Shown: positions 1 through 64,000, counted from the first letter of the stretch. The stretch: 64,000 nt of DNA from Eubacteriales bacterium (GCA_045576795.1 JAZNHE010000113.1:6030-70029); one strand, 5' to 3'. Notes: a model not told the origin generated them from the sequence alone. A program made the numbers and translations.

Positions 1-1
1 T

Positions 2-424
2 GTAGATGCTATGGGCTTCGGCGACAACAACATGGATGACAATTACAACGACTCTGCAAGCACAGGCGGAAGCAATGAAGAAAATTACTTCACCGCAACC
101 GTTCTCAACCGCCAGCAGTCGCGTGATGAAGCAATCGATGTACTTAAAATGGTAAGCGAGAGTGACGAATCAAGCGAAGAGGCAAAGGCGGAAGCAAGTG
201 CCAAGATCTCACAGATCGCAGTTGATATCCAGAACGAGAACAACATTGAAACGCTTGTAAAGGCAAAGGGCTTTGAGGATTGCGTAGCAATAATATCCGA
301 CGGTGCGGTAAGCGTTATCGTAAGTGCCGAGACTCTTCAGGCGGCAGAGGCGGCGCAGATTCTTGCCATAGTATATGATACGACCGGCATCAATCCCGAA
401 AACGTCAGCATTATAAACAAGTAA
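2..424 (+). CDS. spoIIIAH: Stage III sporulation protein AH, C-terminal part (5' end lies left of the window)
   Basis: The reading frame is open to the left edge. The translated tail (YFTATVLNRQQSRDEAIDVL ... LVKAKGFEDCVAIISDGAVSVIVSAETL ... GINPENVSII) matches the conserved SpoIIIAH C-terminal YscJ/FliF-like pattern as I remember it. Confidence 0.85.
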   Translation, partial: VDAMGFGDNNMDDNYNDSASTGGSNEENYFTATVLNRQQSRDEAIDVLKMVSESDESSEEAKAEASAKISQIAVDIQNENNIETLVKAKGFEDCVAIISDGAVSVIVSAETLQAAEAAQILAIVYDTTGINPENVSIINK

Positions 425-479
425 AATTCACACGGCTCACCATATCAGCCGTACATAGACTCCAAAAGTCAAAAGGCTT

Positions 480-516
480 GAGCGAAGTGCCAACCACGGT
501 GCTTCGCTCCTTTTTG
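480..516 (+). terminator. Rho-independent terminator after spoIIIAH
   Basis: An 8-bp stem gagcgaag/cttcgctc with a 14-nt loop is followed by the T-run ttttt at 511-515. Confidence 0.7.
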
Positions 517-729
517 CTTTCCCACATCACCGTTTACACCGACTCAAATCGCATCCGATAACCGTACTGCCCCTCAGAGCCACTGCGTATCTATCGACCG
601 CCGCGTAGCACCGCGCTTTATGCTTTATTTCCGCGTTGACGTGATGCGCGACCGATAAGTTCATCCAAAAAGCACCGAAAACTCCCCCATATATACGATT
701 CTCTTCAAAATGCAAATATCTATAAATTA

Positions 730-758
730 TTGACAATATTCTCAATATATGCTAAAAT
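730..758 (+). promoter_or_regulatory. Sigma-A type promoter for asd
   Basis: TTGACA (730-735), a 17-nt spacer ending in TGc, then TAAAAT (753-758). It sits about 40 nt upstream of the asd ATG. Confidence 0.7.
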
Positions 759-795
759 GTAATAGTAAAGTATATTTTAAATTGGAGATTACAAA

Positions 796-1878
796 ATGAA
801 AAAGCTTAAGGTAGGCATTATCGGTGCAACCGGAATGGTCGGTCAACGCTTTATAATGCTGCTAAACGACCACCCATATTTTGAAATAAACGCGCTCATA
901 GCAAGTCCGCGCTCCGCAGGTCAGAAGTACGGAAAAGCAGTGCTCGGAAGATGGAAAATGGCATCCGCCTGTCCCGAGAGAGTGCTCAATATGACAGTTA
1001 TCTCCTCCGACGACGTTGATACGGTCGGCGAGCTGTGCGACTTCGTATTCTGCGCGGTGAGTCTGTCAAAGGATGAAACACGTGAGCTTGAGGAAAGATA
1101 CGCGAAGCATGAAATCCCCGTCGTATCCAACAATTCAGCTAACAGATGGACACCCGACGTGCCAATGGTCATTCCCGAGGTCAACAGCGAGCATATCGCG
1201 GTCATAGAGGCGCAAAGAGCAAGACTCGGTACAAAGCGAGGCTTTATAGCAGTAAAGCCAAATTGCTCCATCCAATCATACGTCGGAGCACTGACTCCTC
1301 TTATGAAATACGGCATAAAGGAGATAGCCGTGACGACTTATCAGGCTATCAGCGGCGCCGGAAAGACGTTCAAGGAGTGGCCCGAGATGATAGATAACCT
1401 CATCCCCTACATCGGAGGTGAGGAGGAGAAGAGCGAGCGCGAGCCGTTGAGAGTATGGGGTAAAATCGAGGACGGTAAAATTCTTCCGGCAGCTACCCCC
1501 GTTATCACAAGCCAGTGTCTCAGAGTCCCCGTTACCGACGGTCACATGGCGGCCGTATTCGTAAAATTTGAAAACAAGCCCACAAAGGAGCAGATACTTG
1601 CCGATTGGGCAAGCTTTGAGGGGAAGCCGCAGACACTCGGTCTGCCGTCAGCACCCGAGCATTTCCTCACCTATTTTGAGGAGGATAACCGTCCGCAGAC
1701 CCGTCTTGACAGAGATATTTACGGCGGTATGGGCGTTAGCGTGGGAAGATTGCGCGAGGATAACCTCTTTGATTACAAATTTGTCGGACTGTCGCACAAC
1801 ACCCTGCGCGGTGCAGCCGGCGGTGCGGTTCTTATCGCGGAACTCCTCTACAAAGAGGGCTATCTGACAGCCAAATAA
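796..1878 (+). CDS. asd: Aspartate-semialdehyde dehydrogenase
   Basis: 360 aa with an N-terminal Rossmann motif VGIIGATGMVGQRF and the catalytic-region pattern KPNCSIQ. The length and layout are typical of Asd. The RBS is ggag. Confidence 0.9.
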   Translation: MKKLKVGIIGATGMVGQRFIMLLNDHPYFEINALIASPRSAGQKYGKAVLGRWKMASACPERVLNMTVISSDDVDTVGELCDFVFCAVSLSKDETRELEERYAKHEIPVVSNNSANRWTPDVPMVIPEVNSEHIAVIEAQRARLGTKRGFIAVKPNCSIQSYVGALTPLMKYGIKEIAVTTYQAISGAGKTFKEWPEMIDNLIPYIGGEEEKSEREPLRVWGKIEDGKILPAATPVITSQCLRVPVTDGHMAAVFVKFENKPTKEQILADWASFEGKPQTLGLPSAPEHFLTYFEEDNRPQTRLDRDIYGGMGVSVGRLREDNLFDYKFVGLSHNTLRGAAGGAVLIAELLYKEGYLTAK

Positions 1879-1899
1879 TTTTTTCAAAAGGATGTTAAA

Positions 1900-2772
1900 A
1901 TGAATATATCAAAATACAAAGCACTGCTTACGGCAGTTGATATGGGAAGTCTCTCGGGTGCGGCAAACAAGCTCGGATACACCCAATCGGGACTTACCCA
2001 TATGATGAATGCGCTCGAGGATGAATTCGGCTTCTCCATTCTTCAGCGAGGCTATTACGGTATAAAGCTCACGCCTGCAGGCGAGAGGATAATACCCAAG
2101 ATACGCCAGCTCGTTATGTGCGAAGAAACTCTTGAGAATGAAGTCGAGTTGGTTAAGTCATACGGCGATAACGTGTTGAGAATAGGCGCATTCTCGAGTA
2201 TGACAAGCACGTGGTTGCCCGGTATCGTGGAAAAATTCAACCACGAATTCCCCGACATTACAATAAACATTCAGACCGGTACGGTAACAGAGCTTTACGG
2301 CGGTCTTGAGGAGGGCAGATTTGACGTCTGCTTCGGTACAAAGAACCCCAAGTACGACTTCAAGTGGCTCGCTCTCGGACAGGACAGGTTCTACGCCATA
2401 CTCCCCAAGGACTACCCTACCGAGGGTGATGAGTTCAAAATTACAGGCTTCAACGGTACAAAATTCCTTATGCCCGGTCTCGGATTTGATGACGATATAA
2501 GCGCGGTGTTCAGCGAATACAACGTCAAGCCCTTTGTTACACCCACATACGTTGACGACCCTGCTATCATCTCAATGGTTGAGCACGGTCTCGGAATAAG
2601 TATGCTGTCCGAGCTGATTATAGCAGGACGTACAGACTCGGTAAAGGTGCTTCCGATAGTCCCCGAGGTGTCGCGCACCCTTGCCCTCTCGACAAAGCAG
2701 GACAAGGTTATGACCCTACCTATGAAGCGTCTTGTTGCTATAACCAAAGAGTTTGCAAAGGCTATGAATTGA
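1900..2772 (+). CDS. LysR-family transcriptional regulator
   Basis: 290 aa. The N-terminal HTH (LLTAVDMGSLSGAANKLGYTQSGLTHMMNALEDEFG) is followed by a LysR substrate-binding-type C-terminal half. Confidence 0.85.
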   Translation: MNISKYKALLTAVDMGSLSGAANKLGYTQSGLTHMMNALEDEFGFSILQRGYYGIKLTPAGERIIPKIRQLVMCEETLENEVELVKSYGDNVLRIGAFSSMTSTWLPGIVEKFNHEFPDITINIQTGTVTELYGGLEEGRFDVCFGTKNPKYDFKWLALGQDRFYAILPKDYPTEGDEFKITGFNGTKFLMPGLGFDDDISAVFSEYNVKPFVTPTYVDDPAIISMVEHGLGISMLSELIIAGRTDSVKVLPIVPEVSRTLALSTKQDKVMTLPMKRLVAITKEFAKAMN

Positions 2773-2835
2773 TTTTTGGTTATTTTGAATAAATTTTAAC
2801 CGTATTTTTTGTTAGCGCGCACACGCGATAAGATG

Positions 2836-2864
2836 TTGACAACAGCCATATAAAAATGTATAAT
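2836..2864 (+). promoter_or_regulatory. Strong sigma-A promoter for the lipoprotein triplet
   Basis: TTGACA (2836-2841), a 17-nt spacer with an extended TG, then TATAAT (2859-2864). Confidence 0.75.
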
Positions 2865-2937
2865 TATAATAGTATAAAACGGATACTTATACCGTCGCTG
2901 CGAGCGACAGAAAGAATGAAAGGCTATAGGTACTAAA

Positions 2938-3582
2938 ATGAAAAAGTTATTGGCAGTGCTTCTTTTGCTCACCGTACTTGTTTGCGGCAGCTCTTGTAAG
3001 CGTATTTCTTCCGTTCCCGTAGGCAAGCCTAACGTATATGAGATTGCCGAATCCTCAAAGCCCACAAAGGTTACAACTGAGGTTAACTACGTTACCAACG
3101 CCGGTGACAAGCTCAACGGCTATTACGTAACAACAATAGACGGGAACGATACCGTATTTGAGTATACATACGACAGACTCGCTACTCCCGCAGAGTCAAT
3201 CGAGGACGGCTCTAACAGCCGTATCAAGACCGTTGAGGGCGTTATCTACTACCACGACGGTGTTTATTCAGGCGATCAGGAGGAGTGGAAGCCCGGCACA
3301 GGCACAGCTTTCGACCTCAAGCTTAATATCAAGAAGTCCAATCTCAAGGACATCTCCTTCAATGACGATAAGACAATTCTCACCGCAAAGGTTTCTCCCG
3401 ACAAGGCACCCGAGGTGCTTGGAACAAACCTCAATGCTACCGGTGACATCTCTCTCGTTGTTGAGACAAACGGCGTTAATCTTACAATGGTTACAATTTC
3501 CTGCACCACAGCTAACGGAACAATGACTATAAGAACCTCTTATACGTACAACGTGCAGGATCTCTTCCCTGAAGAAGCGTAA
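2938..3582 (+). CDS. Small lipoprotein, paralogue 1 of 3 (unknown function)
   Basis: Signal peptide with lipobox-like Cys (MKKLLAVLLLLTVLVCGSSC). It shares ILTAKV..A.EVLG and a C-terminal GT.TI...Y.Y pattern with the next two ORFs. Confidence 0.75.
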   Translation: MKKLLAVLLLLTVLVCGSSCKRISSVPVGKPNVYEIAESSKPTKVTTEVNYVTNAGDKLNGYYVTTIDGNDTVFEYTYDRLATPAESIEDGSNSRIKTVEGVIYYHDGVYSGDQEEWKPGTGTAFDLKLNIKKSNLKDISFNDDKTILTAKVSPDKAPEVLGTNLNATGDISLVVETNGVNLTMVTISCTTANGTMTIRTSYTYNVQDLFPEEA

Positions 3583-3605
3583 TAACCGCAGAAAGGACAA
3601 ATATA

Positions 3606-4295
3606 ATGAAAAAGATAATTGCACTTGCACTTGTCATTTGTCTTTGCGTACCTGCTCTCTTCTCTTGTACCAAAATAAAGACAAAGAAGACAGTAGACAA
3701 TCTCGCAGACAAATATGCGGTAAGCCAGCCTACCAAGGTTATCGCAACAACCAAGCAGACTGTTAACGAGCTTGAGCTCAACGCCTCATACGAGGTTGTA
3801 ACAGGATACGTTGATAACGCTCCTGCGTTTGTATATCACTCCACTGTTGAATCTATCAGAAGTGTTGAAGAGGGTGGAGAGAATGAAGAAATCAAGGAAC
3901 TCATAGAGGTTACCTCCAATACTATCGAGGGTATCGAGGGTAAGGGTGTTCGTTCCAACGGCGGCAATTGGAATGCAGAGGCAAGTCTGTGGTCCATCGG
4001 ACGCGGACGTATGGCTCTCAACCTCAGCCACAAGCTCCTCGAAAACGTAGAGTACAAGGATAATACCTTCAAATGTACCGTTCCTCACGAGAATGTTGCC
4101 GAGGTTCTCGGCTCAAGCTATGCTGATGACATAGCAGGCGACGTTACTTTGGTAATCGTAGATGACGGTGCGGTTGTAACCTCTATTGAGCTGTTCTACA
4201 ATCTCACTGCCAATGCTGATGCACACATTACAACATCTTCAATGCACGTAAAGGTTGTTTACACCTACGACATTGAGCAGATCAACATAGACTAA
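3606..4295 (+). CDS. Small lipoprotein, paralogue 2 of 3 (unknown function)
   Basis: Signal peptide plus Cys (MKKIIALALVICLCVPALFSC). It shares the SQPTKV, AEVLG, V.LV and VVYTY motifs with its neighbours. Confidence 0.75.
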   Translation: MKKIIALALVICLCVPALFSCTKIKTKKTVDNLADKYAVSQPTKVIATTKQTVNELELNASYEVVTGYVDNAPAFVYHSTVESIRSVEEGGENEEIKELIEVTSNTIEGIEGKGVRSNGGNWNAEASLWSIGRGRMALNLSHKLLENVEYKDNTFKCTVPHENVAEVLGSSYADDIAGDVTLVIVDDGAVVTSIELFYNLTANADAHITTSSMHVKVVYTYDIEQINID

Positions 4296-4310
4296 GGAGG
4301 TAAAGTAACT

Positions 4311-4910
4311 ATGAAAAAGATAATAGCAATTGTTCTTGTGGTTGGCTGCCTTCTCGCTATGTCATCCTGCTCGTTCTTTAAGAAAAAGGCAGATCACACA
4401 GGTCTTTCATCCGTTCAGAGTGCAATCGATTCATCCGCACCCAAGAGTGCTGATATAAACGTAGAGTTCAACTCCACTCTCGGTAAGCTCGAGGGTGAGT
4501 ACGACGTAGTTTACAACGAGGATGGCACTGCTACCGTTGACTATACATACGAAAAGTTCAATAACTTTGACGCAGACACCGCAGTACGCGACGGTGTAAC
4601 CTCTGAATTCAGCGGTACTGTTGTTGTTGCCGCAGACGGCTCTGTAAGCGGTCTTGATGGTGTTGCATCTGTTGAGGCAGTTACGTTCGAGCTCAATCTC
4701 AACCCCGATAAGATTTCCTCTTACGAGGCAGGCTCCAGCATCCTTACCGCAAAGGTTCCTGCTTCTAACACCGCTTCCGTTCTCGGCGTTGCTATTGATG
4801 CAGATGTTGAACTTGTTGTTACAACAGGTGCTGACAGAGTTACCTCCGTGGTTATGACGTACGCTCTTACTAACGGCACAGTAACAATCACAGCAGTATA
4901 TCATTATTAA
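4311..4910 (+). CDS. Small lipoprotein, paralogue 3 of 3 (unknown function)
   Basis: Signal peptide plus Cys (MKKIIAIVLVVGCLLAMSSC) behind the RBS aaggagg. It carries SSILTAKVPASNTASVLG and a C-terminal TNGTVTITAVYHY, as in paralogue 1. Confidence 0.75.
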   Translation: MKKIIAIVLVVGCLLAMSSCSFFKKKADHTGLSSVQSAIDSSAPKSADINVEFNSTLGKLEGEYDVVYNEDGTATVDYTYEKFNNFDADTAVRDGVTSEFSGTVVVAADGSVSGLDGVASVEAVTFELNLNPDKISSYEAGSSILTAKVPASNTASVLGVAIDADVELVVTTGADRVTSVVMTYALTNGTVTITAVYHY

Positions 4911-4973
4911 TACTTATTATATAGAATAGCGTGATGCCGAGTAAGGCTTCACTCTAAAAGATAATTTTGAAAA

Positions 4974-5011
4974 ATACGGTATATCTCGAAAGAGGTATGC
5001 CGTATTTTTTT
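4974..5011 (+). terminator. Rho-independent terminator of the lipoprotein operon
   Basis: A 14-bp stem (atacggtatatctc / gaggtatgccgtat, two G-U pairs) with a GAAA tetraloop is followed by a 7-nt T-run. Confidence 0.85.
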
Positions 5012-5063
5012 GTGTATGCAGATGCGAGTCTTGTCAGAAAACTTGAGAGCCATCGATAAACAT

Positions 5064-5093
5064 AAAAAAAGCCTCCCTTCACACAAGGGAGGC
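5064..5093 (-). terminator. Rho-independent terminator downstream of metH
   Basis: A perfect stem agcctccctt / aagggaggct has the A-run on the plus side, which is a T-run on the minus strand. It lies about 120 nt after the metH stop. Confidence 0.7.
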
Positions 5094-5212
5094 TCTACTA
5101 AACAGAAAATTATATTGTCTATTATCAAGTGCAACACTTTTAAGAAATGCGATATATCATCAGACACAGATTACTCTCGCACTATTTACCGCGCTTTCGG
5201 AGTCTTGTTGCT

Positions 5213-7582
5213 TTAAGAAAACAGCTCCTCAATCATTCGCACAGCCGAGAGCGCATCCGGAGCATAAATATCCGCCCCTATCTTGTCCGCGTACGTCCTT
5301 GTAAGAACTGCGCCGCCCACCATTATCTTGACGTCGGGCATTTCCTCTCTTACGTATTTCACCGTTTCCTCCATAGAGGCAAGTGTCGTAGTCATAAGAG
5401 CGCTGAGTCCGAGGACGTGCGCACCTGTTGTACGCAGTGCCGACAATACCGTCTGCTTATCCACATCACGGCCGAGGTCTGTTACGGAATATCCGTAGCT
5501 CTCAAACACAAGCTTAACTATATTCTTTCCTATATCGTGTATATCGCCCTTCACAGTGGCTAAAACCACACGCCTGCCCTCATCGAGCTCGTTTTTGGGT
5601 GTTCTCTCCCGTATTACGGTAAAGGCGGAATTGGCAGCCTCCGCGCTCATAAGCAGATTTGGCAGATACAGCTTTTTAGCCTCGTAAAGCTCACCGACTC
5701 TGTTGAGCGCAGGAATTATCTCATTATTGATAATGTCCATACCCGTGTTTTCGGAAAGCATATCAAGGCATATTCTCTGTGCCCTATCCTTGAGCCCCTT
5801 TTCAATCGTATATGCAAGCGACTGCACGTTATCCGCACTGCTCTGCTCCTTTGCCATCATATCCGTCTGAATGTCGGAAAACCTGTTAATATACGCCTCA
5901 CATCCGTCAAGGACTCCCGATAGTGCAAGATGCGAATAATATGCATCCATCATTCCCTCACTCTCGGGATTTATTATAGCCAGGTCAAGGCCGTGTGCCA
6001 GAAGAGCCGAATAGAATGCCGAATTTATCACGTCACGCCGCGGCAAGCCAAACGACACGTTAGATACACCGAGCGAGCATTTGTATCCCTTTTCCTTTAG
6101 TGCCTTAACCGTATCAAGAGTTATCCTTGCATTGCGGCAATCAGAAGCTACCGTAAGAGCGAGTGGGTCAAATATAAGCTCACGTTTATCTATACCGTAC
6201 TTCTGTGCATAGAGGACTATTCTGTCGGCAATCCTTACACGCCCCTCGCACGTGTCGGGAATCCCCCCCTCATCCATAGTAAGAGCTATAACGGCTCCGC
6301 CGTATTTCTTGACAAGTGGGAATATTCTGTCCATACTCTCGTAAGAGCCTGTAACGGAGTTGACGAGCGGCTTGCCGCAATACACTCGCATAGCGGCTGC
6401 CATAACCTCGGGAGCTCCCGTATCTATCTGAAGCGGAAGGTCAACAACCGCCTGTATTTCCTTTACTGCGCGCACCATTGTGCTGACCTCATCGACGTCT
6501 GCAAGACCTACGTTAACGTCGAGTATATGCGCTCCGTGCTCCTCTTGAGATATGGCGAGGGAGAGAATATACGACATGTCCCCCTCTCTGAGTGCCGTTT
6601 TAAGACGAGGCTTACCCGTGGGATTTATTCTTTCGCCGACGACCATCGGAGTGTCGCCTATCGTCAGCGCGTGGGTATACGAGGACACAAGAAGTGTCGA
6701 TTTTTCTGTAGGTGGGATATACTGAATATCTCTCACCTTATCCCTCATACGCTCTATATAGAGAGGTGTAGTGCCACAGCAGCCGCCAACTATGTGAGCA
6801 CCGAGAGAGCATATTTTTGCCATCTGCTCGGCAAATTCATCGGCAGATAAATCATACACGCTCTCCCCGTTCTCCACTCTTGGAAGCCCTGCATTTGGGT
6901 TTACTATAACGGGTAGCGAGGAATACTTCAGCAATTCACAAGCCACGCCCATCATACCGATAGGCCCAAGCGCACAATTCACGCCTATGGCTGATACTCC
7001 GAGTCCCTCAAGCATTGCAACCATTGCCGCAGGGTCTGCTCCCGTCATCAGCTTTGCATCGGTGCCAAAGGCACAGGTCACAAAGACGGGTAAGCTGCTG
7101 TTTTCACGGGCGGCAAGCACTGCTGCGCGGGTTTCATACATATCTCCCATCGTTTCTATGAGGATAACATCTACCCCAAGTCCGTCAATTGCGCGGATAT
7201 TTCTTGCATAAATCTCAACGGCATCCTCAAAGTCGAGGTCACCGAATGGCTTTAGCATCCTTCCTGTAGGTCCGACGTCATAAGCGATATATGCATCGCG
7301 GCCGTATTCCCTTACCGCATCCTTGGCTATTCCGATAGCAAGAGAAATTTCTTCCTCAACGTTTTCATATTTAAGTGAATTGATACCAAAGGTGTTTGTT
7401 TTGATAATATCCGCGCCGGCGGTAAGGTATTCAAGGTGCAGCTTCATTACGGTATCCCTGGCTTTTCTGTTCATTACCTCCGGTGCTTCACCGCTCAAAA
7501 GGCCCCTTTTTTGCAACACGGTACCTGTTCCGCCGTCAAAAATCAGGCGACGCTGCTTTATAGCCTCAAGTATATCAACCAT
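5213..7582 (-). CDS. metH: Cobalamin-dependent methionine synthase lacking the reactivation domain
   Basis: 789 aa, with a homocysteine S-methyltransferase N-terminus, a pterin-binding middle and a B12 cap. The B12-binding domain carries the D-x-H-x-x-G motif (GDIHDIGKNIV). No AdoMet activation domain is present. Confidence 0.9.
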   Translation of the reverse strand: MVDILEAIKQRRLIFDGGTGTVLQKRGLLSGEAPEVMNRKARDTVMKLHLEYLTAGADIIKTNTFGINSLKYENVEEEISLAIGIAKDAVREYGRDAYIAYDVGPTGRMLKPFGDLDFEDAVEIYARNIRAIDGLGVDVILIETMGDMYETRAAVLAARENSSLPVFVTCAFGTDAKLMTGADPAAMVAMLEGLGVSAIGVNCALGPIGMMGVACELLKYSSLPVIVNPNAGLPRVENGESVYDLSADEFAEQMAKICSLGAHIVGGCCGTTPLYIERMRDKVRDIQYIPPTEKSTLLVSSYTHALTIGDTPMVVGERINPTGKPRLKTALREGDMSYILSLAISQEEHGAHILDVNVGLADVDEVSTMVRAVKEIQAVVDLPLQIDTGAPEVMAAAMRVYCGKPLVNSVTGSYESMDRIFPLVKKYGGAVIALTMDEGGIPDTCEGRVRIADRIVLYAQKYGIDKRELIFDPLALTVASDCRNARITLDTVKALKEKGYKCSLGVSNVSFGLPRRDVINSAFYSALLAHGLDLAIINPESEGMMDAYYSHLALSGVLDGCEAYINRFSDIQTDMMAKEQSSADNVQSLAYTIEKGLKDRAQRICLDMLSENTGMDIINNEIIPALNRVGELYEAKKLYLPNLLMSAEAANSAFTVIRERTPKNELDEGRRVVLATVKGDIHDIGKNIVKLVFESYGYSVTDLGRDVDKQTVLSALRTTGAHVLGLSALMTTTLASMEETVKYVREEMPDVKIMVGGAVLTRTYADKIGADIYAPDALSAVRMIEELFS

Positions 7583-8261
7583 TGCTTTTCTCCGTCTTTA
7601 TACATATAATTGCGCTGACTGTTTTCTTCGGAATCATCATATCCGAATCCGTGAATCTGACACCTAACAGCTTCTCACCGTTAAGGCACGACACGATTTC
7701 TCTGCCAACCGATAGCGGAAGATCTCCGTATCCGGGGCTAAACCTTATAGAAGAATACCCTTCTCCGCACAGCTCTCGCTCTGCAAAATCACACACGCCC
7801 TCTATCATCGCGTCACTCAGCGCATCAATTACAAACCCCTCGGCTACCGACATACCCGAGCGGCGCATAATCAATCTATCCGCCTCTATTCCGAGAGTTG
7901 CGCACATAAGATATGCATATTCACAGTCGGAGGATGCCCTGCTAAGAGCTTCACTCTCAACTCTGATTTTACCTAAAATCAGCGCATTACCTTCGCGCAT
8001 TATCCTTACACGCTCCGCCACATACGCCGGAGCTGCTGCCTGTCTTACATCTTTCAGCGCAGCATCGTAATCACCTGTAAGCGCAGTATTGTGCTCATCA
8101 GTAAGCGTACTATTGTGCTCACCTACGAGTGTACCATTGTGCTCACCTATGAGCGTAGCATTATCCTCACCTGTAAGTGTGTTCAAAGGCACGCCGAGTC
8201 TTGCGGCAATCTCTCGTTCATCAAGTATTATATCCTCTGACGAAAGCTTATTATAATACAT
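7575..8261 (-). CDS. Stand-alone methionine synthase activation (AdoMet-binding) domain protein with an N-terminal octapeptide repeat
   Basis: 228 aa. The C-terminal part carries the RFSPGYGDLPL motif typical of the MetH reactivation domain. It overlaps the metH start by 8 nt and sits between metF and metH. Confidence 0.75.
   Translation of the reverse strand: MYYNKLSSEDIILDEREIAARLGVPLNTLTGEDNATLIGEHNGTLVGEHNSTLTDEHNTALTGDYDAALKDVRQAAAPAYVAERVRIMREGNALILGKIRVESEALSRASSDCEYAYLMCATLGIEADRLIMRRSGMSVAEGFVIDALSDAMIEGVCDFAERELCGEGYSSIRFSPGYGDLPLSVGREIVSCLNGEKLLGVRFTDSDMMIPKKTVSAIICIKTEKSNG
8071..8190 (-). repeat. In-frame 24-bp tandem repeat x5 inside the activation-domain CDS
   Basis: Five consecutive 24-bp units begin at 8071, 8095, 8119, 8143 and 8167 (tcacctgtaagcgcagtattgtgc and variants). 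They encode TL.GEHN.-type octapeptides. Confidence 0.9.
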
Positions 8262-8286
8262 ATTTCCATCCCGACAAGCCCATATA

Positions 8287-9159
8287 TCAGGGTCTGCCCA
8301 TTCCTATTATATCCTTTACGTTATCGCGTATTGCCCGAGCCACGTTTGGCTTGTTCATAGAATACACATGCACCGCATTAAATCCCGAGGCGTAGAGGTC
8401 GACTATCTGCTCTGTCGCAAACGCGATGCCTGCCTGTGTCATAGCGTCGGCATTATCACCGTATCTCTCGATTATCTTAATAAACTTTCTCGGCAGTGCA
8501 TTGCCCGAGATTGATATTATCCTGCCAATCTGCTTTGCATTGGTGACAGGCATAATTCCCGGCACCACGGGTGCGGTGATACCTGCTCTGTCGAGGCTGT
8601 CCTTGAACCTATACATTATCTCATTGTCGAAAAACATCTGGCTTGTGAGAAATTCACATCCCGCATCAACCTTGACTCTGAGAAAGGCAATATCGCTATC
8701 AATGCTATCACTCTCCGGGTGTCCCTCGGGATAGCACGCGCCGCCTATACAAAATCCGCCGTACTCCTTTATTTCAGCAATCAGCTCCGAGGCGTGTCTG
8801 TAATCCGCACTCAAAATATCAAAGCCCGAGGGTATATCTCCGCGCAGTGCGAGAAGATTATCTATTCCTCTTTGAGATAAGTCGTCAAGCTTTGCCCTTA
8901 TTCCCTCTCTATTTGAGGAAATACAGGTTATATGAGCAAGCGGCGTTACTCCGGACTCAAGTATCAATGATGCTATTCTCGGCGTGTATTTATCCGTACT
9001 GCCTCCCGCACCGCAGGTCACACTCATATATCCGGGAGCAAGAGAGACTATCTCCTCCGTCACAGATGAAACCGCATTAATACTGTCAAAGCTCTTGGGA
9101 GGAAACACCTCAAAGGACAGCGACGGCTTTTTCCCGTTAATTATATCTGTTATCTTCAT
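8287..9159 (-). CDS. metF: 5,10-methylenetetrahydrofolate reductase
   Basis: 290 aa starting KPSLSFEVFPPK with a TIM-barrel MTHFR-like pattern (TCGAGGST, HITC). It heads the metF / activation-domain / metH cluster. Confidence 0.88.
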   Translation of the reverse strand: MKITDIINGKKPSLSFEVFPPKSFDSINAVSSVTEEIVSLAPGYMSVTCGAGGSTDKYTPRIASLILESGVTPLAHITCISSNREGIRAKLDDLSQRGIDNLLALRGDIPSGFDILSADYRHASELIAEIKEYGGFCIGGACYPEGHPESDSIDSDIAFLRVKVDAGCEFLTSQMFFDNEIMYRFKDSLDRAGITAPVVPGIMPVTNAKQIGRIISISGNALPRKFIKIIERYGDNADAMTQAGIAFATEQIVDLYASGFNAVHVYSMNKPNVARAIRDNVKDIIGMGRP

Positions 9160-9194
9160 TTTTTCATCCTTATCCGGATTTTATTTACATAAAT

Positions 9195-9223
9195 ATTATA
9201 CATTATAAAAAGACACTTTTCAA
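9195..9223 (-). promoter_or_regulatory. Sigma-A promoter of the metF-metH cluster
   Basis: On the minus strand: TTGAAA (9223-9218), a 17-nt spacer, then TATAAT (9200-9195). The leader is only about 35 nt. Confidence 0.65.
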
Positions 9224-9336
9224 TAGAATGTTACAATTTATAATAGTATAATATAGGATTGAACGATACTTTCCGATAGGCTTTACGGCTCTGCTATATG
9301 GCATTTATACATATCGAATACAAAATTCGCTATAAA

Positions 9337-9374
9337 GAATTAATAAGGGCACCGTGAATTCACACGGTGCCCTT
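9337..9374 (-). terminator. Terminator hairpin after the 1339-aa gene
   Basis: A perfect 12-bp stem aagggcaccgtg / cacggtgccctt (9345-9374) with a 6-nt loop lies 25 nt after the stop. The downstream sequence is T-rich on both strands. Confidence 0.7.
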
Positions 9375-9399
9375 GGCTTTTATCTTACTGACGGCGTTA

Positions 9400-12300
9400 T
9401 CAGTTTGATACACCCATCAGCTTGTATATTAAGTTGGTCTGAGATTCCTGAAGTCTTAAAACCTCTTGTCTATAAGCCTTGAAGGACTCTCTGTATTCCT
9501 TGAGAGATGCGAGCTGTGACTCATATCCCGCAGGCATATCGATACCGATAACTCTTACTGCGTAATATGCATCGGTAATTGCACGGTAGAACTCTTCAAT
9601 TCTTCCGCCGAACGCTGACTCATCACCGTAAAGTATATCAGCCTTTGCCATACTCTGAGCAATATGAGTATTTACGTTTGCAATTCCACGCTTGGGAATG
9701 CTGTCGTCAACGATTATCTGACCACGCATATCCTCGGTGGGAACCCATTCGTTCATATCGGTCCAGTTATAACCGAGATCCTTCTCGTTATTCTTACCTA
9801 CAGTGTCAATATCAACAATCTCGACTACTACAGCAAGATTGAAGTCGAGCGTAGGCTCACTGCAAATAGCAAGCTTATTGTAGTTGGATCTATCTCTCTC
9901 GGGAACGCCCTTACCCTGAGTAGCAATGTAACCCTTCACGTAGGTACTCTTATCAACAACGCCCTTGGCGATGAAGTCTGCAGAGTTGTGAACGAACGTG
10001 TAGGTATCCATTATCTCAAACTTGTAGTTTGTCTTTGCAGATACGATAGAAAGACGAAGCACGTCGTAAAGCTCTCTGCCACGGTCATCCTTACCGCTAT
10101 ATGAATACATATAAGCAGTTCTGCCGTCCTTTGAAATCTGAACGTCCTGAACGTAGCTGAAGCTATAGTGTGCGAACCAATATACAGTCTGCATACTGTT
10201 GAAGGTAAGCTGGTCCTGAATAATGGTGGTCTGTCTGTCATTGGTGACCATCATACCACGCTCCCACTTGCTCGCGCGTATGCGCATTGTGTCGGTCATA
10301 TCGTATACTACGTATGCACCGTAATCGTTACTGCCCCACTCCTTAGCATCTGCAATACCGGAAAGAAGCTGACCATAAGGAGTCTGTGCGGGGTCGGAGG
10401 ACAAAGCAAGAGTGTTGTTACCCTCGGGCTTCATAACGTAGAATCTGTATCTGGTAGCTGCAGGCCAGAAGCCTTCGCAGTTATATTCCTCGGTACCAAG
10501 GTCGATAAGCCATACCTTGCCAAGGTTGTGGTAAACGAAGGATCCTGCGTCTATCTGACCGTGACCAAGCTCGTTAGTGCCACCGATAATAGCAGCATAG
10601 AGTGAGCCCTTCTCCCATCCGGATCTGGTCGCAAAGAGGTCGATCTGATCTGTGTAGTAGTCAAGCTGAACTTCACTGCTATCTATTTTTTCTTTGGGGT
10701 AGAATATAAGGTCAATTATCTCTGCCCACTTGCTGTTGCTGTTGATCTGATTAAGTCTTACGTCGTAGAGCGTAGCATCATTGAACACGCTTGCAACGTA
10801 GAAGAACATGGAAGTATCCTGGCTGCCCATTGAACCGTCGTGGAAGTTGAAGGTACGGCAGTCACTTGACTCTGTATGACATGCAAAGTAGCAGGTCTGG
10901 TCAATTCCGTAGCAGTCCATAAGACCGTAGGTGCTGCCTACCGAGGACTGAAGAGCTATGCAAAGACGGAAGAAGCTGTTGGTACCGTAACTCCAGTAGC
11001 CGGGACCCTCTATGTAAGCTCCGTCAGGGAGATACATATCAAGACCGTTGGTGATAAGACCGTCCAAGCTCTGCTCGATAACGAAGGATGCCTCATTAAC
11101 GAACGCGCCGCCTGACTCACCCATAACCGCGAGAGAAGCCATAACCATACCGGAGGTACAAACTGCGTTCCAGTTGTTATCTCTGTGTGTATAGAGAGAA
11201 CCGCCAAAGTCTACTACCTGACTCTCGTGACCGTACTTAACAATAGTAGCTTCACTCTTGTCGCCGTAGCCGCCGCAAACTACAAAGCCCTCGTGTACGC
11301 CCTGGCGGAAGAGAATCTCACCAAGAACCTCAACGCTGTACTCGGAACCGTCGGCACGGGTGATACCCTGCTCTCTGAGCTCGTTGTATGCATTGTAGGT
11401 CCAGTCAAAGTAAATTGCGTAGTGATATGATGCATCAGCACAGTTGAGGAAGTGTCCGGGACCCCAGTGAGTCCACTCACCGAGAATAACAGCAACCTCG
11501 TACGCACACTGAAGATATTTGATGTCGCGTGTAAGCACGTATGCTACAGCCATACGCTCAAGAATCTCGGTACGGTTAACAGCATTGGAACGTCCGCCGA
11601 TGTCGTATCCGTCTGCGTATCCGGATGCACCCTGATCAGTTTCCTTCATATAAGGCTGTGCAAGAGAGTAAGATGTGCTACGGCCCTTGGATTCATCGGA
11701 TTCAAGTCCAACGAATTCCGCATACTGACCGTTTGCATCCTTAAGCGCATACTGTCTGTATCCCTGTTCACCGTAATCAACACGTCTCTGGTAATGTATC
11801 CAAAGAACGTACTCCTCGTTATTCCAATCCTCGAGAATCTCGCCTCTCTCCACCTTATCGTTAAGGTACTGATATTCCTGATACATTTCCTCAAGTCTAT
11901 CAGCATTGGTATAGATGTAGGGATGCTCAAAGTTGGTATAATCCTTGATGTCGTTGTACACCTCTTCAGCAGTAGGCTCATCGTAGATGAATTCCTTCAT
12001 CGTGTTTGCCATACTTCCGATATTGACTCTTCTGTCGATTATATCAGGGATTGTTGTTATCATTATAAATCCGGTCTCATCGTAATCTGCGAAATAGCCG
12101 GGGAATATGGTGTCAACGTCCTTGAGAGCTATAGCAATAAACGTATTACCCTTTGCGTCTGTAACGTATGCGGGAGCCGCAGTGAGAGTAACTCTCTCGG
12201 AGCCTACCGTTGCAACGTCCTTGCCTATTACAAGGTAAGCTGCAGACGTACCCGTGGTAATATCGATATATTCGCCGTCGGGATGAACGTAATACGGATA

Positions 12301-13419
12301 ATTTATGTAATTGAGAACCTTATCAAGAGGAACCATAACGTTGCCGTTAACTACTACGGGAGCACCGTAAGCGGAGCCGTCAGCGGCTGTGGCAATGTTC
12401 TGCTTTTCCTGATTCATATAGCAGTAGTTTACACCCACCTTGAAGGCAAGAGAGTTGTTATATGCTCTCTGTGTATCATTGGCATTTCCGGCACCTATTA
12501 TTTCCTCGGTGATAGGATAGAAGGGATCTACTTCTGTGCCGTGTCCCATCTCGGGAGTAATCTCGGTGATCTTATTTGTACCGGTGTACATCTTGATGTT
12601 ATCAAAGCATACACTCGCACCGAAGTTTTCCTCAGCCTCACCGCTGGTATTGAATCTGAAGAGCTGTGCTGCTCTTCCTCCCTTGCCGTACAAAACGAGA
12701 GGCTGACCTGCAAAGAGCGTCATAGGCTGGCTGCCATCTGCGGGGCCGTAGTAAATGTATGCCTGGAACCAGTTTTTGTTCTCTAAGGTCTTTTTTTCAA
12801 TCTCTGCCGGTGTATCAGTCTCAAGAATGGGATTATACTCGTAAGTGTAGTCGAATATAACCTGAACGCGCGTCCAATCATTGGTAAGCTCAAATGCAGG
12901 AGTAGTAGAACCATAACCGGTATATTCGGTGTAATCACCGCTCTGCATAATGAATACCTGGTTGTCAACTATATTCATAAGGTTATAGTTATTTCTTGCG
13001 GCAGAAGTACCACCCGTAGTACCAAAGGTTACTACATTTCTGATACTTGTAATGTCATCTGACTTAATATCAAACTCCATTACAGATCCGATACTATCAA
13101 CCGCATCATAGTCAGCCTGCATATAGCTGTTCTCGGAGGAACCAACCTCCAGACGCCAGAAATAGTTAATGTCGTAATCCGGAGTAGTCTCATGCTCAAT
13201 GGTAAAGAAGCTTCCTCTATCAACGAGCGAAAGTCCGTTTCTAATATCCCAACCTTCATCGTATGTACGATGGTATAGAAGGTTAAAGGTGTTTTCCTCT
13301 TCTTCTGTATCCCCGGTCGTCTCATCATTAGTCTCTGCCAATGCGAACACCGCGAATGTTGAAAGAAGGAGAGTGAGTATGAGAATCACTGAGAGAATTC
13401 TCGAAAGTTTGCTTTTCAT
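9400..13419 (-). CDS. Secreted multidomain heparinase II/III-like (polysaccharide-lyase-fold) protein with a copper-amine-oxidase-N-like stalk domain
   Basis: 1339 aa with a signal peptide (MKSKLSRILSVILILTLLLSTFAVFALA). A stalk-type segment (VVVNGNVMVPLDKVLNYI) is followed by a toroid-like region (WTHWGPGHFLNCADASYHYAIYFDW, DNNWNAVCTSG). The C-terminal motif GHGQIDAGSFVYHNLGKVWLIDLG resembles heparinase II/III. Confidence 0.6.
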   Translation of the reverse strand: MKSKLSRILSVILILTLLLSTFAVFALAETNDETTGDTEEEENTFNLLYHRTYDEGWDIRNGLSLVDRGSFFTIEHETTPDYDINYFWRLEVGSSENSYMQADYDAVDSIGSVMEFDIKSDDITSIRNVVTFGTTGGTSAARNNYNLMNIVDNQVFIMQSGDYTEYTGYGSTTPAFELTNDWTRVQVIFDYTYEYNPILETDTPAEIEKKTLENKNWFQAYIYYGPADGSQPMTLFAGQPLVLYGKGGRAAQLFRFNTSGEAEENFGASVCFDNIKMYTGTNKITEITPEMGHGTEVDPFYPITEEIIGAGNANDTQRAYNNSLAFKVGVNYCYMNQEKQNIATAADGSAYGAPVVVNGNVMVPLDKVLNYINYPYYVHPDGEYIDITTGTSAAYLVIGKDVATVGSERVTLTAAPAYVTDAKGNTFIAIALKDVDTIFPGYFADYDETGFIMITTIPDIIDRRVNIGSMANTMKEFIYDEPTAEEVYNDIKDYTNFEHPYIYTNADRLEEMYQEYQYLNDKVERGEILEDWNNEEYVLWIHYQRRVDYGEQGYRQYALKDANGQYAEFVGLESDESKGRSTSYSLAQPYMKETDQGASGYADGYDIGGRSNAVNRTEILERMAVAYVLTRDIKYLQCAYEVAVILGEWTHWGPGHFLNCADASYHYAIYFDWTYNAYNELREQGITRADGSEYSVEVLGEILFRQGVHEGFVVCGGYGDKSEATIVKYGHESQVVDFGGSLYTHRDNNWNAVCTSGMVMASLAVMGESGGAFVNEASFVIEQSLDGLITNGLDMYLPDGAYIEGPGYWSYGTNSFFRLCIALQSSVGSTYGLMDCYGIDQTCYFACHTESSDCRTFNFHDGSMGSQDTSMFFYVASVFNDATLYDVRLNQINSNSKWAEIIDLIFYPKEKIDSSEVQLDYYTDQIDLFATRSGWEKGSLYAAIIGGTNELGHGQIDAGSFVYHNLGKVWLIDLGTEEYNCEGFWPAATRYRFYVMKPEGNNTLALSSDPAQTPYGQLLSGIADAKEWGSNDYGAYVVYDMTDTMRIRASKWERGMMVTNDRQTTIIQDQLTFNSMQTVYWFAHYSFSYVQDVQISKDGRTAYMYSYSGKDDRGRELYDVLRLSIVSAKTNYKFEIMDTYTFVHNSADFIAKGVVDKSTYVKGYIATQGKGVPERDRSNYNKLAICSEPTLDFNLAVVVEIVDIDTVGKNNEKDLGYNWTDMNEWVPTEDMRGQIIVDDSIPKRGIANVNTHIAQSMAKADILYGDESAFGGRIEEFYRAITDAYYAVRVIGIDMPAGYESQLASLKEYRESFKAYRQEVLRLQESQTNLIYKLMGVSN

Positions 13420-13636
13420 AAGCGGTTCTCCTTTTTATAATTTGCTGATTTTAGAATATCATATTAAAATAATGATGTCAAGGCACTTATTATGTATTTA
13501 AAAAATAAAAAATAAAAGTACACAAAAATCCCCGTATGCGTATGTTAAATCTATACAAAAGCTCTCCGAGAGTGCGCGGAAGAACAAGTAAGAGCTGTCG
13601 GGTAAAGCCAACGGCTCGCGCTGATATGCGAGGCGA

Positions 13637-13668
13637 TAAAAAGAGCTGTCGGGCAAAGCCAACAGCTC
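13637..13668 (-). terminator. Terminator of the two-component operon (second of two duplicated hairpins)
   Basis: Hairpin gagctgtcgggcaaagccaacagctc (13643-13668) with a 5-nt T-run on the minus strand (13638-13642). A near-identical hairpin copy lies at 13592-13617. Confidence 0.7.
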
Positions 13669-13674
13669 ATATTA

Positions 13675-14910
13675 TCAGTGATAAAGTATTTTTGCAACAA
13701 AAACAACTCTCTTGCCGTCGTCGCTCGTTGCGTGAATATTGCCGCCATGCGCCCTGATTATCGCCTTGGCAACCGAGAGTCCTATTCCCGAGCCGCCCGT
13801 ATCGGAATTGCGCGAGGCATCTCTGCGGTAAAATCTCTCAAACCAGATATCGAGATTTCCCTTCTCTACTCCGTCGGTTGAATTCTCAAACCTCATCTCG
13901 ATGAACGCGGGCAATTTCTGTACCTCTACCTTTACGTAGCCGCCGACGTCACAATACCTGAAGGCGTTATCAAGCATAAGAGAAATGAATCTGCCTATCT
14001 CTCCTGCGTTTCCGTGACACCTGATGCTTTCCGGAACGTTGATGTCAAACCGCACGTTTTTTGACACGGCTTGGCTCTTATACTGCTCACACTGCTCATA
14101 AAACGCCTCGGAAAGCGAGAAGTCGTTCATAGCAAGCTTGATGCCGTCCTCCTCCATTTTAGAGAGTATAACAAGCTTCTCCGTGAGTGACGCAAGGCGT
14201 GACACCTGACTCTTTATTCCGCTTGTCCATTGGCTCTCACCGGCTTCCATCTCTATAACCTCCGCGTTGGCGGAGATGATGGCAAGCGGAGTTTTCATCT
14301 CGTGTCCGGCATCTGTAATAAATCGCTTCTGCTTCTCATAGCTGTCAATAATCGGCTTTAATACAGTTCCCGACGAAATAATCAGGATAATCAAAACAGC
14401 AAGCACTCCTATAACACTGAAGCTGACGCTCGCAGCGAGAAAGCTCTCAAAGGCGTGCAGCTCTCTCGTGCAGTCAAGAAAGATGTACATAGTACCCGTA
14501 CCGTCGGATACACGTCTATACTTATATGGCCCGTAATAGCTGTCATCTCTCTCGTCGTTGTACAGGGCAGAGGCGATAGCTATTGCATCATCATCGGTTA
14601 TTGCCGCTATTTTTGCCGTGTTAACCGTACTTATCTTGCCGGCCGTGTCAAATTTCACGGTAAAAAATCTTATTTCATACGGAGTCTCGGGGCTCAATAT
14701 CTCGCTTATATCCACCCTTCCGTCATCATCCGGCAACGGTTGATACGGAACTCTTCCGCCATATTCAATCAGCAGCTGCATCTTTCGGTCAAAGCTTTCG
14801 TTGATGGATTTGTAATTGGCAAAATTTATAGAGGCGATTATCGTTCCGAGAACAACTATAACGGCACACATAACCGAGAGTATAAATCTACTCTTCAGCC
14901 GTCGTATCAT
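13675..14910 (-). CDS. Sensor histidine kinase
   Basis: 411 aa with two TM helices flanking a periplasmic-type loop of about 130 aa. It has the H-box HEMKTPLAII, the N-box LDNAFRY and the G-box GGSGIGLSVAKAI. Confidence 0.9.
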   Translation of the reverse strand: MIRRLKSRFILSVMCAVIVVLGTIIASINFANYKSINESFDRKMQLLIEYGGRVPYQPLPDDDGRVDISEILSPETPYEIRFFTVKFDTAGKISTVNTAKIAAITDDDAIAIASALYNDERDDSYYGPYKYRRVSDGTGTMYIFLDCTRELHAFESFLAASVSFSVIGVLAVLIILIISSGTVLKPIIDSYEKQKRFITDAGHEMKTPLAIISANAEVIEMEAGESQWTSGIKSQVSRLASLTEKLVILSKMEEDGIKLAMNDFSLSEAFYEQCEQYKSQAVSKNVRFDINVPESIRCHGNAGEIGRFISLMLDNAFRYCDVGGYVKVEVQKLPAFIEMRFENSTDGVEKGNLDIWFERFYRRDASRNSDTGGSGIGLSVAKAIIRAHGGNIHATSDDGKRVVFVAKILYH

Positions 14911-15581
14911 TTGCCTGCCTCCAGCGAATAGCCGAGATTTCTGTGCGCCTCAATAATTACGGTAGAGCCTACTGTTGAGAGCTTCTTTCTGAGGTATGAA
15001 ACGTATACCCATACCACGTTTTGCTCCGTCTCACTGTCATAGCCCCATATTTTGTCCATAAATCTGTCAACCGAGATAATGCCTCCGTCAGCAGATATCA
15101 GCATCTCGAGCATCTGGTATTCCTTGTTGGTCAGTCTGAGCTTTTTATCTCCGCAAACGAGCATACCTGTGGCAAGCTCAAGCGTAATATCCGAGAAGGT
15201 GAGCTTTACGTCAACGCTTTCGGTGCGGCGGCGAAGCATAGCTCTGACTCTGGCAAGCAGCTCCTTCATCGCAAACGGCTTTGCAAGATAGTCATCCGCG
15301 CCCGCATCAAGCCCATTAACCCTGTCATCAACGTCGGATTTTGCCGTTAATATCAACACGGGTAGGCTGTTTCCGTTTTCTCTCACCTTTTTAAGAACGG
15401 TCAGACCGTCCATTTTAGGCATCATTATATCGAGTATCGCTCCGTCGTAATTGCCGTCCTCAAGGAAGAGGAGCGCATCCTCTCCGTTATATACGGTATC
15501 TACGGAATAGTTATTGTGACGAAGAATAACGGACAATGCATTGGCAAGGTCCTTTTCGTCCTCTGCAAGTAATAATCTCAT
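14907..15581 (-). CDS. OmpR/PhoB-family response regulator
   Basis: 224 aa with a receiver domain (LLAEDE ... LDIMMPKMDG ... LTAK) and a winged-helix C-terminus (LTNKEYQMLEML, GYS). It overlaps the kinase by 4 nt. Confidence 0.92.
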   Translation of the reverse strand: MRLLLAEDEKDLANALSVILRHNNYSVDTVYNGEDALLFLEDGNYDGAILDIMMPKMDGLTVLKKVRENGNSLPVLILTAKSDVDDRVNGLDAGADDYLAKPFAMKELLARVRAMLRRRTESVDVKLTFSDITLELATGMLVCGDKKLRLTNKEYQMLEMLISADGGIISVDRFMDKIWGYDSETEQNVVWVYVSYLRKKLSTVGSTVIIEAHRNLGYSLEAGK

Positions 15582-15652
15582 ATTTCCTCCAAATCGGATT
15601 TGAGTAATCTGTCAGATACAGGTCGGAATAAAGAATAAACCGTCCTCTGTAC

Positions 15653-15681
15653 ATTTTAGCACATCGGACGGTAAAAATCAA
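15653..15681 (-). promoter_or_regulatory. Sigma-A promoter for the response regulator / kinase operon
   Basis: On the minus strand: TTGATT (15681-15676), a 17-nt spacer with TGc, then TAAAAT (15658-15653). It is embedded in the loop of the hairpin accgtcc/ggacggt that follows the upstream gene. Confidence 0.6.
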
Positions 15682-15701
15682 GATATATAATTATTTGCGA
15701 G

Positions 15702-17120
15702 TCATTTGCCGTCATCACCGTCGGCAAAGTCCCTCTTCCTCGTTCTGAAGAGCAGCCTGCTCATAGCACGGGCATTAAACGGTATAAGAGGATACAGATA
15801 CGTGCGCCTTCCCGTCACGGTCCTGTTAGTCGAAACGAGAAGCACAAAGGTCACCCCTCCGACAAGCAAGCCCCATACACCGAGAAAATGCACGGATATC
15901 AGTGTCAATACTCTGATATACTTGAAGGCATATCCGAGCTCCACGTTCTGCTGGGCAAAGTTTGCTATCGCGACGAAAGCCATATAGAGTATCACATCCT
16001 CACAGAGCCACCCCACACCGACCGCAAAATCTCCGAGTATGAGCGCACCCACCACCGAGAGTGAGTTTGAGAGCATATCGGGTGTATTCATCGAGGCAAT
16101 TTTCAAGCCGTCTATTGCCGCCTCCACAAGAAGAAGCTGCAGAATTATCGGCAATGCACCGGGATTGTCCGGCACGAGAAATTTCAGATATTCCGGCAAG
16201 ACGTCTGCGTATTCGAGATAAAGATACCACACGGGTGTGACTATCACCGACAGAATGAGTATAAAGGTCCTTATAATGCGCAGATACGTTCCCGTAAGCG
16301 GTGGAAAATAATAATCGTCGGTCTGCTGCAGATAGTCAAAAACAGACGTAGGAAGTATCATTACCTGGGGTGTCGTGTCGCAAATAATCAACACGCTCCC
16401 CTCTAAAAGCTGTGCTGACGCCGTATCGGGACGCTCCGTTGTGCGTATCTTTGGGAACGGGTTGAGCCAACCGCGACGAATCAGGCTCTCTGCAAGGCTC
16501 TGGTATCCAAGGCACAACCCACGCGGCTTGATTTTAGTCAGCTTTTCACGTATAGCACGTACGGTTTCATCATCCGCAACACCGTTCATATAGCACATAA
16601 CAACGTCTGTCGATGATGCTCCGCCAAGATTGTAATGCTCCATCGTGAGCCTGGGATCTCTTATTCTCCGCCTTATGAGCGCCGTGTTCATAACCAGAGT
16701 TTCTACAAAGCCGTCGCGAGCGCCCTGCATTACCCTGTCCGTATCTGGCTCCGAGGTTGTCCTCGCCGGATATGTTCTCGCGTCGAGAAGTATCGCCTTG
16801 CACGGAAACGCGGAAGAAAGCATCACGGTCTGCCCCGACAGGACCGCCAGGACGATATTATCGGTATGTCCCTCGATGGATGCCTCAAAGTAAGGCAGAT
16901 GCAAAATCATATCCTCCGCATCGGTAATAACGTTTTCCGACAGTATAAACTGCATCAGCCTCTGTATATCAGTGTCCTTTGTAAATCCGTCAATGTAGAA
17001 AAAGCACACGTCGTTATCCGCAACGGATATATGCCTCTCGATAATATCAAAGCTGTCGGAAGCCCTGAGCCTTGATGCGATCAGTGAGAGATTTGCCGTA
17101 TGATTTAAGCTGAGCCCCAT
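15702..17120 (-). CDS. GerA-family spore germination protein, SpoVAF-like (orphan A subunit)
   Basis: 472 aa with the GerA-family layout: a soluble N-terminal half (FFYIDGFTKDTDIQ, LPYFEASI) and a C-terminal bundle of 4-5 TM helices. No GerB or GerC partner is adjacent, which fits SpoVAF-type genes. Confidence 0.75.
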   Translation of the reverse strand: MGLSLNHTANLSLIASRLRASDSFDIIERHISVADNDVCFFYIDGFTKDTDIQRLMQFILSENVITDAEDMILHLPYFEASIEGHTDNIVLAVLSGQTVMLSSAFPCKAILLDARTYPARTTSEPDTDRVMQGARDGFVETLVMNTALIRRRIRDPRLTMEHYNLGGASSTDVVMCYMNGVADDETVRAIREKLTKIKPRGLCLGYQSLAESLIRRGWLNPFPKIRTTERPDTASAQLLEGSVLIICDTTPQVMILPTSVFDYLQQTDDYYFPPLTGTYLRIIRTFILILSVIVTPVWYLYLEYADVLPEYLKFLVPDNPGALPIILQLLLVEAAIDGLKIASMNTPDMLSNSLSVVGALILGDFAVGVGWLCEDVILYMAFVAIANFAQQNVELGYAFKYIRVLTLISVHFLGVWGLLVGGVTFVLLVSTNRTVTGRRTYLYPLIPFNARAMSRLLFRTRKRDFADGDDGK

Positions 17121-17184
17121 ATAATTCCTCCGTTTTTTAGAAATTATTACTCAGCGGTATGAAAAATATTCAGCCTTGTTGTTT

Positions 17185-19242
17185 TTAGCTTGACCTTTTG
17201 CCCATTCTACGCAGTGTCGCTCCGTTCAACGGGAACGGGAGAGAGCCTCGGTAAGCATTGATTATGAGATGCGCGTCGTTTGGCGACTCCGTGGTAAATA
17301 TAAAGTGATTGCCCGTCACGGATGAGGACGGAAGCTCATTCATTTTATCCGCCATATACGTGAATGCCGAGTTGAGTATAATATTTCTGTGTCCGTATTC
17401 CCTCATCATAGGGAAGGTTATTCCCTTTCTGTCGACGAGGGAGCATTTTCCGCATCTGTCACAGCCAAAATTATCCTTCATAAAGCATCTCTCGGTTATC
17501 ATCAGCGGAATTCTTCCGTAAATTATAGCACGTCCCCCCACGTCGCGCACCTGACGTGATGTAAGCTCGGGTGATAAAACGAGGTCGCAAACACCGAGCG
17601 AGGCGTACGCCGCGCGTGCGGCAGAGTTGCATACGTTGAGCCTGAAATCGCCAAGAGCAGTCATTCCGACCTCCCGTACAAGCTCTATGTGAGAGATGTT
17701 TCCGACCAGGGCGTACCTTGCGCCCTTATCACGGGCTTTAAGCAGGTCGCGTCGCACCGCGGATAGCTCGTGCTCCATAATCACAGGCGGCAGATAAACA
17801 CCGTTTACCGCACCGTCGTGGGAGTCCCAATCGAAAAGAGGAGTGAATATTAAGTCGAAGTAGCCAAGCTCTCCGCGCTTTGCCATAGCTTCTGCAAGCT
17901 GAGATTTCATAAAAATCGCCGTATTTTTGCCAAAATTCTCTACACGGGCGGTGGCTTCCGGAATAAAAGGCTCTGCCGCCGCGTTGCCGGAATAAGTCCG
18001 AGAGAAGTCCTCAAAGCGCGCCGCCGCCTCACGTCTTAATGCATTAATAAGACCGGGGGAAAGATTTACGCCCTCGTCAAGAGTCAAATCTATATCATCC
18101 TCGGAGAGCGAGAGGAAGGTGTTGCCCATCTTTGACAGACGTGCCTTTACGGATGCCTCGGTCAACGGAGCACTTATAGCAGCAGATGCACATTCTCCCT
18201 CAGCCGATGCATAGCGAGGATTTTCTCCCTCGGTGTATATCTCCATCCTTGAAGGAACACCGAATCTTATCTCTGCACGCGCCTTAACACGAATTCTGTC
18301 GGGGCTGAATACTCCGCCCTCAATAAGCCGCGATGTCTGTTTATCCTCCTCCGTACGTACTCCTGTCATTCTGCCAAACGTATTGCCGACAAAATAACCG
18401 TCGGTGAAGCCTCCGCGCGAGAAAATCTCCTCAAGCCGCTTATCCTCTCCCTTGTCGGAATTTCGGTATTCGTCAAGCAGACGTCTGTATATCGAGGTAA
18501 CCGTGTATACATAATCGGGCGATTTCATTCTGCCCTCAATTTTAAGAGATGCCACTCCCGAGTCTATCAGCTCGGTGATGTGGTGCGAAAGAGAGAGGTC
18601 GGAAAGAGATAAAATATACTTGCCGTCGTTGTACGGCAGACGGCACGGCTGGGCACATTCGCCACGATTTCCGCTCCTGCCTCCTATCATAGAGGAAAAC
18701 AGGCACTGTCCCGAATGGCAGACACAGAGCGCACCGTGTAAGAATACCTCAGTTTCCGCAAGACATCTTCCCGTAATCTCGGATATGTCTTTGCCGGATA
18801 GCTCGCGTGCAAGAACAACCCTGCTGCAGCCCATATTATATGCCTTGTCCGCGCCGAAAGAGTTATGAACGGACATCTGCGTGGAGGCGTGTAGCTCAAG
18901 CCCCGGAATTCTCTCTCTGATAAGCGATATAAGTCCGACGTCTGCCACAATAATGGCATCAACGCCAAGAGTATAAAGCTCGCTTGCAAACAGGAGTGCC
19001 CCCTCAAGCTCATCGTTATATAAGAGCGTATTCATCGTCACGTACAGCTTAACTCCGTGTAAATGACAGTAGGATACTGCTCTTTTTATTTCATCGTTGT
19101 CGAAATTCTTGGCATACGCTCTTGCGGAAAAAGCTTTTCCGCCTATGTAGACCGCATCTGCACCTCCTCTTACCGCGGCAACAAGACATTCAAAATCTCC
19201 CGCAGGTGAGAGTAGCTCGGGTAACTTGCTCTTCCTTTTCAT
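17185..19242 (-). CDS. U32-family peptidase-like protein (long form with C-terminal extension)
   Basis: 685 aa. The N-terminus PELLSPAGDFECLVAAVRGGADAVYIGG and the segment E.HASTQM..HN are classic U32 features. There is a Cys-rich region (CVCHSGQCLFSS, CAQPCR). Confidence 0.85.
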   Translation of the reverse strand: MKRKSKLPELLSPAGDFECLVAAVRGGADAVYIGGKAFSARAYAKNFDNDEIKRAVSYCHLHGVKLYVTMNTLLYNDELEGALLFASELYTLGVDAIIVADVGLISLIRERIPGLELHASTQMSVHNSFGADKAYNMGCSRVVLARELSGKDISEITGRCLAETEVFLHGALCVCHSGQCLFSSMIGGRSGNRGECAQPCRLPYNDGKYILSLSDLSLSHHITELIDSGVASLKIEGRMKSPDYVYTVTSIYRRLLDEYRNSDKGEDKRLEEIFSRGGFTDGYFVGNTFGRMTGVRTEEDKQTSRLIEGGVFSPDRIRVKARAEIRFGVPSRMEIYTEGENPRYASAEGECASAAISAPLTEASVKARLSKMGNTFLSLSEDDIDLTLDEGVNLSPGLINALRREAAARFEDFSRTYSGNAAAEPFIPEATARVENFGKNTAIFMKSQLAEAMAKRGELGYFDLIFTPLFDWDSHDGAVNGVYLPPVIMEHELSAVRRDLLKARDKGARYALVGNISHIELVREVGMTALGDFRLNVCNSAARAAYASLGVCDLVLSPELTSRQVRDVGGRAIIYGRIPLMITERCFMKDNFGCDRCGKCSLVDRKGITFPMMREYGHRNIILNSAFTYMADKMNELPSSSVTGNHFIFTTESPNDAHLIINAYRGSLPFPLNGATLRRMGKRSS

Positions 19243-19275
19243 TGCTTACCTCTCCGCTTGTAAAATAACGAAAAT

Positions 19276-19304
19276 ATTTTAACACACGTTTTCACAAATG
19301 TCAA
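19276..19304 (-). promoter_or_regulatory. Sigma-A promoter for the U32 gene
   Basis: On the minus strand: TTGACA (19304-19299), a 17-nt spacer, then TAAAAT (19281-19276). It lies immediately after a long hairpin downstream of dpaB. Confidence 0.65.
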
Positions 19305-19383
19305 TATACGGGCAGGGCGTCATGAAGGATGTATATGAGGGAAAACCGCCTTATTTAGCCAACACGCCCTGCCGTTTATTGCA

Positions 19384-19953
19384 TTACCGTTCAAGAAACA
19401 GAGGCCTTAGCTGTTCACCTCTGAGAAGGGCATCCGCAGCCATCTCTATCATATCAAATTTAGCAACCAGAGAATGGGGCTTGCGCACAGGGTCATCCTG
19501 AAGCATAGGCACGAAATATACCGATTTATGCTGAAGCATAGCACCTATATTGGCAAGATTTCTGCTCATCGCATCATTACTCGCAAGAGCTATAAGGAGC
19601 GGTCTGTCAACGCGCAAATGCGCCTTTATCGCCATTGTGGCTGCCGTATCCGTTATACCGGAGGCGACCTTGGCAAGAGTATTGCCCGTACATGGGGCTA
19701 CAATAAGCAGATCAAGAGGAGAAGCAGGGCCGAGAGGCTCCGCATCAACCACTGTATGTATAATCGGCACACCACACAGCTGCTCCACCTCCGTCCTGAA
19801 TTTTTTCGCCTCCTGAAAGCGAGTATCGGTGATATAAGCGTTTTCACTCATTATGGGCTGCACCTCATAACCGCGCTCCATAAGCCGCTCGAGTGCGCGA
19901 CGGGAACGAGAAAACGTGCAGAATGAGCCTGTAAAGCAATAACCAATCTTCAA
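19384..19953 (-). CDS. dpaB: Dipicolinate synthase subunit B
   Basis: 189 aa with a flavoprotein-like N-terminus (KIGYCFTGSFCTF) and the PCTGNTLAK motif. It lies directly downstream of dpaA. Confidence 0.88.
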   Translation of the reverse strand: MKIGYCFTGSFCTFSRSRRALERLMERGYEVQPIMSENAYITDTRFQEAKKFRTEVEQLCGVPIIHTVVDAEPLGPASPLDLLIVAPCTGNTLAKVASGITDTAATMAIKAHLRVDRPLLIALASNDAMSRNLANIGAMLQHKSVYFVPMLQDDPVRKPHSLVAKFDMIEMAADALLRGEQLRPLFLER

Positions 19954-19966
19954 GTCCTTCCTCCTA

Positions 19967-20719
19967 TTAAAGCTCCGTTTCGGAAATTACGTATCTCTCT
20001 ATCGCCCTTCCCCAAGCGATACCTGCAGTCACAGGAAACATTTTGGCAGGTATTGACGGATACTTCTCCACACCCTCGACATTCGGAAAGTTAAGCCCTG
20101 AGGCGAGGTCGATGATCCGCAGTTTTTCAGGAAATGCGGTCTTTGACGCGTCGAATATCACAGCAGGGGCGGTGTTGATTAAAATATCAAGCCCGTCAAG
20201 CTCGGCATCCTCACAACTGAGTGTAGCCTTAACCCCCGACTCGCAAAGGTCCATTCTCGTATTTGAGCGCGAGGTGTACACTATAACCGATGCGCCAAGA
20301 TATAAGAGTATCTCCGTCAGACACTTACCTATACGCCCGTAGCCGACAATCCCGACGGTCATATCAGACGGAGCGCGCCCCTCACTTGTAAGGATTATTC
20401 CAAGAGTCGCAAGAGATGTAAGATAGGCATTCTCGAGTAAAAAATCCTCGTCTTCTCCAACGTCGAATACCTCTCCTCCCTTCTCACCGTCGCAAGATAT
20501 TCCCTTCGGTAATCCGTATCCAACAAGCAGATCTCCGTAGGAAAGCCGGTCAATAACCGTAGAAATGTCAACATTTGTTCCCGTTATGGTATGATTATCC
20601 CTACTTGAAGGAATAGGCAAGAGATAAATTGAATTTATTTTTCTTAGGTGCTCCGAGCCTCTTATATACTCTATACAGGCATCGGCACGCTTGCTGTTTT
20701 CATAAGACTGAATTATCAT
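19967..20719 (-). CDS. dpaA: Dipicolinate synthase subunit A
   Basis: A dehydrogenase-like Rossmann motif (VGIVGYGRIGK) in a protein of about 250 aa, paired with dpaB. I prefer the ATG at 20719 (RBS gggag 8 nt upstream) over the TTG at 20734 given in the ORF track. Confidence 0.85.
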   Translation of the reverse strand: MIIQSYENSKRADACIEYIRGSEHLRKINSIYLLPIPSSRDNHTITGTNVDISTVIDRLSYGDLLVGYGLPKGISCDGEKGGEVFDVGEDEDFLLENAYLTSLATLGIILTSEGRAPSDMTVGIVGYGRIGKCLTEILLYLGASVIVYTSRSNTRMDLCESGVKATLSCEDAELDGLDILINTAPAVIFDASKTAFPEKLRIIDLASGLNFPNVEGVEKYPSIPAKMFPVTAGIAWGRAIERYVISETEL

Positions 20720-20809
20720 ATTGCAAACTCCCAACGCCGCCCGACAAGAAAGATGTGGGCGGACTTACGCACGGGATGCCACCCGACAAGACAGCACCCC
20801 GTACATTCT

Positions 20810-20818
20810 TATGATATG
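20810..20818 (-). promoter_or_regulatory. Candidate sigma-K type -10 element upstream of dpaAB
   Basis: The minus strand reads CATAtcaTA (CATA-N3-TA), with an AC dinucleotide about 17 nt upstream. In B. subtilis the spoVF (dpaAB) operon is sigma-K dependent. Confidence 0.4.
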
Positions 20819-20840
20819 CAATATTCGTCCCTTGTGTTAC

Positions 20841-21032
20841 TCACTGTTCGGAGAGGCTACATTCCGCCTTGCCCACCACCTGCTTGACCATATTTGTCAT
20901 CTTGTCACAGGTACACCTCACCATTTTTTTGCCGCAGCGCATAATACTGTATGCGCCAACCATTGCAAGTGCGCCAACGGTTATTATGAGATATGGGCGC
21001 ATACTTTTTTGCTCTGACTTTTTGAAAAGCAT
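20841..21032 (-). CDS. Small (63 aa) membrane protein with a Cys-rich tail, unknown function
   Basis: An excellent RBS (aaaggagg, 6 nt before the ATG), one predicted TM helix (YLIITVGALAMVGAYSIM), then RCGKKMVRCTCDK...C. Confidence 0.55.
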   Translation of the reverse strand: MLFKKSEQKSMRPYLIITVGALAMVGAYSIMRCGKKMVRCTCDKMTNMVKQVVGKAECSLSEQ

Positions 21033-21091
21033 ATCTTTCCTCCTTTTTTGTTTTTTCTTATTATTCCACGCGCTTTATTTTTTATTTGCCG

Positions 21092-21120
21092 TTGACAAAA
21101 TAAAATATTTAGTGTAAAAT
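21092..21120 (+). promoter_or_regulatory. Sigma-A promoter for the Zn-ribbon/Sel1 gene
   Basis: TTGACA (21092-21097), a 17-nt spacer, then TAAAAT (21115-21120). Confidence 0.65.
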
Positions 21121-21153
21121 TATATTGAGTTAGTATGTAAAGGAGTGAAAAAA

Positions 21154-22908
21154 ATGATCAGATGCGCTAAATGTGGACATATTGATACTTATACAGGCAT
21201 ACAGTGCCCTGCATGTAAGGAGCGCTTATTCCTCGCAGAGGAAGAGATCAATGAAAAGATTGAGGAGATTACCAAGGCCGCTAGCACGAAGCAGTATGAG
21301 CTTGTGGCGGAGGGACATCATATTTTAGCAGATTTCGGAAGAGTTGAGTCGCAGAGAGAATATGCGACTATGCTCGAAAAAGGTGATATAGTAACCCGTG
21401 ACCTTGACGCGGCTATGAAGTATTACTACATGGCAGCCGAGAAAAACGATGCGTATTCCGCATTCAAGTACTCGCGCCTTGCTGAAAGAACAAGCGACAA
21501 GGCGGCAATGTTCTGGCTCACGTATTCCGCTATCCTCGGATGTGTGGAGTCATATCCCGTCCTTGCAGCAAAGCTTGCCGAGTCACACGACAACGAGCAC
21601 GCAAACTATTACTATGCTCTGTCAGCGGCTTACGACGACACCGATTCCATAGTGACTCTTGCAAAGAGATACTATAACGGCATAGGCACAGAGCAGAATC
21701 TTCCCTATGCAAAGTGGTATATGGACAAGCTTATGCTTCCGCCTATCCACGCGATAAAGATGGCGTACAAGCTTCGTTCAGTAAAAGCAAAGGACCCCGG
21801 CACACCCACGCATCCCGACCTTGACAGAATGTTAAGACGAATGGCAATCAAGGCGCAGGACTACGGTTATAAGAGCGCATACCACAACATCTGCGTTATG
21901 CTCAGCGACAGATGCGATATGCAGGCGCGCATGATCCTCGGTATGCTCTATGCAGAGGGCGTTGGCTGTGAAAGAGATATAAACAAGGCTCTCGAGCTTC
22001 TTGAGAGCTCGGCGGTTAACGGAAATCCCGAGGCATACAAGCATATGGGCGATATCTATATAGCCGGCAGATTGATTGAGCAGAATCCCAAGAGGGCTCT
22101 TGAATGCTACAAATCCGCGGCTAAGTACGGTATGACCAACGCTTACGAGGCGATGGGTGACATCTACTGCGAGGGCGAGCTGGTGAAGAGAGATCTTGCC
22201 AAAGCCATAGAGCTCTATGACAGCGGTGCCGAGCAAGGCGACGAGAACTCCCGTGTAAAGGGAGAACGCCTCAAGCGCAAGCGTTACGACCTCTATGAGA
22301 AGGCACAGTTCATCGAGACAGAAGCTCCCGAGGATGCTTTCCGCTGCTATGCCGTATCCGCAAATATGGGATATATCCCGGCATACAAGGCACTCGGAAA
22401 ATGCTTCCTCCACGGCATAGGAATAAAGCAAAACCGCGCACAGGCATACCTCTGGTATGAGAGAGCGGTTGAGTCCGGCGACGATGACGCAAGATACGAT
22501 TACGCCCTCTGCTATTCAAGAGGCATCGGCACACAGTTTAACTTCAACAAGGCGACAGAGTTGCTCTCCGAGCTTGCTCGCAAGGGACACGTTGATGCAA
22601 CTCTTGAATTAAGACGCCTTATGAACAATAAGCGACGCAATATGATCCAGTCCGTATACTCCAAGGCTGTACGCCTCATATATATGAAGAAGTTTGAGGA
22701 TGCGGCAGAGCTGCTCGAGCTGTGTGTGAAATTCAATCACGCCAAGGGAATATACACTCTGGGCTGTCTTAACGAATTCGGACTCGGCATTCCTACCGAC
22801 AGAGAAAATGCATTCCACCTCTATGAGATGTCCTACGACCTCAAATTCAGAGATCCCAAAGCAGTATACAAGCTCTGCATTCTCAGAATGGCCAGAGCAT
22901 ATAAATAA
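21154..22908 (+). CDS. Zinc-ribbon plus Sel1-like (SLR/TPR) repeat protein
   Basis: N-terminal CxxC...CxxC (MIRCAKCGH...QCPACKE) followed by about 10 or more Sel1-type repeats (e.g. LGMLYAEGVGCERDINKALELLESSA). The ATG at 21154 is preferred, with RBS aggag 8 nt upstream; the ORF track starts at the GTG at 21145. Confidence 0.8.
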   Translation: MIRCAKCGHIDTYTGIQCPACKERLFLAEEEINEKIEEITKAASTKQYELVAEGHHILADFGRVESQREYATMLEKGDIVTRDLDAAMKYYYMAAEKNDAYSAFKYSRLAERTSDKAAMFWLTYSAILGCVESYPVLAAKLAESHDNEHANYYYALSAAYDDTDSIVTLAKRYYNGIGTEQNLPYAKWYMDKLMLPPIHAIKMAYKLRSVKAKDPGTPTHPDLDRMLRRMAIKAQDYGYKSAYHNICVMLSDRCDMQARMILGMLYAEGVGCERDINKALELLESSAVNGNPEAYKHMGDIYIAGRLIEQNPKRALECYKSAAKYGMTNAYEAMGDIYCEGELVKRDLAKAIELYDSGAEQGDENSRVKGERLKRKRYDLYEKAQFIETEAPEDAFRCYAVSANMGYIPAYKALGKCFLHGIGIKQNRAQAYLWYERAVESGDDDARYDYALCYSRGIGTQFNFNKATELLSELARKGHVDATLELRRLMNNKRRNMIQSVYSKAVRLIYMKKFEDAAELLELCVKFNHAKGIYTLGCLNEFGLGIPTDRENAFHLYEMSYDLKFRDPKAVYKLCILRMARAYK

Positions 22909-23157
22909 CCGATAAAACGCGAATTTTAGGTTATTTTGTAAAATAATGTTAGCAAAACGCAACATAAAAGCATCTGCACAATCGTGCAGAGGCCTGTTTT
23001 TTATAGGTGATATTACGAGTAAAATCCGTATTTTCATCCTCGGAGTGAGAAACGACTTTTTGTACTCACTTACTTCTTTGGGTAGAAATCGTTGGCTGCC
23101 GAGCGACAGCTGTATCTACATACTCGGGGAGAAAAACAGCGATTTATACCCAAAAAA

Positions 23158-24786
23158 TCATTTATAGGTTATTTTAGCGTGGGTTCTTATCTTCTCCATA
23201 CCGTATTCATACTGAATAGTCTCTCTCCAATAATCCTCGTCATACTCTGCATTGATAGACTCAATAGCAGCTGCCTTCTTGGTCTCATAATCCTCGGAGG
23301 AGGAATCTATTCCGTAATAATCAAGATAAGACTGGAGAACCTCGTTATACATCTTCTCATAGAGTACTTCGTACTCCTCATCACTCGGAATGTATTCGCA
23401 CTCTCTTACTACGTAGTAGAATGCGAGCTTCTGCTTAACGCTCTCTTCTGCATCTGCATCGAGCACGTCACGCCAATTCTCACCGCTTGATACACTCATA
23501 TACGCGGTTGCAAATGCATCAAACGTCTGATAATACTGTGAATATCCACCGTTATAATACATATTCTCCATAGTGTTTATAACAGTTGCACAGTAGTTCT
23601 CTATCTCTGACTCGGGAATCTCCTTGAACTCCGAGTTATCAACAACGTATCTCCAGAATCTCTCGTCAATGATAGTGTTAACGCTATCCTCGTATTCCTT
23701 GTTAAGCTCTGCACGGACAGATGCATAGTATTTATCAAGCAGGGTTGCTCCGTCGTACTGTGCGAGGTCCTCCGCCTTGAGCTTGAGAGTATCGGTTACG
23801 AATGCATCATTGAGCTCGGGTACGTCGTAATCCTTGGTAAGATTGATATATACCTCAAAGTGAGCAGTCTTGCCGCGCAGACTCTCCTCCTGATAATCAT
23901 GGGGGAAGTATGCCTCAACCTCAAGAATGGGCTTTACGGAATTATCGATCTTGAATGCGTGAGTTACCTTAACGTTCTCATAGCTTGCGATATTGCCGCT
24001 CGTGGGTGTGAATTTCTCTGTAATAGCTGAGCCGAGGAGAACCTTGGGATTGGTTATAAATGCACGGAATCCCTCTCCCCACTTGGTATCGAGCTCGGGA
24101 TCATTGAGGTCTATTACCGCGCTCTGATCTTTTACCGTCTTACCGTCATTGGTGGTATAGTTGTAGGTAATAGCGTAAATATTTGCCTCAGCAGTGATTT
24201 TATCAAGCTTTTCAAGAGTAGCATAGTCCTGCTGGTTCTTACCTATAAGATTATATTCAAAGCCTGCAACAAATGAGCCGGAGCCTATCTCAAGGTCGTA
24301 TATGCCCGTAGTAAAGTTACAGCCGCCGTCGAAGTACACCTTCTCCTCACCGTTAAGCGTGTAGCCTCTGTAATAAATACCAACTACGTCGCCTGCGGAT
24401 ATGGTCACATTCTTCTTAAAGGTGGGTGCTGTGTCGGGTGTTATCTTGTTCTTGCAAAGCGCCTTGATTACAGCGATGTTGAAGTCAAGGTCGGTAGGCT
24501 TGGGAACATCTATCGTTACGTCATAGCTGCTATATATATCGGGAGATACATATACGTACTTGGACAGATCGTCCTTCATAAAATCTATGCTCTTATTCTT
24601 TGACTTGTTGAAAAAGTCAAACTTTGCATTAAGAGCAAAGAACACGCTTGTAAGGATACCTACAAGTGCAAGCACTGCAAAGGATATAAGGAATATCTTT
24701 GTGCGCTTCTGTCTTTTAGCCTCGGCGGTTACTTCCTTCTCCGCCTGGGTTTGAGGCTCAACGTTTTTATTTTTCTTATTAGCCAT
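23158..24786 (-). CDS. Membrane-anchored, extracytoplasmic trigger-factor-like protein (FKBP-type PPIase plus TF C-terminal-like domain)
   Basis: 542 aa with a basic N-terminus and one TM helix (IFLISFAVLALVGILTSVFFAL). A TF PPIase-like segment GDVVGIYYRGYTLNGEEKVYFDGG...LEIGSGSFVAGFEYNLIGK is followed by LRGKTAHFEVYINLTKDYDVPELNDAF, as in trigger factor. Confidence 0.7.
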   Translation of the reverse strand: MANKKNKNVEPQTQAEKEVTAEAKRQKRTKIFLISFAVLALVGILTSVFFALNAKFDFFNKSKNKSIDFMKDDLSKYVYVSPDIYSSYDVTIDVPKPTDLDFNIAVIKALCKNKITPDTAPTFKKNVTISAGDVVGIYYRGYTLNGEEKVYFDGGCNFTTGIYDLEIGSGSFVAGFEYNLIGKNQQDYATLEKLDKITAEANIYAITYNYTTNDGKTVKDQSAVIDLNDPELDTKWGEGFRAFITNPKVLLGSAITEKFTPTSGNIASYENVKVTHAFKIDNSVKPILEVEAYFPHDYQEESLRGKTAHFEVYINLTKDYDVPELNDAFVTDTLKLKAEDLAQYDGATLLDKYYASVRAELNKEYEDSVNTIIDERFWRYVVDNSEFKEIPESEIENYCATVINTMENMYYNGGYSQYYQTFDAFATAYMSVSSGENWRDVLDADAEESVKQKLAFYYVVRECEYIPSDEEYEVLYEKMYNEVLQSYLDYYGIDSSSEDYETKKAAAIESINAEYDEDYWRETIQYEYGMEKIRTHAKITYK

Positions 24787-24801
24787 TATTATTCTCCAAT
24801 A

Positions 24802-25233
24802 TTATTTGAATGAATCTGCGTATGCCGTAGCAAGACTATCGCATCTTTCGTTATATTCGTGTCCGTTGTGTCCCTTTATCCATACAAAGGTCACCTTGTG
24901 GATGCGCGTCAGCTCATAAAGTCTTTCCCAGAGGTCCGGATTCTTCAGTCCCCCGGATTTGCTCCAGCCCTTCTGCTGCCACGTGTATATCCATCCCTCG
25001 TTAAATGCATCAACGAGATATTTGGAATCGGACTGCAGAGTAACCATGCACGGCTCCTTCAAGGCGGACAAGCCCTCGATAGCGCCGATAAGCTCCATTC
25101 TGTTGTTGGTGGTTTCCCTCTCGCCGCCCGAAAGCTCCTTCTCATACTTGCCGTACACGAGAATTGCACCCCAGCCTCCCGGACCGGGATTTCCTCTGCA
25201 CGCGCCATCTGTGTAAAGACTTACTACTTTCAT
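24802..25233 (-). CDS. rnhA: Ribonuclease HI
   Basis: 143 aa: [27 protein letters not shown] and [15 protein letters not shown] are RNase H type 1 hallmarks. Confidence 0.93.
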
Positions 25234-25298
25234 ATGCTTCCTTTATAATTAAAGGACTGTACCGTAGTGGGACAGTCCTCTAATTGAGTCAGTTGAAA

Positions 25299-27623
25299 TT
25301 ATTCAGCTGCAGCCTCATCCTTAAAGGTGTAGGAGATGTGCTCGTAGCTGATTCTATTCTCATCGGTATCCTTTTCCTCAAGAAGGTAGTTAAATACCTT
25401 ATCAAACTGTGCCGCATGAATATGGTCATCAAGATTGTAGGAGTAAGAAAGACCGTACTGAGCGTAAAGAAGCGACATATTGTCAAGGCTCTTCTTGAGC
25501 TCCTTCTTCTCGTCCTTTGTCAGCTTAACGTCGTCGCCGAAGCAATCTGCAAGAACGTAGATGAGAACTATGTCACGTACAGTATCCTCTGCCTCTGCCT
25601 GAACCTTTGCCTTTGCATCCTCGATAGTCTCCTTCTGTGTCTGTGCAAGAAGATACTTATCAAAGTCGCCCTCGTAGTAAACGTAATTTGTTACGTTGCT
25701 GGAGGAGGAAGATGAGGATGTACCTGAATTGTACTTGCCCTCGTAGAAGTTGTACTTGTAGGTATTCATTATTGCCTTGTAAGCTTCCTTAACCGCTCTC
25801 TTGGGGAGCTTGTCACCGAAGGTAATGTACTTGTTAGCAAGAGTGAATATTTCCTTGGCAAGATTCTGCTTAATAGTGGATTTATAAGTAGCCTCAAGGG
25901 TATCGTACTGATATTCCTTGTAATCCTTAACAAGTGCATCGTTAAGATTTACGTTGCCGTCTGTTGCCTTAAGAATCTCTGCGATCTTATCGTCAATCTT
26001 CTTCTGAGATTCGTCAAGCTTAGCCTTTTCAGTAAGGTGCTTGTTATAAGCGTTGGTTATATTGTTATTAAGGTTGGTAAGCTCGCTCTCTGCGGTGCTC
26101 TTGGTGGTAGCACGCTTGCTGTTGGCATCATTGAGTGCCTTAAGAGCGGAGTCATACGCCTTCTTTACGTCTGCATGAGCGGTGTAGAGCTCAACAAGCT
26201 CTCCAACGAGAGTCGCAAGAGTCTTGTCACCGTTCTTGATATTCTCGTTGTTAAGAGTATCAAAGGTGTATACGGTGTTGTGCTCGTGCTCTTCATCGGT
26301 GTGCTCGTGCTCCTCAGTGGTCTGACCGTTGAGTGCAGAATAGTACTCACGAACAACTACCTCTGCGGAGATATCCTCTACGTCGATGTAGTAGAGCGGG
26401 AATACTAAGTATGTGATTTCCTTGCCGTTAAGCTCGAGAGCCTCACCGTAAATGTTCTTTTCAGTAGTCTTCTTTGTGGTGGTGTCACCCTCTGCAATAG
26501 CATCGAAGGGAGTGTCCTTGAGCATGATAGACTCGTTCATGCCCTCTTCGCTTACGGTCCAGTTCACCTTAACCTTGGAATACTCAACCTCAACGCTTAC
26601 AGGATCGCCATCCTTAACAGCGATGCTCTCTGTAACCTTGAAGCTGTCCTCCTTGCCTATCTCGTTGCCTACAAGCTCACCGAGGAAGGTCTTGGGAGCC
26701 TCAGCCTCATCAGCATTAGCCTGAACAAGCATGTTTGTTACGTTAACGGTGTAGTAGCCGTCAGAACCGAGTGTACCGTAAAGCGCAGGATCCTTCTCGT
26801 TATCCCACTTAAACTTCATGGTGTAGGAAACAAATGCAAAGTCACCGTCCTGAACGGTAATAGGACTGTTGTCCTTGAGAATGCTCTCAACCTTTACGTC
26901 GGTGTAAGTCTTTTCCGCTACGTTATCGCCCTCACCAACGGTAATCTTTACTTCAGGTGTAGTAACACCTACGTACAAACCGAGAAGAGCTGCATAGAAC
27001 TCTGCAGGCTCCTTATCAGCAGTCTTAAGATCTACATACTCGCAGTAAACCTTAGTGCCGTCGGGCTTGGTGTAGCTAACTGAAACGATATCATCCTTGC
27101 CTACGCGATTTGCGGATGAGGTGGTGTAGATATAATCCTTGATGTCCTCAAAGCCTGCGTCATCATCCGTAGCCTCACGAAGAATGTGATCGGATACGAG
27201 CTTGTTAAGGCCCTCGAGGGTGCTGAGACCGAGCTGAATTGTGGAGGGCTTGGACTCATCCATCTTAATTGCGTAAATCATATTGCTGTAATCCTCGTTG
27301 GGCTCACCGCCAACAAAGCCTACGTAGCAATAGTAGAACGCATCATACTTCTCGGGCTTGCCCTCAAAGAGCTTGTCATCTGTACCTGCAAGCTTAAGAA
27401 GTGCTGCCGCGATAGTTTCGTCAACCTTAACGTTTCTCTTATCCTCGTCAGTGCCGAAGTCACCGTTTTCAATAACGAGAGTCTGAAGAGCCGCAAGGAA
27501 TTCCTGTGACTTGAATGTTGCATACTTTGACATATCGTCCTTAACATAGTTGTAAGCACAACCGGTAAGAGCGAGGAATGCCATAGCAACAACAAGAATT
27601 AAACTGATAATTCTCTTTTTCAT
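25299..27623 (-). CDS. Large lipoprotein with degenerate trigger-factor/FKBP-like modules
   Basis: 774 aa with a lipobox (FLALTGC). It has two modules of the form D.V.VSY...DG...LLG..VG....V.V and a LNGKEITYLVF segment resembling TF, plus a poly-Ser linker. The helical, acidic C-terminal part resembles the 542-aa neighbour. Confidence 0.6.
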   Translation of the reverse strand: MKKRIISLILVVAMAFLALTGCAYNYVKDDMSKYATFKSQEFLAALQTLVIENGDFGTDEDKRNVKVDETIAAALLKLAGTDDKLFEGKPEKYDAFYYCYVGFVGGEPNEDYSNMIYAIKMDESKPSTIQLGLSTLEGLNKLVSDHILREATDDDAGFEDIKDYIYTTSSANRVGKDDIVSVSYTKPDGTKVYCEYVDLKTADKEPAEFYAALLGLYVGVTTPEVKITVGEGDNVAEKTYTDVKVESILKDNSPITVQDGDFAFVSYTMKFKWDNEKDPALYGTLGSDGYYTVNVTNMLVQANADEAEAPKTFLGELVGNEIGKEDSFKVTESIAVKDGDPVSVEVEYSKVKVNWTVSEEGMNESIMLKDTPFDAIAEGDTTTKKTTEKNIYGEALELNGKEITYLVFPLYYIDVEDISAEVVVREYYSALNGQTTEEHEHTDEEHEHNTVYTFDTLNNENIKNGDKTLATLVGELVELYTAHADVKKAYDSALKALNDANSKRATTKSTAESELTNLNNNITNAYNKHLTEKAKLDESQKKIDDKIAEILKATDGNVNLNDALVKDYKEYQYDTLEATYKSTIKQNLAKEIFTLANKYITFGDKLPKRAVKEAYKAIMNTYKYNFYEGKYNSGTSSSSSSSNVTNYVYYEGDFDKYLLAQTQKETIEDAKAKVQAEAEDTVRDIVLIYVLADCFGDDVKLTKDEKKELKKSLDNMSLLYAQYGLSYSYNLDDHIHAAQFDKVFNYLLEEKDTDENRISYEHISYTFKDEAAAE

Positions 27624-27729
27624 TGTTTCTTCCTCTATAATAAATTTTTTTGAACTGTTTTACGCGCCGATCACTCGGCGATAGGCGTAATAAACGTGAA
27701 AAAACACACGCTTACAATTACGCCATAAC

Positions 27730-27758
27730 ATTATAGCATATTATTTTATAAAATGCAA
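27730..27758 (-). promoter_or_regulatory. Strong sigma-A promoter for the 774-aa lipoprotein gene
   Basis: On the minus strand: TTGCAT (27758-27753), a 17-nt spacer ending in TGc, then TATAAT (27735-27730). Confidence 0.7.
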
Positions 27759-27864
27759 ACCTTTTTTGAAAAATAAATTAAAAATAATTTTTTTCTTTAT
27801 TTATGGACGCTCATTGCGGTTTTTTGTACATATTCCTACAAAAAACGTCCGTAAAAACGAGTGA

Positions 27865-30800
27865 TCAGTCGTCGTAGCCGATTGTGCCGTCGATTTTCTC
27901 ACCGTTAAGGAGTGAGATATAATTCCTCACAATCTTCTTAAATGCAAACGTAGAGATATAGAAGTCCGTTACCTCGCCCTTAAACTCGGTTGAGGTTGTG
28001 CCGTCGCTGTAAACAGTGGTACGGTTCTTGGAAAGTGAAACCATCACACGTCTGTCATCTATACGGTAGAATTCGTACGTATATGAGTCGATATAGTTAT
28101 CTCTCTGAACTACCTCCACGGTCATCGTCATAACCTTGGGTGAGGTGAGCATCAGCTCCGCCTTCTCCTCATCGGAAAGATCTAGCACACCCTGGTAGCG
28201 TGTAAGCTGAACAACCTCGTATACACTGTTGAAGTACGCTGCGCCGAGAGTGTCCTTTGAGCCCGGGTAATACGTCATACCGTTGCCGTTACCCATTGTT
28301 TTGTTGTAGAGAGCGGCGAGACTGTACCATTCACTGTCGGCATCATCAGCCAGCTTTTTCAGCTCGGTCTCGTATGCATCCTCGGAGGCACGAACGTTAA
28401 CACGCTCCTCCGTGAACGCCATAGAGCCGTCAAACTCATAGTCGCTTATCTTATATTCGCCGTCAACGTATCCGCCGTAGACCTCCTTGAACACTACCTC
28501 GAAGTCATAAGAGCCTTTTATATCGGACATATTGAAGTCGAGCTCGATCTTGGCAAGCTTATCAATACTCATCATAAGGAGATTACGTCTTGCCCACAGA
28601 TCGACAAAGTCACTGTCAAGGAATTCAAAGTCTTTGGCGTCAACCACCGCAACGAGATCGTACATATCCGATCCGATATATCTTATTTTGTTGCCGTTCT
28701 CATCGATCTGCTCCTCACTGATGTAAAGAGTAAATCCGAGAGTTGAGAGCCAGCCAAAGTCACTGAGAGCATCGTTATCGTTCCCCTCAACGCCCTCACT
28801 CGCGTCAAATATTCCTCTTGGAAGCTCAAAATAAATCTTGTGAGCGTACAAGTGGTATTTATCCATATTTTCAACAGTGAGTCCGACCGCAACCGTAGTA
28901 CCCGAGAAGCCGACCGCACTATTACTGTCAGTACCGATACCGCCAAGCAGCTTTACAACTCCCTCGCACACGGAGGAGTTAAGTCCGTAGATGCTGTTGC
29001 CGTTGGTCAGAGTGTTCTCATAAAGAGATTCGCCGTAGTAGGGGTCTCTGAACGATGCATTGCAGAATTTGAAGGATACAACAGGCTCGCTTGTTACACA
29101 GTATTTTATCTCCGGAATCTCATATACCGTGAACTCTCTCACTATCTCGTAATAGTATGAGGTGTCAAATACCGTAGCCGTAGCAGGTCCCTTGCTCTTG
29201 CCGAGCAGGATTGTCTTAAGCGGTGCAAGCTTGCTCTCGTCGGTAATATCCGCTATGCATACGAGCGAGGTCTTCTCTTCACTCTTCACACCGTCAACCG
29301 TGTAGTAATAAGAAATGTTTACGTAGGAATCCTCGCTTACCGTAGCGACCGTGTTGCCATCCTTGTCAAAAATCGACACGACCCCGGTCAAAACATACTT
29401 TTCCTGAGATGAAAGCGCGTTTTCCTTGGTGTACTCAATATCGAGAGTTATCTCGTTTCCTTCACCGAGCTTGCCAACGGATTTGCCGATAAATTCAGCG
29501 CGGTCCGCATCCGACAGATCGGCAAGGGAGATCACTCCGTGTAAATCGTATTGCGTAGTCTCACCGTTGTGGGTGTATCTGTAGACCACCTTCACACTGT
29601 CGCTGTCGGTGACACTTCCCTCTTTGCTTTCGCCGTCGCTTGTGATGATGGACTCTATCTCACTTATAACGTAGCTGTACGATACGCTATCGGAGTTAGC
29701 AAAATCTACAAGCTTGTTCTCGGAGTCGTAAAGTGAGCTTATAAGAGTAATCAGAATTCTGTCATCGTGTATTCCGACGTGCTCTCCGACAAGCATATTC
29801 TTTATTCTGGCGTAATCAGCGTGACTTGCAAGCTTTGAGAGGTCAAACGAGGTCAAAACAGACGTTGCCTCCTTGTGATAGCCGTTAAAGTCCGCGCTGT
29901 CGGGTAGGTACGACGTGCCCTTATCAATCGATGAATATACGTCAGCGACAAATATAACCTCGGAGCCGTCTATAACCTTATCCGCATCCTCGGGATTTTT
30001 AATCTTGTCATTGTCATAGGCCTTATCGTATACCGTGTTGATCCAGCTCTTGAAGTCGGTCGTAAGGTAAGGACCGTAGGTGGACTCACCCTCAAGGCCC
30101 TCGGCAACAAGTCTGCCCTTGACAAATTCATTAAAGCCCGCCAGAGCGTAGCTGAAATACTCGCCTGACGTGTAGTAGACGCAATTTCTGCCGTCTACCA
30201 TAAAGTAGTATCCGTTACCGGAAACCGCCTTTTTTCCTATGAGGAGAACGTGGTAATCCTCCGTGCCCTCAATTATCTTTTTGGTGTTATTATCTCTTTG
30301 TCCGTACATAAAGGAAACGGATGTGTATTCATTGCCGGAGAAGCCGTACTCGCGCAAGAGCGCGTTTCTTCTCTCAATGTTGCTCTCCGTATCCTCGGGC
30401 GGAAGCGGTATACGCTCCGTAAAGTAAGGAGTTCCGATAGCGGTGCAAAGATAGGTAAGATAATATATCATACCGTATCCGTCACCCGTTTCAACCGCAT
30501 ACAGACTCTCGTAGTCAAAGTCGCCCTCTGCCGTATAAATGGGGGGCGTGTAAGGGATTACACCCTCTATACCGTTAACGTAGTAGTGGAACATAAAGCT
30601 TCCAAGATCGTCGGGGTATCTTGAAACACCGAATCTTCCGGTAGGATTATTCACTTCTATGGCGAGAATATCGCTCTCCTCAACAGAGGGATAAGCAACC
30701 GGCTGATTAAGGTATGAGCTCTCCCCTTCAAGCAGATCCAGAGAAGGTCTTGTAGATGGGGTTGAGCCTGAATTTTTGTTCTTTAATATTGCCGATACCG

Positions 30801-30891
30801 TAAAATACGCGGCACCGAGAATTATAGACACTACAAGAAGACAGATTGTGGTTATCTGTGCTTTACTGAGTTTTCTTTCTACTTTTTTCAC
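27865..30891 (-). CDS. 1008-aa N-terminally anchored extracytoplasmic protein at the distal end of the GldG-type ABC operon (DUF4340-like position)
   Basis: A single N-terminal TM helix (ITTICLLVVSIILGAAYFTVSAIL) and a beta-rich, Tyr/Asp/Ser-rich body. The start is 11 nt after the preceding GldG-like gene. Assignment to DUF4340 rests on synteny only. Confidence 0.55.
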   Translation of the reverse strand: MKKVERKLSKAQITTICLLVVSIILGAAYFTVSAILKNKNSGSTPSTRPSLDLLEGESSYLNQPVAYPSVEESDILAIEVNNPTGRFGVSRYPDDLGSFMFHYYVNGIEGVIPYTPPIYTAEGDFDYESLYAVETGDGYGMIYYLTYLCTAIGTPYFTERIPLPPEDTESNIERRNALLREYGFSGNEYTSVSFMYGQRDNNTKKIIEGTEDYHVLLIGKKAVSGNGYYFMVDGRNCVYYTSGEYFSYALAGFNEFVKGRLVAEGLEGESTYGPYLTTDFKSWINTVYDKAYDNDKIKNPEDADKVIDGSEVIFVADVYSSIDKGTSYLPDSADFNGYHKEATSVLTSFDLSKLASHADYARIKNMLVGEHVGIHDDRILITLISSLYDSENKLVDFANSDSVSYSYVISEIESIITSDGESKEGSVTDSDSVKVVYRYTHNGETTQYDLHGVISLADLSDADRAEFIGKSVGKLGEGNEITLDIEYTKENALSSQEKYVLTGVVSIFDKDGNTVATVSEDSYVNISYYYTVDGVKSEEKTSLVCIADITDESKLAPLKTILLGKSKGPATATVFDTSYYYEIVREFTVYEIPEIKYCVTSEPVVSFKFCNASFRDPYYGESLYENTLTNGNSIYGLNSSVCEGVVKLLGGIGTDSNSAVGFSGTTVAVGLTVENMDKYHLYAHKIYFELPRGIFDASEGVEGNDNDALSDFGWLSTLGFTLYISEEQIDENGNKIRYIGSDMYDLVAVVDAKDFEFLDSDFVDLWARRNLLMMSIDKLAKIELDFNMSDIKGSYDFEVVFKEVYGGYVDGEYKISDYEFDGSMAFTEERVNVRASEDAYETELKKLADDADSEWYSLAALYNKTMGNGNGMTYYPGSKDTLGAAYFNSVYEVVQLTRYQGVLDLSDEEKAELMLTSPKVMTMTVEVVQRDNYIDSYTYEFYRIDDRRVMVSLSKNRTTVYSDGTTSTEFKGEVTDFYISTFAFKKIVRNYISLLNGEKIDGTIGYDD

Positions 30892-30902
30892 ATCTGCCTC
30901 CT

Positions 30903-32579
30903 TTACAAGAATTTACGCTTAACGAATACAACTACACCAAGTGCAAGAATTGACACGGGTACAGCCATAACGATGATGGTGTACGCCGTTTTTGCACCGT
31001 TACCGAAGCCCTTGTTCGTCTTTACAACCTCGGTTGCATCTGACGAATAAATATCTGTCGGTGTGGTTGAGAGCGTTGTGCTGACCGTCTGCTTACCGCC
31101 GTAGGAGGGCGAGTTGAGTGAAAGGCCGCCGAGCTCTATCGTAGCATATCTGTCCGTTCTTGAAATATTGCTTATTACAGAAGCAAGAATGTTATAGTTT
31201 GCGTATGATGAGTTGCCGAGCATATCGTTTGAATAGAAGTCGGCACTGTTTGTGCAGAAAATGTATGAATTTGTTCTCTCCGACGTATATCCGTCAAGAT
31301 GCGCTCTTACGCTGGCGGCAATAAGAGTTCTCTCCTCATCTATACCGCTGATAATGGAATCTCCTGTATAAACCACCGCGCTGTCCGCGCTCTTCATAAA
31401 GTCGGCATAGTTACGTGTGCCGTACTTGTTGCCGTGCTCTACCATCTCCTCACCGCCGTCAAAGGCGCAATAGAGGTAACCCGTGTTGGAAAATACCATC
31501 TTAGGTGCGGAGGAGAGTCCCGAGTAGGAGTTGTAATACGCATAGCCGAAGCTCTGATCGTCGTTGTCATACATACCGACAAACGTAGAGCCGTCGGCAT
31601 CCCCCTCAATCTCGGCAAACAGACTGTTCTCACGGTCACGAACCAAGCCGTCGCCAAAGCCTATTCCCCACTCCTTAAGGAATTCCTCAAGGTTGGTGAG
31701 CCTTACGTCATACGCCTTATTTACAATGATTGCACCTGCGTTGTTAACAAGGTATCTGTCAAGCTTCTCCGTCTCGCTGACGTAACTGAAATCATCAAGT
31801 CTGTCGGGATCGTAGGTGAAATCCTCTGTGGGATTGTTGATAATCAAGAGCGCGCAGTCATCGGGAATTCTCTCGAGATTTTCATCGTTCAGGCTAAGAG
31901 TTTTTATCGTAAGTCCGCGCTCCATAAGCAGCTCCGCAAAATTAGCGGTGGCAAGGCTTTTATCCGAATCGGGATTCTCGGGATCGTAATACGTCTCGCC
32001 ATGGTCGGTAACAAAGTATGCGGCAGGCTGATTTATAGCTGTTATAGACGCCAGAATTGACGCCATTCTGTATTCTCCGTTGTAGGAGAAGTTGTCGCTT
32101 GTCCAGAAGGTAGCCGCATTTACCACGCGGTATTTTGCACCGTATGAAACTATCATATCGGTAGCGGAAATCGTATCCCTCGATGTAGTCTTATACATTG
32201 ACACGGCTGTGGGGTCAAGAGCTGCATTGACAGCTTCCACGGTTACGTTATCAAACATATTATCGAGCCTTAAAGCCATGAAATACGTTGCACGCATGGC
32301 GTCGGAGGCTATAAGATAATCGGGATCTGTGCAGAACGTTATTTTAATGTTTTTCACATTTCCGTTTTCATCAGGATCGAGTATTTCGTGGCACACAGCC
32401 TCCATCTTATCGCTGAGGGTGTAGAAGCCCTCGGGAGTAAGGTCTGTTACCAGCATATTCTTTGAGAAAACGTGCGAAATAAGAAGATTGAAGGCGAGAA
32501 GCACAACTATTCCGACTATCGTTATAGCCGAATACACCTTGGTGCGTGTGCTTTTACCTTTGAAAATTGATTTCTTCAT
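30903..32579 (-). CDS. GldG-like ABC-transporter auxiliary protein, copy 2
   Basis: 558 aa, bitopic, with N-terminal (ITIVGIVVLLAFNLLISHVF) and C-terminal (IIVMAVPVSILALGVVVFV) TM helices. Central motifs YFVTDHGE, ALLIINNPTEDF and LDRYLVNNAGAIIV are typical of the ABC_transp_aux/GldG family. Confidence 0.75.
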   Translation of the reverse strand: MKKSIFKGKSTRTKVYSAITIVGIVVLLAFNLLISHVFSKNMLVTDLTPEGFYTLSDKMEAVCHEILDPDENGNVKNIKITFCTDPDYLIASDAMRATYFMALRLDNMFDNVTVEAVNAALDPTAVSMYKTTSRDTISATDMIVSYGAKYRVVNAATFWTSDNFSYNGEYRMASILASITAINQPAAYFVTDHGETYYDPENPDSDKSLATANFAELLMERGLTIKTLSLNDENLERIPDDCALLIINNPTEDFTYDPDRLDDFSYVSETEKLDRYLVNNAGAIIVNKAYDVRLTNLEEFLKEWGIGFGDGLVRDRENSLFAEIEGDADGSTFVGMYDNDDQSFGYAYYNSYSGLSSAPKMVFSNTGYLYCAFDGGEEMVEHGNKYGTRNYADFMKSADSAVVYTGDSIISGIDEERTLIAASVRAHLDGYTSERTNSYIFCTNSADFYSNDMLGNSSYANYNILASVISNISRTDRYATIELGGLSLNSPSYGGKQTVSTTLSTTPTDIYSSDATEVVKTNKGFGNGAKTAYTIIVMAVPVSILALGVVVFVKRKFL

Positions 32580-32582
32580 AGG

Positions 32583-34115
32583 TTATCTGTTCTTTCTCCT
32601 TATGATTATTACTGTGCCGACAACCGCAAGAGTAACGGGAATTGCCATTATTATCGCAGTGTAAGCCTTTGCTCTGCCCATCGTGAAGTTCTCAAGCACC
32701 TGCGTGTCATAAATTACACTGTTGCAGCCGTAGGGAGCAGAGTTGGAATCAAACAGCACCTCAAGAGTTGCGTAAATAAAGTCTTTGTTGGAATATCCGT
32801 CGGAAATAAATGCGTCGGCAGCGGTGATGTATGCCGTGGGAATTACCACGACTGTGCTTTCCTTACCGTCATCGTGTACTCTTTCGGAATAAGCCGCCAC
32901 GCAGTATCCTCCCTCACTGTCCGTGACCTTACCGCCGGCATTGGTGGATGAGGTCGTGCCTGATAAGAGCAGAGGATTTGCACCGAGAGACTCGTCAAGC
33001 TCAAGCGCGGTAGCCTGGCTTATAAGCACACGGTCTGCGCTGAACGACGTAACCTTATTGAAAATCTCGTTTGACACATCGTTGTCTGCGTGTGTCGCAA
33101 CAAAGGTATAGCCGTCGGGAGTAATAGCGTTGGAATTCTCCTTAACTATATCCCTTATAAGCTGACCGTTCTCGTTGTATTCGCCGCTGAGTGATATTCC
33201 CCATTTTGCGAGAAGCTCCTCAAGGTTTTTCAGCTCCTTTACGTAGGTGTCGAGCGCAACGTAGAGCTTACCACCTCTTTCAAGGTAGTCCTCAAGCTTA
33301 TCTATTTCGCCTCTTACACCCGAGCCCTCCTTTGCCTTCTCAAAGTCACTCGTGGGGTTGGATATGATTATCATTCCCGCATCGGCAGGAATTTCATCTT
33401 TTCTTAAGTTGATTACGCCTACGTAGTATCCTGCGCAGTTAAGCAGGTTGGAAAACGCTACGTCTGCCGTCTCACCGTGATTCTGTGTAAAGTACACGGT
33501 AGGATGATTATCATTGAGCACCCAGGATATCATCGACGCCATTACCTCCTCGCCGTTGTAGGCGGAGATAGCCATTGAGCCGTCAAGCGTGTAAAAATCA
33601 ATGAATCCTGCGGAGGTTGCCGTATCCGTAAGCACACGGATGCTGCGATGCTCTCCCTCTCCGCACTCAAATATTACGGAGCTCTGGTTGATGGTGTATT
33701 TGCCACCGTCCTTATACTGTTCAAAATCGACGATATTTTTTTCCTCGTCAAGCTTGGTCAGCATATTTACGAATTTGAGCTCTATGAGCTCGGGATATCT
33801 CTTCTCAAACTCACGCGCCGTAGTAAGCACGAACTTACCCGTGTCGTGTGTTTCAAGAGTAGACTCGGGATAGCAGAAGGTTATCTTCACCTTCTTACCC
33901 ATAAGGATATGCTCCTCAAACAATGTGTCGGTATTACCCGATATTGAGAGGTCATCCTCTTTTGGTGAATATAGGTACAATCCGAAAGCAGACGTCAGGG
34001 TATAGGCAAGAATATTGAGAAATACCACCGCGACAATAATTATCACGGTCAGGGTGGTACCCATATCCCTCGGGTCTACGATCGATCGCCATAGACTTTT
34101 CAAAAACTTTTTCAT
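32583..34115 (-). CDS. GldG-like ABC-transporter auxiliary protein, copy 1
   Basis: 510 aa with the same bitopic topology. Motifs: VYFTQNHGE, GMIIISNPTSDF, LEDYLERGGKLYVALD. Confidence 0.75.
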   Translation of the reverse strand: MKKFLKSLWRSIVDPRDMGTTLTVIIIVAVVFLNILAYTLTSAFGLYLYSPKEDDLSISGNTDTLFEEHILMGKKVKITFCYPESTLETHDTGKFVLTTAREFEKRYPELIELKFVNMLTKLDEEKNIVDFEQYKDGGKYTINQSSVIFECGEGEHRSIRVLTDTATSAGFIDFYTLDGSMAISAYNGEEVMASMISWVLNDNHPTVYFTQNHGETADVAFSNLLNCAGYYVGVINLRKDEIPADAGMIIISNPTSDFEKAKEGSGVRGEIDKLEDYLERGGKLYVALDTYVKELKNLEELLAKWGISLSGEYNENGQLIRDIVKENSNAITPDGYTFVATHADNDVSNEIFNKVTSFSADRVLISQATALELDESLGANPLLLSGTTSSTNAGGKVTDSEGGYCVAAYSERVHDDGKESTVVVIPTAYITAADAFISDGYSNKDFIYATLEVLFDSNSAPYGCNSVIYDTQVLENFTMGRAKAYTAIIMAIPVTLAVVGTVIIIRRKNR

Positions 34116-34139
34116 ATTACCGTTACTTCCCGTCCTCGA

Positions 34140-34847
34140 TTATCCGAATCTGCGGCGGTCATAAACTCTGATAGTAAGCCAGAGGAATACTCCGCTCACA
34201 GAGAGATAATATATCACCGATGCAAATTCAAAGTATCCGTTGACAAAGCTCTGGAATCTCGTGAATATAGAAAGAGCGTCGAAAACGTATCTTATCCAAT
34301 ACTTGGTAGGCAGAAGCGCATTTATAAGGCCAATGCCGAGGAAGCCGAGAATTATAGCTATCGTACCTATTGCCGCAGAGAGCTGGTTCTCCGTGAGCGC
34401 AGATACGAAAAGTCCTATCGAGATAAATACCATTCCTACGAGCAGGAGTGCGATAAGATTGCCGAAAAGCACCGCAAACTGAAGCTGTGTGTAAGGAATG
34501 AGGAAGAGGAAATAGAGTGAGGTAAGCGCGGTAGCTGCCGCGAATACCGTGTAGGATGCGAGGAACTTGCCGAACACCATAGCCGGAAGCGAAATGGGCG
34601 CGGTAAGAATGAGCTGCTCCGTCTTTGTCTTTCTCTCCTCGCTGAACGACTTCATCGTAAGCAGAGGAAGTGCTATCGCGGAGAATATGAGCATAAGAGT
34701 GAAGTAGTTTGTAACGTCACTCGACATTGAGAACATCGTCGTATAGCTGAACAGTATTCCTGCAATGGCAAGGTAGATCACGAGGAATACGTATCCTATA
34801 ACTCCCGTGAAATAGCTGCGCAGCTCTCTTTTATAAATTGCTAACAT
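34140..34847 (-). CDS. ABC-2 type permease (GldF-like)
   Basis: 235 aa with about 6 TM helices. It begins MLAIYKRELRSYFTGVIGYVF, which is typical of ABC-2 family permeases, and sits directly downstream of the ATPase. Confidence 0.85.
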   Translation of the reverse strand: MLAIYKRELRSYFTGVIGYVFLVIYLAIAGILFSYTTMFSMSSDVTNYFTLMLIFSAIALPLLTMKSFSEERKTKTEQLILTAPISLPAMVFGKFLASYTVFAAATALTSLYFLFLIPYTQLQFAVLFGNLIALLLVGMVFISIGLFVSALTENQLSAAIGTIAIILGFLGIGLINALLPTKYWIRYVFDALSIFTRFQSFVNGYFEFASVIYYLSVSGVFLWLTIRVYDRRRFG

Positions 34848-34859
34848 TTCATACCCTCC

Positions 34860-35828
34860 TTAACGTCTTTGCTTTCTGCTCTCGCCCGTTATTCCGTCGG
34901 AGCGGTCTACAAGTCGTATAAATACTGTTTCAAGGTCGGTGCCGTGAGGCTCCATTCCCAACATTACCCATGAACGTGAAACGCAGAGGTTGAAGAGTGG
35001 CTTTCTTATATCCACGCCCTTTTCACTCTCTACGATATAAGTAAACGCATCGAGGTCGCGCTCGCCCGTAGCGTCAACGCTCTTGACACCGTTAAGTCTG
35101 TTTATAGCTGACTCCACATCTCTTGCAGGGCCGCATATTTTAACACGGTATCTGTATCCGTCCTCAATCGTCTTTACAACCTCGTCGGTCAGCTCGTCCG
35201 CGATTATCTTACCCTTGTTAATAATGATAACTCTCTCGCATACTGCCTGTACCTCGGCAAGAATGTGAGTGGAGAGCACTACCGTGTGACGGCGTGCGAG
35301 GGTACGGAGCAGGTTTCTCACAGCGATAATCTGCTTGGGGTCAAGGCCTACCGTGGGCTCGTCGAAAATCAGCACCTTGGGGTCGCCTATGAGTGCCTGG
35401 GCTATGCCGACTCTCTGCTTGTTACCCTTTGACAGATTGCGGATGAGTCTGTCCTTTACCTCATTTATCTTGGTAACCGATATTATCTCGGCAAGATGAG
35501 CCTCTCTGTCAAGCTGACAGCCCTTGAGGTCGTATACGAAATTAAGGTACTCCTTAACCGTCATCTCGGGATATAACGGAGGCTGCTCGGGTAGGAAGCC
35601 TATATCCTTTTTCGCTTTTATCGGGTCGTCTATAATGTTGACTCCGTTTATATACACCTCACCCGAGGTTGAGGAAAGGTATCCTGTGAGGATGTTCATA
35701 GCCGTACTCTTACCCGCACCGTTTGGGCCGAGAAGACCTACTATTTCTCCCTCTCCTATCTCAAAGCTTACGTCGTTAAGAGCAAAGTTTGAGCCGTATC
35801 GCTTAACCAAGTTTTTGACCTTTATCAT
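34860..35828 (-). CDS. ABC transporter ATP-binding protein (GldA-like)
   Basis: 322 aa with Walker A GPNGAGKST, the signature LSKGNKQRVGIA, Walker B VLIFDEPTVGLD and the H-loop STHIL. Confidence 0.93.
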   Translation of the reverse strand: MIKVKNLVKRYGSNFALNDVSFEIGEGEIVGLLGPNGAGKSTAMNILTGYLSSTSGEVYINGVNIIDDPIKAKKDIGFLPEQPPLYPEMTVKEYLNFVYDLKGCQLDREAHLAEIISVTKINEVKDRLIRNLSKGNKQRVGIAQALIGDPKVLIFDEPTVGLDPKQIIAVRNLLRTLARRHTVVLSTHILAEVQAVCERVIIINKGKIIADELTDEVVKTIEDGYRYRVKICGPARDVESAINRLNGVKSVDATGERDLDAFTYIVESEKGVDIRKPLFNLCVSRSWVMLGMEPHGTDLETVFIRLVDRSDGITGESRKQRR

Positions 35829-36106
35829 AAATGCATCTCATCGGTATCTGCCGATGTCCTTTCGGTTATATACATATTTTTAACATATTAACACGTCGCG
35901 CACACATATCACGACGATTTTATATTATAGCACATAATTGTAAATAAATTATTAACAAAATAGATATTTTCAAATAAAAATAATGGATATTCTGTAAAAA
36001 ACTACACATCGCGACATATCTTGTACAAAAAGCCGCACAAAAAATGAAAAAATAGCAAAAAAGGCAAAAAACGGAAGTATAAAGAGTGGAATATTCCCTC
36101 TCTTGC

Positions 36107-36135
36107 TTGACAAAACGTTTTTTCGGTTGTATAAT
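36107..36135 (+). promoter_or_regulatory. Consensus sigma-A promoter for trpS
   Basis: TTGACA (36107-36112), a 17-nt spacer, then TATAAT (36130-36135). The leader is only about 35 nt. Confidence 0.75.
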
Positions 36136-36176
36136 CATTGTATTAAAGCTTGACCTACCCGAAAGGAGATAAAAAA

Positions 36177-37178
36177 ATGGCAGAAAACGAAAAGAAAATA
36201 GTTTTTTCGGGCGTTCAGCCGTCAGGTAACCTAACTCTCGGCAACTATCTCGGTGCGATAAAGAACTTCTCGCGCTTTTCCGAGGAATACAAGACCTTCT
36301 ATTCCGTGGTTGACCTCCACGCTATCACGGTAAGACAGGTTCCTGCCGAATTAAGAAAGAGAACCTATGAAACCCTCGCGCTCTATATGGCGTGCGGCCT
36401 TGATTATACCAAAAACACACTGTTTGTACAGTCACACGTTCCGCAGCACGCGGAGCTCGGATGGATTCTTGACTGCTACACTATGTTCGGCGAGCTGTCA
36501 AGAATGACACAGTTCAAGGACAAGAGCGCAAAGAACGCGCAGAACATCAATGCAGGTCTGTTTACCTACCCTGCTCTTATGGCGGCAGATATACTTCTCT
36601 ATCAGACCGACGTTGTTCCCGTAGGTGTTGACCAGAAGCAGCACCTCGAGCTTGCACGTGACGTAGCTATGAGATTTAACCAGATATATTCCGACACCTT
36701 TAAGATTCCCGAGGGATACATCTCAAAGGACACTATGAAGATAATGTCACTGACAGAGCCCACGGCAAAAATGTCGAAATCCGACCCTAACCCCGCTGCC
36801 GTGGTGTATATTCTCGACAGCAAGGACGACATTATGAGAAAATTCAAGAAGGCTGTCACCGACTCCGATGCAGAGGTACGCTACGACGTAGAGAACAAGC
36901 CGGGCGTGTCAAATCTTATGACTATTTACCGCGCCTTCACCGGTAAGGAATTCTCCGAGATAGAGAACGAATTCAAGGGACGGGGCTACGGCGACTTCAA
37001 GAGTGCGGTAGGCGAGGTCTGTGCCGACGGTCTGTCCGGCGTAAGAGATGAATTCTCACGTCTTATAGCAGACAAGGCTCATCTCGAGGAGGTAATGAAG
37101 ATAGGCGCGCAGGATGCATACGGTTATGCCCGTCGCACTATGTCCAAGGTAAGACGTAAGATAGGCTTTGTAAACTGA
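36177..37178 (+). CDS. trpS: Tryptophan--tRNA ligase
   Basis: Class I motifs: GVQPSGNLTLGNYLG (HIGH-like) and KMSKS (AKMSKSD). The ATG at 36177, with RBS aaaggag, is preferred over the upstream TTG in the ORF track. Confidence 0.93.
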   Translation: MAENEKKIVFSGVQPSGNLTLGNYLGAIKNFSRFSEEYKTFYSVVDLHAITVRQVPAELRKRTYETLALYMACGLDYTKNTLFVQSHVPQHAELGWILDCYTMFGELSRMTQFKDKSAKNAQNINAGLFTYPALMAADILLYQTDVVPVGVDQKQHLELARDVAMRFNQIYSDTFKIPEGYISKDTMKIMSLTEPTAKMSKSDPNPAAVVYILDSKDDIMRKFKKAVTDSDAEVRYDVENKPGVSNLMTIYRAFTGKEFSEIENEFKGRGYGDFKSAVGEVCADGLSGVRDEFSRLIADKAHLEEVMKIGAQDAYGYARRTMSKVRRKIGFVN

Positions 37179-37255
37179 TAGCCCGATAAAAGGGCGTAGC
37201 TACAAACCAAAATAAATCGGCAAGCAACAAAAACACAAGCCCGATAAATGTCAAA

Positions 37256-37299
37256 ATAAAAGAGAGCCCGGCGGCAATTCTCCGCTGAGCTCTTTTTTT
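37256..37299. terminator. Bidirectional terminator between trpS and the MBL-fold gene
   Basis: An 11-bp stem gagcccggcgg / ccgctgagctc (one mismatch, one G-U) flanked by an A-run upstream and a 7-nt T-run downstream. Confidence 0.75.
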
Positions 37300-37335
37300 G
37301 CTTTTATGCTTGGATTTTTTTCTGATTTTCTGCCG

Positions 37336-38019
37336 TTAAAGCTCCACGGGTACGTAGGGCTCGAGTATCATACGGTCGTCAAAATCGAAATCGTCAGGGT
37401 CAGTATCATCAAAAAGACCGTAATGCACAGGCACCGCTGCATGCGCACCTATCTCATAGGCAAAGTCTGCGGCATCCTTGGCATTCATATTATTTCCTCT
37501 GCCGTTTATGGGGAGAAAAGCGTAATCCACACCGTCCTCCACAAGGTCGAGGCAATCGTCAATAACGTCAAAGTTGTAGAGCGTATCACCGCTGACGTAA
37601 TAAGTTTTCTCACCGTCGTCAAGAATAAATCCGACAGCATCTCTGTCGCCGTGCTCCGCCTTCACGGAATAGAAGGTTATTCCTTTCTCGCTCCATACCG
37701 AATGAGGAGAAAGAAGAACTATATTGTGACGGTATCCAAGAGTAGACAGCTTATCGTATGCACTCTTTGATGCAAGAACGGTAATATTCTTATCCGTACG
37801 GGAAAGATAGTGCGACAGGGTCTCTATATCAAGATGATACGGGTGTGAATGTGTCAGAAGTATTACGTCGGGAGATACCTCAAGATAGCTCTCATCAATA
37901 GGCACTCTTCTCTTCTTTCCGTTAGACGCCTGTGAGTCTGATAAGTAGGGGTCTACGATAACGGTAGCTCTCTCATTCTCGAACATAAGTCCCGCCTGTG
38001 TTAACCAAGTAACCTTCAT
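37336..38019 (-). CDS. MBL-fold metallo-hydrolase
   Basis: 227 aa with the metal-binding motif LLTHSHPYHLD (HxHxxH-type variant) and the beta-lactamase-fold pattern VDPYLSD. Confidence 0.75.
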   Translation of the reverse strand: MKVTWLTQAGLMFENERATVIVDPYLSDSQASNGKKRRVPIDESYLEVSPDVILLTHSHPYHLDIETLSHYLSRTDKNITVLASKSAYDKLSTLGYRHNIVLLSPHSVWSEKGITFYSVKAEHGDRDAVGFILDDGEKTYYVSGDTLYNFDVIDDCLDLVEDGVDYAFLPINGRGNNMNAKDAADFAYEIGAHAAVPVHYGLFDDTDPDDFDFDDRMILEPYVPVEL

Positions 38020-38123
38020 ATTTTATCTCCGTTCCGCCCTCACGGGCTAAAATGTTTTTAAAATTTGATATTTACAAAATTGCTGTTTTTAGTGCAATAT
38101 AATGTTATTTTGCTAATTTAAGT

Positions 38124-38636
38124 TTACAAAATCAGTATTCCGAGTACGCCCGAGGCAACTCCTATCGCAGCACCGACAATAACATCTCTTACAAAGTGTA
38201 TCCCGAGCATCACACGTGCCGTCGCTATAATAATCCCGAGCAAAATTACCGCCGAGCCGAGAATTATACTCCACTCCATAATAAGCGTTCCAATGATAAA
38301 TGCCGAGAAAACGTGGCGGCTGGGGAAGGACTCTCCTCGCTTTGCCCTCATTAATTCTCCGTTCAGATTACCGAGAGAATAGATCTCATACGGCCTCTTG
38401 CTGTTTATAAGCCTACGCATAAGACTGACAATGACAAACGGTATGAGAGCAGCGAGCAGAATTTTAATTCCCACGACGTAGTCATACATCGCATTTACCG
38501 TGAGGAAAACCGTAAACGAGGCGGCGGTGAGAAGCACGGAAAACGTCGATAACGCTCTCAGCAGCCTCGGAAGATGCTCCGATGAATAAACACGGTTGTA
38601 CATATTCATGCGTTTTTCATATTGCGCGTTTTTCAT
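38124..38636 (-). CDS. PAP2-family phosphatase (membrane lipid phosphate / undecaprenyl-PP phosphatase-like)
   Basis: 170 aa with about 4 TM helices. It has the three PAP2 motifs: KRPY, PSRH (SFPSRHVFSAF) and ARVMLGIHFVRDV. Confidence 0.85.
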   Translation of the reverse strand: MKNAQYEKRMNMYNRVYSSEHLPRLLRALSTFSVLLTAASFTVFLTVNAMYDYVVGIKILLAALIPFVIVSLMRRLINSKRPYEIYSLGNLNGELMRAKRGESFPSRHVFSAFIIGTLIMEWSIILGSAVILLGIIIATARVMLGIHFVRDVIVGAAIGVASGVLGILIL

Positions 38637-38810
38637 CCCGATACCCCCTCACGTAAAGCAGTCCTCAGATAAATACCGAAATTGCCCCGTCGGTTGATGC
38701 GGGCAATTACGCCAAAACCGCATCGGCGGTCGGTCGGCATTCATCGGCCTATATTATATTATCACATTTATCTCTTATTTGTCAATCTCACCCTCTACTT
38801 TATTTTAATT

Positions 38811-38987
38811 CCTCGGGGTGTGTACTCGAATATTTTTGCGCGCTAATTTCTTCATTTGATCTATGTGGGGCACAAATATTTTGCGCACCATTTTTTTCCT
38901 TTGATATATGTAGGGCACAAATATTTTGGTGCTTCGTTTTCTTCCTTCGGGTTTCGTAGATGCTTAAATATTTTACGTGCGCTATTT
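38811..38987. repeat. Degenerate tandem repeat, about 45-47 bp x4 (a fifth weak copy overlaps the ileS promoter)
   Basis: The core AATATTTT recurs at 38829, 38875, 38920 and 38967 (and AATATTT at 39016). Flanks are conserved, e.g. tttgatctatgtggggcacaaatattttgcgc versus tttgatatatgtagggcacaaatattttggtgc. Confidence 0.8.
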
Positions 38988-39003
38988 TAATTTTTCAAAA
39001 GTA

Positions 39004-39032
39004 TTGACATTCCCAAATATTTGTAGTAGAAT
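39004..39032 (+). promoter_or_regulatory. Sigma-A promoter of the ileS T-box leader
   Basis: TTGACA (39004-39009), a 17-nt spacer, then TAGAAT (39027-39032). Confidence 0.7.
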
Positions 39033-39039
39033 GTACGTG

Positions 39040-39306
39040 TTAAAAATCTAAAGACTGTGACGAAGACAGTAGCTATGCGGAACAGGTACAGAGAGTCGAC
39101 GGTGGTGAGAGTCGATACGAAGTACGCATAGGCGTGACACGCCCGACACCGTCGGTGAAAATCACTTCCGAGTCGCATCTGTGAAGCCCTTTTTCCTGGG
39201 GTGTGTAATGGGTGACGGTGCCTTTCCGTAATCTTAGGCGCATATTGTTGGATATGTGAATGGATGGTTATATTTTCCGTTTCCATAGGAAGCGGTTTTT
39301 TTATTT
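39040..39306 (+). promoter_or_regulatory. T-box leader (tRNA-Ile sensing, specifier AUC) with intrinsic terminator
   Basis: Stem I elements: GA/K-turn-like tgtgacgaaga, AGUA, the AG bay cagagag and the distal loop ggtggtgaga. The specifier context gaaa-ATC-a-cttccgag (ATC at 39161-39163) parallels GAA-codon-A-CUUCGAG of known T-boxes. A T-box-like aatgggtgacggtgcc is present. The terminator is ccgtttcc/ggaagcgg (39277-39295) plus a T-run. Confidence 0.72.
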
Positions 39307-39358
39307 TCAGGGAGAATTTTAATAAGATATACGGGCGTTATGCCCGAAAGGAGAAAAA

Positions 39359-42300
39359 ATGGAGATTTACGAGAAGGTATCGACAAACCTGAACTTTGTC
39401 GAAAGAGAAAAGGCTACCAGAGCCTTCTGGGAGCAGAACAATATCTTCGAGAAGAGCATCACCGAGAGAGAGGGTAAGGACAATTACACGTTCTTCGACG
39501 GCCCTCCCACCGCTAACGGCAAGCCGCACATCGGCCACGTGCTCACAAGAGTAATCAAGGATATGGTTCCCCGTTACCAGACTATGAAGGGCAAAAGAGT
39601 TCTTCGTAAAGCAGCCTGGGACACACACGGTCTGCCCGTCGAGCTTGAGGTTGAAAAGAAGCTCGGCATCAACGGTAAGGACCAGATAGAGGCATACGGA
39701 CTTGAGCCGTTCATAGCTCACTGCAAGGGGTCCGTGTGGAAATACAAGGAAATGTGGGAGGACTTCTCCGGCACTGTCGGCTTCTGGGCTGATATGGACA
39801 ACCCCTACGTTACATACACAAACGACTTCATAGAGTCCGAGTGGTGGGCTCTCAAGCAGATATGGGATAAGGGACTGCTCTACAAGGGCTTCAAGATAGT
39901 TCCCTACTGTCCACGTTGCGGTACTCCACTCTCAAGCCACGAGGTTGCACAGGGATACAAGACCGTAAAGGAGAAGTCAGCAATAGCACGCTTCAAGTGC
40001 CAGGATGAGGATGCATACTACCTCGCGTGGACAACAACCCCCTGGACACTCCCCTCAAACGTTGCACTCTGTGTAAACCCCAAGGATACCTATTGCAAGG
40101 TTTCCTGCATTGACGGAAACGTCTACTATATGGCGGAGGCTCTGCTCGACAAGGTGCTCTCCCCCCTTGCAGACGAGGGCGAGAAGGCATATGAAATTCT
40201 CGAAAAGATGCCCGGCTCCGCGCTTGAATACCGCCCCTATGTTCCGCTCTTTGATTTCACAGCGGCAGAGGTAACTCGTCAGAAGGCAAAGGCGCACTAT
40301 ATCGTGTGCGACGACTACGTAACAATGTCCGACGGTACGGGTATCGTTCACATCGCACCCGCATTCGGTGAGGACGACTCCAAGGTAGGAAGAAAATACG
40401 AGCTCCCCTTCGTTCAGTTTGTAGACGGCAAGGGCGAGCTTACGCAAAACACCCCCTACGCAGGAATATTCGTTAAAAAAGCAGACCCCATCATCCTCGA
40501 GGACCTCGAAAAAATGGGCAAGCTCTTCTCTGCTCCCAAGTTTGAGCACGACTATCCTCACTGCTGGAGATGTAACACGCCCCTCATCTATTACGCAAGA
40601 GATACCTGGTTTATCAAGATGACGGCAGTGCGTGATAACCTTATCAAAAACAACAATACTGTCAACTGGATACCCGAGAGCATAGGCAAGGGCAGATTTG
40701 GCGACTGGCTTGAAAACGTGCAGGACTGGGGCTTGTCCCGTAACAGATATTGGGGAACTCCTCTCAACATCTGGGAGTGCTCCTGCGGACACCGTCACTC
40801 CATAGGCTCTATCGAGGAGCTCAAGAGTATGTCGGACAACTGTCCCGAAAATATCGAGTTGCACCGCCCCTTCATCGACGAGGTAACCATCAAGTGTCCC
40901 GAGTGCGGTGGAGAAATGAAGCGTGTCAGCGAGGTTATTGACTGCTGGTTCGACTCAGGCTCAATGCCCTTTGCACAGTGGCACTATCCTTTTGAGAACA
41001 AGGAGGTATTCCACTCACAGTTCCCTGCAGATTTCATCAGCGAGGGCGTAGACCAGACACGCGGTTGGTTCTATGCGCTTATGGCAATATCCACACTTCT
41101 GTTTGACTGCGCGCCCTTCAAGAACGTACTTGTACTCGGTCACGTGCTTGACAAGGAGGGACAGAAGATGTCGAAATCCAAGGGCAACGCGATAGACCCC
41201 TTCGACGCCCTTGAAACCTACGGAGCAGATGCTATCCGTTGGTACTTCTACTCAAATTCAGCACCCTGGCTGCCCAACAGATTCTTCGGTGAGGCGGTAG
41301 TCGAGGGACAGAGAAAGTTTATGGGTACTCTCTGGAATACCTATGCATTCTATGCTCTGTATGCAAATATCGACGGCTTTGACCCCACAAAGTACACGCT
41401 TGACAAATCCACCCTCTCCGTAATGGACAGATGGATACTCTCCAAGCTCAACTCTGCGGTAAAATCCGTTGATGATATGCTCGCAAATTACAAGATAACC
41501 GAGGCGTCAAGAGTGCTCGAGAGCTTTGTAGATGAGCTCTCAAACTGGTACGTACGCCGCAGCCGTGAGAGATTCTGGGTAAAGGATATGCCCGAGGATA
41601 AGGTAAATGCCTATCTCACTCTCTACACCTGTCTTGTTACAATAGCAAAGATTTCAGCACCTATGATTCCGTTTATGACGGAGGATATATACAGAAATCT
41701 CGTGTGCTCCGTAGACAAGAGCGCACCCATATCCATACACCTCAACCCCTTCCCCGTAGCAGACGAGTCACTCATTGACAAGTCGCTTGAGGAAAATATG
41801 GACGAGGTAATGGAAATCGTAGTTCTCGGTCGTGCCTGCAGAAATGCGGCGGCTATCAAGAACCGTCAGCCTATCGGCAAGATGTACGTAAAGGCGGACA
41901 AGACTCCCGACGAGAGCTTTGTAACCGTAATCAAGGAGGAACTCAATCTCAAGGAGGTAGAATTCACCGACAACGTTCGCTCATTCACAACCTACACCTT
42001 CAAGCCGCAGCTCCGCACAGTAGGTCCTAAGTACGGCAAATTCCTCGGCGGTATCAGAGCAACTCTCTCCGCTATCGACGGCAATGCCGCAATGGACGAG
42101 CTTGAGGCAAACGGTGCTCTCACCTTTGAGGTAAACGGTGAGAAGATAGTTCTCACTAACGAGGATTTGCTCATAGAGATGACCAAGAAGGACGGCTTCG
42201 AGTCCCTCTCCGACCACGGTGTAACGGTAGTTATCGACAAGAACCTCACCCCCGAGCTTATCGAGGAAGGAAACGTGCGCGAGATTATATCCAAAATTCA

Positions 42301-42514
42301 GACGATGCGTAAGGACTCAGGCTTTGAGGTAATGGATAACATCAGAATTTCACTCACAGGCAATCAGACCGTTGAGGCTATAGCAATGCGCAACGCCGAG
42401 GAAATCAAGTCAGAAACGCTCGGTGTCGAGCTTACACTCGGAGTCCATCTCAAGCACAGCAAGGAATGGAATATCAACGGTGAGAATGTGACAATCTCTG
42501 TTGAGAAAGTATAA
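39359..42514 (+). CDS. ileS: Isoleucine--tRNA ligase (long, type-2-like form)
   Basis: 1051 aa with the HIGH motif (PTANGKPHIGH), KMSKS (GQKMSKSKGN), the CP1 editing region, and Cys clusters CPRCGT and CPECGG. Confidence 0.95.
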   Translation: MEIYEKVSTNLNFVEREKATRAFWEQNNIFEKSITEREGKDNYTFFDGPPTANGKPHIGHVLTRVIKDMVPRYQTMKGKRVLRKAAWDTHGLPVELEVEKKLGINGKDQIEAYGLEPFIAHCKGSVWKYKEMWEDFSGTVGFWADMDNPYVTYTNDFIESEWWALKQIWDKGLLYKGFKIVPYCPRCGTPLSSHEVAQGYKTVKEKSAIARFKCQDEDAYYLAWTTTPWTLPSNVALCVNPKDTYCKVSCIDGNVYYMAEALLDKVLSPLADEGEKAYEILEKMPGSALEYRPYVPLFDFTAAEVTRQKAKAHYIVCDDYVTMSDGTGIVHIAPAFGEDDSKVGRKYELPFVQFVDGKGELTQNTPYAGIFVKKADPIILEDLEKMGKLFSAPKFEHDYPHCWRCNTPLIYYARDTWFIKMTAVRDNLIKNNNTVNWIPESIGKGRFGDWLENVQDWGLSRNRYWGTPLNIWECSCGHRHSIGSIEELKSMSDNCPENIELHRPFIDEVTIKCPECGGEMKRVSEVIDCWFDSGSMPFAQWHYPFENKEVFHSQFPADFISEGVDQTRGWFYALMAISTLLFDCAPFKNVLVLGHVLDKEGQKMSKSKGNAIDPFDALETYGADAIRWYFYSNSAPWLPNRFFGEAVVEGQRKFMGTLWNTYAFYALYANIDGFDPTKYTLDKSTLSVMDRWILSKLNSAVKSVDDMLANYKITEASRVLESFVDELSNWYVRRSRERFWVKDMPEDKVNAYLTLYTCLVTIAKISAPMIPFMTEDIYRNLVCSVDKSAPISIHLNPFPVADESLIDKSLEENMDEVMEIVVLGRACRNAAAIKNRQPIGKMYVKADKTPDESFVTVIKEELNLKEVEFTDNVRSFTTYTFKPQLRTVGPKYGKFLGGIRATLSAIDGNAAMDELEANGALTFEVNGEKIVLTNEDLLIEMTKKDGFESLSDHGVTVVIDKNLTPELIEEGNVREIISKIQTMRKDSGFEVMDNIRISLTGNQTVEAIAMRNAEEIKSETLGVELTLGVHLKHSKEWNINGENVTISVEKV

Positions 42515-42517
42515 AAA

Positions 42518-43372
42518 ATGAGTCTTGATAAAAGCAAAATAGAGAGTCTATTAGGTGAATTATTAAAGGATTTGTCTATATTTGTTTACAATTCTACCGA
42601 TTCTACAAACACAAGAGCTAAGGCTCTCGCAACCGATGTGTCTGTCCGTAAAGCAGTATTCATAGCAGACGGGCAGACCTCGGGCAGAGGCAGAATGGGA
42701 CGCTCATTTCTCTCAAACGAGGGCAAGGGCCTATACCTATCTATACTTGTAAAGGACGGCAAGGGAGTAAACAACGCTCTCGGTGTAACCACCTATATGG
42801 CAGTTATAGCCTCACGCGCTATTGAAGTTCTGTCGGGGATAAAGACAGGTATAAAGTGGGTTAATGACATCTATTGCGGTGAAAGGAAGCTCGCAGGCAT
42901 ACTCACCGAGGGGCAAATCAATCCCACAGACGGCAGTATGGACTACTACGTATGCGGAATAGGTATAAACCTCTTGCATCAGGATTTTCCGCACGAGCTC
43001 GCTTACACCGCCACAACTGTTGAGGACGAGTGCGGCAAGATAATCGACGTCAGTGTACTTGCGGCAAGAATAATATCGGACTTCTTTTCGGGAATTGCGA
43101 TCCTCGGCGACAAGAGTATAACAGACGAGTACGTCAGCCGTTCAATCCTACTCGGCAAGGACGTCACAGTCATAAAGCCGAATGTGGAATATCCCGCAAC
43201 GGTAACGGGAATAACCGACAAATGCGAGCTGATACTAAAGCTTTTTGACGGTAAAGAAGAGATATTATCAAGCGGCGAGGTTAGTGTGCGCGTAAAACAG
43301 ACCGCGCCACAACCCCTAAACAGTCAAAAAAGCTTATCAATTCTTGAAGAACAACAGTCAGACAAGACTTGA
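42518..43372 (+). CDS. birA: Biotin--[acetyl-CoA-carboxylase] ligase, class I (no N-terminal HTH)
   Basis: GQTSGRGRMGRSF (the GRGRxGR motif), KWVNDI, and a C-terminal SH3-like end at ...GEVSVRV. The last 25 codons or so run into a repeat tract (see findings). The start is 3 nt after ileS. Confidence 0.88.
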   Translation: MSLDKSKIESLLGELLKDLSIFVYNSTDSTNTRAKALATDVSVRKAVFIADGQTSGRGRMGRSFLSNEGKGLYLSILVKDGKGVNNALGVTTYMAVIASRAIEVLSGIKTGIKWVNDIYCGERKLAGILTEGQINPTDGSMDYYVCGIGINLLHQDFPHELAYTATTVEDECGKIIDVSVLAARIISDFFSGIAILGDKSITDEYVSRSILLGKDVTVIKPNVEYPATVTGITDKCELILKLFDGKEEILSSGEVSVRVKQTAPQPLNSQKSLSILEEQQSDKT

Positions 43373-43495
43373 AGCACAAGAGCCGATAAGACTCCAAGCA
43401 TATAACTCGTACAAGACTTAACGCACAAGAACCTATGAGTTTCAGGCTATAAGGTGTGACAAGCCTCAAAAATTGAGCCTACAAGATTGATAGCT
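43355..43495. repeat. Degenerate repeat tract of about 24/49-bp period spanning the birA stop codon
   Basis: ACAAGACTT-like cores occur at 43362, 43386 (ataagactc), 43411, 43459 (acaagcctc) and 43481 (acaagattg). The longer match gacaagacttgaagcacaagagcc versus tacaagacttaacgcacaagaacc is 49 bp apart. Confidence 0.7.
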
Positions 43496-43531
43496 GAATA
43501 CAAATAAAAAATATTGATTAAAAATCAAAAT

Positions 43532-43582
43532 AAAAAAGGTTAGCAAGGTGTCAGTGACATTAAGCTAACCTTTTCATTTTTT
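43532..43582. terminator. Bidirectional terminator between birA and addA
   Basis: A-run, stem ggttagc (43538-43544) / gctaacc (43564-43570) with an inner hairpin, then the T-rich run ttttcatttttt. Confidence 0.65.
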
Positions 43583-43611
43583 ATACCATTATATACTATC
43601 AGAAAAATCGA

Positions 43612-46600
43612 CTATTTCGGCACAGAAACGTCGAGAGTATCTGCAAGAGGCAGAGAATATACCTCGATAGTCTTTGGATATTTGCCAAACATAAGCTCCA
43701 CCGCATCCGCATAATAAGCGAGCTGTGCGGAGTGCTTGTCGTACATCTTCTTCCTTGCCAGCTCTCTGTCGGCAAGCTCCTCCTTTGTCAGACGGTCGGT
43801 TTTATAATCCACGAGGTGCCATTCTCCGTCGTTGTCCTCGTAAAGACAGTCGATAACCCCCTGCACAAGCACACTCTCGCCTCGGTACAATTCCTTGAGA
43901 GTCTTGTCGGCGGTGAACTGCTCCGCAGGGAGCTTCACGTTAAATCTGAACTCACGGTACACGGTCTTGGCTTTAAGAATATCCCGTATGAGCCTTGACG
44001 AGGCAAATCTGTCAGCCTCGTAGAGTCTTACGAGCCCTGCATCCTCCTCTGACAGGAATCCCTTATCCGTTAGTCTTTTTACCTCACTCCTCGCGCCCGA
44101 TGAAGCGAGTGCGGAGAAATCGCAGAACTGCATCAGCATATGCGTTGCTATACCGCGTCTCGCGCTCTCGTCCTTACGCTCTCCTGAAATGAACGTGGGA
44201 AGATAAACCCTTCTATCTCCCTCCTCGTCGGACTCGGTATCAACACTCACAGTCCCCTCGTCGGTGCCGTCGAGTATTTCGGGGTAGAGCTTTGATACAG
44301 ACAGCTTACCGGGAATACGGCACAGATGAGCATTTGAATATACAAAGTCAAATCTATCCTTTAGTATTTTTGAAAGCTCGAATGCATCTCTTTCATCCAC
44401 CGTCACGTCATCTGTATCTTGTGAGGACTCCTGTACGTCGGAGCTCTCCTCACATTCTGCATTTATATTGCCGGATTCGGCCTCTTTACTGTACACGTAT
44501 GGGGGGTTAAGCAAAAATTCCGACGGCATCTTCACGTCAAAGTCCTTAGCCGAGAGTATCATATCAAGGAACGACGACACGTTGTATATATCGTATTCCG
44601 ACATATATTCTCTCATAGCCGCCATCTCGGACAGATATGTGGCAACGTCGGTGCGCGACTTACTTACCACGTACAGACGCTCTCTCGCTCTGGTGAGGAT
44701 AACGTACAAGACGCGCGCCTCCTCCTCAATCTTCTTGCGATAGCGGTAATGCTTAACTATATCCTTTGTGGAATTCTTTACAACGGCAAGTCCCGAGGGT
44801 GTCCTCAGGTTCATACCCATTCCAAAGCCCTCCTCGTATTCAAAACGGGACTCCTCGCCGGGAGACGTGCCGCTCTTTCTGAATGAGCTGTCAGCTCCTA
44901 CGAAGAATACGACGGGATATTCAAGTCCCTTTGCGCCGTGGGCGGTTATTATTCTCACCGCATCACATTCTCCGGGAGCCTCTCGCTTGTCAAATTCACT
45001 GGTCCTGCCCGTCAGCTGATTGATATAGCTGATAAAGTTGTAAAGCCCCTTGAATGAGCCTGACTCAAACCGTCTTGCATGCTCATAGAGCAGCATGAGA
45101 TTTTCCTTACTCTCCTTACGGTTAGCCGCCAGAGCAAGCATACCCGTCTCATGATAAAGCTTGATGAGCAGCTTGTCCGTGGGCATTCCCTCGGAAATTA
45201 AGCGGTAATATTCGAGCTTTTCAAGGAATTTCCTTACACGCTCCCCGTCATTTTCCTCCTCGGCGTATAGCTTCAGCGAGTCGAGGAGAGTGGGGGCAGG
45301 AGCTTTTTTCCTTATAAGCGCAAGGTCGCCGACGGTAAATCCGTAGAGCGGCGAGCACATAAGTCCTGCAAGATATATATCCTTATGCGGATTGTCAATG
45401 GAATTCAGCAGGCTCAAAACAAGCAAGACGTCGGAGTTTATAAAGAACACGCTGTTTTCCTTTACTGCTACGGGAATTCCGTACTGCGATAAAACAGAGG
45501 TATAAAGAGCCGCCTGACTCTTGACCTTTCTCATAATTATCGCTATGTGCTTGTGTTGTATTTTCTCACCGTTATCAAGATATCCGTGGTCGAGCAGCTC
45601 ACGTATTTTTCTCGCCACCACGTCGGGAACAAGCGTTTTCTGGTCCTCGACAAGATTATAGCGAGGGTCTTTTTTTGAAATAGGCGGTACAAGACATATT
45701 TCGGGGTAACGGTACTCCGGTTTTTCATGCTCATACACCTTGCTGAAATTGAGTCTGTCATCGTTTACATATCCGATACTGTTTTTCAAATATCCGAACA
45801 CTCTGTCAAATATATGGTTAATGAAATCGATTACGCCCTCATCACATCGGAAATTGTCTGACATAAATATCGAAGCATACGGAAAATCACCGTCATTACC
45901 CAGGGGCGTGTAGGTTTTTTTCATATTTGCGAATATACGGGGGTTTGCGCTTCTGAATTCATAAATACTCTGCTTTATATCACCGACCATAAATCTGTTG
46001 GTCTCGGTCGAGATAGCCTCGAATATCTTGTTTTGCAGACTGTTAACGTCCTGATATTCGTCAATGTATATCGCCTTATAGAGTCCCGACTGCGCTATAG
46101 CAATATCGGTTTTCTCTCCGTTGTGCCACAGGCACTCATACGTATATCGCTCAATATCCGTAAACTCGAGTATGCCTCTGCGGTTTTTCTCCGCTCTGAA
46201 AAGACGGTCAAACTCCTTAACTATGCGATAAAGCACGCCAAACTGACGGTAGAGCCCCTCATACGCAACTCTCCAATCCTCCTCCGAGGCAAAGAAGAGC
46301 GTGTCGCGCAGCTTAATAAGTTCGTTCTTTAATTTACTCCTTACCTCTGTTACGGGCGGCAAGCCTATATTCTTCGGCACAGGCGGAGAGTCCTCAAATT
46401 TAACACCGATAAGGACCTCGCGCGTATCACTGTATTTTTCACACGGACCGAGGCTGTTAAGTATTTTGAGCGTGTCATTTAGCATTTCTATTATCTTTAC
46501 ACGCTTTCCGCCCTCAAACTCGACTACCTCATCTCTTATCCGTCCTATTGCAGAAAGGTAATGCTCCTTCAGCTCCTTGAGCCTTGCGAGGCAGTATTTA

Positions 46601-47265
46601 CCCATCGAGGTGTTCTCGACAGCCGTAAAGTGCGACGGGTTGAATTCATCAACGAGCAGGCCTAAAGACTCCACGCCCTCAAGCGAGTCGAGTGTCGAGG
46701 CATATATGCTTTGTATTATAGCAGGCAGGTCGCTCTGCTTTCTCGTCTGTGCGAGGCAGTCCGTGAGCGCATCTATCTCCTCGGGAGTTGCCACGTTCTC
46801 TGCCTTACCCTCAAATATCGCGTCTATGAGTCCGTCAAGAATATTCTCGCCGAGCAGCTTTGCCTCTGCCGCATCGGGAACGCGGAACATAGGGGTAACA
46901 CCTGCTCTCTCCGCATTGGCACGGAGAATTTCCGCACAGAAGGAGTCGATTGTGCATATCTTTGCCGCAGGCAACATACGCAGCTGTCGCTCAAGGCTCT
47001 CATCTCCAACCCTTGACTTTGCCGCCTTTTTAATCGCCTTGCCTATTCTCTCGCTCAATTCAGCTACCGCTGTGCGCGTATAGGTAACTATCAGCATTTC
47101 ATCTATGTTGATAGGCTTATCCTCGTCGAGTATAGACGTTATTATTCTTTCTGTAAGAGTAGCCGTCTTTCCCGAGCCTGCCGCCGCGGAAACGAGAAGC
47201 GTTCTATCTCTTGTATCTATTGCCGAGCCTTGACTCGACGTCCATTTTTTCTCTGTTTCAGCCAT
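43612..47265 (-). CDS. addA: ATP-dependent helicase/nuclease subunit A (AddA/RexA-type)
   Basis: 1217 aa. The N-terminus WTSSQGSAIDTRDRTLLVSAAAGSGKTATLTERII is a UvrD-like helicase motif I. The C-terminal PD-(D/E)XK nuclease signature is VLVQGVIDCLYEDNDGEWHLVDYKTD. Confidence 0.88.
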   Translation of the reverse strand: MAETEKKWTSSQGSAIDTRDRTLLVSAAAGSGKTATLTERIITSILDEDKPINIDEMLIVTYTRTAVAELSERIGKAIKKAAKSRVGDESLERQLRMLPAAKICTIDSFCAEILRANAERAGVTPMFRVPDAAEAKLLGENILDGLIDAIFEGKAENVATPEEIDALTDCLAQTRKQSDLPAIIQSIYASTLDSLEGVESLGLLVDEFNPSHFTAVENTSMGKYCLARLKELKEHYLSAIGRIRDEVVEFEGGKRVKIIEMLNDTLKILNSLGPCEKYSDTREVLIGVKFEDSPPVPKNIGLPPVTEVRSKLKNELIKLRDTLFFASEEDWRVAYEGLYRQFGVLYRIVKEFDRLFRAEKNRRGILEFTDIERYTYECLWHNGEKTDIAIAQSGLYKAIYIDEYQDVNSLQNKIFEAISTETNRFMVGDIKQSIYEFRSANPRIFANMKKTYTPLGNDGDFPYASIFMSDNFRCDEGVIDFINHIFDRVFGYLKNSIGYVNDDRLNFSKVYEHEKPEYRYPEICLVPPISKKDPRYNLVEDQKTLVPDVVARKIRELLDHGYLDNGEKIQHKHIAIIMRKVKSQAALYTSVLSQYGIPVAVKENSVFFINSDVLLVLSLLNSIDNPHKDIYLAGLMCSPLYGFTVGDLALIRKKAPAPTLLDSLKLYAEEENDGERVRKFLEKLEYYRLISEGMPTDKLLIKLYHETGMLALAANRKESKENLMLLYEHARRFESGSFKGLYNFISYINQLTGRTSEFDKREAPGECDAVRIITAHGAKGLEYPVVFFVGADSSFRKSGTSPGEESRFEYEEGFGMGMNLRTPSGLAVVKNSTKDIVKHYRYRKKIEEEARVLYVILTRARERLYVVSKSRTDVATYLSEMAAMREYMSEYDIYNVSSFLDMILSAKDFDVKMPSEFLLNPPYVYSKEAESGNINAECEESSDVQESSQDTDDVTVDERDAFELSKILKDRFDFVYSNAHLCRIPGKLSVSKLYPEILDGTDEGTVSVDTESDEEGDRRVYLPTFISGERKDESARRGIATHMLMQFCDFSALASSGARSEVKRLTDKGFLSEEDAGLVRLYEADRFASSRLIRDILKAKTVYREFRFNVKLPAEQFTADKTLKELYRGESVLVQGVIDCLYEDNDGEWHLVDYKTDRLTKEELADRELARKKMYDKHSAQLAYYADAVELMFGKYPKTIEVYSLPLADTLDVSVPK

Positions 47266-47267
47266 CG

Positions 47268-48179
47268 TTATTCTCCAAACTGTCTGATAGGCTTTATTGC
47301 TTTGCCGTCGGGAAATTCCCTGACCTCACCGAGAGCAAAGAAGCCTTCCGCATCAGCAAGACGCACAAGCTGACCGACCTCATACACTTTTCCTATCTTT
47401 GATAGGTAAATTTCAAGCCCCGAGTGTGCAAGTCTTGCAAAAAACTCGGGTAAAACTACACACGGGTGCTTCTTAAAGACGTCCTCGACGGGTCTGAGCG
47501 TGCCGAGTCTTTTCTCTTCATTCATTCCCTCAAGCTCACCGAGAGTATATGCATCACCAAGCGTATATCCCGATGCCTCAAGGCGTACAAGCGTCTTCAT
47601 AACACCGCCCGTACCGAGAGCTGCACCTATATCCGCGCATAAGGTTCTGATGTACGTTCCTTTCGAGCAGACAACGTCGAGATAGTATTCATTATCGTTT
47701 ATCCTCTCGGCAGTAAGGCTGTATACGGTTATCGGACGTGCCTCTCTTTCGATGACCTCGCCGCCCCTTGCAATATCGCACAGCTTTCTGCCTCCCACCT
47801 TTAATGCGGAATACATAGGAGGCGTCTGCATTATCTCACCTGTAAAGTCGGCACAGACTCGCATAACGTCGGACTCGCTAACGGTGAGAGCCGAGGTTGT
47901 CAGCACCTCTCCCGTAACGTCCTCGGTATCGGTCGTAATGCCGAGAAGGAGCGTTGCGCCGTAGTGCTTCACGGAGGTGAGCATAAATTCACTCGCCTTT
48001 ACCGCCCTGCCGACGAGCACGGGTAGAACACCCGTCGCCATAGGGTCAAGCGTGCCGGTATGTCCTGCCTTTGCAGCACCGAATATTCTTTTTACACGGC
48101 TCACTACCCCCTGCGAGGTTATGCCCTGCTCCTTGTTAACGATAACAAGGCCCGATATATTTTTTTCGGACGTCCTCAT
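47268..48179 (-). CDS. truB: tRNA pseudouridine(55) synthase
   Basis: GLVIVNKEQGITS and the catalytic HTGTLDPMATGVLPV. The ATG at 48179, with RBS ggagg, is preferred over the longer ORF-track start. The stop is 2 nt before the addA ATG. Confidence 0.92.
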   Translation of the reverse strand: MRTSEKNISGLVIVNKEQGITSQGVVSRVKRIFGAAKAGHTGTLDPMATGVLPVLVGRAVKASEFMLTSVKHYGATLLLGITTDTEDVTGEVLTTSALTVSESDVMRVCADFTGEIMQTPPMYSALKVGGRKLCDIARGGEVIEREARPITVYSLTAERINDNEYYLDVVCSKGTYIRTLCADIGAALGTGGVMKTLVRLEASGYTLGDAYTLGELEGMNEEKRLGTLRPVEDVFKKHPCVVLPEFFARLAHSGLEIYLSKIGKVYEVGQLVRLADAEGFFALGEVREFPDGKAIKPIRQFGE

Positions 48180-48379
48180 GACTACCTCCAAATAACTCAT
48201 TAAAAATATTTTACCATATAAAAGCGCAAAATTCAACAGCATTTTAGTCTTTAATTAAAAGCGAGGCGAGAAGGGACTCTAACATCTCCGAAAATAAAAC
48301 AAAAGCACCCGTTTTTATTCTCTGATACGAGGTTAAAATATCGCATCTTTGAACACAAATGCACAAAATAACCTACACG

Positions 48380-48476
48380 TGTCGAGTTTTTCGCATTTTA
48401 AGAGGAAAGGCGAGCGTATTTTTTCTTTTTTGACAAACGGTATTCGACAGCTTTTTTCTTACTTCTTTATTACAAT
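48380..48476 (+). promoter_or_regulatory. Candidate Spo0A-dependent spoIIE promoter region (two 0A-type boxes plus a -10)
   Basis: TGTCGAG at 48380-48386. A perfect 0A box TGTCGAA on the opposite strand at 48443-48449, centred about 25 nt upstream of TACAAT (48471-48476). There is no good -35 hexamer at 17-nt spacing. Confidence 0.5.
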
Positions 48477-48524
48477 ATAAGCATAAGACAAACGAGTAAA
48501 TCCAAGTCTTGAAAGGAGTATACA

Positions 48525-50960
48525 ATGGATCTTATCAATCAAGAGCAAGCCAAGAAAAAGAAAAAGCACAAAAAGGGTGTGCTTGAAAACGTAAAGCGCG
48601 GAGTGATGAATTCGCTCGAAATAACAAAAAAGAGAGAAGCCCCTCTGCTCGACGTTCTTACGTTTGTTATAGCGTTTCTGTTTGCGAGGTGTCACATAGT
48701 ATTCGGCGCGCATCCTCTGTCACTTGCCTTAATATCCGTCTTACCGAGTAGGGTATGGTTGGTAGTGCTCGGCTCTGCTGCGGGTGCTCTGACGCTCGGC
48801 AAATCGGGAATTATTTACTCAATGATTTCCGTTATAGTTGTTTTTCTCAGAATTATAGTATCGGGCTCGGAGAAGGATGAGGAGGGCGAGAGTACAAAGG
48901 TGCTCCGTCTTTTCTCGGAGAGTCTGTTGCTTAAAATGTCCGTAGCCATCATAGGCGGCTTTGTCGCGGCGGTGTATGAAATAATGCTCTCGGGCTTTTC
49001 AATGACTACTATGCTTTTCGGTGCGGCTATGGTGGTAATTCCGCCGATTGTTACCTTTGCATTATCGGGATTATTCGACACGGATATAACCCTATACGCC
49101 ATATTTGAGAAAAACAGCAACGTCTTCTCCACAAGGGGAAAGAGTGAGAAGGAAAAGTTCAATCTCGTATTTTTCCGTTGCTCTGCCCTGCTCCTCATCT
49201 TTCTTATTTCAATATCACTAAAGGAATATGAGCTACTTGGAATATCGGTCGCATACATATTCTCGGGCATCGCAACGCTTGTCGTTGCTCGCAGATTCGG
49301 TGCTCTGTGGGGATGTGTCACAGGATTTATTTCTTCTTTTGGAATATCAAGCACGTATTCCGTCGCCTTTGCCCTTCTCGGTATTTCCGCCGGCGGACTC
49401 TTCAATCTCGGACTCACGTGGGGAGTTGCCGGCGGTATAGCCTTTCTCGGAATGTGGTCTGTATATGCAGGCGGACTTGAGGGGCTGTTAAGCATCGTGC
49501 CCGAGGGCTCAATAGCCGCGCTGGTATCCTACCCTATACTGAAAAAGATAACCTTTGAGAAAACGAGCGCGGAGGTTGACGAGAATGAGAAGTCCGCAAC
49601 CGATATGGTTGCCACGGTAGCCTTATCATACAGAAACAGATATAAAGGAAATCTCGGTGCGCTGGAGCAATCGCTCTCGGCAATATCAGGCTCAATAAAG
49701 CAATACAATGAAAACTCAACACGCCCGACCCGTGAGGAGCTGAGCGACCTCATCCTTGAGTGCGCAGACAAATACTGCAGGACCTGCGACGGCTTCAGCG
49801 CGTGTATAACGAGGAAGAATTATCCGTTCCCGAGCAGCACCTCGGTGCTTGCCGACACTCTGTATACCAAGGGGCATCTCAACATAGAGGACCTCGCGAT
49901 TTTCCCTGAATACTGCGGTATGAAGGGCAGTGTCGCGGAGGCTATAAATCGAGGAGTGGCAATACTTGCGGAAGAAAAATTCCGAGAGGCAAAGAAGGAT
50001 ACCTCATCCGACGATTTTGCAATAATATCCAAGCTGATAAACGAGGCGAGAATATCCGACGACAAGGAAAAGGCAATGAACGAGGCACTCTCCGAAAGAC
50101 TTGCCGAGGCAATGAAGCTCGCCTGTCTTGACGACGGAGTTATCCGCGCGTTCGGAGAGAGGCGCCCGTACTTTATCCTCGCGGCAGAGGACGAGAGCGG
50201 AAGCAAGATAGCCTCCCCGACACTCAGACACGCCATAGAGGAGATAGCGGGAGTGAAGCTCGGCACACCCGAGTTTTACCGACGCGGAAAAATGGCGCTT
50301 ATGGAGTGCGGAAGCGAGAAATCCTACACGGCAGAGTGTGCAATATCCTCCGTGGCAGGCACCCGTGACGAAATATCGGGCGATTCCGCCACCGCCTTTG
50401 AGAGCAATGATGGGTATTTTTATTCCTTGATTTCAGACGGAATGGGCAGCGGCGACGAGGCAAAGGAGACCTCATCCTTTGTCACCGACTTTATGACGCG
50501 CGCCCTCGAGTTCAGCGGTGAGGGACAGACAGTGCTGAAAATTCTAAATCATACAGTGCGCCACAGACACAGAGAATGCTCCGCAACGGTAGACCTCTTC
50601 TCCGTTGACCTCTATCGCGGAGATGCGGAATTCTTGAAGAGCGGAGCCGCTCCCTCTTACGTCAAGAGAGGCTCGTCAATCTTCCGTATAAAGTCAAAGA
50701 CCGCTCCTCTCGGACTTATGAAGAGCGTTGATGCGGAGCGCATACGTGTAGAATTAAACGGTGATGACTACATTATTATGCTCTCGGACGGAATAGCACA
50801 GAGCGCGGAGGATACACCGTGGCTGCTCGAGCTGTTATCAAAGCCTCCGAAAAAGAGCTTAAAGGAATACGCCGACCATATACTGTCAACCGCACTCAAA
50901 AATCTTCCTCGCGACGACGATATGACGGTACTCGTCACCCGTGTGGTAAAAAAACAGTAA
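48525..50960 (+). CDS. spoIIE: Stage II sporulation protein E (membrane PP2C phosphatase)
   Basis: 811 aa with about 10 N-terminal TM helices, a central regulatory region and a C-terminal PP2C domain (SGDS...FYSLISDGMGSGDEA ... IMLSDGI ... DDMTVLV). Confidence 0.9.
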   Translation: MDLINQEQAKKKKKHKKGVLENVKRGVMNSLEITKKREAPLLDVLTFVIAFLFARCHIVFGAHPLSLALISVLPSRVWLVVLGSAAGALTLGKSGIIYSMISVIVVFLRIIVSGSEKDEEGESTKVLRLFSESLLLKMSVAIIGGFVAAVYEIMLSGFSMTTMLFGAAMVVIPPIVTFALSGLFDTDITLYAIFEKNSNVFSTRGKSEKEKFNLVFFRCSALLLIFLISISLKEYELLGISVAYIFSGIATLVVARRFGALWGCVTGFISSFGISSTYSVAFALLGISAGGLFNLGLTWGVAGGIAFLGMWSVYAGGLEGLLSIVPEGSIAALVSYPILKKITFEKTSAEVDENEKSATDMVATVALSYRNRYKGNLGALEQSLSAISGSIKQYNENSTRPTREELSDLILECADKYCRTCDGFSACITRKNYPFPSSTSVLADTLYTKGHLNIEDLAIFPEYCGMKGSVAEAINRGVAILAEEKFREAKKDTSSDDFAIISKLINEARISDDKEKAMNEALSERLAEAMKLACLDDGVIRAFGERRPYFILAAEDESGSKIASPTLRHAIEEIAGVKLGTPEFYRRGKMALMECGSEKSYTAECAISSVAGTRDEISGDSATAFESNDGYFYSLISDGMGSGDEAKETSSFVTDFMTRALEFSGEGQTVLKILNHTVRHRHRECSATVDLFSVDLYRGDAEFLKSGAAPSYVKRGSSIFRIKSKTAPLGLMKSVDAERIRVELNGDDYIIMLSDGIAQSAEDTPWLLELLSKPPKKSLKEYADHILSTALKNLPRDDDMTVLVTRVVKKQ

Positions 50961-50984
50961 CACCGTCAATAATACCGTTCCTTC

Positions 50985-51021
50985 ATGCACCTTGAGAGTA
51001 GTTTCTCGAGGTGCATTTTTT
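50985..51021 (+). terminator. Rho-independent terminator of spoIIE
   Basis: A 12-bp stem atgcaccttgag / ctcgaggtgcat (one G-U) with an 8-nt loop and a T-run at 51016-51021. Confidence 0.85.
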
Positions 51022-51023
51022 AT

Positions 51024-51105
51024 CTCCTCAATGTGTATTTTAACTCCTCAATGTGTATTTTAGCTCCTCAACGTGTATTTTTCAATTTCTCAACGTACAT
51101 TATTT
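51024..51105. repeat. Direct tandem repeat, 20-22 bp x4
   Basis: ctcctcaatgtgtattttaa at 51024, ctcctcaatgtgtattttag at 51044, ctcctcaacgtgtatttttc at 51064, and the degenerate tttctcaacgtacattattt from about 51086. Confidence 0.85.
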
Positions 51106-51254
51106 AATTGCCAAAGGCTTGTGATTTTAATTGTATGAGCGGACAATCCCCTCCAAACGAAAAACCGTCAGCAATAACGCTTACCGCAATTCTTAAAATC
51201 ACAGGGCCATTATAAGCATAGCTTGAGCCTCCGCCAAGCAGAAGTCCGTTATAA

Positions 51255-51306
51255 ACAAAAAAGAGCAGGAGTGAAAGAAAAAATCTTCTTACTCTTGCTC
51301 TTTTTT
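51255..51306 (-). terminator. Terminator downstream of the HtrA-like protease gene (potentially bidirectional)
   Basis: An 11-bp stem agagcaggagt / actcttgctct (one G-U) with an 18-nt loop, an A-run on the plus side and a T-run on the other side. Confidence 0.7.
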
Positions 51307-51332
51307 CAACACGGCTATGCCGTTATACTTTA

Positions 51333-52598
51333 TTATTTAACTGCGGTAAGCGCGCTTTCCGTAATAGTTATTTCTACAGTCTTGGTTGCGCCGCCTCTGG
51401 TTACGTTCACCTTAACGACGGAGCCCACTCTCGCATTGAGCATAGCATCTGTAACGACGTACATTCTCGTTACGTTATATTCAACGCCGTCAATAACTAT
51501 GGAATTTATCACGTCGCCAACCTCAAGCTTACCCTTGGCAATAGAGTTATTCTCTATTGAGGATATGCTCACAGTTTCACGTCTGTGGACTCTGCCTGTT
51601 TCCTCATCGTACTCGGTATAGAGCTCCTTGGCTCCTACCGTAATACCGAGATAGCATCTGAAGACGCTCTCGCGGTCGGTACCGTCACAGTAATAAATGA
51701 TGTTATCCGTTACGTACTTAACAAAGTTTGAGGGGAGGGCGTAGCCCATATTCTCGCTCTCTGTAAGTTTGGCATTAACTATACCGATAAGGTTGCCGAC
51801 TCCGTTAAAGAGTCCGCCGCCCGAGTTACCGCCGTTTACAGCGGTGTCTATTCTCATAACTCTTATCTGGATGGTGGTTGAGCCGTCTGCACCCTCAAGT
51901 GTGATGTATTCACTGTCAACGTTTACGTAACCGAGAGTTGCTGATATTCCAAGATCCTCGGGATTTCCCACAGCTATAGCCTGGTCGAGCACGGCAACCT
52001 CGTTGGAGTCAGCAAATTCAGCCGCCATAGCATTGCTCTCCGCAAGCACACGGCTACCCTCTACCTTAAGCACGGCAAGGTCGTAATTCATAGATCCGCC
52101 GATATACTTTGCAGGAATAGCGTACTCCGAGCTCTCCTGTCCGTAGAGATAAACGGTTATGTCATCGCTGATACCGTTCTCGGTGTTGGCACCGCTGTAA
52201 TAAACTACGTGATAGTTTGTGATAATATAGGCATCGCCTCTGTTCTTATCAAGCCTGTATATAACTCCGGAGCCTGCCGCCGCCTTTTCCTTTGAAGATG
52301 AGCCGGGATAGAGGCCTGACGAATAGGTCTTGAATACACAGTTGACGCTCACTACCGATAGCAGAGCCTTTCCTGCCGCGGCATTCTGCTGATTGTCGGT
52401 ATTTATGGTGACGTTGTAATTATCTCCGCCCTCGACGGTTATATCACCGTACATACCGTTCTTAATCATTTGCTCAACTTCACTCTTGGATACGTAATCC
52501 TCTTCGTCAAGACGCAGAATACAGGACGACATAACAAAGCACGAGAAAAGCAATACAACTGACAAAATTAGTGCTGATATTTTAGTTCTGTTTTTCAT
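51333..52598 (-). CDS. Membrane-anchored trypsin-like serine protease with PDZ domain (HtrA/DegP family)
   Basis: 421 aa with an N-terminal TM helix. The catalytic triad context is IITNYHVV, D..AVLKV and GNSGGGLF. A C-terminal PDZ-like segment reads LEVGDVINSI. Confidence 0.85.
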   Translation of the reverse strand: MKNRTKISALILSVVLLFSCFVMSSCILRLDEEDYVSKSEVEQMIKNGMYGDITVEGGDNYNVTINTDNQQNAAAGKALLSVVSVNCVFKTYSSGLYPGSSSKEKAAAGSGVIYRLDKNRGDAYIITNYHVVYYSGANTENGISDDITVYLYGQESSEYAIPAKYIGGSMNYDLAVLKVEGSRVLAESNAMAAEFADSNEVAVLDQAIAVGNPEDLGISATLGYVNVDSEYITLEGADGSTTIQIRVMRIDTAVNGGNSGGGLFNGVGNLIGIVNAKLTESENMGYALPSNFVKYVTDNIIYYCDGTDRESVFRCYLGITVGAKELYTEYDEETGRVHRRETVSISSIENNSIAKGKLEVGDVINSIVIDGVEYNVTRMYVVTDAMLNARVGSVVKVNVTRGGATKTVEITITESALTAVK

Positions 52599-52741
52599 GT
52601 TTTCTCCATCTGCCCACAGGGCGCGATTTTAGTATACTCCAATACAGCCATCGGCATCGGTAGTCCGCGCCTTTAAGTATCGGTTAATATAATTATAGTA
52701 CAACTTTGTTGCAAAAATATGTATAAATGACAAAATTTGCA

Positions 52742-53875
52742 TTAACGTTTAGCATTTATATCGTTTTTGAAGAACTGATACAGATAACACGGTATCATTC
52801 CGTTATAGAGCTTCTTGACCTTATCGGCCTTTTTACCATACAGTCTTTCAAAGCCCTCGTGTGAGGTTATAACGTACACCTGCCAGGGCGCGAGAGAGCG
52901 GAAGTGATGACCTATATCGCGATAGAGTCTTTCAACCTCTGACATAGTTCCTATTCTCTCACCGTATGGGGGGTTAGTGACTATCGTACCGCGTCTGCCG
53001 GATGCGGAAATACGTCTTGCATCCTGTCTGAATACCTTAATGGAATTCAACACGCCTGCCCTGTAAGCGTTATCCTTGGTTAGCTGTATGCACTCCTCGT
53101 CAATATCGGAGGCAAATACCTCAAAGTTGGATGGCACAATACCCTCAAGCGCCTCTTCCTTGGCATCCCTCCACCTTTGCTCGGGAATAAACGGAAATCT
53201 CTCCGCGGCAAATCTGCGGCGCATACCCGGTGCTATGTTTCTCATCATCATAGCCGCCTCGATTGCTATTGTACCGCTTCCGCACATAGGGTCCCACATC
53301 AATACGTCCTCGCGCGGACGTGAGGTCGCGGCTATGGCGGCGGCGAGAGTCTCGCGTATCGGCGCGGCATTTGCCTCACGCCTGTATCCCCTCTTGTGTA
53401 AGGGCTCGCCCGAGGTGTCTATCATAAGGGTTGCCTCGTCGTTGAGGATAAAGAATTCTATCTGATATTTTACACCCTCCTCGGGAAAGACGGAAATACC
53501 GTACACCTCCGTCATACTCCTGACAACCGCCTTCTTTATGATTGCCTGGCAGTCGGGAATGGAGAAGAGCTGAGATTTAATAGAGTGTCCCTTTACGGGA
53601 AAGGCATCGTTTCTGCCTATAAAATGCGGCCAGGGTAATGCGCGTGTACCCTCAAACAACTCCTCAAACGAGGTCGCGCGGAATGAACCGATCTTGATAA
53701 ACACACGCTCGGCATATCTTAAGAAGACGTTGCAGAGAGCCACCGCCTCCTCGTCGCCTATAAACATCACTCTGCCGTTTATCGTAGATACACGCTCATA
53801 GCCGAGCTTATCTATCTCCTCACCGAGCAGATGCTCAAGACCGAATAAGCACGTTGCTACTAATTGAAATTTCAT
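52742..53875 (-). CDS. THUMP-domain class I SAM-dependent RNA methyltransferase (RlmL/YpsC-like)
   Basis: 377 aa with an N-terminal THUMP-like fold (FQLVATCLFGLE), SAM motif I DPMCGSGTIAIEA and the catalytic NPPYG. Confidence 0.85.
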   Translation of the reverse strand: MKFQLVATCLFGLEHLLGEEIDKLGYERVSTINGRVMFIGDEEAVALCNVFLRYAERVFIKIGSFRATSFEELFEGTRALPWPHFIGRNDAFPVKGHSIKSQLFSIPDCQAIIKKAVVRSMTEVYGISVFPEEGVKYQIEFFILNDEATLMIDTSGEPLHKRGYRREANAAPIRETLAAAIAATSRPREDVLMWDPMCGSGTIAIEAAMMMRNIAPGMRRRFAAERFPFIPEQRWRDAKEEALEGIVPSNFEVFASDIDEECIQLTKDNAYRAGVLNSIKVFRQDARRISASGRRGTIVTNPPYGERIGTMSEVERLYRDIGHHFRSLAPWQVYVITSHEGFERLYGKKADKVKKLYNGMIPCYLYQFFKNDINAKR

Positions 53876-54714
53876 TTTTTGATTCTGCCCTGTGGTATAT
53901 AATTTTCGAAAATAACCGTATCAAATCCGTGTGCAATCGCCTCGTTTTCCTCCTCCTCGGAGCGCACTGTCCACGCCATAAGAGGTGTGCCGAATCTCTT
54001 TCTTATAAATCTGAGATTTTTCTCGGCATAGCCCGTCTTGGAATAGGCGATAAAGTCGGGGCGGTACATAAAATTAAAGTGGAGCTTGCGTAGGAGCGTG
54101 TAGAGTATCTTACCCTTGAACTTATCCTCGTTATACTCGCACGAGAGTATTCCGCGGAGTATGTCGGGGCGCTCACGCTTCACGCACTTGAGTGCGCGAG
54201 GGTTAAACGACTCTACTATAAATTCACCGCGGTATCCGTCGATGACCTCAAGCAGCTTTTCTGCCACTCCGCCCTCCGACAAGTCGTTCTTTATCTCTAT
54301 AAGCAGCGGTACAGCTCCGTCGATAAGCTCGAGCACCTGCTTCATCGTAGGCACACCGGCATCCGTTCCGAGTATACGCATATTTGCAAGCTCCGAGGCG
54401 GTAAAATCAATGACCTTACCCTCAACACCTGCCATACGTGATAAATTATCGTCGTGGAACACCACCAGCTCACCGTCACGGCTGAGGCGCACGTCAAGCT
54501 CTATACCAAAGCCCATTTCCTTTGCCGCGGCAAAGGCAGGGAGAGTATTCTCTGCCCTCTCGGCATTGTGCAGGCCTCTGTGCGCATATTTAACCTTTTT
54601 GAACTTTTCCATTTCCTTTCTGTTTTTACCGGGAGCGATGGTAAACAACCAAATCAGCCACCCGATAATCAAAGCGGAAAGGACAGCTATCAATACTATA
54701 AGAATAGGAGGCAT
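53872..54714 (-). CDS. Membrane-anchored glycerophosphodiester phosphodiesterase
   Basis: 280 aa with an N-terminal TM helix. GDPD motifs: YAHRGLH, IELDVRLSRDGELVVFHD. It overlaps the methyltransferase gene by 4 nt. Confidence 0.85.
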   Translation of the reverse strand: MPPILIVLIAVLSALIIGWLIWLFTIAPGKNRKEMEKFKKVKYAHRGLHNAERAENTLPAFAAAKEMGFGIELDVRLSRDGELVVFHDDNLSRMAGVEGKVIDFTASELANMRILGTDAGVPTMKQVLELIDGAVPLLIEIKNDLSEGGVAEKLLEVIDGYRGEFIVESFNPRALKCVKRERPDILRGILSCEYNEDKFKGKILYTLLRKLHFNFMYRPDFIAYSKTGYAEKNLRFIRKRFGTPLMAWTVRSEEEENEAIAHGFDTVIFENYIPQGRIKK

Positions 54715-54729
54715 ATTTTCCTTCTCCTT

Positions 54730-56247
54730 TTAATCATCAGCTCCGGCAAGGCTCTCAAGAGCACCCTGCTTCTCCGGTTTTGCATCTCCGTGCTTCACGA
54801 AGAACATAGTAACAAACGAAAGTCCAACAAACAATGCTCCAAACGGGAAGAACAGAATTCTCATACCGTTGTCATTTGTAAAGAGGTCGAGCAAATCGTA
54901 AAGTCCGCCGGCAAGGAGAGGAGCAATTACCTGCGCCGCCATAGATGCCGTGTAATAATATCCCGTATATTTTCCTACCTCACCGCCGCGAGCAAGCTCA
55001 ACAACCATCGGGAAGGAGTTAACGTTGATAGTAGCCCAGCCAATACCGGCAAGAGCAAATACGGGGTACATAACGGCAGGGGGAGTCGTGGGCGAAATAA
55101 ACGCACCGATGAGGAATGCCGATGCAAGCATAATGACACCTGCAAGTATCGTCTTTCTCCTGCCTATCTTGGATGCGACAATACCTACGGGGATGTAGGA
55201 GATGATTGCCGCCGCCTGAGCAACTATAAGTGTAAAGTTGAAGTCGAAGCCGAGAATGTTGGTAGCGTATACCGAGTACTTACTCGTTATTGAGTTATAT
55301 CCTACGTACCAGAGAGCAACCGATGCAAGAATGAGCACAAGTGACTTGAGCTCGGGCTTTGAGAGCTTTCTTTTCTCGGAATTATCCTCCACGGGTTCGT
55401 TGTTAAGGCCGAGTCTTTCGGATTCCTCCTCCATATCACGCGCCCATTTTTTCTCTCTTACGGTCGTGATGAAGACGGTGAGTCCTACCAGCATTATTGC
55501 CACAACAGCCAGAACGTAGCCGCTGTAATTCATATAGATGTTTTTAGAGGTTGCAAATACCATACCGAGTCCGAGGACGAGTATTCCGCCTGCCGCACCC
55601 ATAAGGTTGATAATCGCATTTGCCTTTGATCTGAGGGGCTTGATCGTTACGTCGGGCATAAGTGCAACCGCAGGTGAGCGGAAGGTAGCCATAGAAACGA
55701 GCAGGCCGAGAAGAACGGTTATGAATCCTACAAGGGGCCAGCAATTAGCGAGCGTGATTTCAAGGGCCTCTTTACGCAGTGCCACCTTTGCGTCATTAAG
55801 GGCAGCCTCCGCAGCCTTGAGCTGTGCTATCGCCTCGGGATTTTTCGCATCAACAAGATCCTGCAAGCCCACCTTGACAAGCTCGAAGTTACTGTATGCT
55901 ATATCATATCTGTGTTCAATGCCGGCATCAGCAAGAGCCTTTATCTGCGCTCCGTCAACAATGGCAAGAAGTATGAACAGAAGCACTGCGGCAACCGTTC
56001 CGAGCACTATAAACGGAGTACGCTTACCGTATTTACTCATAACCTTGTCCGACAGGGCTCCGAATATCGGCAGCATAAATACCGCAAGAACGTTATCCAG
56101 TGCCATTACCGCGCCGGATGGAAAATGCGGAAGACCAAAGTGATTTGTAAGAATAAGCGGCACTATTGCATCATAGGCCTGCCAAAACGCGCTTATTAAG
56201 AAGAACGCGAAGCCTACGAGTATTGTGCGTTTGTAATTAAGCTTCAT
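54730..56247 (-). CDS. MFS transporter, GPH/SLC45-like putative glycoside symporter
   Basis: 505 aa with about 12 TM helices. The loop motif GALSDKVMSKYGKRTPFIVLG resembles the GPH/sucrose-transporter SD(R)...G(R)RRPF signature. A long helical insert follows TM3-4. Confidence 0.7.
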   Translation of the reverse strand: MKLNYKRTILVGFAFFLISAFWQAYDAIVPLILTNHFGLPHFPSGAVMALDNVLAVFMLPIFGALSDKVMSKYGKRTPFIVLGTVAAVLLFILLAIVDGAQIKALADAGIEHRYDIAYSNFELVKVGLQDLVDAKNPEAIAQLKAAEAALNDAKVALRKEALEITLANCWPLVGFITVLLGLLVSMATFRSPAVALMPDVTIKPLRSKANAIINLMGAAGGILVLGLGMVFATSKNIYMNYSGYVLAVVAIMLVGLTVFITTVREKKWARDMEEESERLGLNNEPVEDNSEKRKLSKPELKSLVLILASVALWYVGYNSITSKYSVYATNILGFDFNFTLIVAQAAAIISYIPVGIVASKIGRRKTILAGVIMLASAFLIGAFISPTTPPAVMYPVFALAGIGWATINVNSFPMVVELARGGEVGKYTGYYYTASMAAQVIAPLLAGGLYDLLDLFTNDNGMRILFFPFGALFVGLSFVTMFFVKHGDAKPEKQGALESLAGADD

Positions 56248-56510
56248 AACTTTTTTTCCTTTCTCGGATATATATACGAGTTCATTTTAGCACACGGCTG
56301 ATGTTTTGTCAAAGGGGTTATTTGCGCGTTTTCAAGTATTTGAATATTTTTTATAAATATATTAGCAATAGTATACAAACTTGTTTGTGATTATAAACAA
56401 TTTTATCCAAAACAATAGACATCTTCGTTTTTTTGTGTTAATATAGCGTTGACAAGAAATACGTATTATTATCAAAAAAATAAAAAAATAATGGTGAAAG
56501 GATTAAAAAA

Positions 56511-58871
56511 ATGAACACCGATTTAAGAGCACCTAAGCTTTTTATGAAAGTAAACGTAAATTCCGTTCTTCTCGACGGCATTGTCACAGAGCTTGACGTC
56601 TGTCCCAAAAATGAAAACGGACAGATTCTTATCCCAAAGGAGGCTCTTGCCCTTATAGGCATCAGCTCGGATTGCGACTACGTAAAATTTGACGATATAA
56701 GCGGAATACATAAGCACTACGACACAATGGGACTGATATTCCTTGATGAAGATGAATACGTAACGGGCATAAACCGTGATGAAAATCTCCCCTATATGCT
56801 CTCCCTCTCCAACTCTATATGCTTCAAAATTCCGAGAATAAAGCTGACGGGCGGATACTCCCCTGCAACAGATGAAGAAAGAGAGTCCTTTATGGTAGTC
56901 GGACAGCAGATAGCCGACATGATAGAGGAAAGAAACGTTCAGCACCCCCACCTCTTTGCTTCACGCGATGTGTTTGACAGGCTGAAGGAAATATACGAGT
57001 CAAAGGACGGCTCAAAGGAATACAACCGCATCTTGGAAATAATCGAAGAGAATAAAAGATACAGAGCGCTCTGGCCGGAAATTCTCCCCGACGGCAGCGG
57101 CTTTGCAACAGAGGCAAGACAGTCCGGATACGGTGAGACGGAATACGACGTCGGCGGTAGACACTCCGACTCGGAAAACAGACTTATCGAAATCAAAATT
57201 ATGGCGTTTGTGGCACGTATCACAGGCGACGTCGATATGGCGAGAGCGTCTTACTATGCCTGCCTCAGCATTATCGGAAGAAAGCACTGGGGTCCCGGTC
57301 ACTTCCTCAACTGCGCGGGTGCGACGGCTTCTCTTGCCGTGATTTACGACTGGCTCTTTGACATGTGGGTGGAGCTCGGACTTGACACGGGTGCTATCAA
57401 GAGAGGTATATATACCCAGGGTATGCACCACGGCTTTAATTCCGTGATATACGACACGTGTGATATTCCCAGCCCCCAGCAGGGTACAGGCTGGAGATTT
57501 AAGGCAAAGCCTGATAACTGGAACGCAGTATGCAACGGCGGTATGATAGTTGGAGCACTCTGCCTGCTCGCCGAAGGTGTAGATGAAAATCTCAGCACGG
57601 AAGAGTATATGAAGGTTAAGGAGCTGATTGGCGCATGCCTTACCAGCGTTATGCAGGATCATCTTGTGTTCAAACAGTATGCTCCCGACGGCTCATACGT
57701 TGAGTCCAACAGCTATTGGTCATACGGCACGGGCCGTCTGTTCCAGATAATGGGCGCACTCCACTCCACAATAGGCACGGATCTCGGTATGCACAACGGA
57801 TGCGGTCTTGACAAGACATGCTACTACGCTATAAACACCGAGAGTGCTGAATTTGTCGGCTGGAATTATCACGACGGTCACCTCAGCTCACAGGATACCA
57901 CCAGCTTCAATATGTACGCCACTGTCAGCGGTGACGAAAATCTTTATGCTATACGTGAGATGCACCTTTCCTGCGGTAAGAGCGCAAATATTATGGATCT
58001 GCTCTATTGCCCGAGAGTGCTCGGCATTGAGATGCCCACCCTCGGTGAGCTTCCGCTCGATTACTTTATGGAGGGTATAGACGCCTTTACCGTAAGAAGC
58101 GGATGGGAAAAGGGCTCTGTTTTTGCAGGTATGATGGGCGGAGTTAACGCAATAGGCGGAAGCCATAATCAGCTCGACTCCGGCTCGTTTGTATATCACA
58201 ATCTCGGTAAGATGTGGATAACCGACCTCGGCGCGGACAACTATAACTGTGGAAAGAACAAGAATGGCGAAGGATACTTCTCCAACTACGGTCTTTACAG
58301 AAGAAACGCGGAGGGAGCAAACACGGTTGTAGTTAAATCTCTTCCCTTTGGTCAGCTTCTCGGCAAGCGCGGAAGACTCACACAGCACTATTCCTCCGAC
58401 ACCAACTCATACTGTGTAATAGACAACACGCCCGTTTACGGTGAAGATATAACCGAGAGCGCAAAGCGCGGTATGCTCTTCACAGGCAACAGAAAGACAC
58501 TCGTTATAGCAGATGAAATTAAATTTAAGAAGCCCGAGTGCGCATATTGGATAGCACACTTCGAGTCTGATAAAATAAGCGCAAGCATCTCCCCCGACGG
58601 CAAGAGCTGCACACTCACCCACACCGACGGTGAGAGCATCAGCATTAGGGCTATCGGTGACGGTGCCGCATTTGAGGTTTTATCATGCTACGACTTCCTT
58701 CTTTCAGGTACTGAAACGATAGAGGGCGAGCACTCAAGAGAAAATCACTCAAGACTTGTTATAAAATATGAAAACGTAAATGAAATATGCTTGTCCGTAG
58801 TAATCGAGGCCAAGAGCAGCGATGCTTACACCAAGCACTTACCCATCAGCTCCTGGGAAGAGCTGAAATAA
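56511..58871 (+). CDS. Heparinase II/III-like protein, paralogue of 9400-13419, without a signal peptide
   Basis: 786 aa sharing KHWGPGHFLNCAGATASLAVIYDW, DNWNAVCNGGMIVGAL and GGSHNQLDSGSFVYHNLGKMWITDLG with the 1339-aa protein. The N-terminal stalk-like segment is VLLDGIVTELD..NGQILIPKEAL. The RBS is gaaagga. Confidence 0.6.
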   Translation: MNTDLRAPKLFMKVNVNSVLLDGIVTELDVCPKNENGQILIPKEALALIGISSDCDYVKFDDISGIHKHYDTMGLIFLDEDEYVTGINRDENLPYMLSLSNSICFKIPRIKLTGGYSPATDEERESFMVVGQQIADMIEERNVQHPHLFASRDVFDRLKEIYESKDGSKEYNRILEIIEENKRYRALWPEILPDGSGFATEARQSGYGETEYDVGGRHSDSENRLIEIKIMAFVARITGDVDMARASYYACLSIIGRKHWGPGHFLNCAGATASLAVIYDWLFDMWVELGLDTGAIKRGIYTQGMHHGFNSVIYDTCDIPSPQQGTGWRFKAKPDNWNAVCNGGMIVGALCLLAEGVDENLSTEEYMKVKELIGACLTSVMQDHLVFKQYAPDGSYVESNSYWSYGTGRLFQIMGALHSTIGTDLGMHNGCGLDKTCYYAINTESAEFVGWNYHDGHLSSQDTTSFNMYATVSGDENLYAIREMHLSCGKSANIMDLLYCPRVLGIEMPTLGELPLDYFMEGIDAFTVRSGWEKGSVFAGMMGGVNAIGGSHNQLDSGSFVYHNLGKMWITDLGADNYNCGKNKNGEGYFSNYGLYRRNAEGANTVVVKSLPFGQLLGKRGRLTQHYSSDTNSYCVIDNTPVYGEDITESAKRGMLFTGNRKTLVIADEIKFKKPECAYWIAHFESDKISASISPDGKSCTLTHTDGESISIRAIGDGAAFEVLSCYDFLLSGTETIEGEHSRENHSRLVIKYENVNEICLSVVIEAKSSDAYTKHLPISSWEELK

Positions 58872-58889
58872 TCTTGAAAGGATGCGGCG

Positions 58890-59837
58890 ATGCAGGTAAT
58901 AAACTACCGATATCCCGATAACATAAACTTGTCAGGCAGCACCGCCGTAGCCCTCGGGTTTTTCGACGGAGTACACTCGGGACACCGACGTCTGATAGAG
59001 CTTCTTGTCAGAGAGGCAAAGAAAAACGGATTGCTACCGTGTGTTATGACTTTTACGGAAAATCTGTTGTTATCAAAGAATAAGTCAACTTTAATTTACA
59101 ATACAGAGGATAAGCTCAGAATTTTTGAGGAGCTTGGTATAGAGATTACCTTTCTTGTCGACTTCTCATCTATATCGGATCTGTCCGCAGATGAGTTTGT
59201 GAGGGAGGTACTCGTCAAGAGCTTCCTCACCAGTCTTGCAATATCAGGCTACAACTTCCGCTTTGGAAAGCGCGCAAGCGGCAACGCAGATACTCTCACC
59301 TCGCTTATGCGCGAGTACGGTGGTGAGGCCATAATACTTGAAGAACAGATAATGCTCGGCTCTCCCATATCATCAACAAGAATAAGAGAACTGATAAATA
59401 AAGGAGAGGTTGACGAGGCAGGCAAGTTGCTCGGCACACCGTACTTTATCCACGGTGTTGTTGAGCGCGGACTCGGACTCGGCAAGGCATACGGCTTCCC
59501 TACCGTTAATATACCGATAAACGATAATTCTCCTCTCCGCTCCGGCGTATACCGCACCGCAGTGAAAATAGGCAACAAGCTCTACACGGGTATAACCAAC
59601 GTCGGAACCTGCCCTACGATAGAAACACGTGCAGTACACGCGGAAACTATGATAGCGGACTTTGACGAGGATATTTACGGAGAGGAAATATACGTGTACT
59701 TCCTCGGATATTTGAGGGAGGAGCGCAAATTCGGCTCGGTGGCGGAGCTGCGGGAGCAGATATACGCCGATAAAGAGAGAGCTATCAAAGAAAACGGAGA
59801 TTTGTTATGGCTGGCAACTGGACTAAGCTTACAGTAA
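58890..59837 (+). CDS. ribF: Bifunctional riboflavin kinase / FMN adenylyltransferase
   Basis: 315 aa: ALGFFDGVHSGH (nucleotidyltransferase motif) and a C-terminal riboflavin kinase region (GFPTVNI, Y...FLGYLR.E.KF). Confidence 0.92.
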   Translation: MQVINYRYPDNINLSGSTAVALGFFDGVHSGHRRLIELLVREAKKNGLLPCVMTFTENLLLSKNKSTLIYNTEDKLRIFEELGIEITFLVDFSSISDLSADEFVREVLVKSFLTSLAISGYNFRFGKRASGNADTLTSLMREYGGEAIILEEQIMLGSPISSTRIRELINKGEVDEAGKLLGTPYFIHGVVERGLGLGKAYGFPTVNIPINDNSPLRSGVYRTAVKIGNKLYTGITNVGTCPTIETRAVHAETMIADFDEDIYGEEIYVYFLGYLREERKFGSVAELREQIYADKERAIKENGDLLWLATGLSLQ

Positions 59838-60721
59838 AAGGAAACGTCAACGACCTCGACGGCATAGTAGCCGTTATGAGTATGCTCGACAACGGATTGA
59901 TGATTGAGGACTACAGTGATTTCTCCTTCAACGGAATGTACGGCGAGCTTGTTGATGAAGAAATACTTAACGCGGATAAAAGCGTGGTTAAGGTTTCGCT
60001 TTTCGTTCCCGAGGAGAAAAACCTACTCGAATACAAGGCATATGCGGAGGCAAGACTCACCGCGCTCGGAATTCCCTTTGAAATTCTGACGGAGGGTATG
60101 AACGAGGAGGATTGGTCGGAGAGCTGGAAGCAGTATTACAAGCCTATCCCTCTCGGTAAGGTAACTATCGTACCGGCGTGGGAAAAATACGACGCCTCCG
60201 AGGGTGAAATAATCATACGAATGGATCCCGGAATGGCATTCGGCACAGGCACTCACGAAACCACCAGACTCGTTATGATGATAATGCAGGACATAATAGT
60301 GGGCGGAGAGAGAGTCCTCGACGTCGGCACGGGCTCGGGTATTCTTTCAATCTGCGCATCAAAGCTCGGCGCAAAATCCTGCAATGCCTACGATATTGAT
60401 CCCGTAGCGGTAAAGGTAGCGAGGGAAAATGCGCGTGACGACGGATGCACCAATATAACCGTGGGAGTATCCGACCTTCTCCACGGAGTAGACCTCTCGG
60501 AGGGCAAATACGACTTCTGCGTGGCAAACATAGTATCGGATATAATCATACGTATGATGCCCGACATAGACAGGTATCTCTCAGAGGGTGCTCCGCTCAT
60601 TCTCTCGGGTATAATAAATGAGCGCAAAGATGAAGTAATATCGTGTGCAGAGTCACACGGATATCGCGTTGAGCGTGAGGAGCACGAAAACGACTGGGTT
60701 GCTCTGCTTCTAAGAAAATAA
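59807..60721 (+). CDS. prmA: Ribosomal protein L11 methyltransferase
   Basis: 304 aa: DPGMAFGTGTHETT and LDVGTGSGILSI are PrmA hallmarks. It overlaps the ribF end by 31 nt. Confidence 0.9.
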   Translation: MAGNWTKLTVKGNVNDLDGIVAVMSMLDNGLMIEDYSDFSFNGMYGELVDEEILNADKSVVKVSLFVPEEKNLLEYKAYAEARLTALGIPFEILTEGMNEEDWSESWKQYYKPIPLGKVTIVPAWEKYDASEGEIIIRMDPGMAFGTGTHETTRLVMMIMQDIIVGGERVLDVGTGSGILSICASKLGAKSCNAYDIDPVAVKVARENARDDGCTNITVGVSDLLHGVDLSEGKYDFCVANIVSDIIIRMMPDIDRYLSEGAPLILSGIINERKDEVISCAESHGYRVEREEHENDWVALLLRK

Positions 60722-60834
60722 GAATACAATCGGTGCTGTCGCGATTACTCGTGGCAGCACTTGAGTAATTAAATGGATAAATCAACACTAAAAAACACGG
60801 TTTTATACCGTTTAACTTAACACGGGGTGTCATA

Positions 60835-61572
60835 ATGGCAAGATTTTTTGTAAACAACGAGAATATAACCGACGGCAAAATAACCATAACAGGCGACGAT
60901 GCCCACCATATTGCACGCTCACTCAGAATGGCGGTGGGCGACAGTCTTACGGTGTGCGACGAGGAAGGCAGAGAGCATGTAACCACCCTATCATACATCC
61001 GTGACAACGAGTGTGTGGCGGACATAATCTCGTCGAGCGACAGCACAAGCGAAGCACCTATGGAGATAACTCTGTTCATGGCGTATCCTAAGGGCGATAA
61101 GCTTGAAACCGTCGTTCAGAAATCCGTCGAGCTCGGTGCCTCACACGTAATCCCCTTTGAGTCATCACGCTGTATCAAGCGTCCCGCGCAGGAAAAGCTT
61201 GCCAAGATAACGGAGCGTCTGTCAAGGATAGCCGAGGAGGCGGCAAAGCAATGCGGCAGAGCAAAGAAGCCGACGGTATCGTCAATGCTCCGCTTTGCGG
61301 ATATGACGGCGAGAATATCGGATTACGACCTTACTCTGTTCTGCTACGAGGGTGAGGGCGCGGCATCTCTCAAGGCCACTCTCGAGGAATATGCAAGGCG
61401 TGACGGCAGAATTGCGGTCATTGTCGGCTCGGAGGGCGGCTTCTCCCGTGAGGAAGCGGATATAATCATCGAAAGGGGCGCGAAATGTGTCAATCTCGGA
61501 CCGAGAATATTGAGATGTGAAACCGCGCCGTCATACTGTTTGGCTGCAATTTCCTATTTTTCCGAGCTATAA
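60835..61572 (+). CDS. rsmE: 16S rRNA (uracil1498-N3)-methyltransferase
   Basis: 245 aa: MARFFV...GDDAHHIARSLRM (PUA-like N-terminus) and a SPOUT C-terminus (IVGSEGGFSREE, LGPRILRCETA). Confidence 0.9.
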   Translation: MARFFVNNENITDGKITITGDDAHHIARSLRMAVGDSLTVCDEEGREHVTTLSYIRDNECVADIISSSDSTSEAPMEITLFMAYPKGDKLETVVQKSVELGASHVIPFESSRCIKRPAQEKLAKITERLSRIAEEAAKQCGRAKKPTVSSMLRFADMTARISDYDLTLFCYEGEGAASLKATLEEYARRDGRIAVIVGSEGGFSREEADIIIERGAKCVNLGPRILRCETAPSYCLAAISYFSEL

Positions 61573-61819
61573 AATGCCTTAAGGGTGAATTTCAACAAGC
61601 AAATTGTTACTTTTTTGTGTATTTCGCAATATTTTTTTGAAAAAGTATTGAAATTTGTCCAAAAATAAGTTAAAATATAGTACAGTATAAACAAATCTAC
61701 CTACCGCACCCTGTGTGGTAGGATTTTAGATTAAGGGATTTTATTAGGTCGATAAAATTCATCAATGGACAGAACAAACGGCAATTGACCACGTCAACAC
61801 GAAAGGATTGGTTTTTACC

Positions 61820-62905
61820 ATGTCAAACCGCTTATTCCAAACAGTAATTCATCAGATGAAGGATATAGTAGGCCGCAGCATCGGAGCTATAGACGAGAAC
61901 GGCATAGTTATCGCGTGCAGCGAGCTCACGAAAATCGGTGAATCAAGACAAAGAATCAAGGAGGAGCTTTCTTTCTCCCGTGATTCGGCAGTAATCGACG
62001 GATATACCTACAGATTTATTAATACGGGCACGAAGAACGATTGCATCGTATTTGTAGAGGGGGACGACAGAGATGCGGAAAAGACCGCACAGCTCCTCGC
62101 AGTTACACTCGGTAATATCAAGAGCCTCTACGATGAGAAATACGATAAAGGCTCGTTCATCAAGAACATAATTCTTGATAACATTCTTCCGAACGATATT
62201 TACATCAAGTCCAACGAGCTTCATATGGGCAACGATGAGTACCGCGCGGTTATAGTAGTTAAGTTCCAGGGCGCAACAGAGGTTGCTCCTTACGAGATTA
62301 TTCAGAATTTAGTAACGGACAAGACCAAGGATTACGTAATCAATATCAGCGAGCAAGATATAGTTATCGTAAAGGAACTCTCCGACAAGCATACCACCGA
62401 GGCGCTTGAGGAGGAGGCACAGAGCCTTCTTCGTGCAGCGCAGAGCGAATATGCGGCGAAGCCTCTTATAGGTATCTCCTCAATCGTTGAGAAGCTCAAG
62501 GACCTCGCAAGAGCATATAAGGAAGCGAGAATAGCCCTTGAGGTTGGAAAGGTGTTCGATATAGAGCGCCCCATTATGTCCTACGAGAACCTTGGTATCG
62601 GCAGACTTATTTACCAGCTCCCCACCACCCTCTGCGAAATCTTCCTGCAGGAGGTGTTCAAGAAGGGCTCACTTGAGTCGCTCGACCGTGAAACACTTAT
62701 GACAGTGCAGAGCTTCTTTGAGAATAACCTCAACGTTTCCGAAACGTCGAGAAAGCTCTTTGTACATAGAAACACCCTCGTTTACCGCCTTGAGAAAATA
62801 AGAAAGCTCACAGGTCTTGACCTGCGCGAGTTTGACCACGCAGTAACCTTTAAGGTTGCGCTTATGGTTAAGAAATATCTCAACGGTAAGCCCACCAAAT
62901 TTTAA
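61820..62905 (+). CDS. CdaR/PucR-family transcriptional regulator
   Basis: An N-terminal sugar-diacid-recognition-like segment (AIDENGIVIACSELTKIGE) and a C-terminal PucR HTH (NVSETSRKLFVHRNTLVYRLEKIRKLTGLD). The start is uncertain: ATG at 61820 or TTG at 61808. Confidence 0.8.
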   Translation: MSNRLFQTVIHQMKDIVGRSIGAIDENGIVIACSELTKIGESRQRIKEELSFSRDSAVIDGYTYRFINTGTKNDCIVFVEGDDRDAEKTAQLLAVTLGNIKSLYDEKYDKGSFIKNIILDNILPNDIYIKSNELHMGNDEYRAVIVVKFQGATEVAPYEIIQNLVTDKTKDYVINISEQDIVIVKELSDKHTTEALEEEAQSLLRAAQSEYAAKPLIGISSIVEKLKDLARAYKEARIALEVGKVFDIERPIMSYENLGIGRLIYQLPTTLCEIFLQEVFKKGSLESLDRETLMTVQSFFENNLNVSETSRKLFVHRNTLVYRLEKIRKLTGLDLREFDHAVTFKVALMVKKYLNGKPTKF

Positions 62906-62964
62906 TTGAATTGTGGCTGTCCGTTAAGTGACAGCCCATATTCTTGAAATAAGGAGATAGTTCA

Positions 62965-64000
62965 ATGTCTACGCAACCTAACAGCCGTATAGGCAAGGTG
63001 AGAATTGCGGTCATTATAATTTCTATCTGTTTAATTATCGGCATCATCGCTTACGCCCTCTTGCTGACCTCGACTAAAAATTCAGAGGTTCTCCCAAGAG
63101 AAGAAATAGAGGCAAATATCGACAAATATGACGGTGAGGACCTTGGCTTTACCTACTCCTCATCCTACATCAAAAAATACGGTATATGCAATATCGACTC
63201 ACAGAAAATCAACTCGGCAGAGAGCATACTAAAGTCCAACTATTACAAGGAATTGCCAAAGGCACATCTGCTCGCCAAGAGTATATCGGAGATATTCCTT
63301 AAGGACTACTACGACAAGATAGACCTTGAGAGCAAGACAGAGGTTACAGATGCAATTCTCGACTGCCTTATCACCTGTATCGAGGACCGATACTCCTTCT
63401 ACCGCACGGCTGAGGAGTATGCAAGCTACAATGCGAGTCTTGAGGGCGGCTCATTCGTCGGTATCGGTGTTCAAGTCAACATAAATGACCTTGAGGTCCT
63501 TGCCGTGTATCAAAATTCTCCTGCAGAGGCGGCCGGTATCCGTGTCGGCGACTTCATAATCGGAGTTAACGATAGAACCGTCAACGATGCAACACCCAAC
63601 GAGCTTGCCTCGATGATTGCCGGTGAGGCAGGCACAGAGGTCGTGATAACGCTGAAAAGAGGCGATGAGGTACTCACCGTAACGGCAACCCGTGCTGAAT
63701 TAACCGAGCAATTTGTAAGCTATAAATTAGACAATGATAAAATAGGATATATTTCCATCTCATCCTTTACCAAAGCGACCGAGACTCAATTCAAGGAGGC
63801 AGTCGACTTCTTGGAGAGAGGTGGAGCGATAGCTCTCGTCATCGACGTCAGGAACAATCCCGGCGGACTGCTCAACGTAGTAGTCAACGTGATTGACTAT
63901 CTCATTCCCGACGCGGAGGACAGAATAATAGCCTCGTACAAAACAAATTCGCAGGCCTATGAGTTTACAACAACGGACGGCCATGCAACCAATCTGCCGA
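62965..64000 (+). CDS. S41-family carboxyl-terminal processing protease (CtpA/CtpB-like), 3' end beyond the window
   Basis: Absent from the ORF track because no stop codon falls inside the window. My translation from the ATG at 62965 (RBS aaggaga) gives a TM anchor, a PDZ segment (GIGVQV...VYQNSPAEAAGIRVGDFIIGVN) and the S41 motif LVIDVRNNPGGLL. Confidence 0.85.
   Translation, partial: MSTQPNSRIGKVRIAVIIISICLIIGIIAYALLLTSTKNSEVLPREEIEANIDKYDGEDLGFTYSSSYIKKYGICNIDSQKINSAESILKSNYYKELPKAHLLAKSISEIFLKDYYDKIDLESKTEVTDAILDCLITCIEDRYSFYRTAEEYASYNASLEGGSFVGIGVQVNINDLEVLAVYQNSPAEAAGIRVGDFIIGVNDRTVNDATPNELASMIAGEAGTEVVITLKRGDEVLTVTATRAELTEQFVSYKLDNDKIGYISISSFTKATETQFKEAVDFLERGGAIALVIDVRNNPGGLLNVVVNVIDYLIPDAEDRIIASYKTNSQAYEFTTTDGHATNLP

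Follow-up and report, generated by a model that had tools for sequence, protein, structure and literature searches.

The analyzed window, a 64,000-nt stretch of DNA from an Eubacteriales bacterium, carries on its minus strand five open reading frames packed as one array with intervening gaps of 12, 24, 3, and 11 nt. In the direction of transcription they encode an ABC ATPase of 322 aa (34860–35828), which is GldA-like and has an ABCA/NosF-like nucleotide-binding domain (NBD) with a C-terminal extension; a GldF/NosY-like ABC-2 permease of 235 aa (34140–34847); two paralogous proteins of the GldG (GIFT-domain) family with a transmembrane (TM) helix at both ends, G1 (510 aa, 32583–34115) and G2 (558 aa, 30903–32579, with paralogue-specific insertions); and an N-terminally anchored, acidic, beta-rich ectoprotein of 1008 aa, derived from DUF4340 (27865–30891), to which we refer as the giant. 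The GTG start of the giant is preceded by AAGGAGG, and its homologs align from residue 1. Because no gap exceeds 24 nt and a strong ribosome-binding site serves the giant, the five genes form a single operon; the first-pass annotation of this DNA had likewise described five same-strand genes 3–24 nt apart, and all of its reading frames were recovered.

Upstream of the ATPase gene, a consensus scan placed a promoter-like site at 35944–35917, with an extended −10 element of the sigma-A type, TGTGCTATAAT, at 35924–35934 on the minus strand. Aligned with seven related loci, this element hardly varies, and because a conserved sigma-A extended −10 precedes the operon, we propose that it is expressed in vegetative cells. 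Directly downstream of the giant, on the same strand, lies the gene of a 774-aa lipoprotein with the lipobox LTGC (25299–27623), separated from it by 241 nt and equipped with its own promoter-like site (27759–27730). The lipoprotein gene occupies this position in essentially all loci, those of a sister clade with different flanks among them, so that it may be associated with the cassette; for its product, family searches gave no more than a weak match to Trigger_C (E = 0.075). A gene for a TM-anchored protein resembling trigger factor is also found downstream of the cassette in nearly all loci. As to the host, the window contains GerA (15702–17120), SpoIIE (48525–50960), and a dipicolinate-synthase-like gene pair (19384–20734), sporulation genes typical of Clostridia that mark it, by gene content, as a monoderm spore former. 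Both the presence of sporulation genes and the lack of a gliding or type IX secretion system (T9SS) context had been remarked on before, and both hold: no gliding, gld, spr, or T9SS genes occur among the open reading frames of the window. We found there no bacteriocin, regulator, or sensor gene beside the operon and no sporulation gene adjoining it, and nothing among the neighborhood genes suggests a glycan or lipid pathway.

All sequence motifs of a functional ATPase are intact: the Walker A (GPNGAGKS), the Q-loop, the signature (LSKGNKQR), the Walker B with its catalytic glutamate (VLIFDEP), and the H-loop. The protein matches the Pfam family ABC_tran (PF00005) with 118 bits (5.4e-34), and its best NCBIfam model is GldA (TIGR03522), matched over its full length with 298.8 bits (E = 4.6e-89), below the cut-off of 402.6. 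The subfamilies DrrA (1.7e-56) and lantibiotic protection (3.1e-51) are matched as well. Its nearest solved NBDs are those of ABCA3, ABCA1, and ABCA4 (E about 1e-61), followed by NosF (5e-41) and LptB. The permease has 6–7 hydrophobic segments and passes the cut-off of ABC2_membrane_3 (PF12698; 41.7 bits against 31.6), while its sole meaningful NCBIfam match is a full-length one to GldF (TIGR03518) of 109 bits (E = 3.7e-31), below the cut-off of 288.5. No solved relative of the permease was detectable by sequence, and we assume the ABC-2 (type V) fold for it from its Pfam membership.

G1 and G2 are full-length paralogs (26% identity, E = 6e-24 by BLASTP), which bears out the GldG duplication claimed in the first-pass annotation, as do the TM helices that it had placed at both ends of each protein (residues 15–33 and 482–500 of G1, 17–35 and 535–553 of G2, all termini being basic). 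Of the three GldG motifs that it had ascribed to both, HGE and NPT.DF are indeed shared, but only G1 has an exact YL..GG, for which G2 reads YLVNNA. A search with the ABC_transp_aux model (PF09822) was similarly divided, since G1 passes the gathering threshold of 34.7 with 37.1 bits and G2, with 29.6 bits, does not; G2 is nevertheless homologous to the GldG protein of Subdoligranulum variabile (E = 6e-12). In all clades G2 constitutes an orthologous group apart from G1, and invariant HGE, P..D, and WG motifs are common to the two groups. No NCBIfam family, the GldG models included, matched either protein at E ≤ 0.01. The AF2 model of G1 (pLDDT 83.8) was compared with solved structures using Foldseek, the matches being OST48/Wbp1 (6c26_B, E = 2.3e-9) and the N-terminal domain of IFT52 (5fms_B, E = 1.2e-8, TM 0.77, rmsd 3.5 Å), with the glutamine amidotransferases coming after these. 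The model thus assigns to the G1 ectodomain a GIFT fold, that is, an alpha/beta fold resembling class I glutamine amidotransferases, the assignment covering G1. OST48/Wbp1 is membrane-anchored and has two luminal domains; both it and IFT52, however, are eukaryotic proteins outside ABC transporters, whose identity with G1 is only 13–14%. The GIFT domain of Wbp1 has been proposed as a binding site for sugars or lipid-linked oligosaccharides or as a docking platform (PMC7226087).

The only TM helix of the giant spans residues 18–36, in keeping with the single N-terminal anchor reported for it earlier, and the ectodomain carries a net charge of −80 and contains 8.3% Tyr. It belongs to a compact family (441 of 1.84e9 representatives at E ≤ 1e-3), whose full-length members measure about 915–1115 aa. 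Within a conserved N-proximal domain (residues 50–270), residues ~175–262 (30106–30369, minus strand) make up a DUF4340 core motif, which in the window protein scores 21 bits against a gathering threshold of 25 and covers profile positions 22–108 of the 183 in PF14238. In the family, however, 25 of 32 members match PF14238 at E ≤ 0.01 (best 2e-9), and individually scanned orthologs reach 26–38 bits, above the threshold, always at the same position as in the window giant. The same stretch is the only one that hhalign aligned with the DUF4340 protein of S. variabile, and DUF4340 is, at the level of sequence, the sole recognizable domain of the giant. It is followed by three tandem beta modules of ~100–125 aa (residues 271–612; 29056–30081, minus strand), a stalk-like region of variable copy number whose segments align with each other with hhalign probabilities of 36–84%. 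No other part of the protein is as poorly conserved in the conservation profile, and in family members of 1084–1114 aa residues ~400–535 are tandemly duplicated. The same profile delimits a distal and a C-terminal domain (residues 613–1008; 27868–29055, minus strand), with residues 613–775 as the most conserved segment. Pfam, a PDB sequence search, and Foldseek returned no relatives of residues 613–1008, within which fall both peptide patterns used to retrieve all loci. On the basis of the AF2 model (pLDDT 78), the repeat alignments, the tandem duplication, and the conservation profile, we propose that the giant is laid out as a DUF4340 base, a repeat stalk of variable copy number, and a conserved distal domain.

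We then considered the distribution of the cassette, which the first-pass annotation had marked for profiling. The order ATPase-permease-G1-G2-giant is kept in 79 species-level loci (about 80 species-level MAGs overall), also in the sister clade with changed flanks, and because the same genes recur in so many species-level genomes, the array is not due to chance. In every related genome examined the giant, with its probable DUF4340 core, adjoins the GldG genes, so that the link of the giant to GldG-type operons, whose absence would by that annotation have counted against it, holds. The related loci without exception belong to a single group of uncultured gut Clostridia that are related to each other, and the unrelated genes trpS and rnhA are syntenic in the same loci; gene order alone is therefore weak evidence for functional coupling.

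The operon resembles a canonical four-gene cassette consisting of an ATPase, an ABC-2 permease, one two-TM GldG protein, and a short N-anchored DUF4340 protein, in an order that the window shares. Such a cassette is annotated on plasmid p195_1 of Bradyrhizobium sp. 195 (IVB26_RS39690–39675), and a further example is the SAR11 set OG688/OG1772/OG1815/OG1814. Another is found in S. variabile (OY725868.1, locus L083), a cultured monoderm member of the Oscillospiraceae, the family-level neighborhood of the window host, which has one G protein and a DUF4340 protein of 354 aa; the window proteins are 46% (ATPase), 39% (permease), 25% (G1), and 22% (G2) identical to their counterparts there. With a cassette in S. 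variabile, a monoderm host is not exceptional, and the exceptionality implied by the first-pass annotation was not upheld: with examples in Bradyrhizobium and S. variabile, GldG/DUF4340 cassettes extend beyond the gliding Bacteroidota, and a PF09822 protein has been reported in the exoproteome of Caldicellulosiruptor (PMC5865380). What sets the window apart from the canonical form is that it has two fixed GldG paralogs instead of one, and a DUF4340 protein of about 1000 aa instead of 175–355 aa, in which one recognizable DUF4340 core is followed by a stalk of repeats and by two domains that are novel. By sequence comparison, the window operon is a lineage-specific derived form of the widespread GldG/DUF4340 cassette, and the new elements of its lineage are the fixed G1/G2 pair and the ~1000-aa DUF4340 protein, both kept in about 80 MAGs.

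Three component families and the GldG topology are also common to GldA/GldF/GldG of Flavobacterium johnsoniae; the window differs from that system by its monoderm, spore-forming host, its duplicated G protein, and its giant DUF4340 partner. The family membership proposed in the first-pass annotation stands, as GldA and GldF are the best, full-length models and G1 passes PF09822. Orthology to the Bacteroidota proteins is another matter, and we rejected it: the NCBIfam equivalog cut-offs for GldA, GldF, and GldG are all missed, so that "GldAFG" denotes a family resemblance here. The view that the operon encodes a true ortholog of the gliding transporter, with a role in surface motility or T9SS, can point to GldA and GldF as its top NCBIfam models; it is effectively refuted by scores far below the cut-offs (298.8 and 109 bits), by the lack of GldG model matches for G1 and G2, by the missing gld, spr, and T9SS genes in the window, and by a monoderm host that offers no outer membrane for a T9SS. 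GldAFG of Flavobacterium has no assigned substrate (PMC9127263), and none of the homologs that we considered has one.

The five genes encode an elaborated ABC machine of the ABC-2 permease/GldG (GIFT-domain)/DUF4340 type, for which we consider the following picture probable. The core of the machine would be a permease dimer to which a dimer of the ATPase is bound. In canonical systems a GldG homodimer is predicted, AF-multimer models of the SAR11 homologs having placed four homodimers, that of the DUF4340 protein included, in one assembly (bioRxiv 10.64898/2025.12.11.693642); here, G1 and G2 would instead pair as a pseudo-symmetric heterodimer whose ectodomains, anchored through four TM helices, form a crown. 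The subunit with DUF4340, presumably enlarged from ~175–355 to ~1000 aa, would dock onto this crown through its membrane-proximal DUF4340 base; beyond the base would come a stalk of 3–4 repeated beta modules and then the distal domain, acidic and conserved, which would extend into the peptidoglycan or through it. With low certainty, the type-V-like permease might be driven by ATP hydrolysis and could either take an envelope substrate, be it lipid-linked or a glycan, out of the outer leaflet, for transfer to the giant by way of the G ectodomains, or transmit force to these ectodomains. The proposed envelope machine would thus deliver such a substrate, or force, from the membrane to the wall outside. 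The export or scaffold machine suggested in the first-pass annotation is a reasonable reading as well.

A model for the paired ectodomains is offered by the ABCA exporters, whose NBDs are the closest to the window ATPase and which share its type V/ABC-2 lineage. ABCA exporters bear two non-identical large extracytoplasmic domains on the transporter, and these receive lipid. By analogy, G1/G2 may be a functional counterpart of the ECD1/ECD2 pair, although the ABCA proteins are eukaryotic single polypeptides with ectodomains within their TM domains that are not GIFT domains, and they have no DUF4340 partner. A bolder version of our proposal, which we advance as a speculation of low probability, is that the G1/G2 heterodimer and the giant make up an ATP-powered conduit or strut that spans the monoderm wall and brings force or a cargo, lipid-linked or glycan, to the cell surface, with G1/G2 acting like the paired ectodomains of ABCA exporters and the repeat stalk of variable length tuned to wall thickness. 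If true, such a device would correspond, in a Gram-positive cell, to the ABC machines that bridge the periplasm of diderms, and it would give the first mechanistic insight into the GldG/DUF4340 class, to which GldAFG of gliding bacteria belongs.

Other functions should be weighed against this proposal. A mechanotransducer like NosDFY or FtsEX would transport nothing; ATP hydrolysis would power conformational work in the ectodomains of G1/G2 and the giant, by which surface proteins are assembled, folded, or released in concert with the lipoprotein and the trigger-factor-like protein encoded downstream. NosDFY, which matures N2O reductase, uses its ABC core on behalf of a large extracytoplasmic partner and not for a classical solute. 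Its NBD, NosF, is closely related to the window ATPase and one of the nearest solved ones, and both systems have a permease of the NosY/GldF type; the partner, NosD, is a beta-helix and neither a GIFT nor a DUF4340 protein, and the window lacks nos genes. The GIFT domains of OST48 and IFT52 are non-catalytic scaffolds, which fits such a role, as do the two genes found behind nearly every copy of the cassette and a trigger-factor-like lipoprotein ~2 kb from the S. variabile cassette. Nevertheless, we judge this reading unlikely, as ABCA-type NBDs outscore NosF. Furthermore, the lipoprotein lies 241 nt off with a promoter-like site of its own, the trigger-factor-like gene is absent from that position in locus L081, and the syntenic block includes the functionally unrelated rnhA, so that it may reflect inheritance and not function.

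The matches of the ATPase to DrrA and to lantibiotic protection could be taken to indicate an ABC-2 resistance or immunity exporter of the daunorubicin, lantibiotic, or bacitracin type, with the large ectoproteins as accessory shields. The GldA match is much better, though, GldF is the only meaningful match of the permease, the promoter looks constitutive, and no bacteriocin, regulator, or sensor gene adjoins the operon; immunity transporters are not known to have GldG or DUF4340 partners, and we regard such a function as very improbable. No more credible is a sporulation-specific machine in the intermembrane space between mother cell and forespore, the one site at which a monoderm has two membranes and which would mimic the diderm setting of most GldG/DUF4340 systems. 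Most described GldG systems belong to diderm hosts, and the GerA, SpoIIE, and dipicolinate-synthase-like genes speak for it, but none of them adjoins the operon, and the upstream promoter is of the sigma-A type and not of the sigma-E, -F, -G, or -K types. S. variabile, moreover, carries the canonical cassette and is described as non-spore-forming.

Finally, the 5′ UTR of the operon contains a conserved element (35839–35863, minus strand) in which an SD-like GAAAGGA (35863–35857) is directly followed by a hairpin (35856–35839) with stem arms CATCGG and CCGATG and the loop CAGATA, the ATG lying 10 nt further on. All five loci with GAAAGGR at normal spacing lack the hairpin. Where GAAAGGR lies far from the ATG, the hairpin follows it directly in 31 of 36 loci, in 29 distinct sequences whose stems covary (mean z −2.9).

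The cassette consists of five minus-strand genes at exactly the coordinates proposed in the first-pass annotation, separated by gaps of 12, 24, 3 and 11 nt. They encode an ABC ATPase (A, 34860–35828, 322 aa), an ABC-2 permease (F, 34140–34847, 235 aa), two GldG-family proteins (G1, 32583–34115, 510 aa; G2, 30903–32579, 558 aa) and a giant protein of 1008 aa (27865–30891). A carries the complete set of catalytic motifs and F has six to seven hydrophobic segments. G1 and G2 each have one transmembrane helix near either end, with basic termini, and share the HGE and NPT.DF motifs, while the exact YL..GG is found in G1 only. The giant has a GTG start preceded by AAGGAGG, and the alignment of its homologues begins at residue 1; a single transmembrane helix (residues 18–36) is followed by a Tyr-rich ectodomain with a net charge of −80.

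To assign families, we compared the five proteins with Pfam and NCBIfam. A matched ABC_tran with 118.2 bits (5.4e-34, cut-off 25) and F matched ABC2_membrane_3 with 41.7 bits (cut-off 31.6). In the HMM searches with ABC_transp_aux and DUF4340 that the first-pass annotation had proposed, G1 passed the former (37.1 bits, cut-off 34.7), with G2 falling under the same cut-off at 29.6 bits, and several orthologs of the giant scored 26–38 bits with DUF4340, over the cut-off of 25 that the giant itself, at 21 bits, did not reach. The first-ranked NCBIfam models were GldA for A (4.6e-89) and GldF for F (3.7e-31), both over the full length, yet both scores were far under the equivalog cut-offs, and G1 and G2 matched no NCBIfam model. 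A, F, G1 and G2 therefore share families with GldA, GldF and GldG but are not gliding orthologs, and the proposed identification holds at the family level.

The ABC-2/GldG/DUF4340 class is spread over many phyla and is required for gliding in Flavobacterium, but we know of no member with a known substrate or mechanism. A tblastn search of annotated plasmid records with the permease led us to two informative loci. The operon annotated on Bradyrhizobium sp. 195 p195_1 encodes an ABC ATPase (345 aa), an ABC permease (233 aa), a "Gldg family protein" (511 aa) and a "DUF4340 domain-containing protein" (175 aa); at 9763–10866 of this locus the DUF4340 gene overlaps a downstream gene of the HupE/UreJ family (Ni/Co transporter-like), an anecdotal observation that may point to a function connected with metals in Bradyrhizobium and its relatives. 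In the cultured Oscillospiraceae member Subdoligranulum variabile, the ATPase is 369 aa long and the permease 287 aa; a single GldG of 493 aa (55.7 bits with PF09822, and a DUF7088 match) is accompanied by a DUF4340 protein of 354 aa (119.9 bits). Identity to the S. variabile proteins was 46% for A, 39% for F, 25% for G1 (E=4e-12) and 22% for G2 (E=6e-12); the giant showed no similarity to them at the BLAST level, and in a profile comparison with the S. variabile DUF4340 core only its residues 175–249 aligned. Elsewhere, a PF09822 protein occurs in the Caldicellulosiruptor exoproteome (PMC5865380), a DUF4340 gene was reported as essential in Verrucomicrobium (PMC12283558), and a SAR11 DUF4340 orthogroup has conserved adjoining ABC components, AF-multimer placing its DUF4340 protein in an assembly of four homodimers (bioRxiv 10.64898/2025.12.11.693642). 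Taken together, these cassettes and reports establish that the class is known, widespread and present in monoderms, and that the window holds a derived form of it. The locus is no unexpected transplant of gliding machinery; the canonical cassette is already found in S. variabile, and the gliding cut-offs are missed. What is new is the duplicated GldG and the giant modular DUF4340 subunit, set on a known but uncharacterized kind of system.

The duplication is real and old. G1 and G2 are full-length paralogs (26% identity, E=6e-24), and a genome scan recovered 79 species-level loci, all from metagenome-assembled genomes labelled Clostridia, Eubacteriales, Oscillospiraceae or "uncultured Ruminococcus" and, where the source was named, from the guts of ruminants and other herbivores. 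Where contigs were long enough, tblastn revealed a common array of a divergent trpS, A, F, G1, G2, the giant, a lipoprotein of ~700–770 aa, rnhA and a TM-anchored trigger-factor-like protein, with identities of 63–86% for A, 61–94% for F, 28–72% for G1, 33–68% for G2 and 25–58% for the giant. Gene order by itself says little about function here, because the unrelated trpS and rnhA are syntenic as well. A stronger test of linkage is the sister clade, reached through the most divergent giant (L079), in which the flanks have changed: trpS is absent in one locus (L080) and a PFOR gene is inserted in the other (L081), but A-F-G1-G2-giant, a 707 or 760 aa protein and RNase H are retained, with giants of 1016–1089 aa. 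Over both clades, the G1 and G2 sequences separate cleanly into two orthologous groups, each with paralogue-specific insertions, from which we conclude that the duplication is older than the lineage's radiation and that both copies have been maintained; the invariant residues common to the two include an Asn in TM1, HGE, P..D and WG. Only members of the lineage were among the matches listed in a homolog search with G1, and tblastn of G1 against plasmids returned nothing.

The giant's association with GldG-type operons, also proposed in the first pass, is supported by this conserved order and by a DUF4340 match in 25 of 32 family members (best E=2e-9), always at residues ~150–280 and covering profile positions ~22–108 of 183. 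Profile self-comparison identified three related modules at residues 271–395, 396–515 and 516–612 (hhalign probabilities 36–84%), and a module at ~400–535 is tandemly duplicated in family members of 1084–1114 aa. Conservation is highest in the N-proximal DUF4340-containing domain (50–270) and at residues ~601–760, and lowest in the central repeats. Given the related repeats, this conservation profile and the variation in module number, the giant can be read as a DUF4340 base on a membrane anchor, followed by a repeat stalk of variable length and a conserved distal head. It is not a simple DUF4340 repeat protein, since residues 613–775 and 776–1008, tried as further copies, were unrelated to the DUF4340 region by hhalign. 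We had also suspected FKBP/trigger-factor PPIase-like modules in the central repeats and in the downstream lipoprotein, and rejected them: Pfam found nothing at E<=10 in any segment of the giant, and BLASTP between the two proteins gave no match. The AF2 model (pLDDT 78.3, pTM 0.63) consists for the most part of beta-rich modules, and Foldseek with the whole chain found no meaningful match in the PDB. When 1.84 billion representatives were searched exhaustively with a profile, only 441 proteins came up at E<=1e-3, of which 210 reached E<=1e-30, with full-length members of roughly 915–1115 aa; judged by these profiles, the giants are a compact family, restricted to the lineage and only just connected to ordinary DUF4340 proteins.

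Sequence searches of the PDB gave nothing useful for G1, for the permease or for the profile of the giant. The solved nucleotide-binding domains nearest to A are those of ABCA3, ABCA1 and ABCA4 (E about 1e-61 to 1e-57), followed by NosF (5e-41) and LptB (1e-40). All of them are known to work with a large extracytoplasmic domain or bridge; their systems pull lipids out of the membrane, except that NosDFY instead transmits force. The AF2 model of G1 (pLDDT 83.8, pTM 0.77) matched OST48/Wbp1 (6c26_B, E=2.3e-9; also 6s7t_G) and the N-terminal domain of IFT52 (5fms_B, E=1.2e-8, target TM 0.77, rmsd 3.5 Å), with class I glutamine amidotransferases at lower rank. The predicted fold is that of a GIFT domain, of the class common to IFT52 and OST48 and named after GldG and IFT52; those of OST48/Wbp1 have been proposed to bind sugars or lipid-linked oligosaccharides, or to act as docking platforms (PMC7226087). 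In our preferred reading, an A2F2 core would carry a heterodimeric G1/G2 GIFT crown in place of the G homodimer, the DUF4340 base of the giant would dock, its stalk and head would project into the wall, and this ATP-driven machine may pass an envelope component, lipid-linked or glycan, towards the outside. Two differentiated GldG subunits make the complex asymmetric, an aid to structural modelling and to the assignment of interfaces, and the base-stalk-head subunit suggests that short DUF4340 proteins serve to reach away from the membrane; the asymmetry and this architecture provide structural hypotheses of use throughout the class. For now this is of limited value, since the Clostridia that carry the variant are uncultured inhabitants of the rumen and hindgut; the practical entry point is the cultured S. 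variabile with its simpler cassette.

The main alternative to the outward transfer of an envelope component is a pure mechanotransducer, which would fit if the downstream lipoprotein (25299–27623, minus strand, 774 aa, no Pfam family, weak Trigger_C) and the foldase-like, TM-anchored trigger-factor-like protein (23158–24786, minus strand, 542 aa) are true partners. These two genes and the RNase HI gene between them (24802–25233, minus strand) lie downstream of the cassette in almost every related genome, and those for the lipoprotein and RNase H are also retained in the sister clade, whose flanks are different; the lipoprotein gene has its own extended −10 promoter-like site (27759–27730). In S. 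variabile, a 389-aa trigger-factor-like lipoprotein encoded on the opposite strand ~2 kb from the canonical cassette (15055–16224 of that locus) resembles the 542-aa protein (BLASTP E=1e-11), a neighborhood that echoes the one described here. A resistance or immunity exporter has one point in its favor, generic ATPase similarity; a defence system is excluded, PADLOC having returned generic ABC-ATPase similarity only. Gliding orthology is likewise excluded by the equivalog scores and by the genomic context. The window contains no gliding or T9SS genes, as first reported, and does contain GerA, SpoIIE and a dipicolinate-synthase-like pair, which identify the host as a spore-forming Clostridium-type organism. 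Against a sporulation-specific role speaks a conserved sigma-A-type extended −10 promoter upstream of A (TGTGCTATAAT, 35934–35924, minus strand), a sequence feature that argues for vegetative expression of the cassette.

Between this promoter and the ATPase gene lies a further element (35839–35863, minus strand), in which an SD-like GAAAGGA, ~29 nt upstream of the ATG, is directly followed by a hairpin (35856–35839). GAAAGGR was found 18–48 nt upstream of the ATPase start in 36 of 71 related loci, with a hairpin directly 3′ of it in 31 of these 36, while none of the five loci with a normally spaced GAAAGGR had one. The hairpins comprise 29 distinct sequences with clear stem covariation (mean z −2.9), and the layout of GAAAGGA-type motif, 5–8 bp hairpin, 6–11 nt and ATG is seen at the same position among L001–L078. 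The element has the appearance of a hairpin-bridged (split) ribosome-binding site. Over 22500–36500, the hairpin element included, there was no match in Rfam. Just upstream of the divergent trpS there is a perfect 12/12 sigma-70 consensus promoter (TTGACA-17-TATAAT, 36107–36135, plus strand); Rfam found no T-box leader upstream of it, although tRNA synthetase genes of Firmicutes commonly have one.

Finally, several other genes in the window deserve mention. Three consecutive ORFs (214, 229 and 199 aa; 2938–4910, plus strand) and a 786-aa ORF (56511–58871, plus strand) had no Pfam match at E<=1e-5. The sole Pfam match of a 1339-aa ORF (9400–13419, minus strand) is a copper amine oxidase N-terminal-like domain at residues 352–420, and its product is a large protein that is probably located at the surface or associated with the wall. 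At 5213–8261 (minus strand) the methionine synthase appears to be split: the 789-aa MetH has no activation domain, and an overlapping ORF of 228 aa carries it (Met_synt_B12), with MTHFR adjoining the two.
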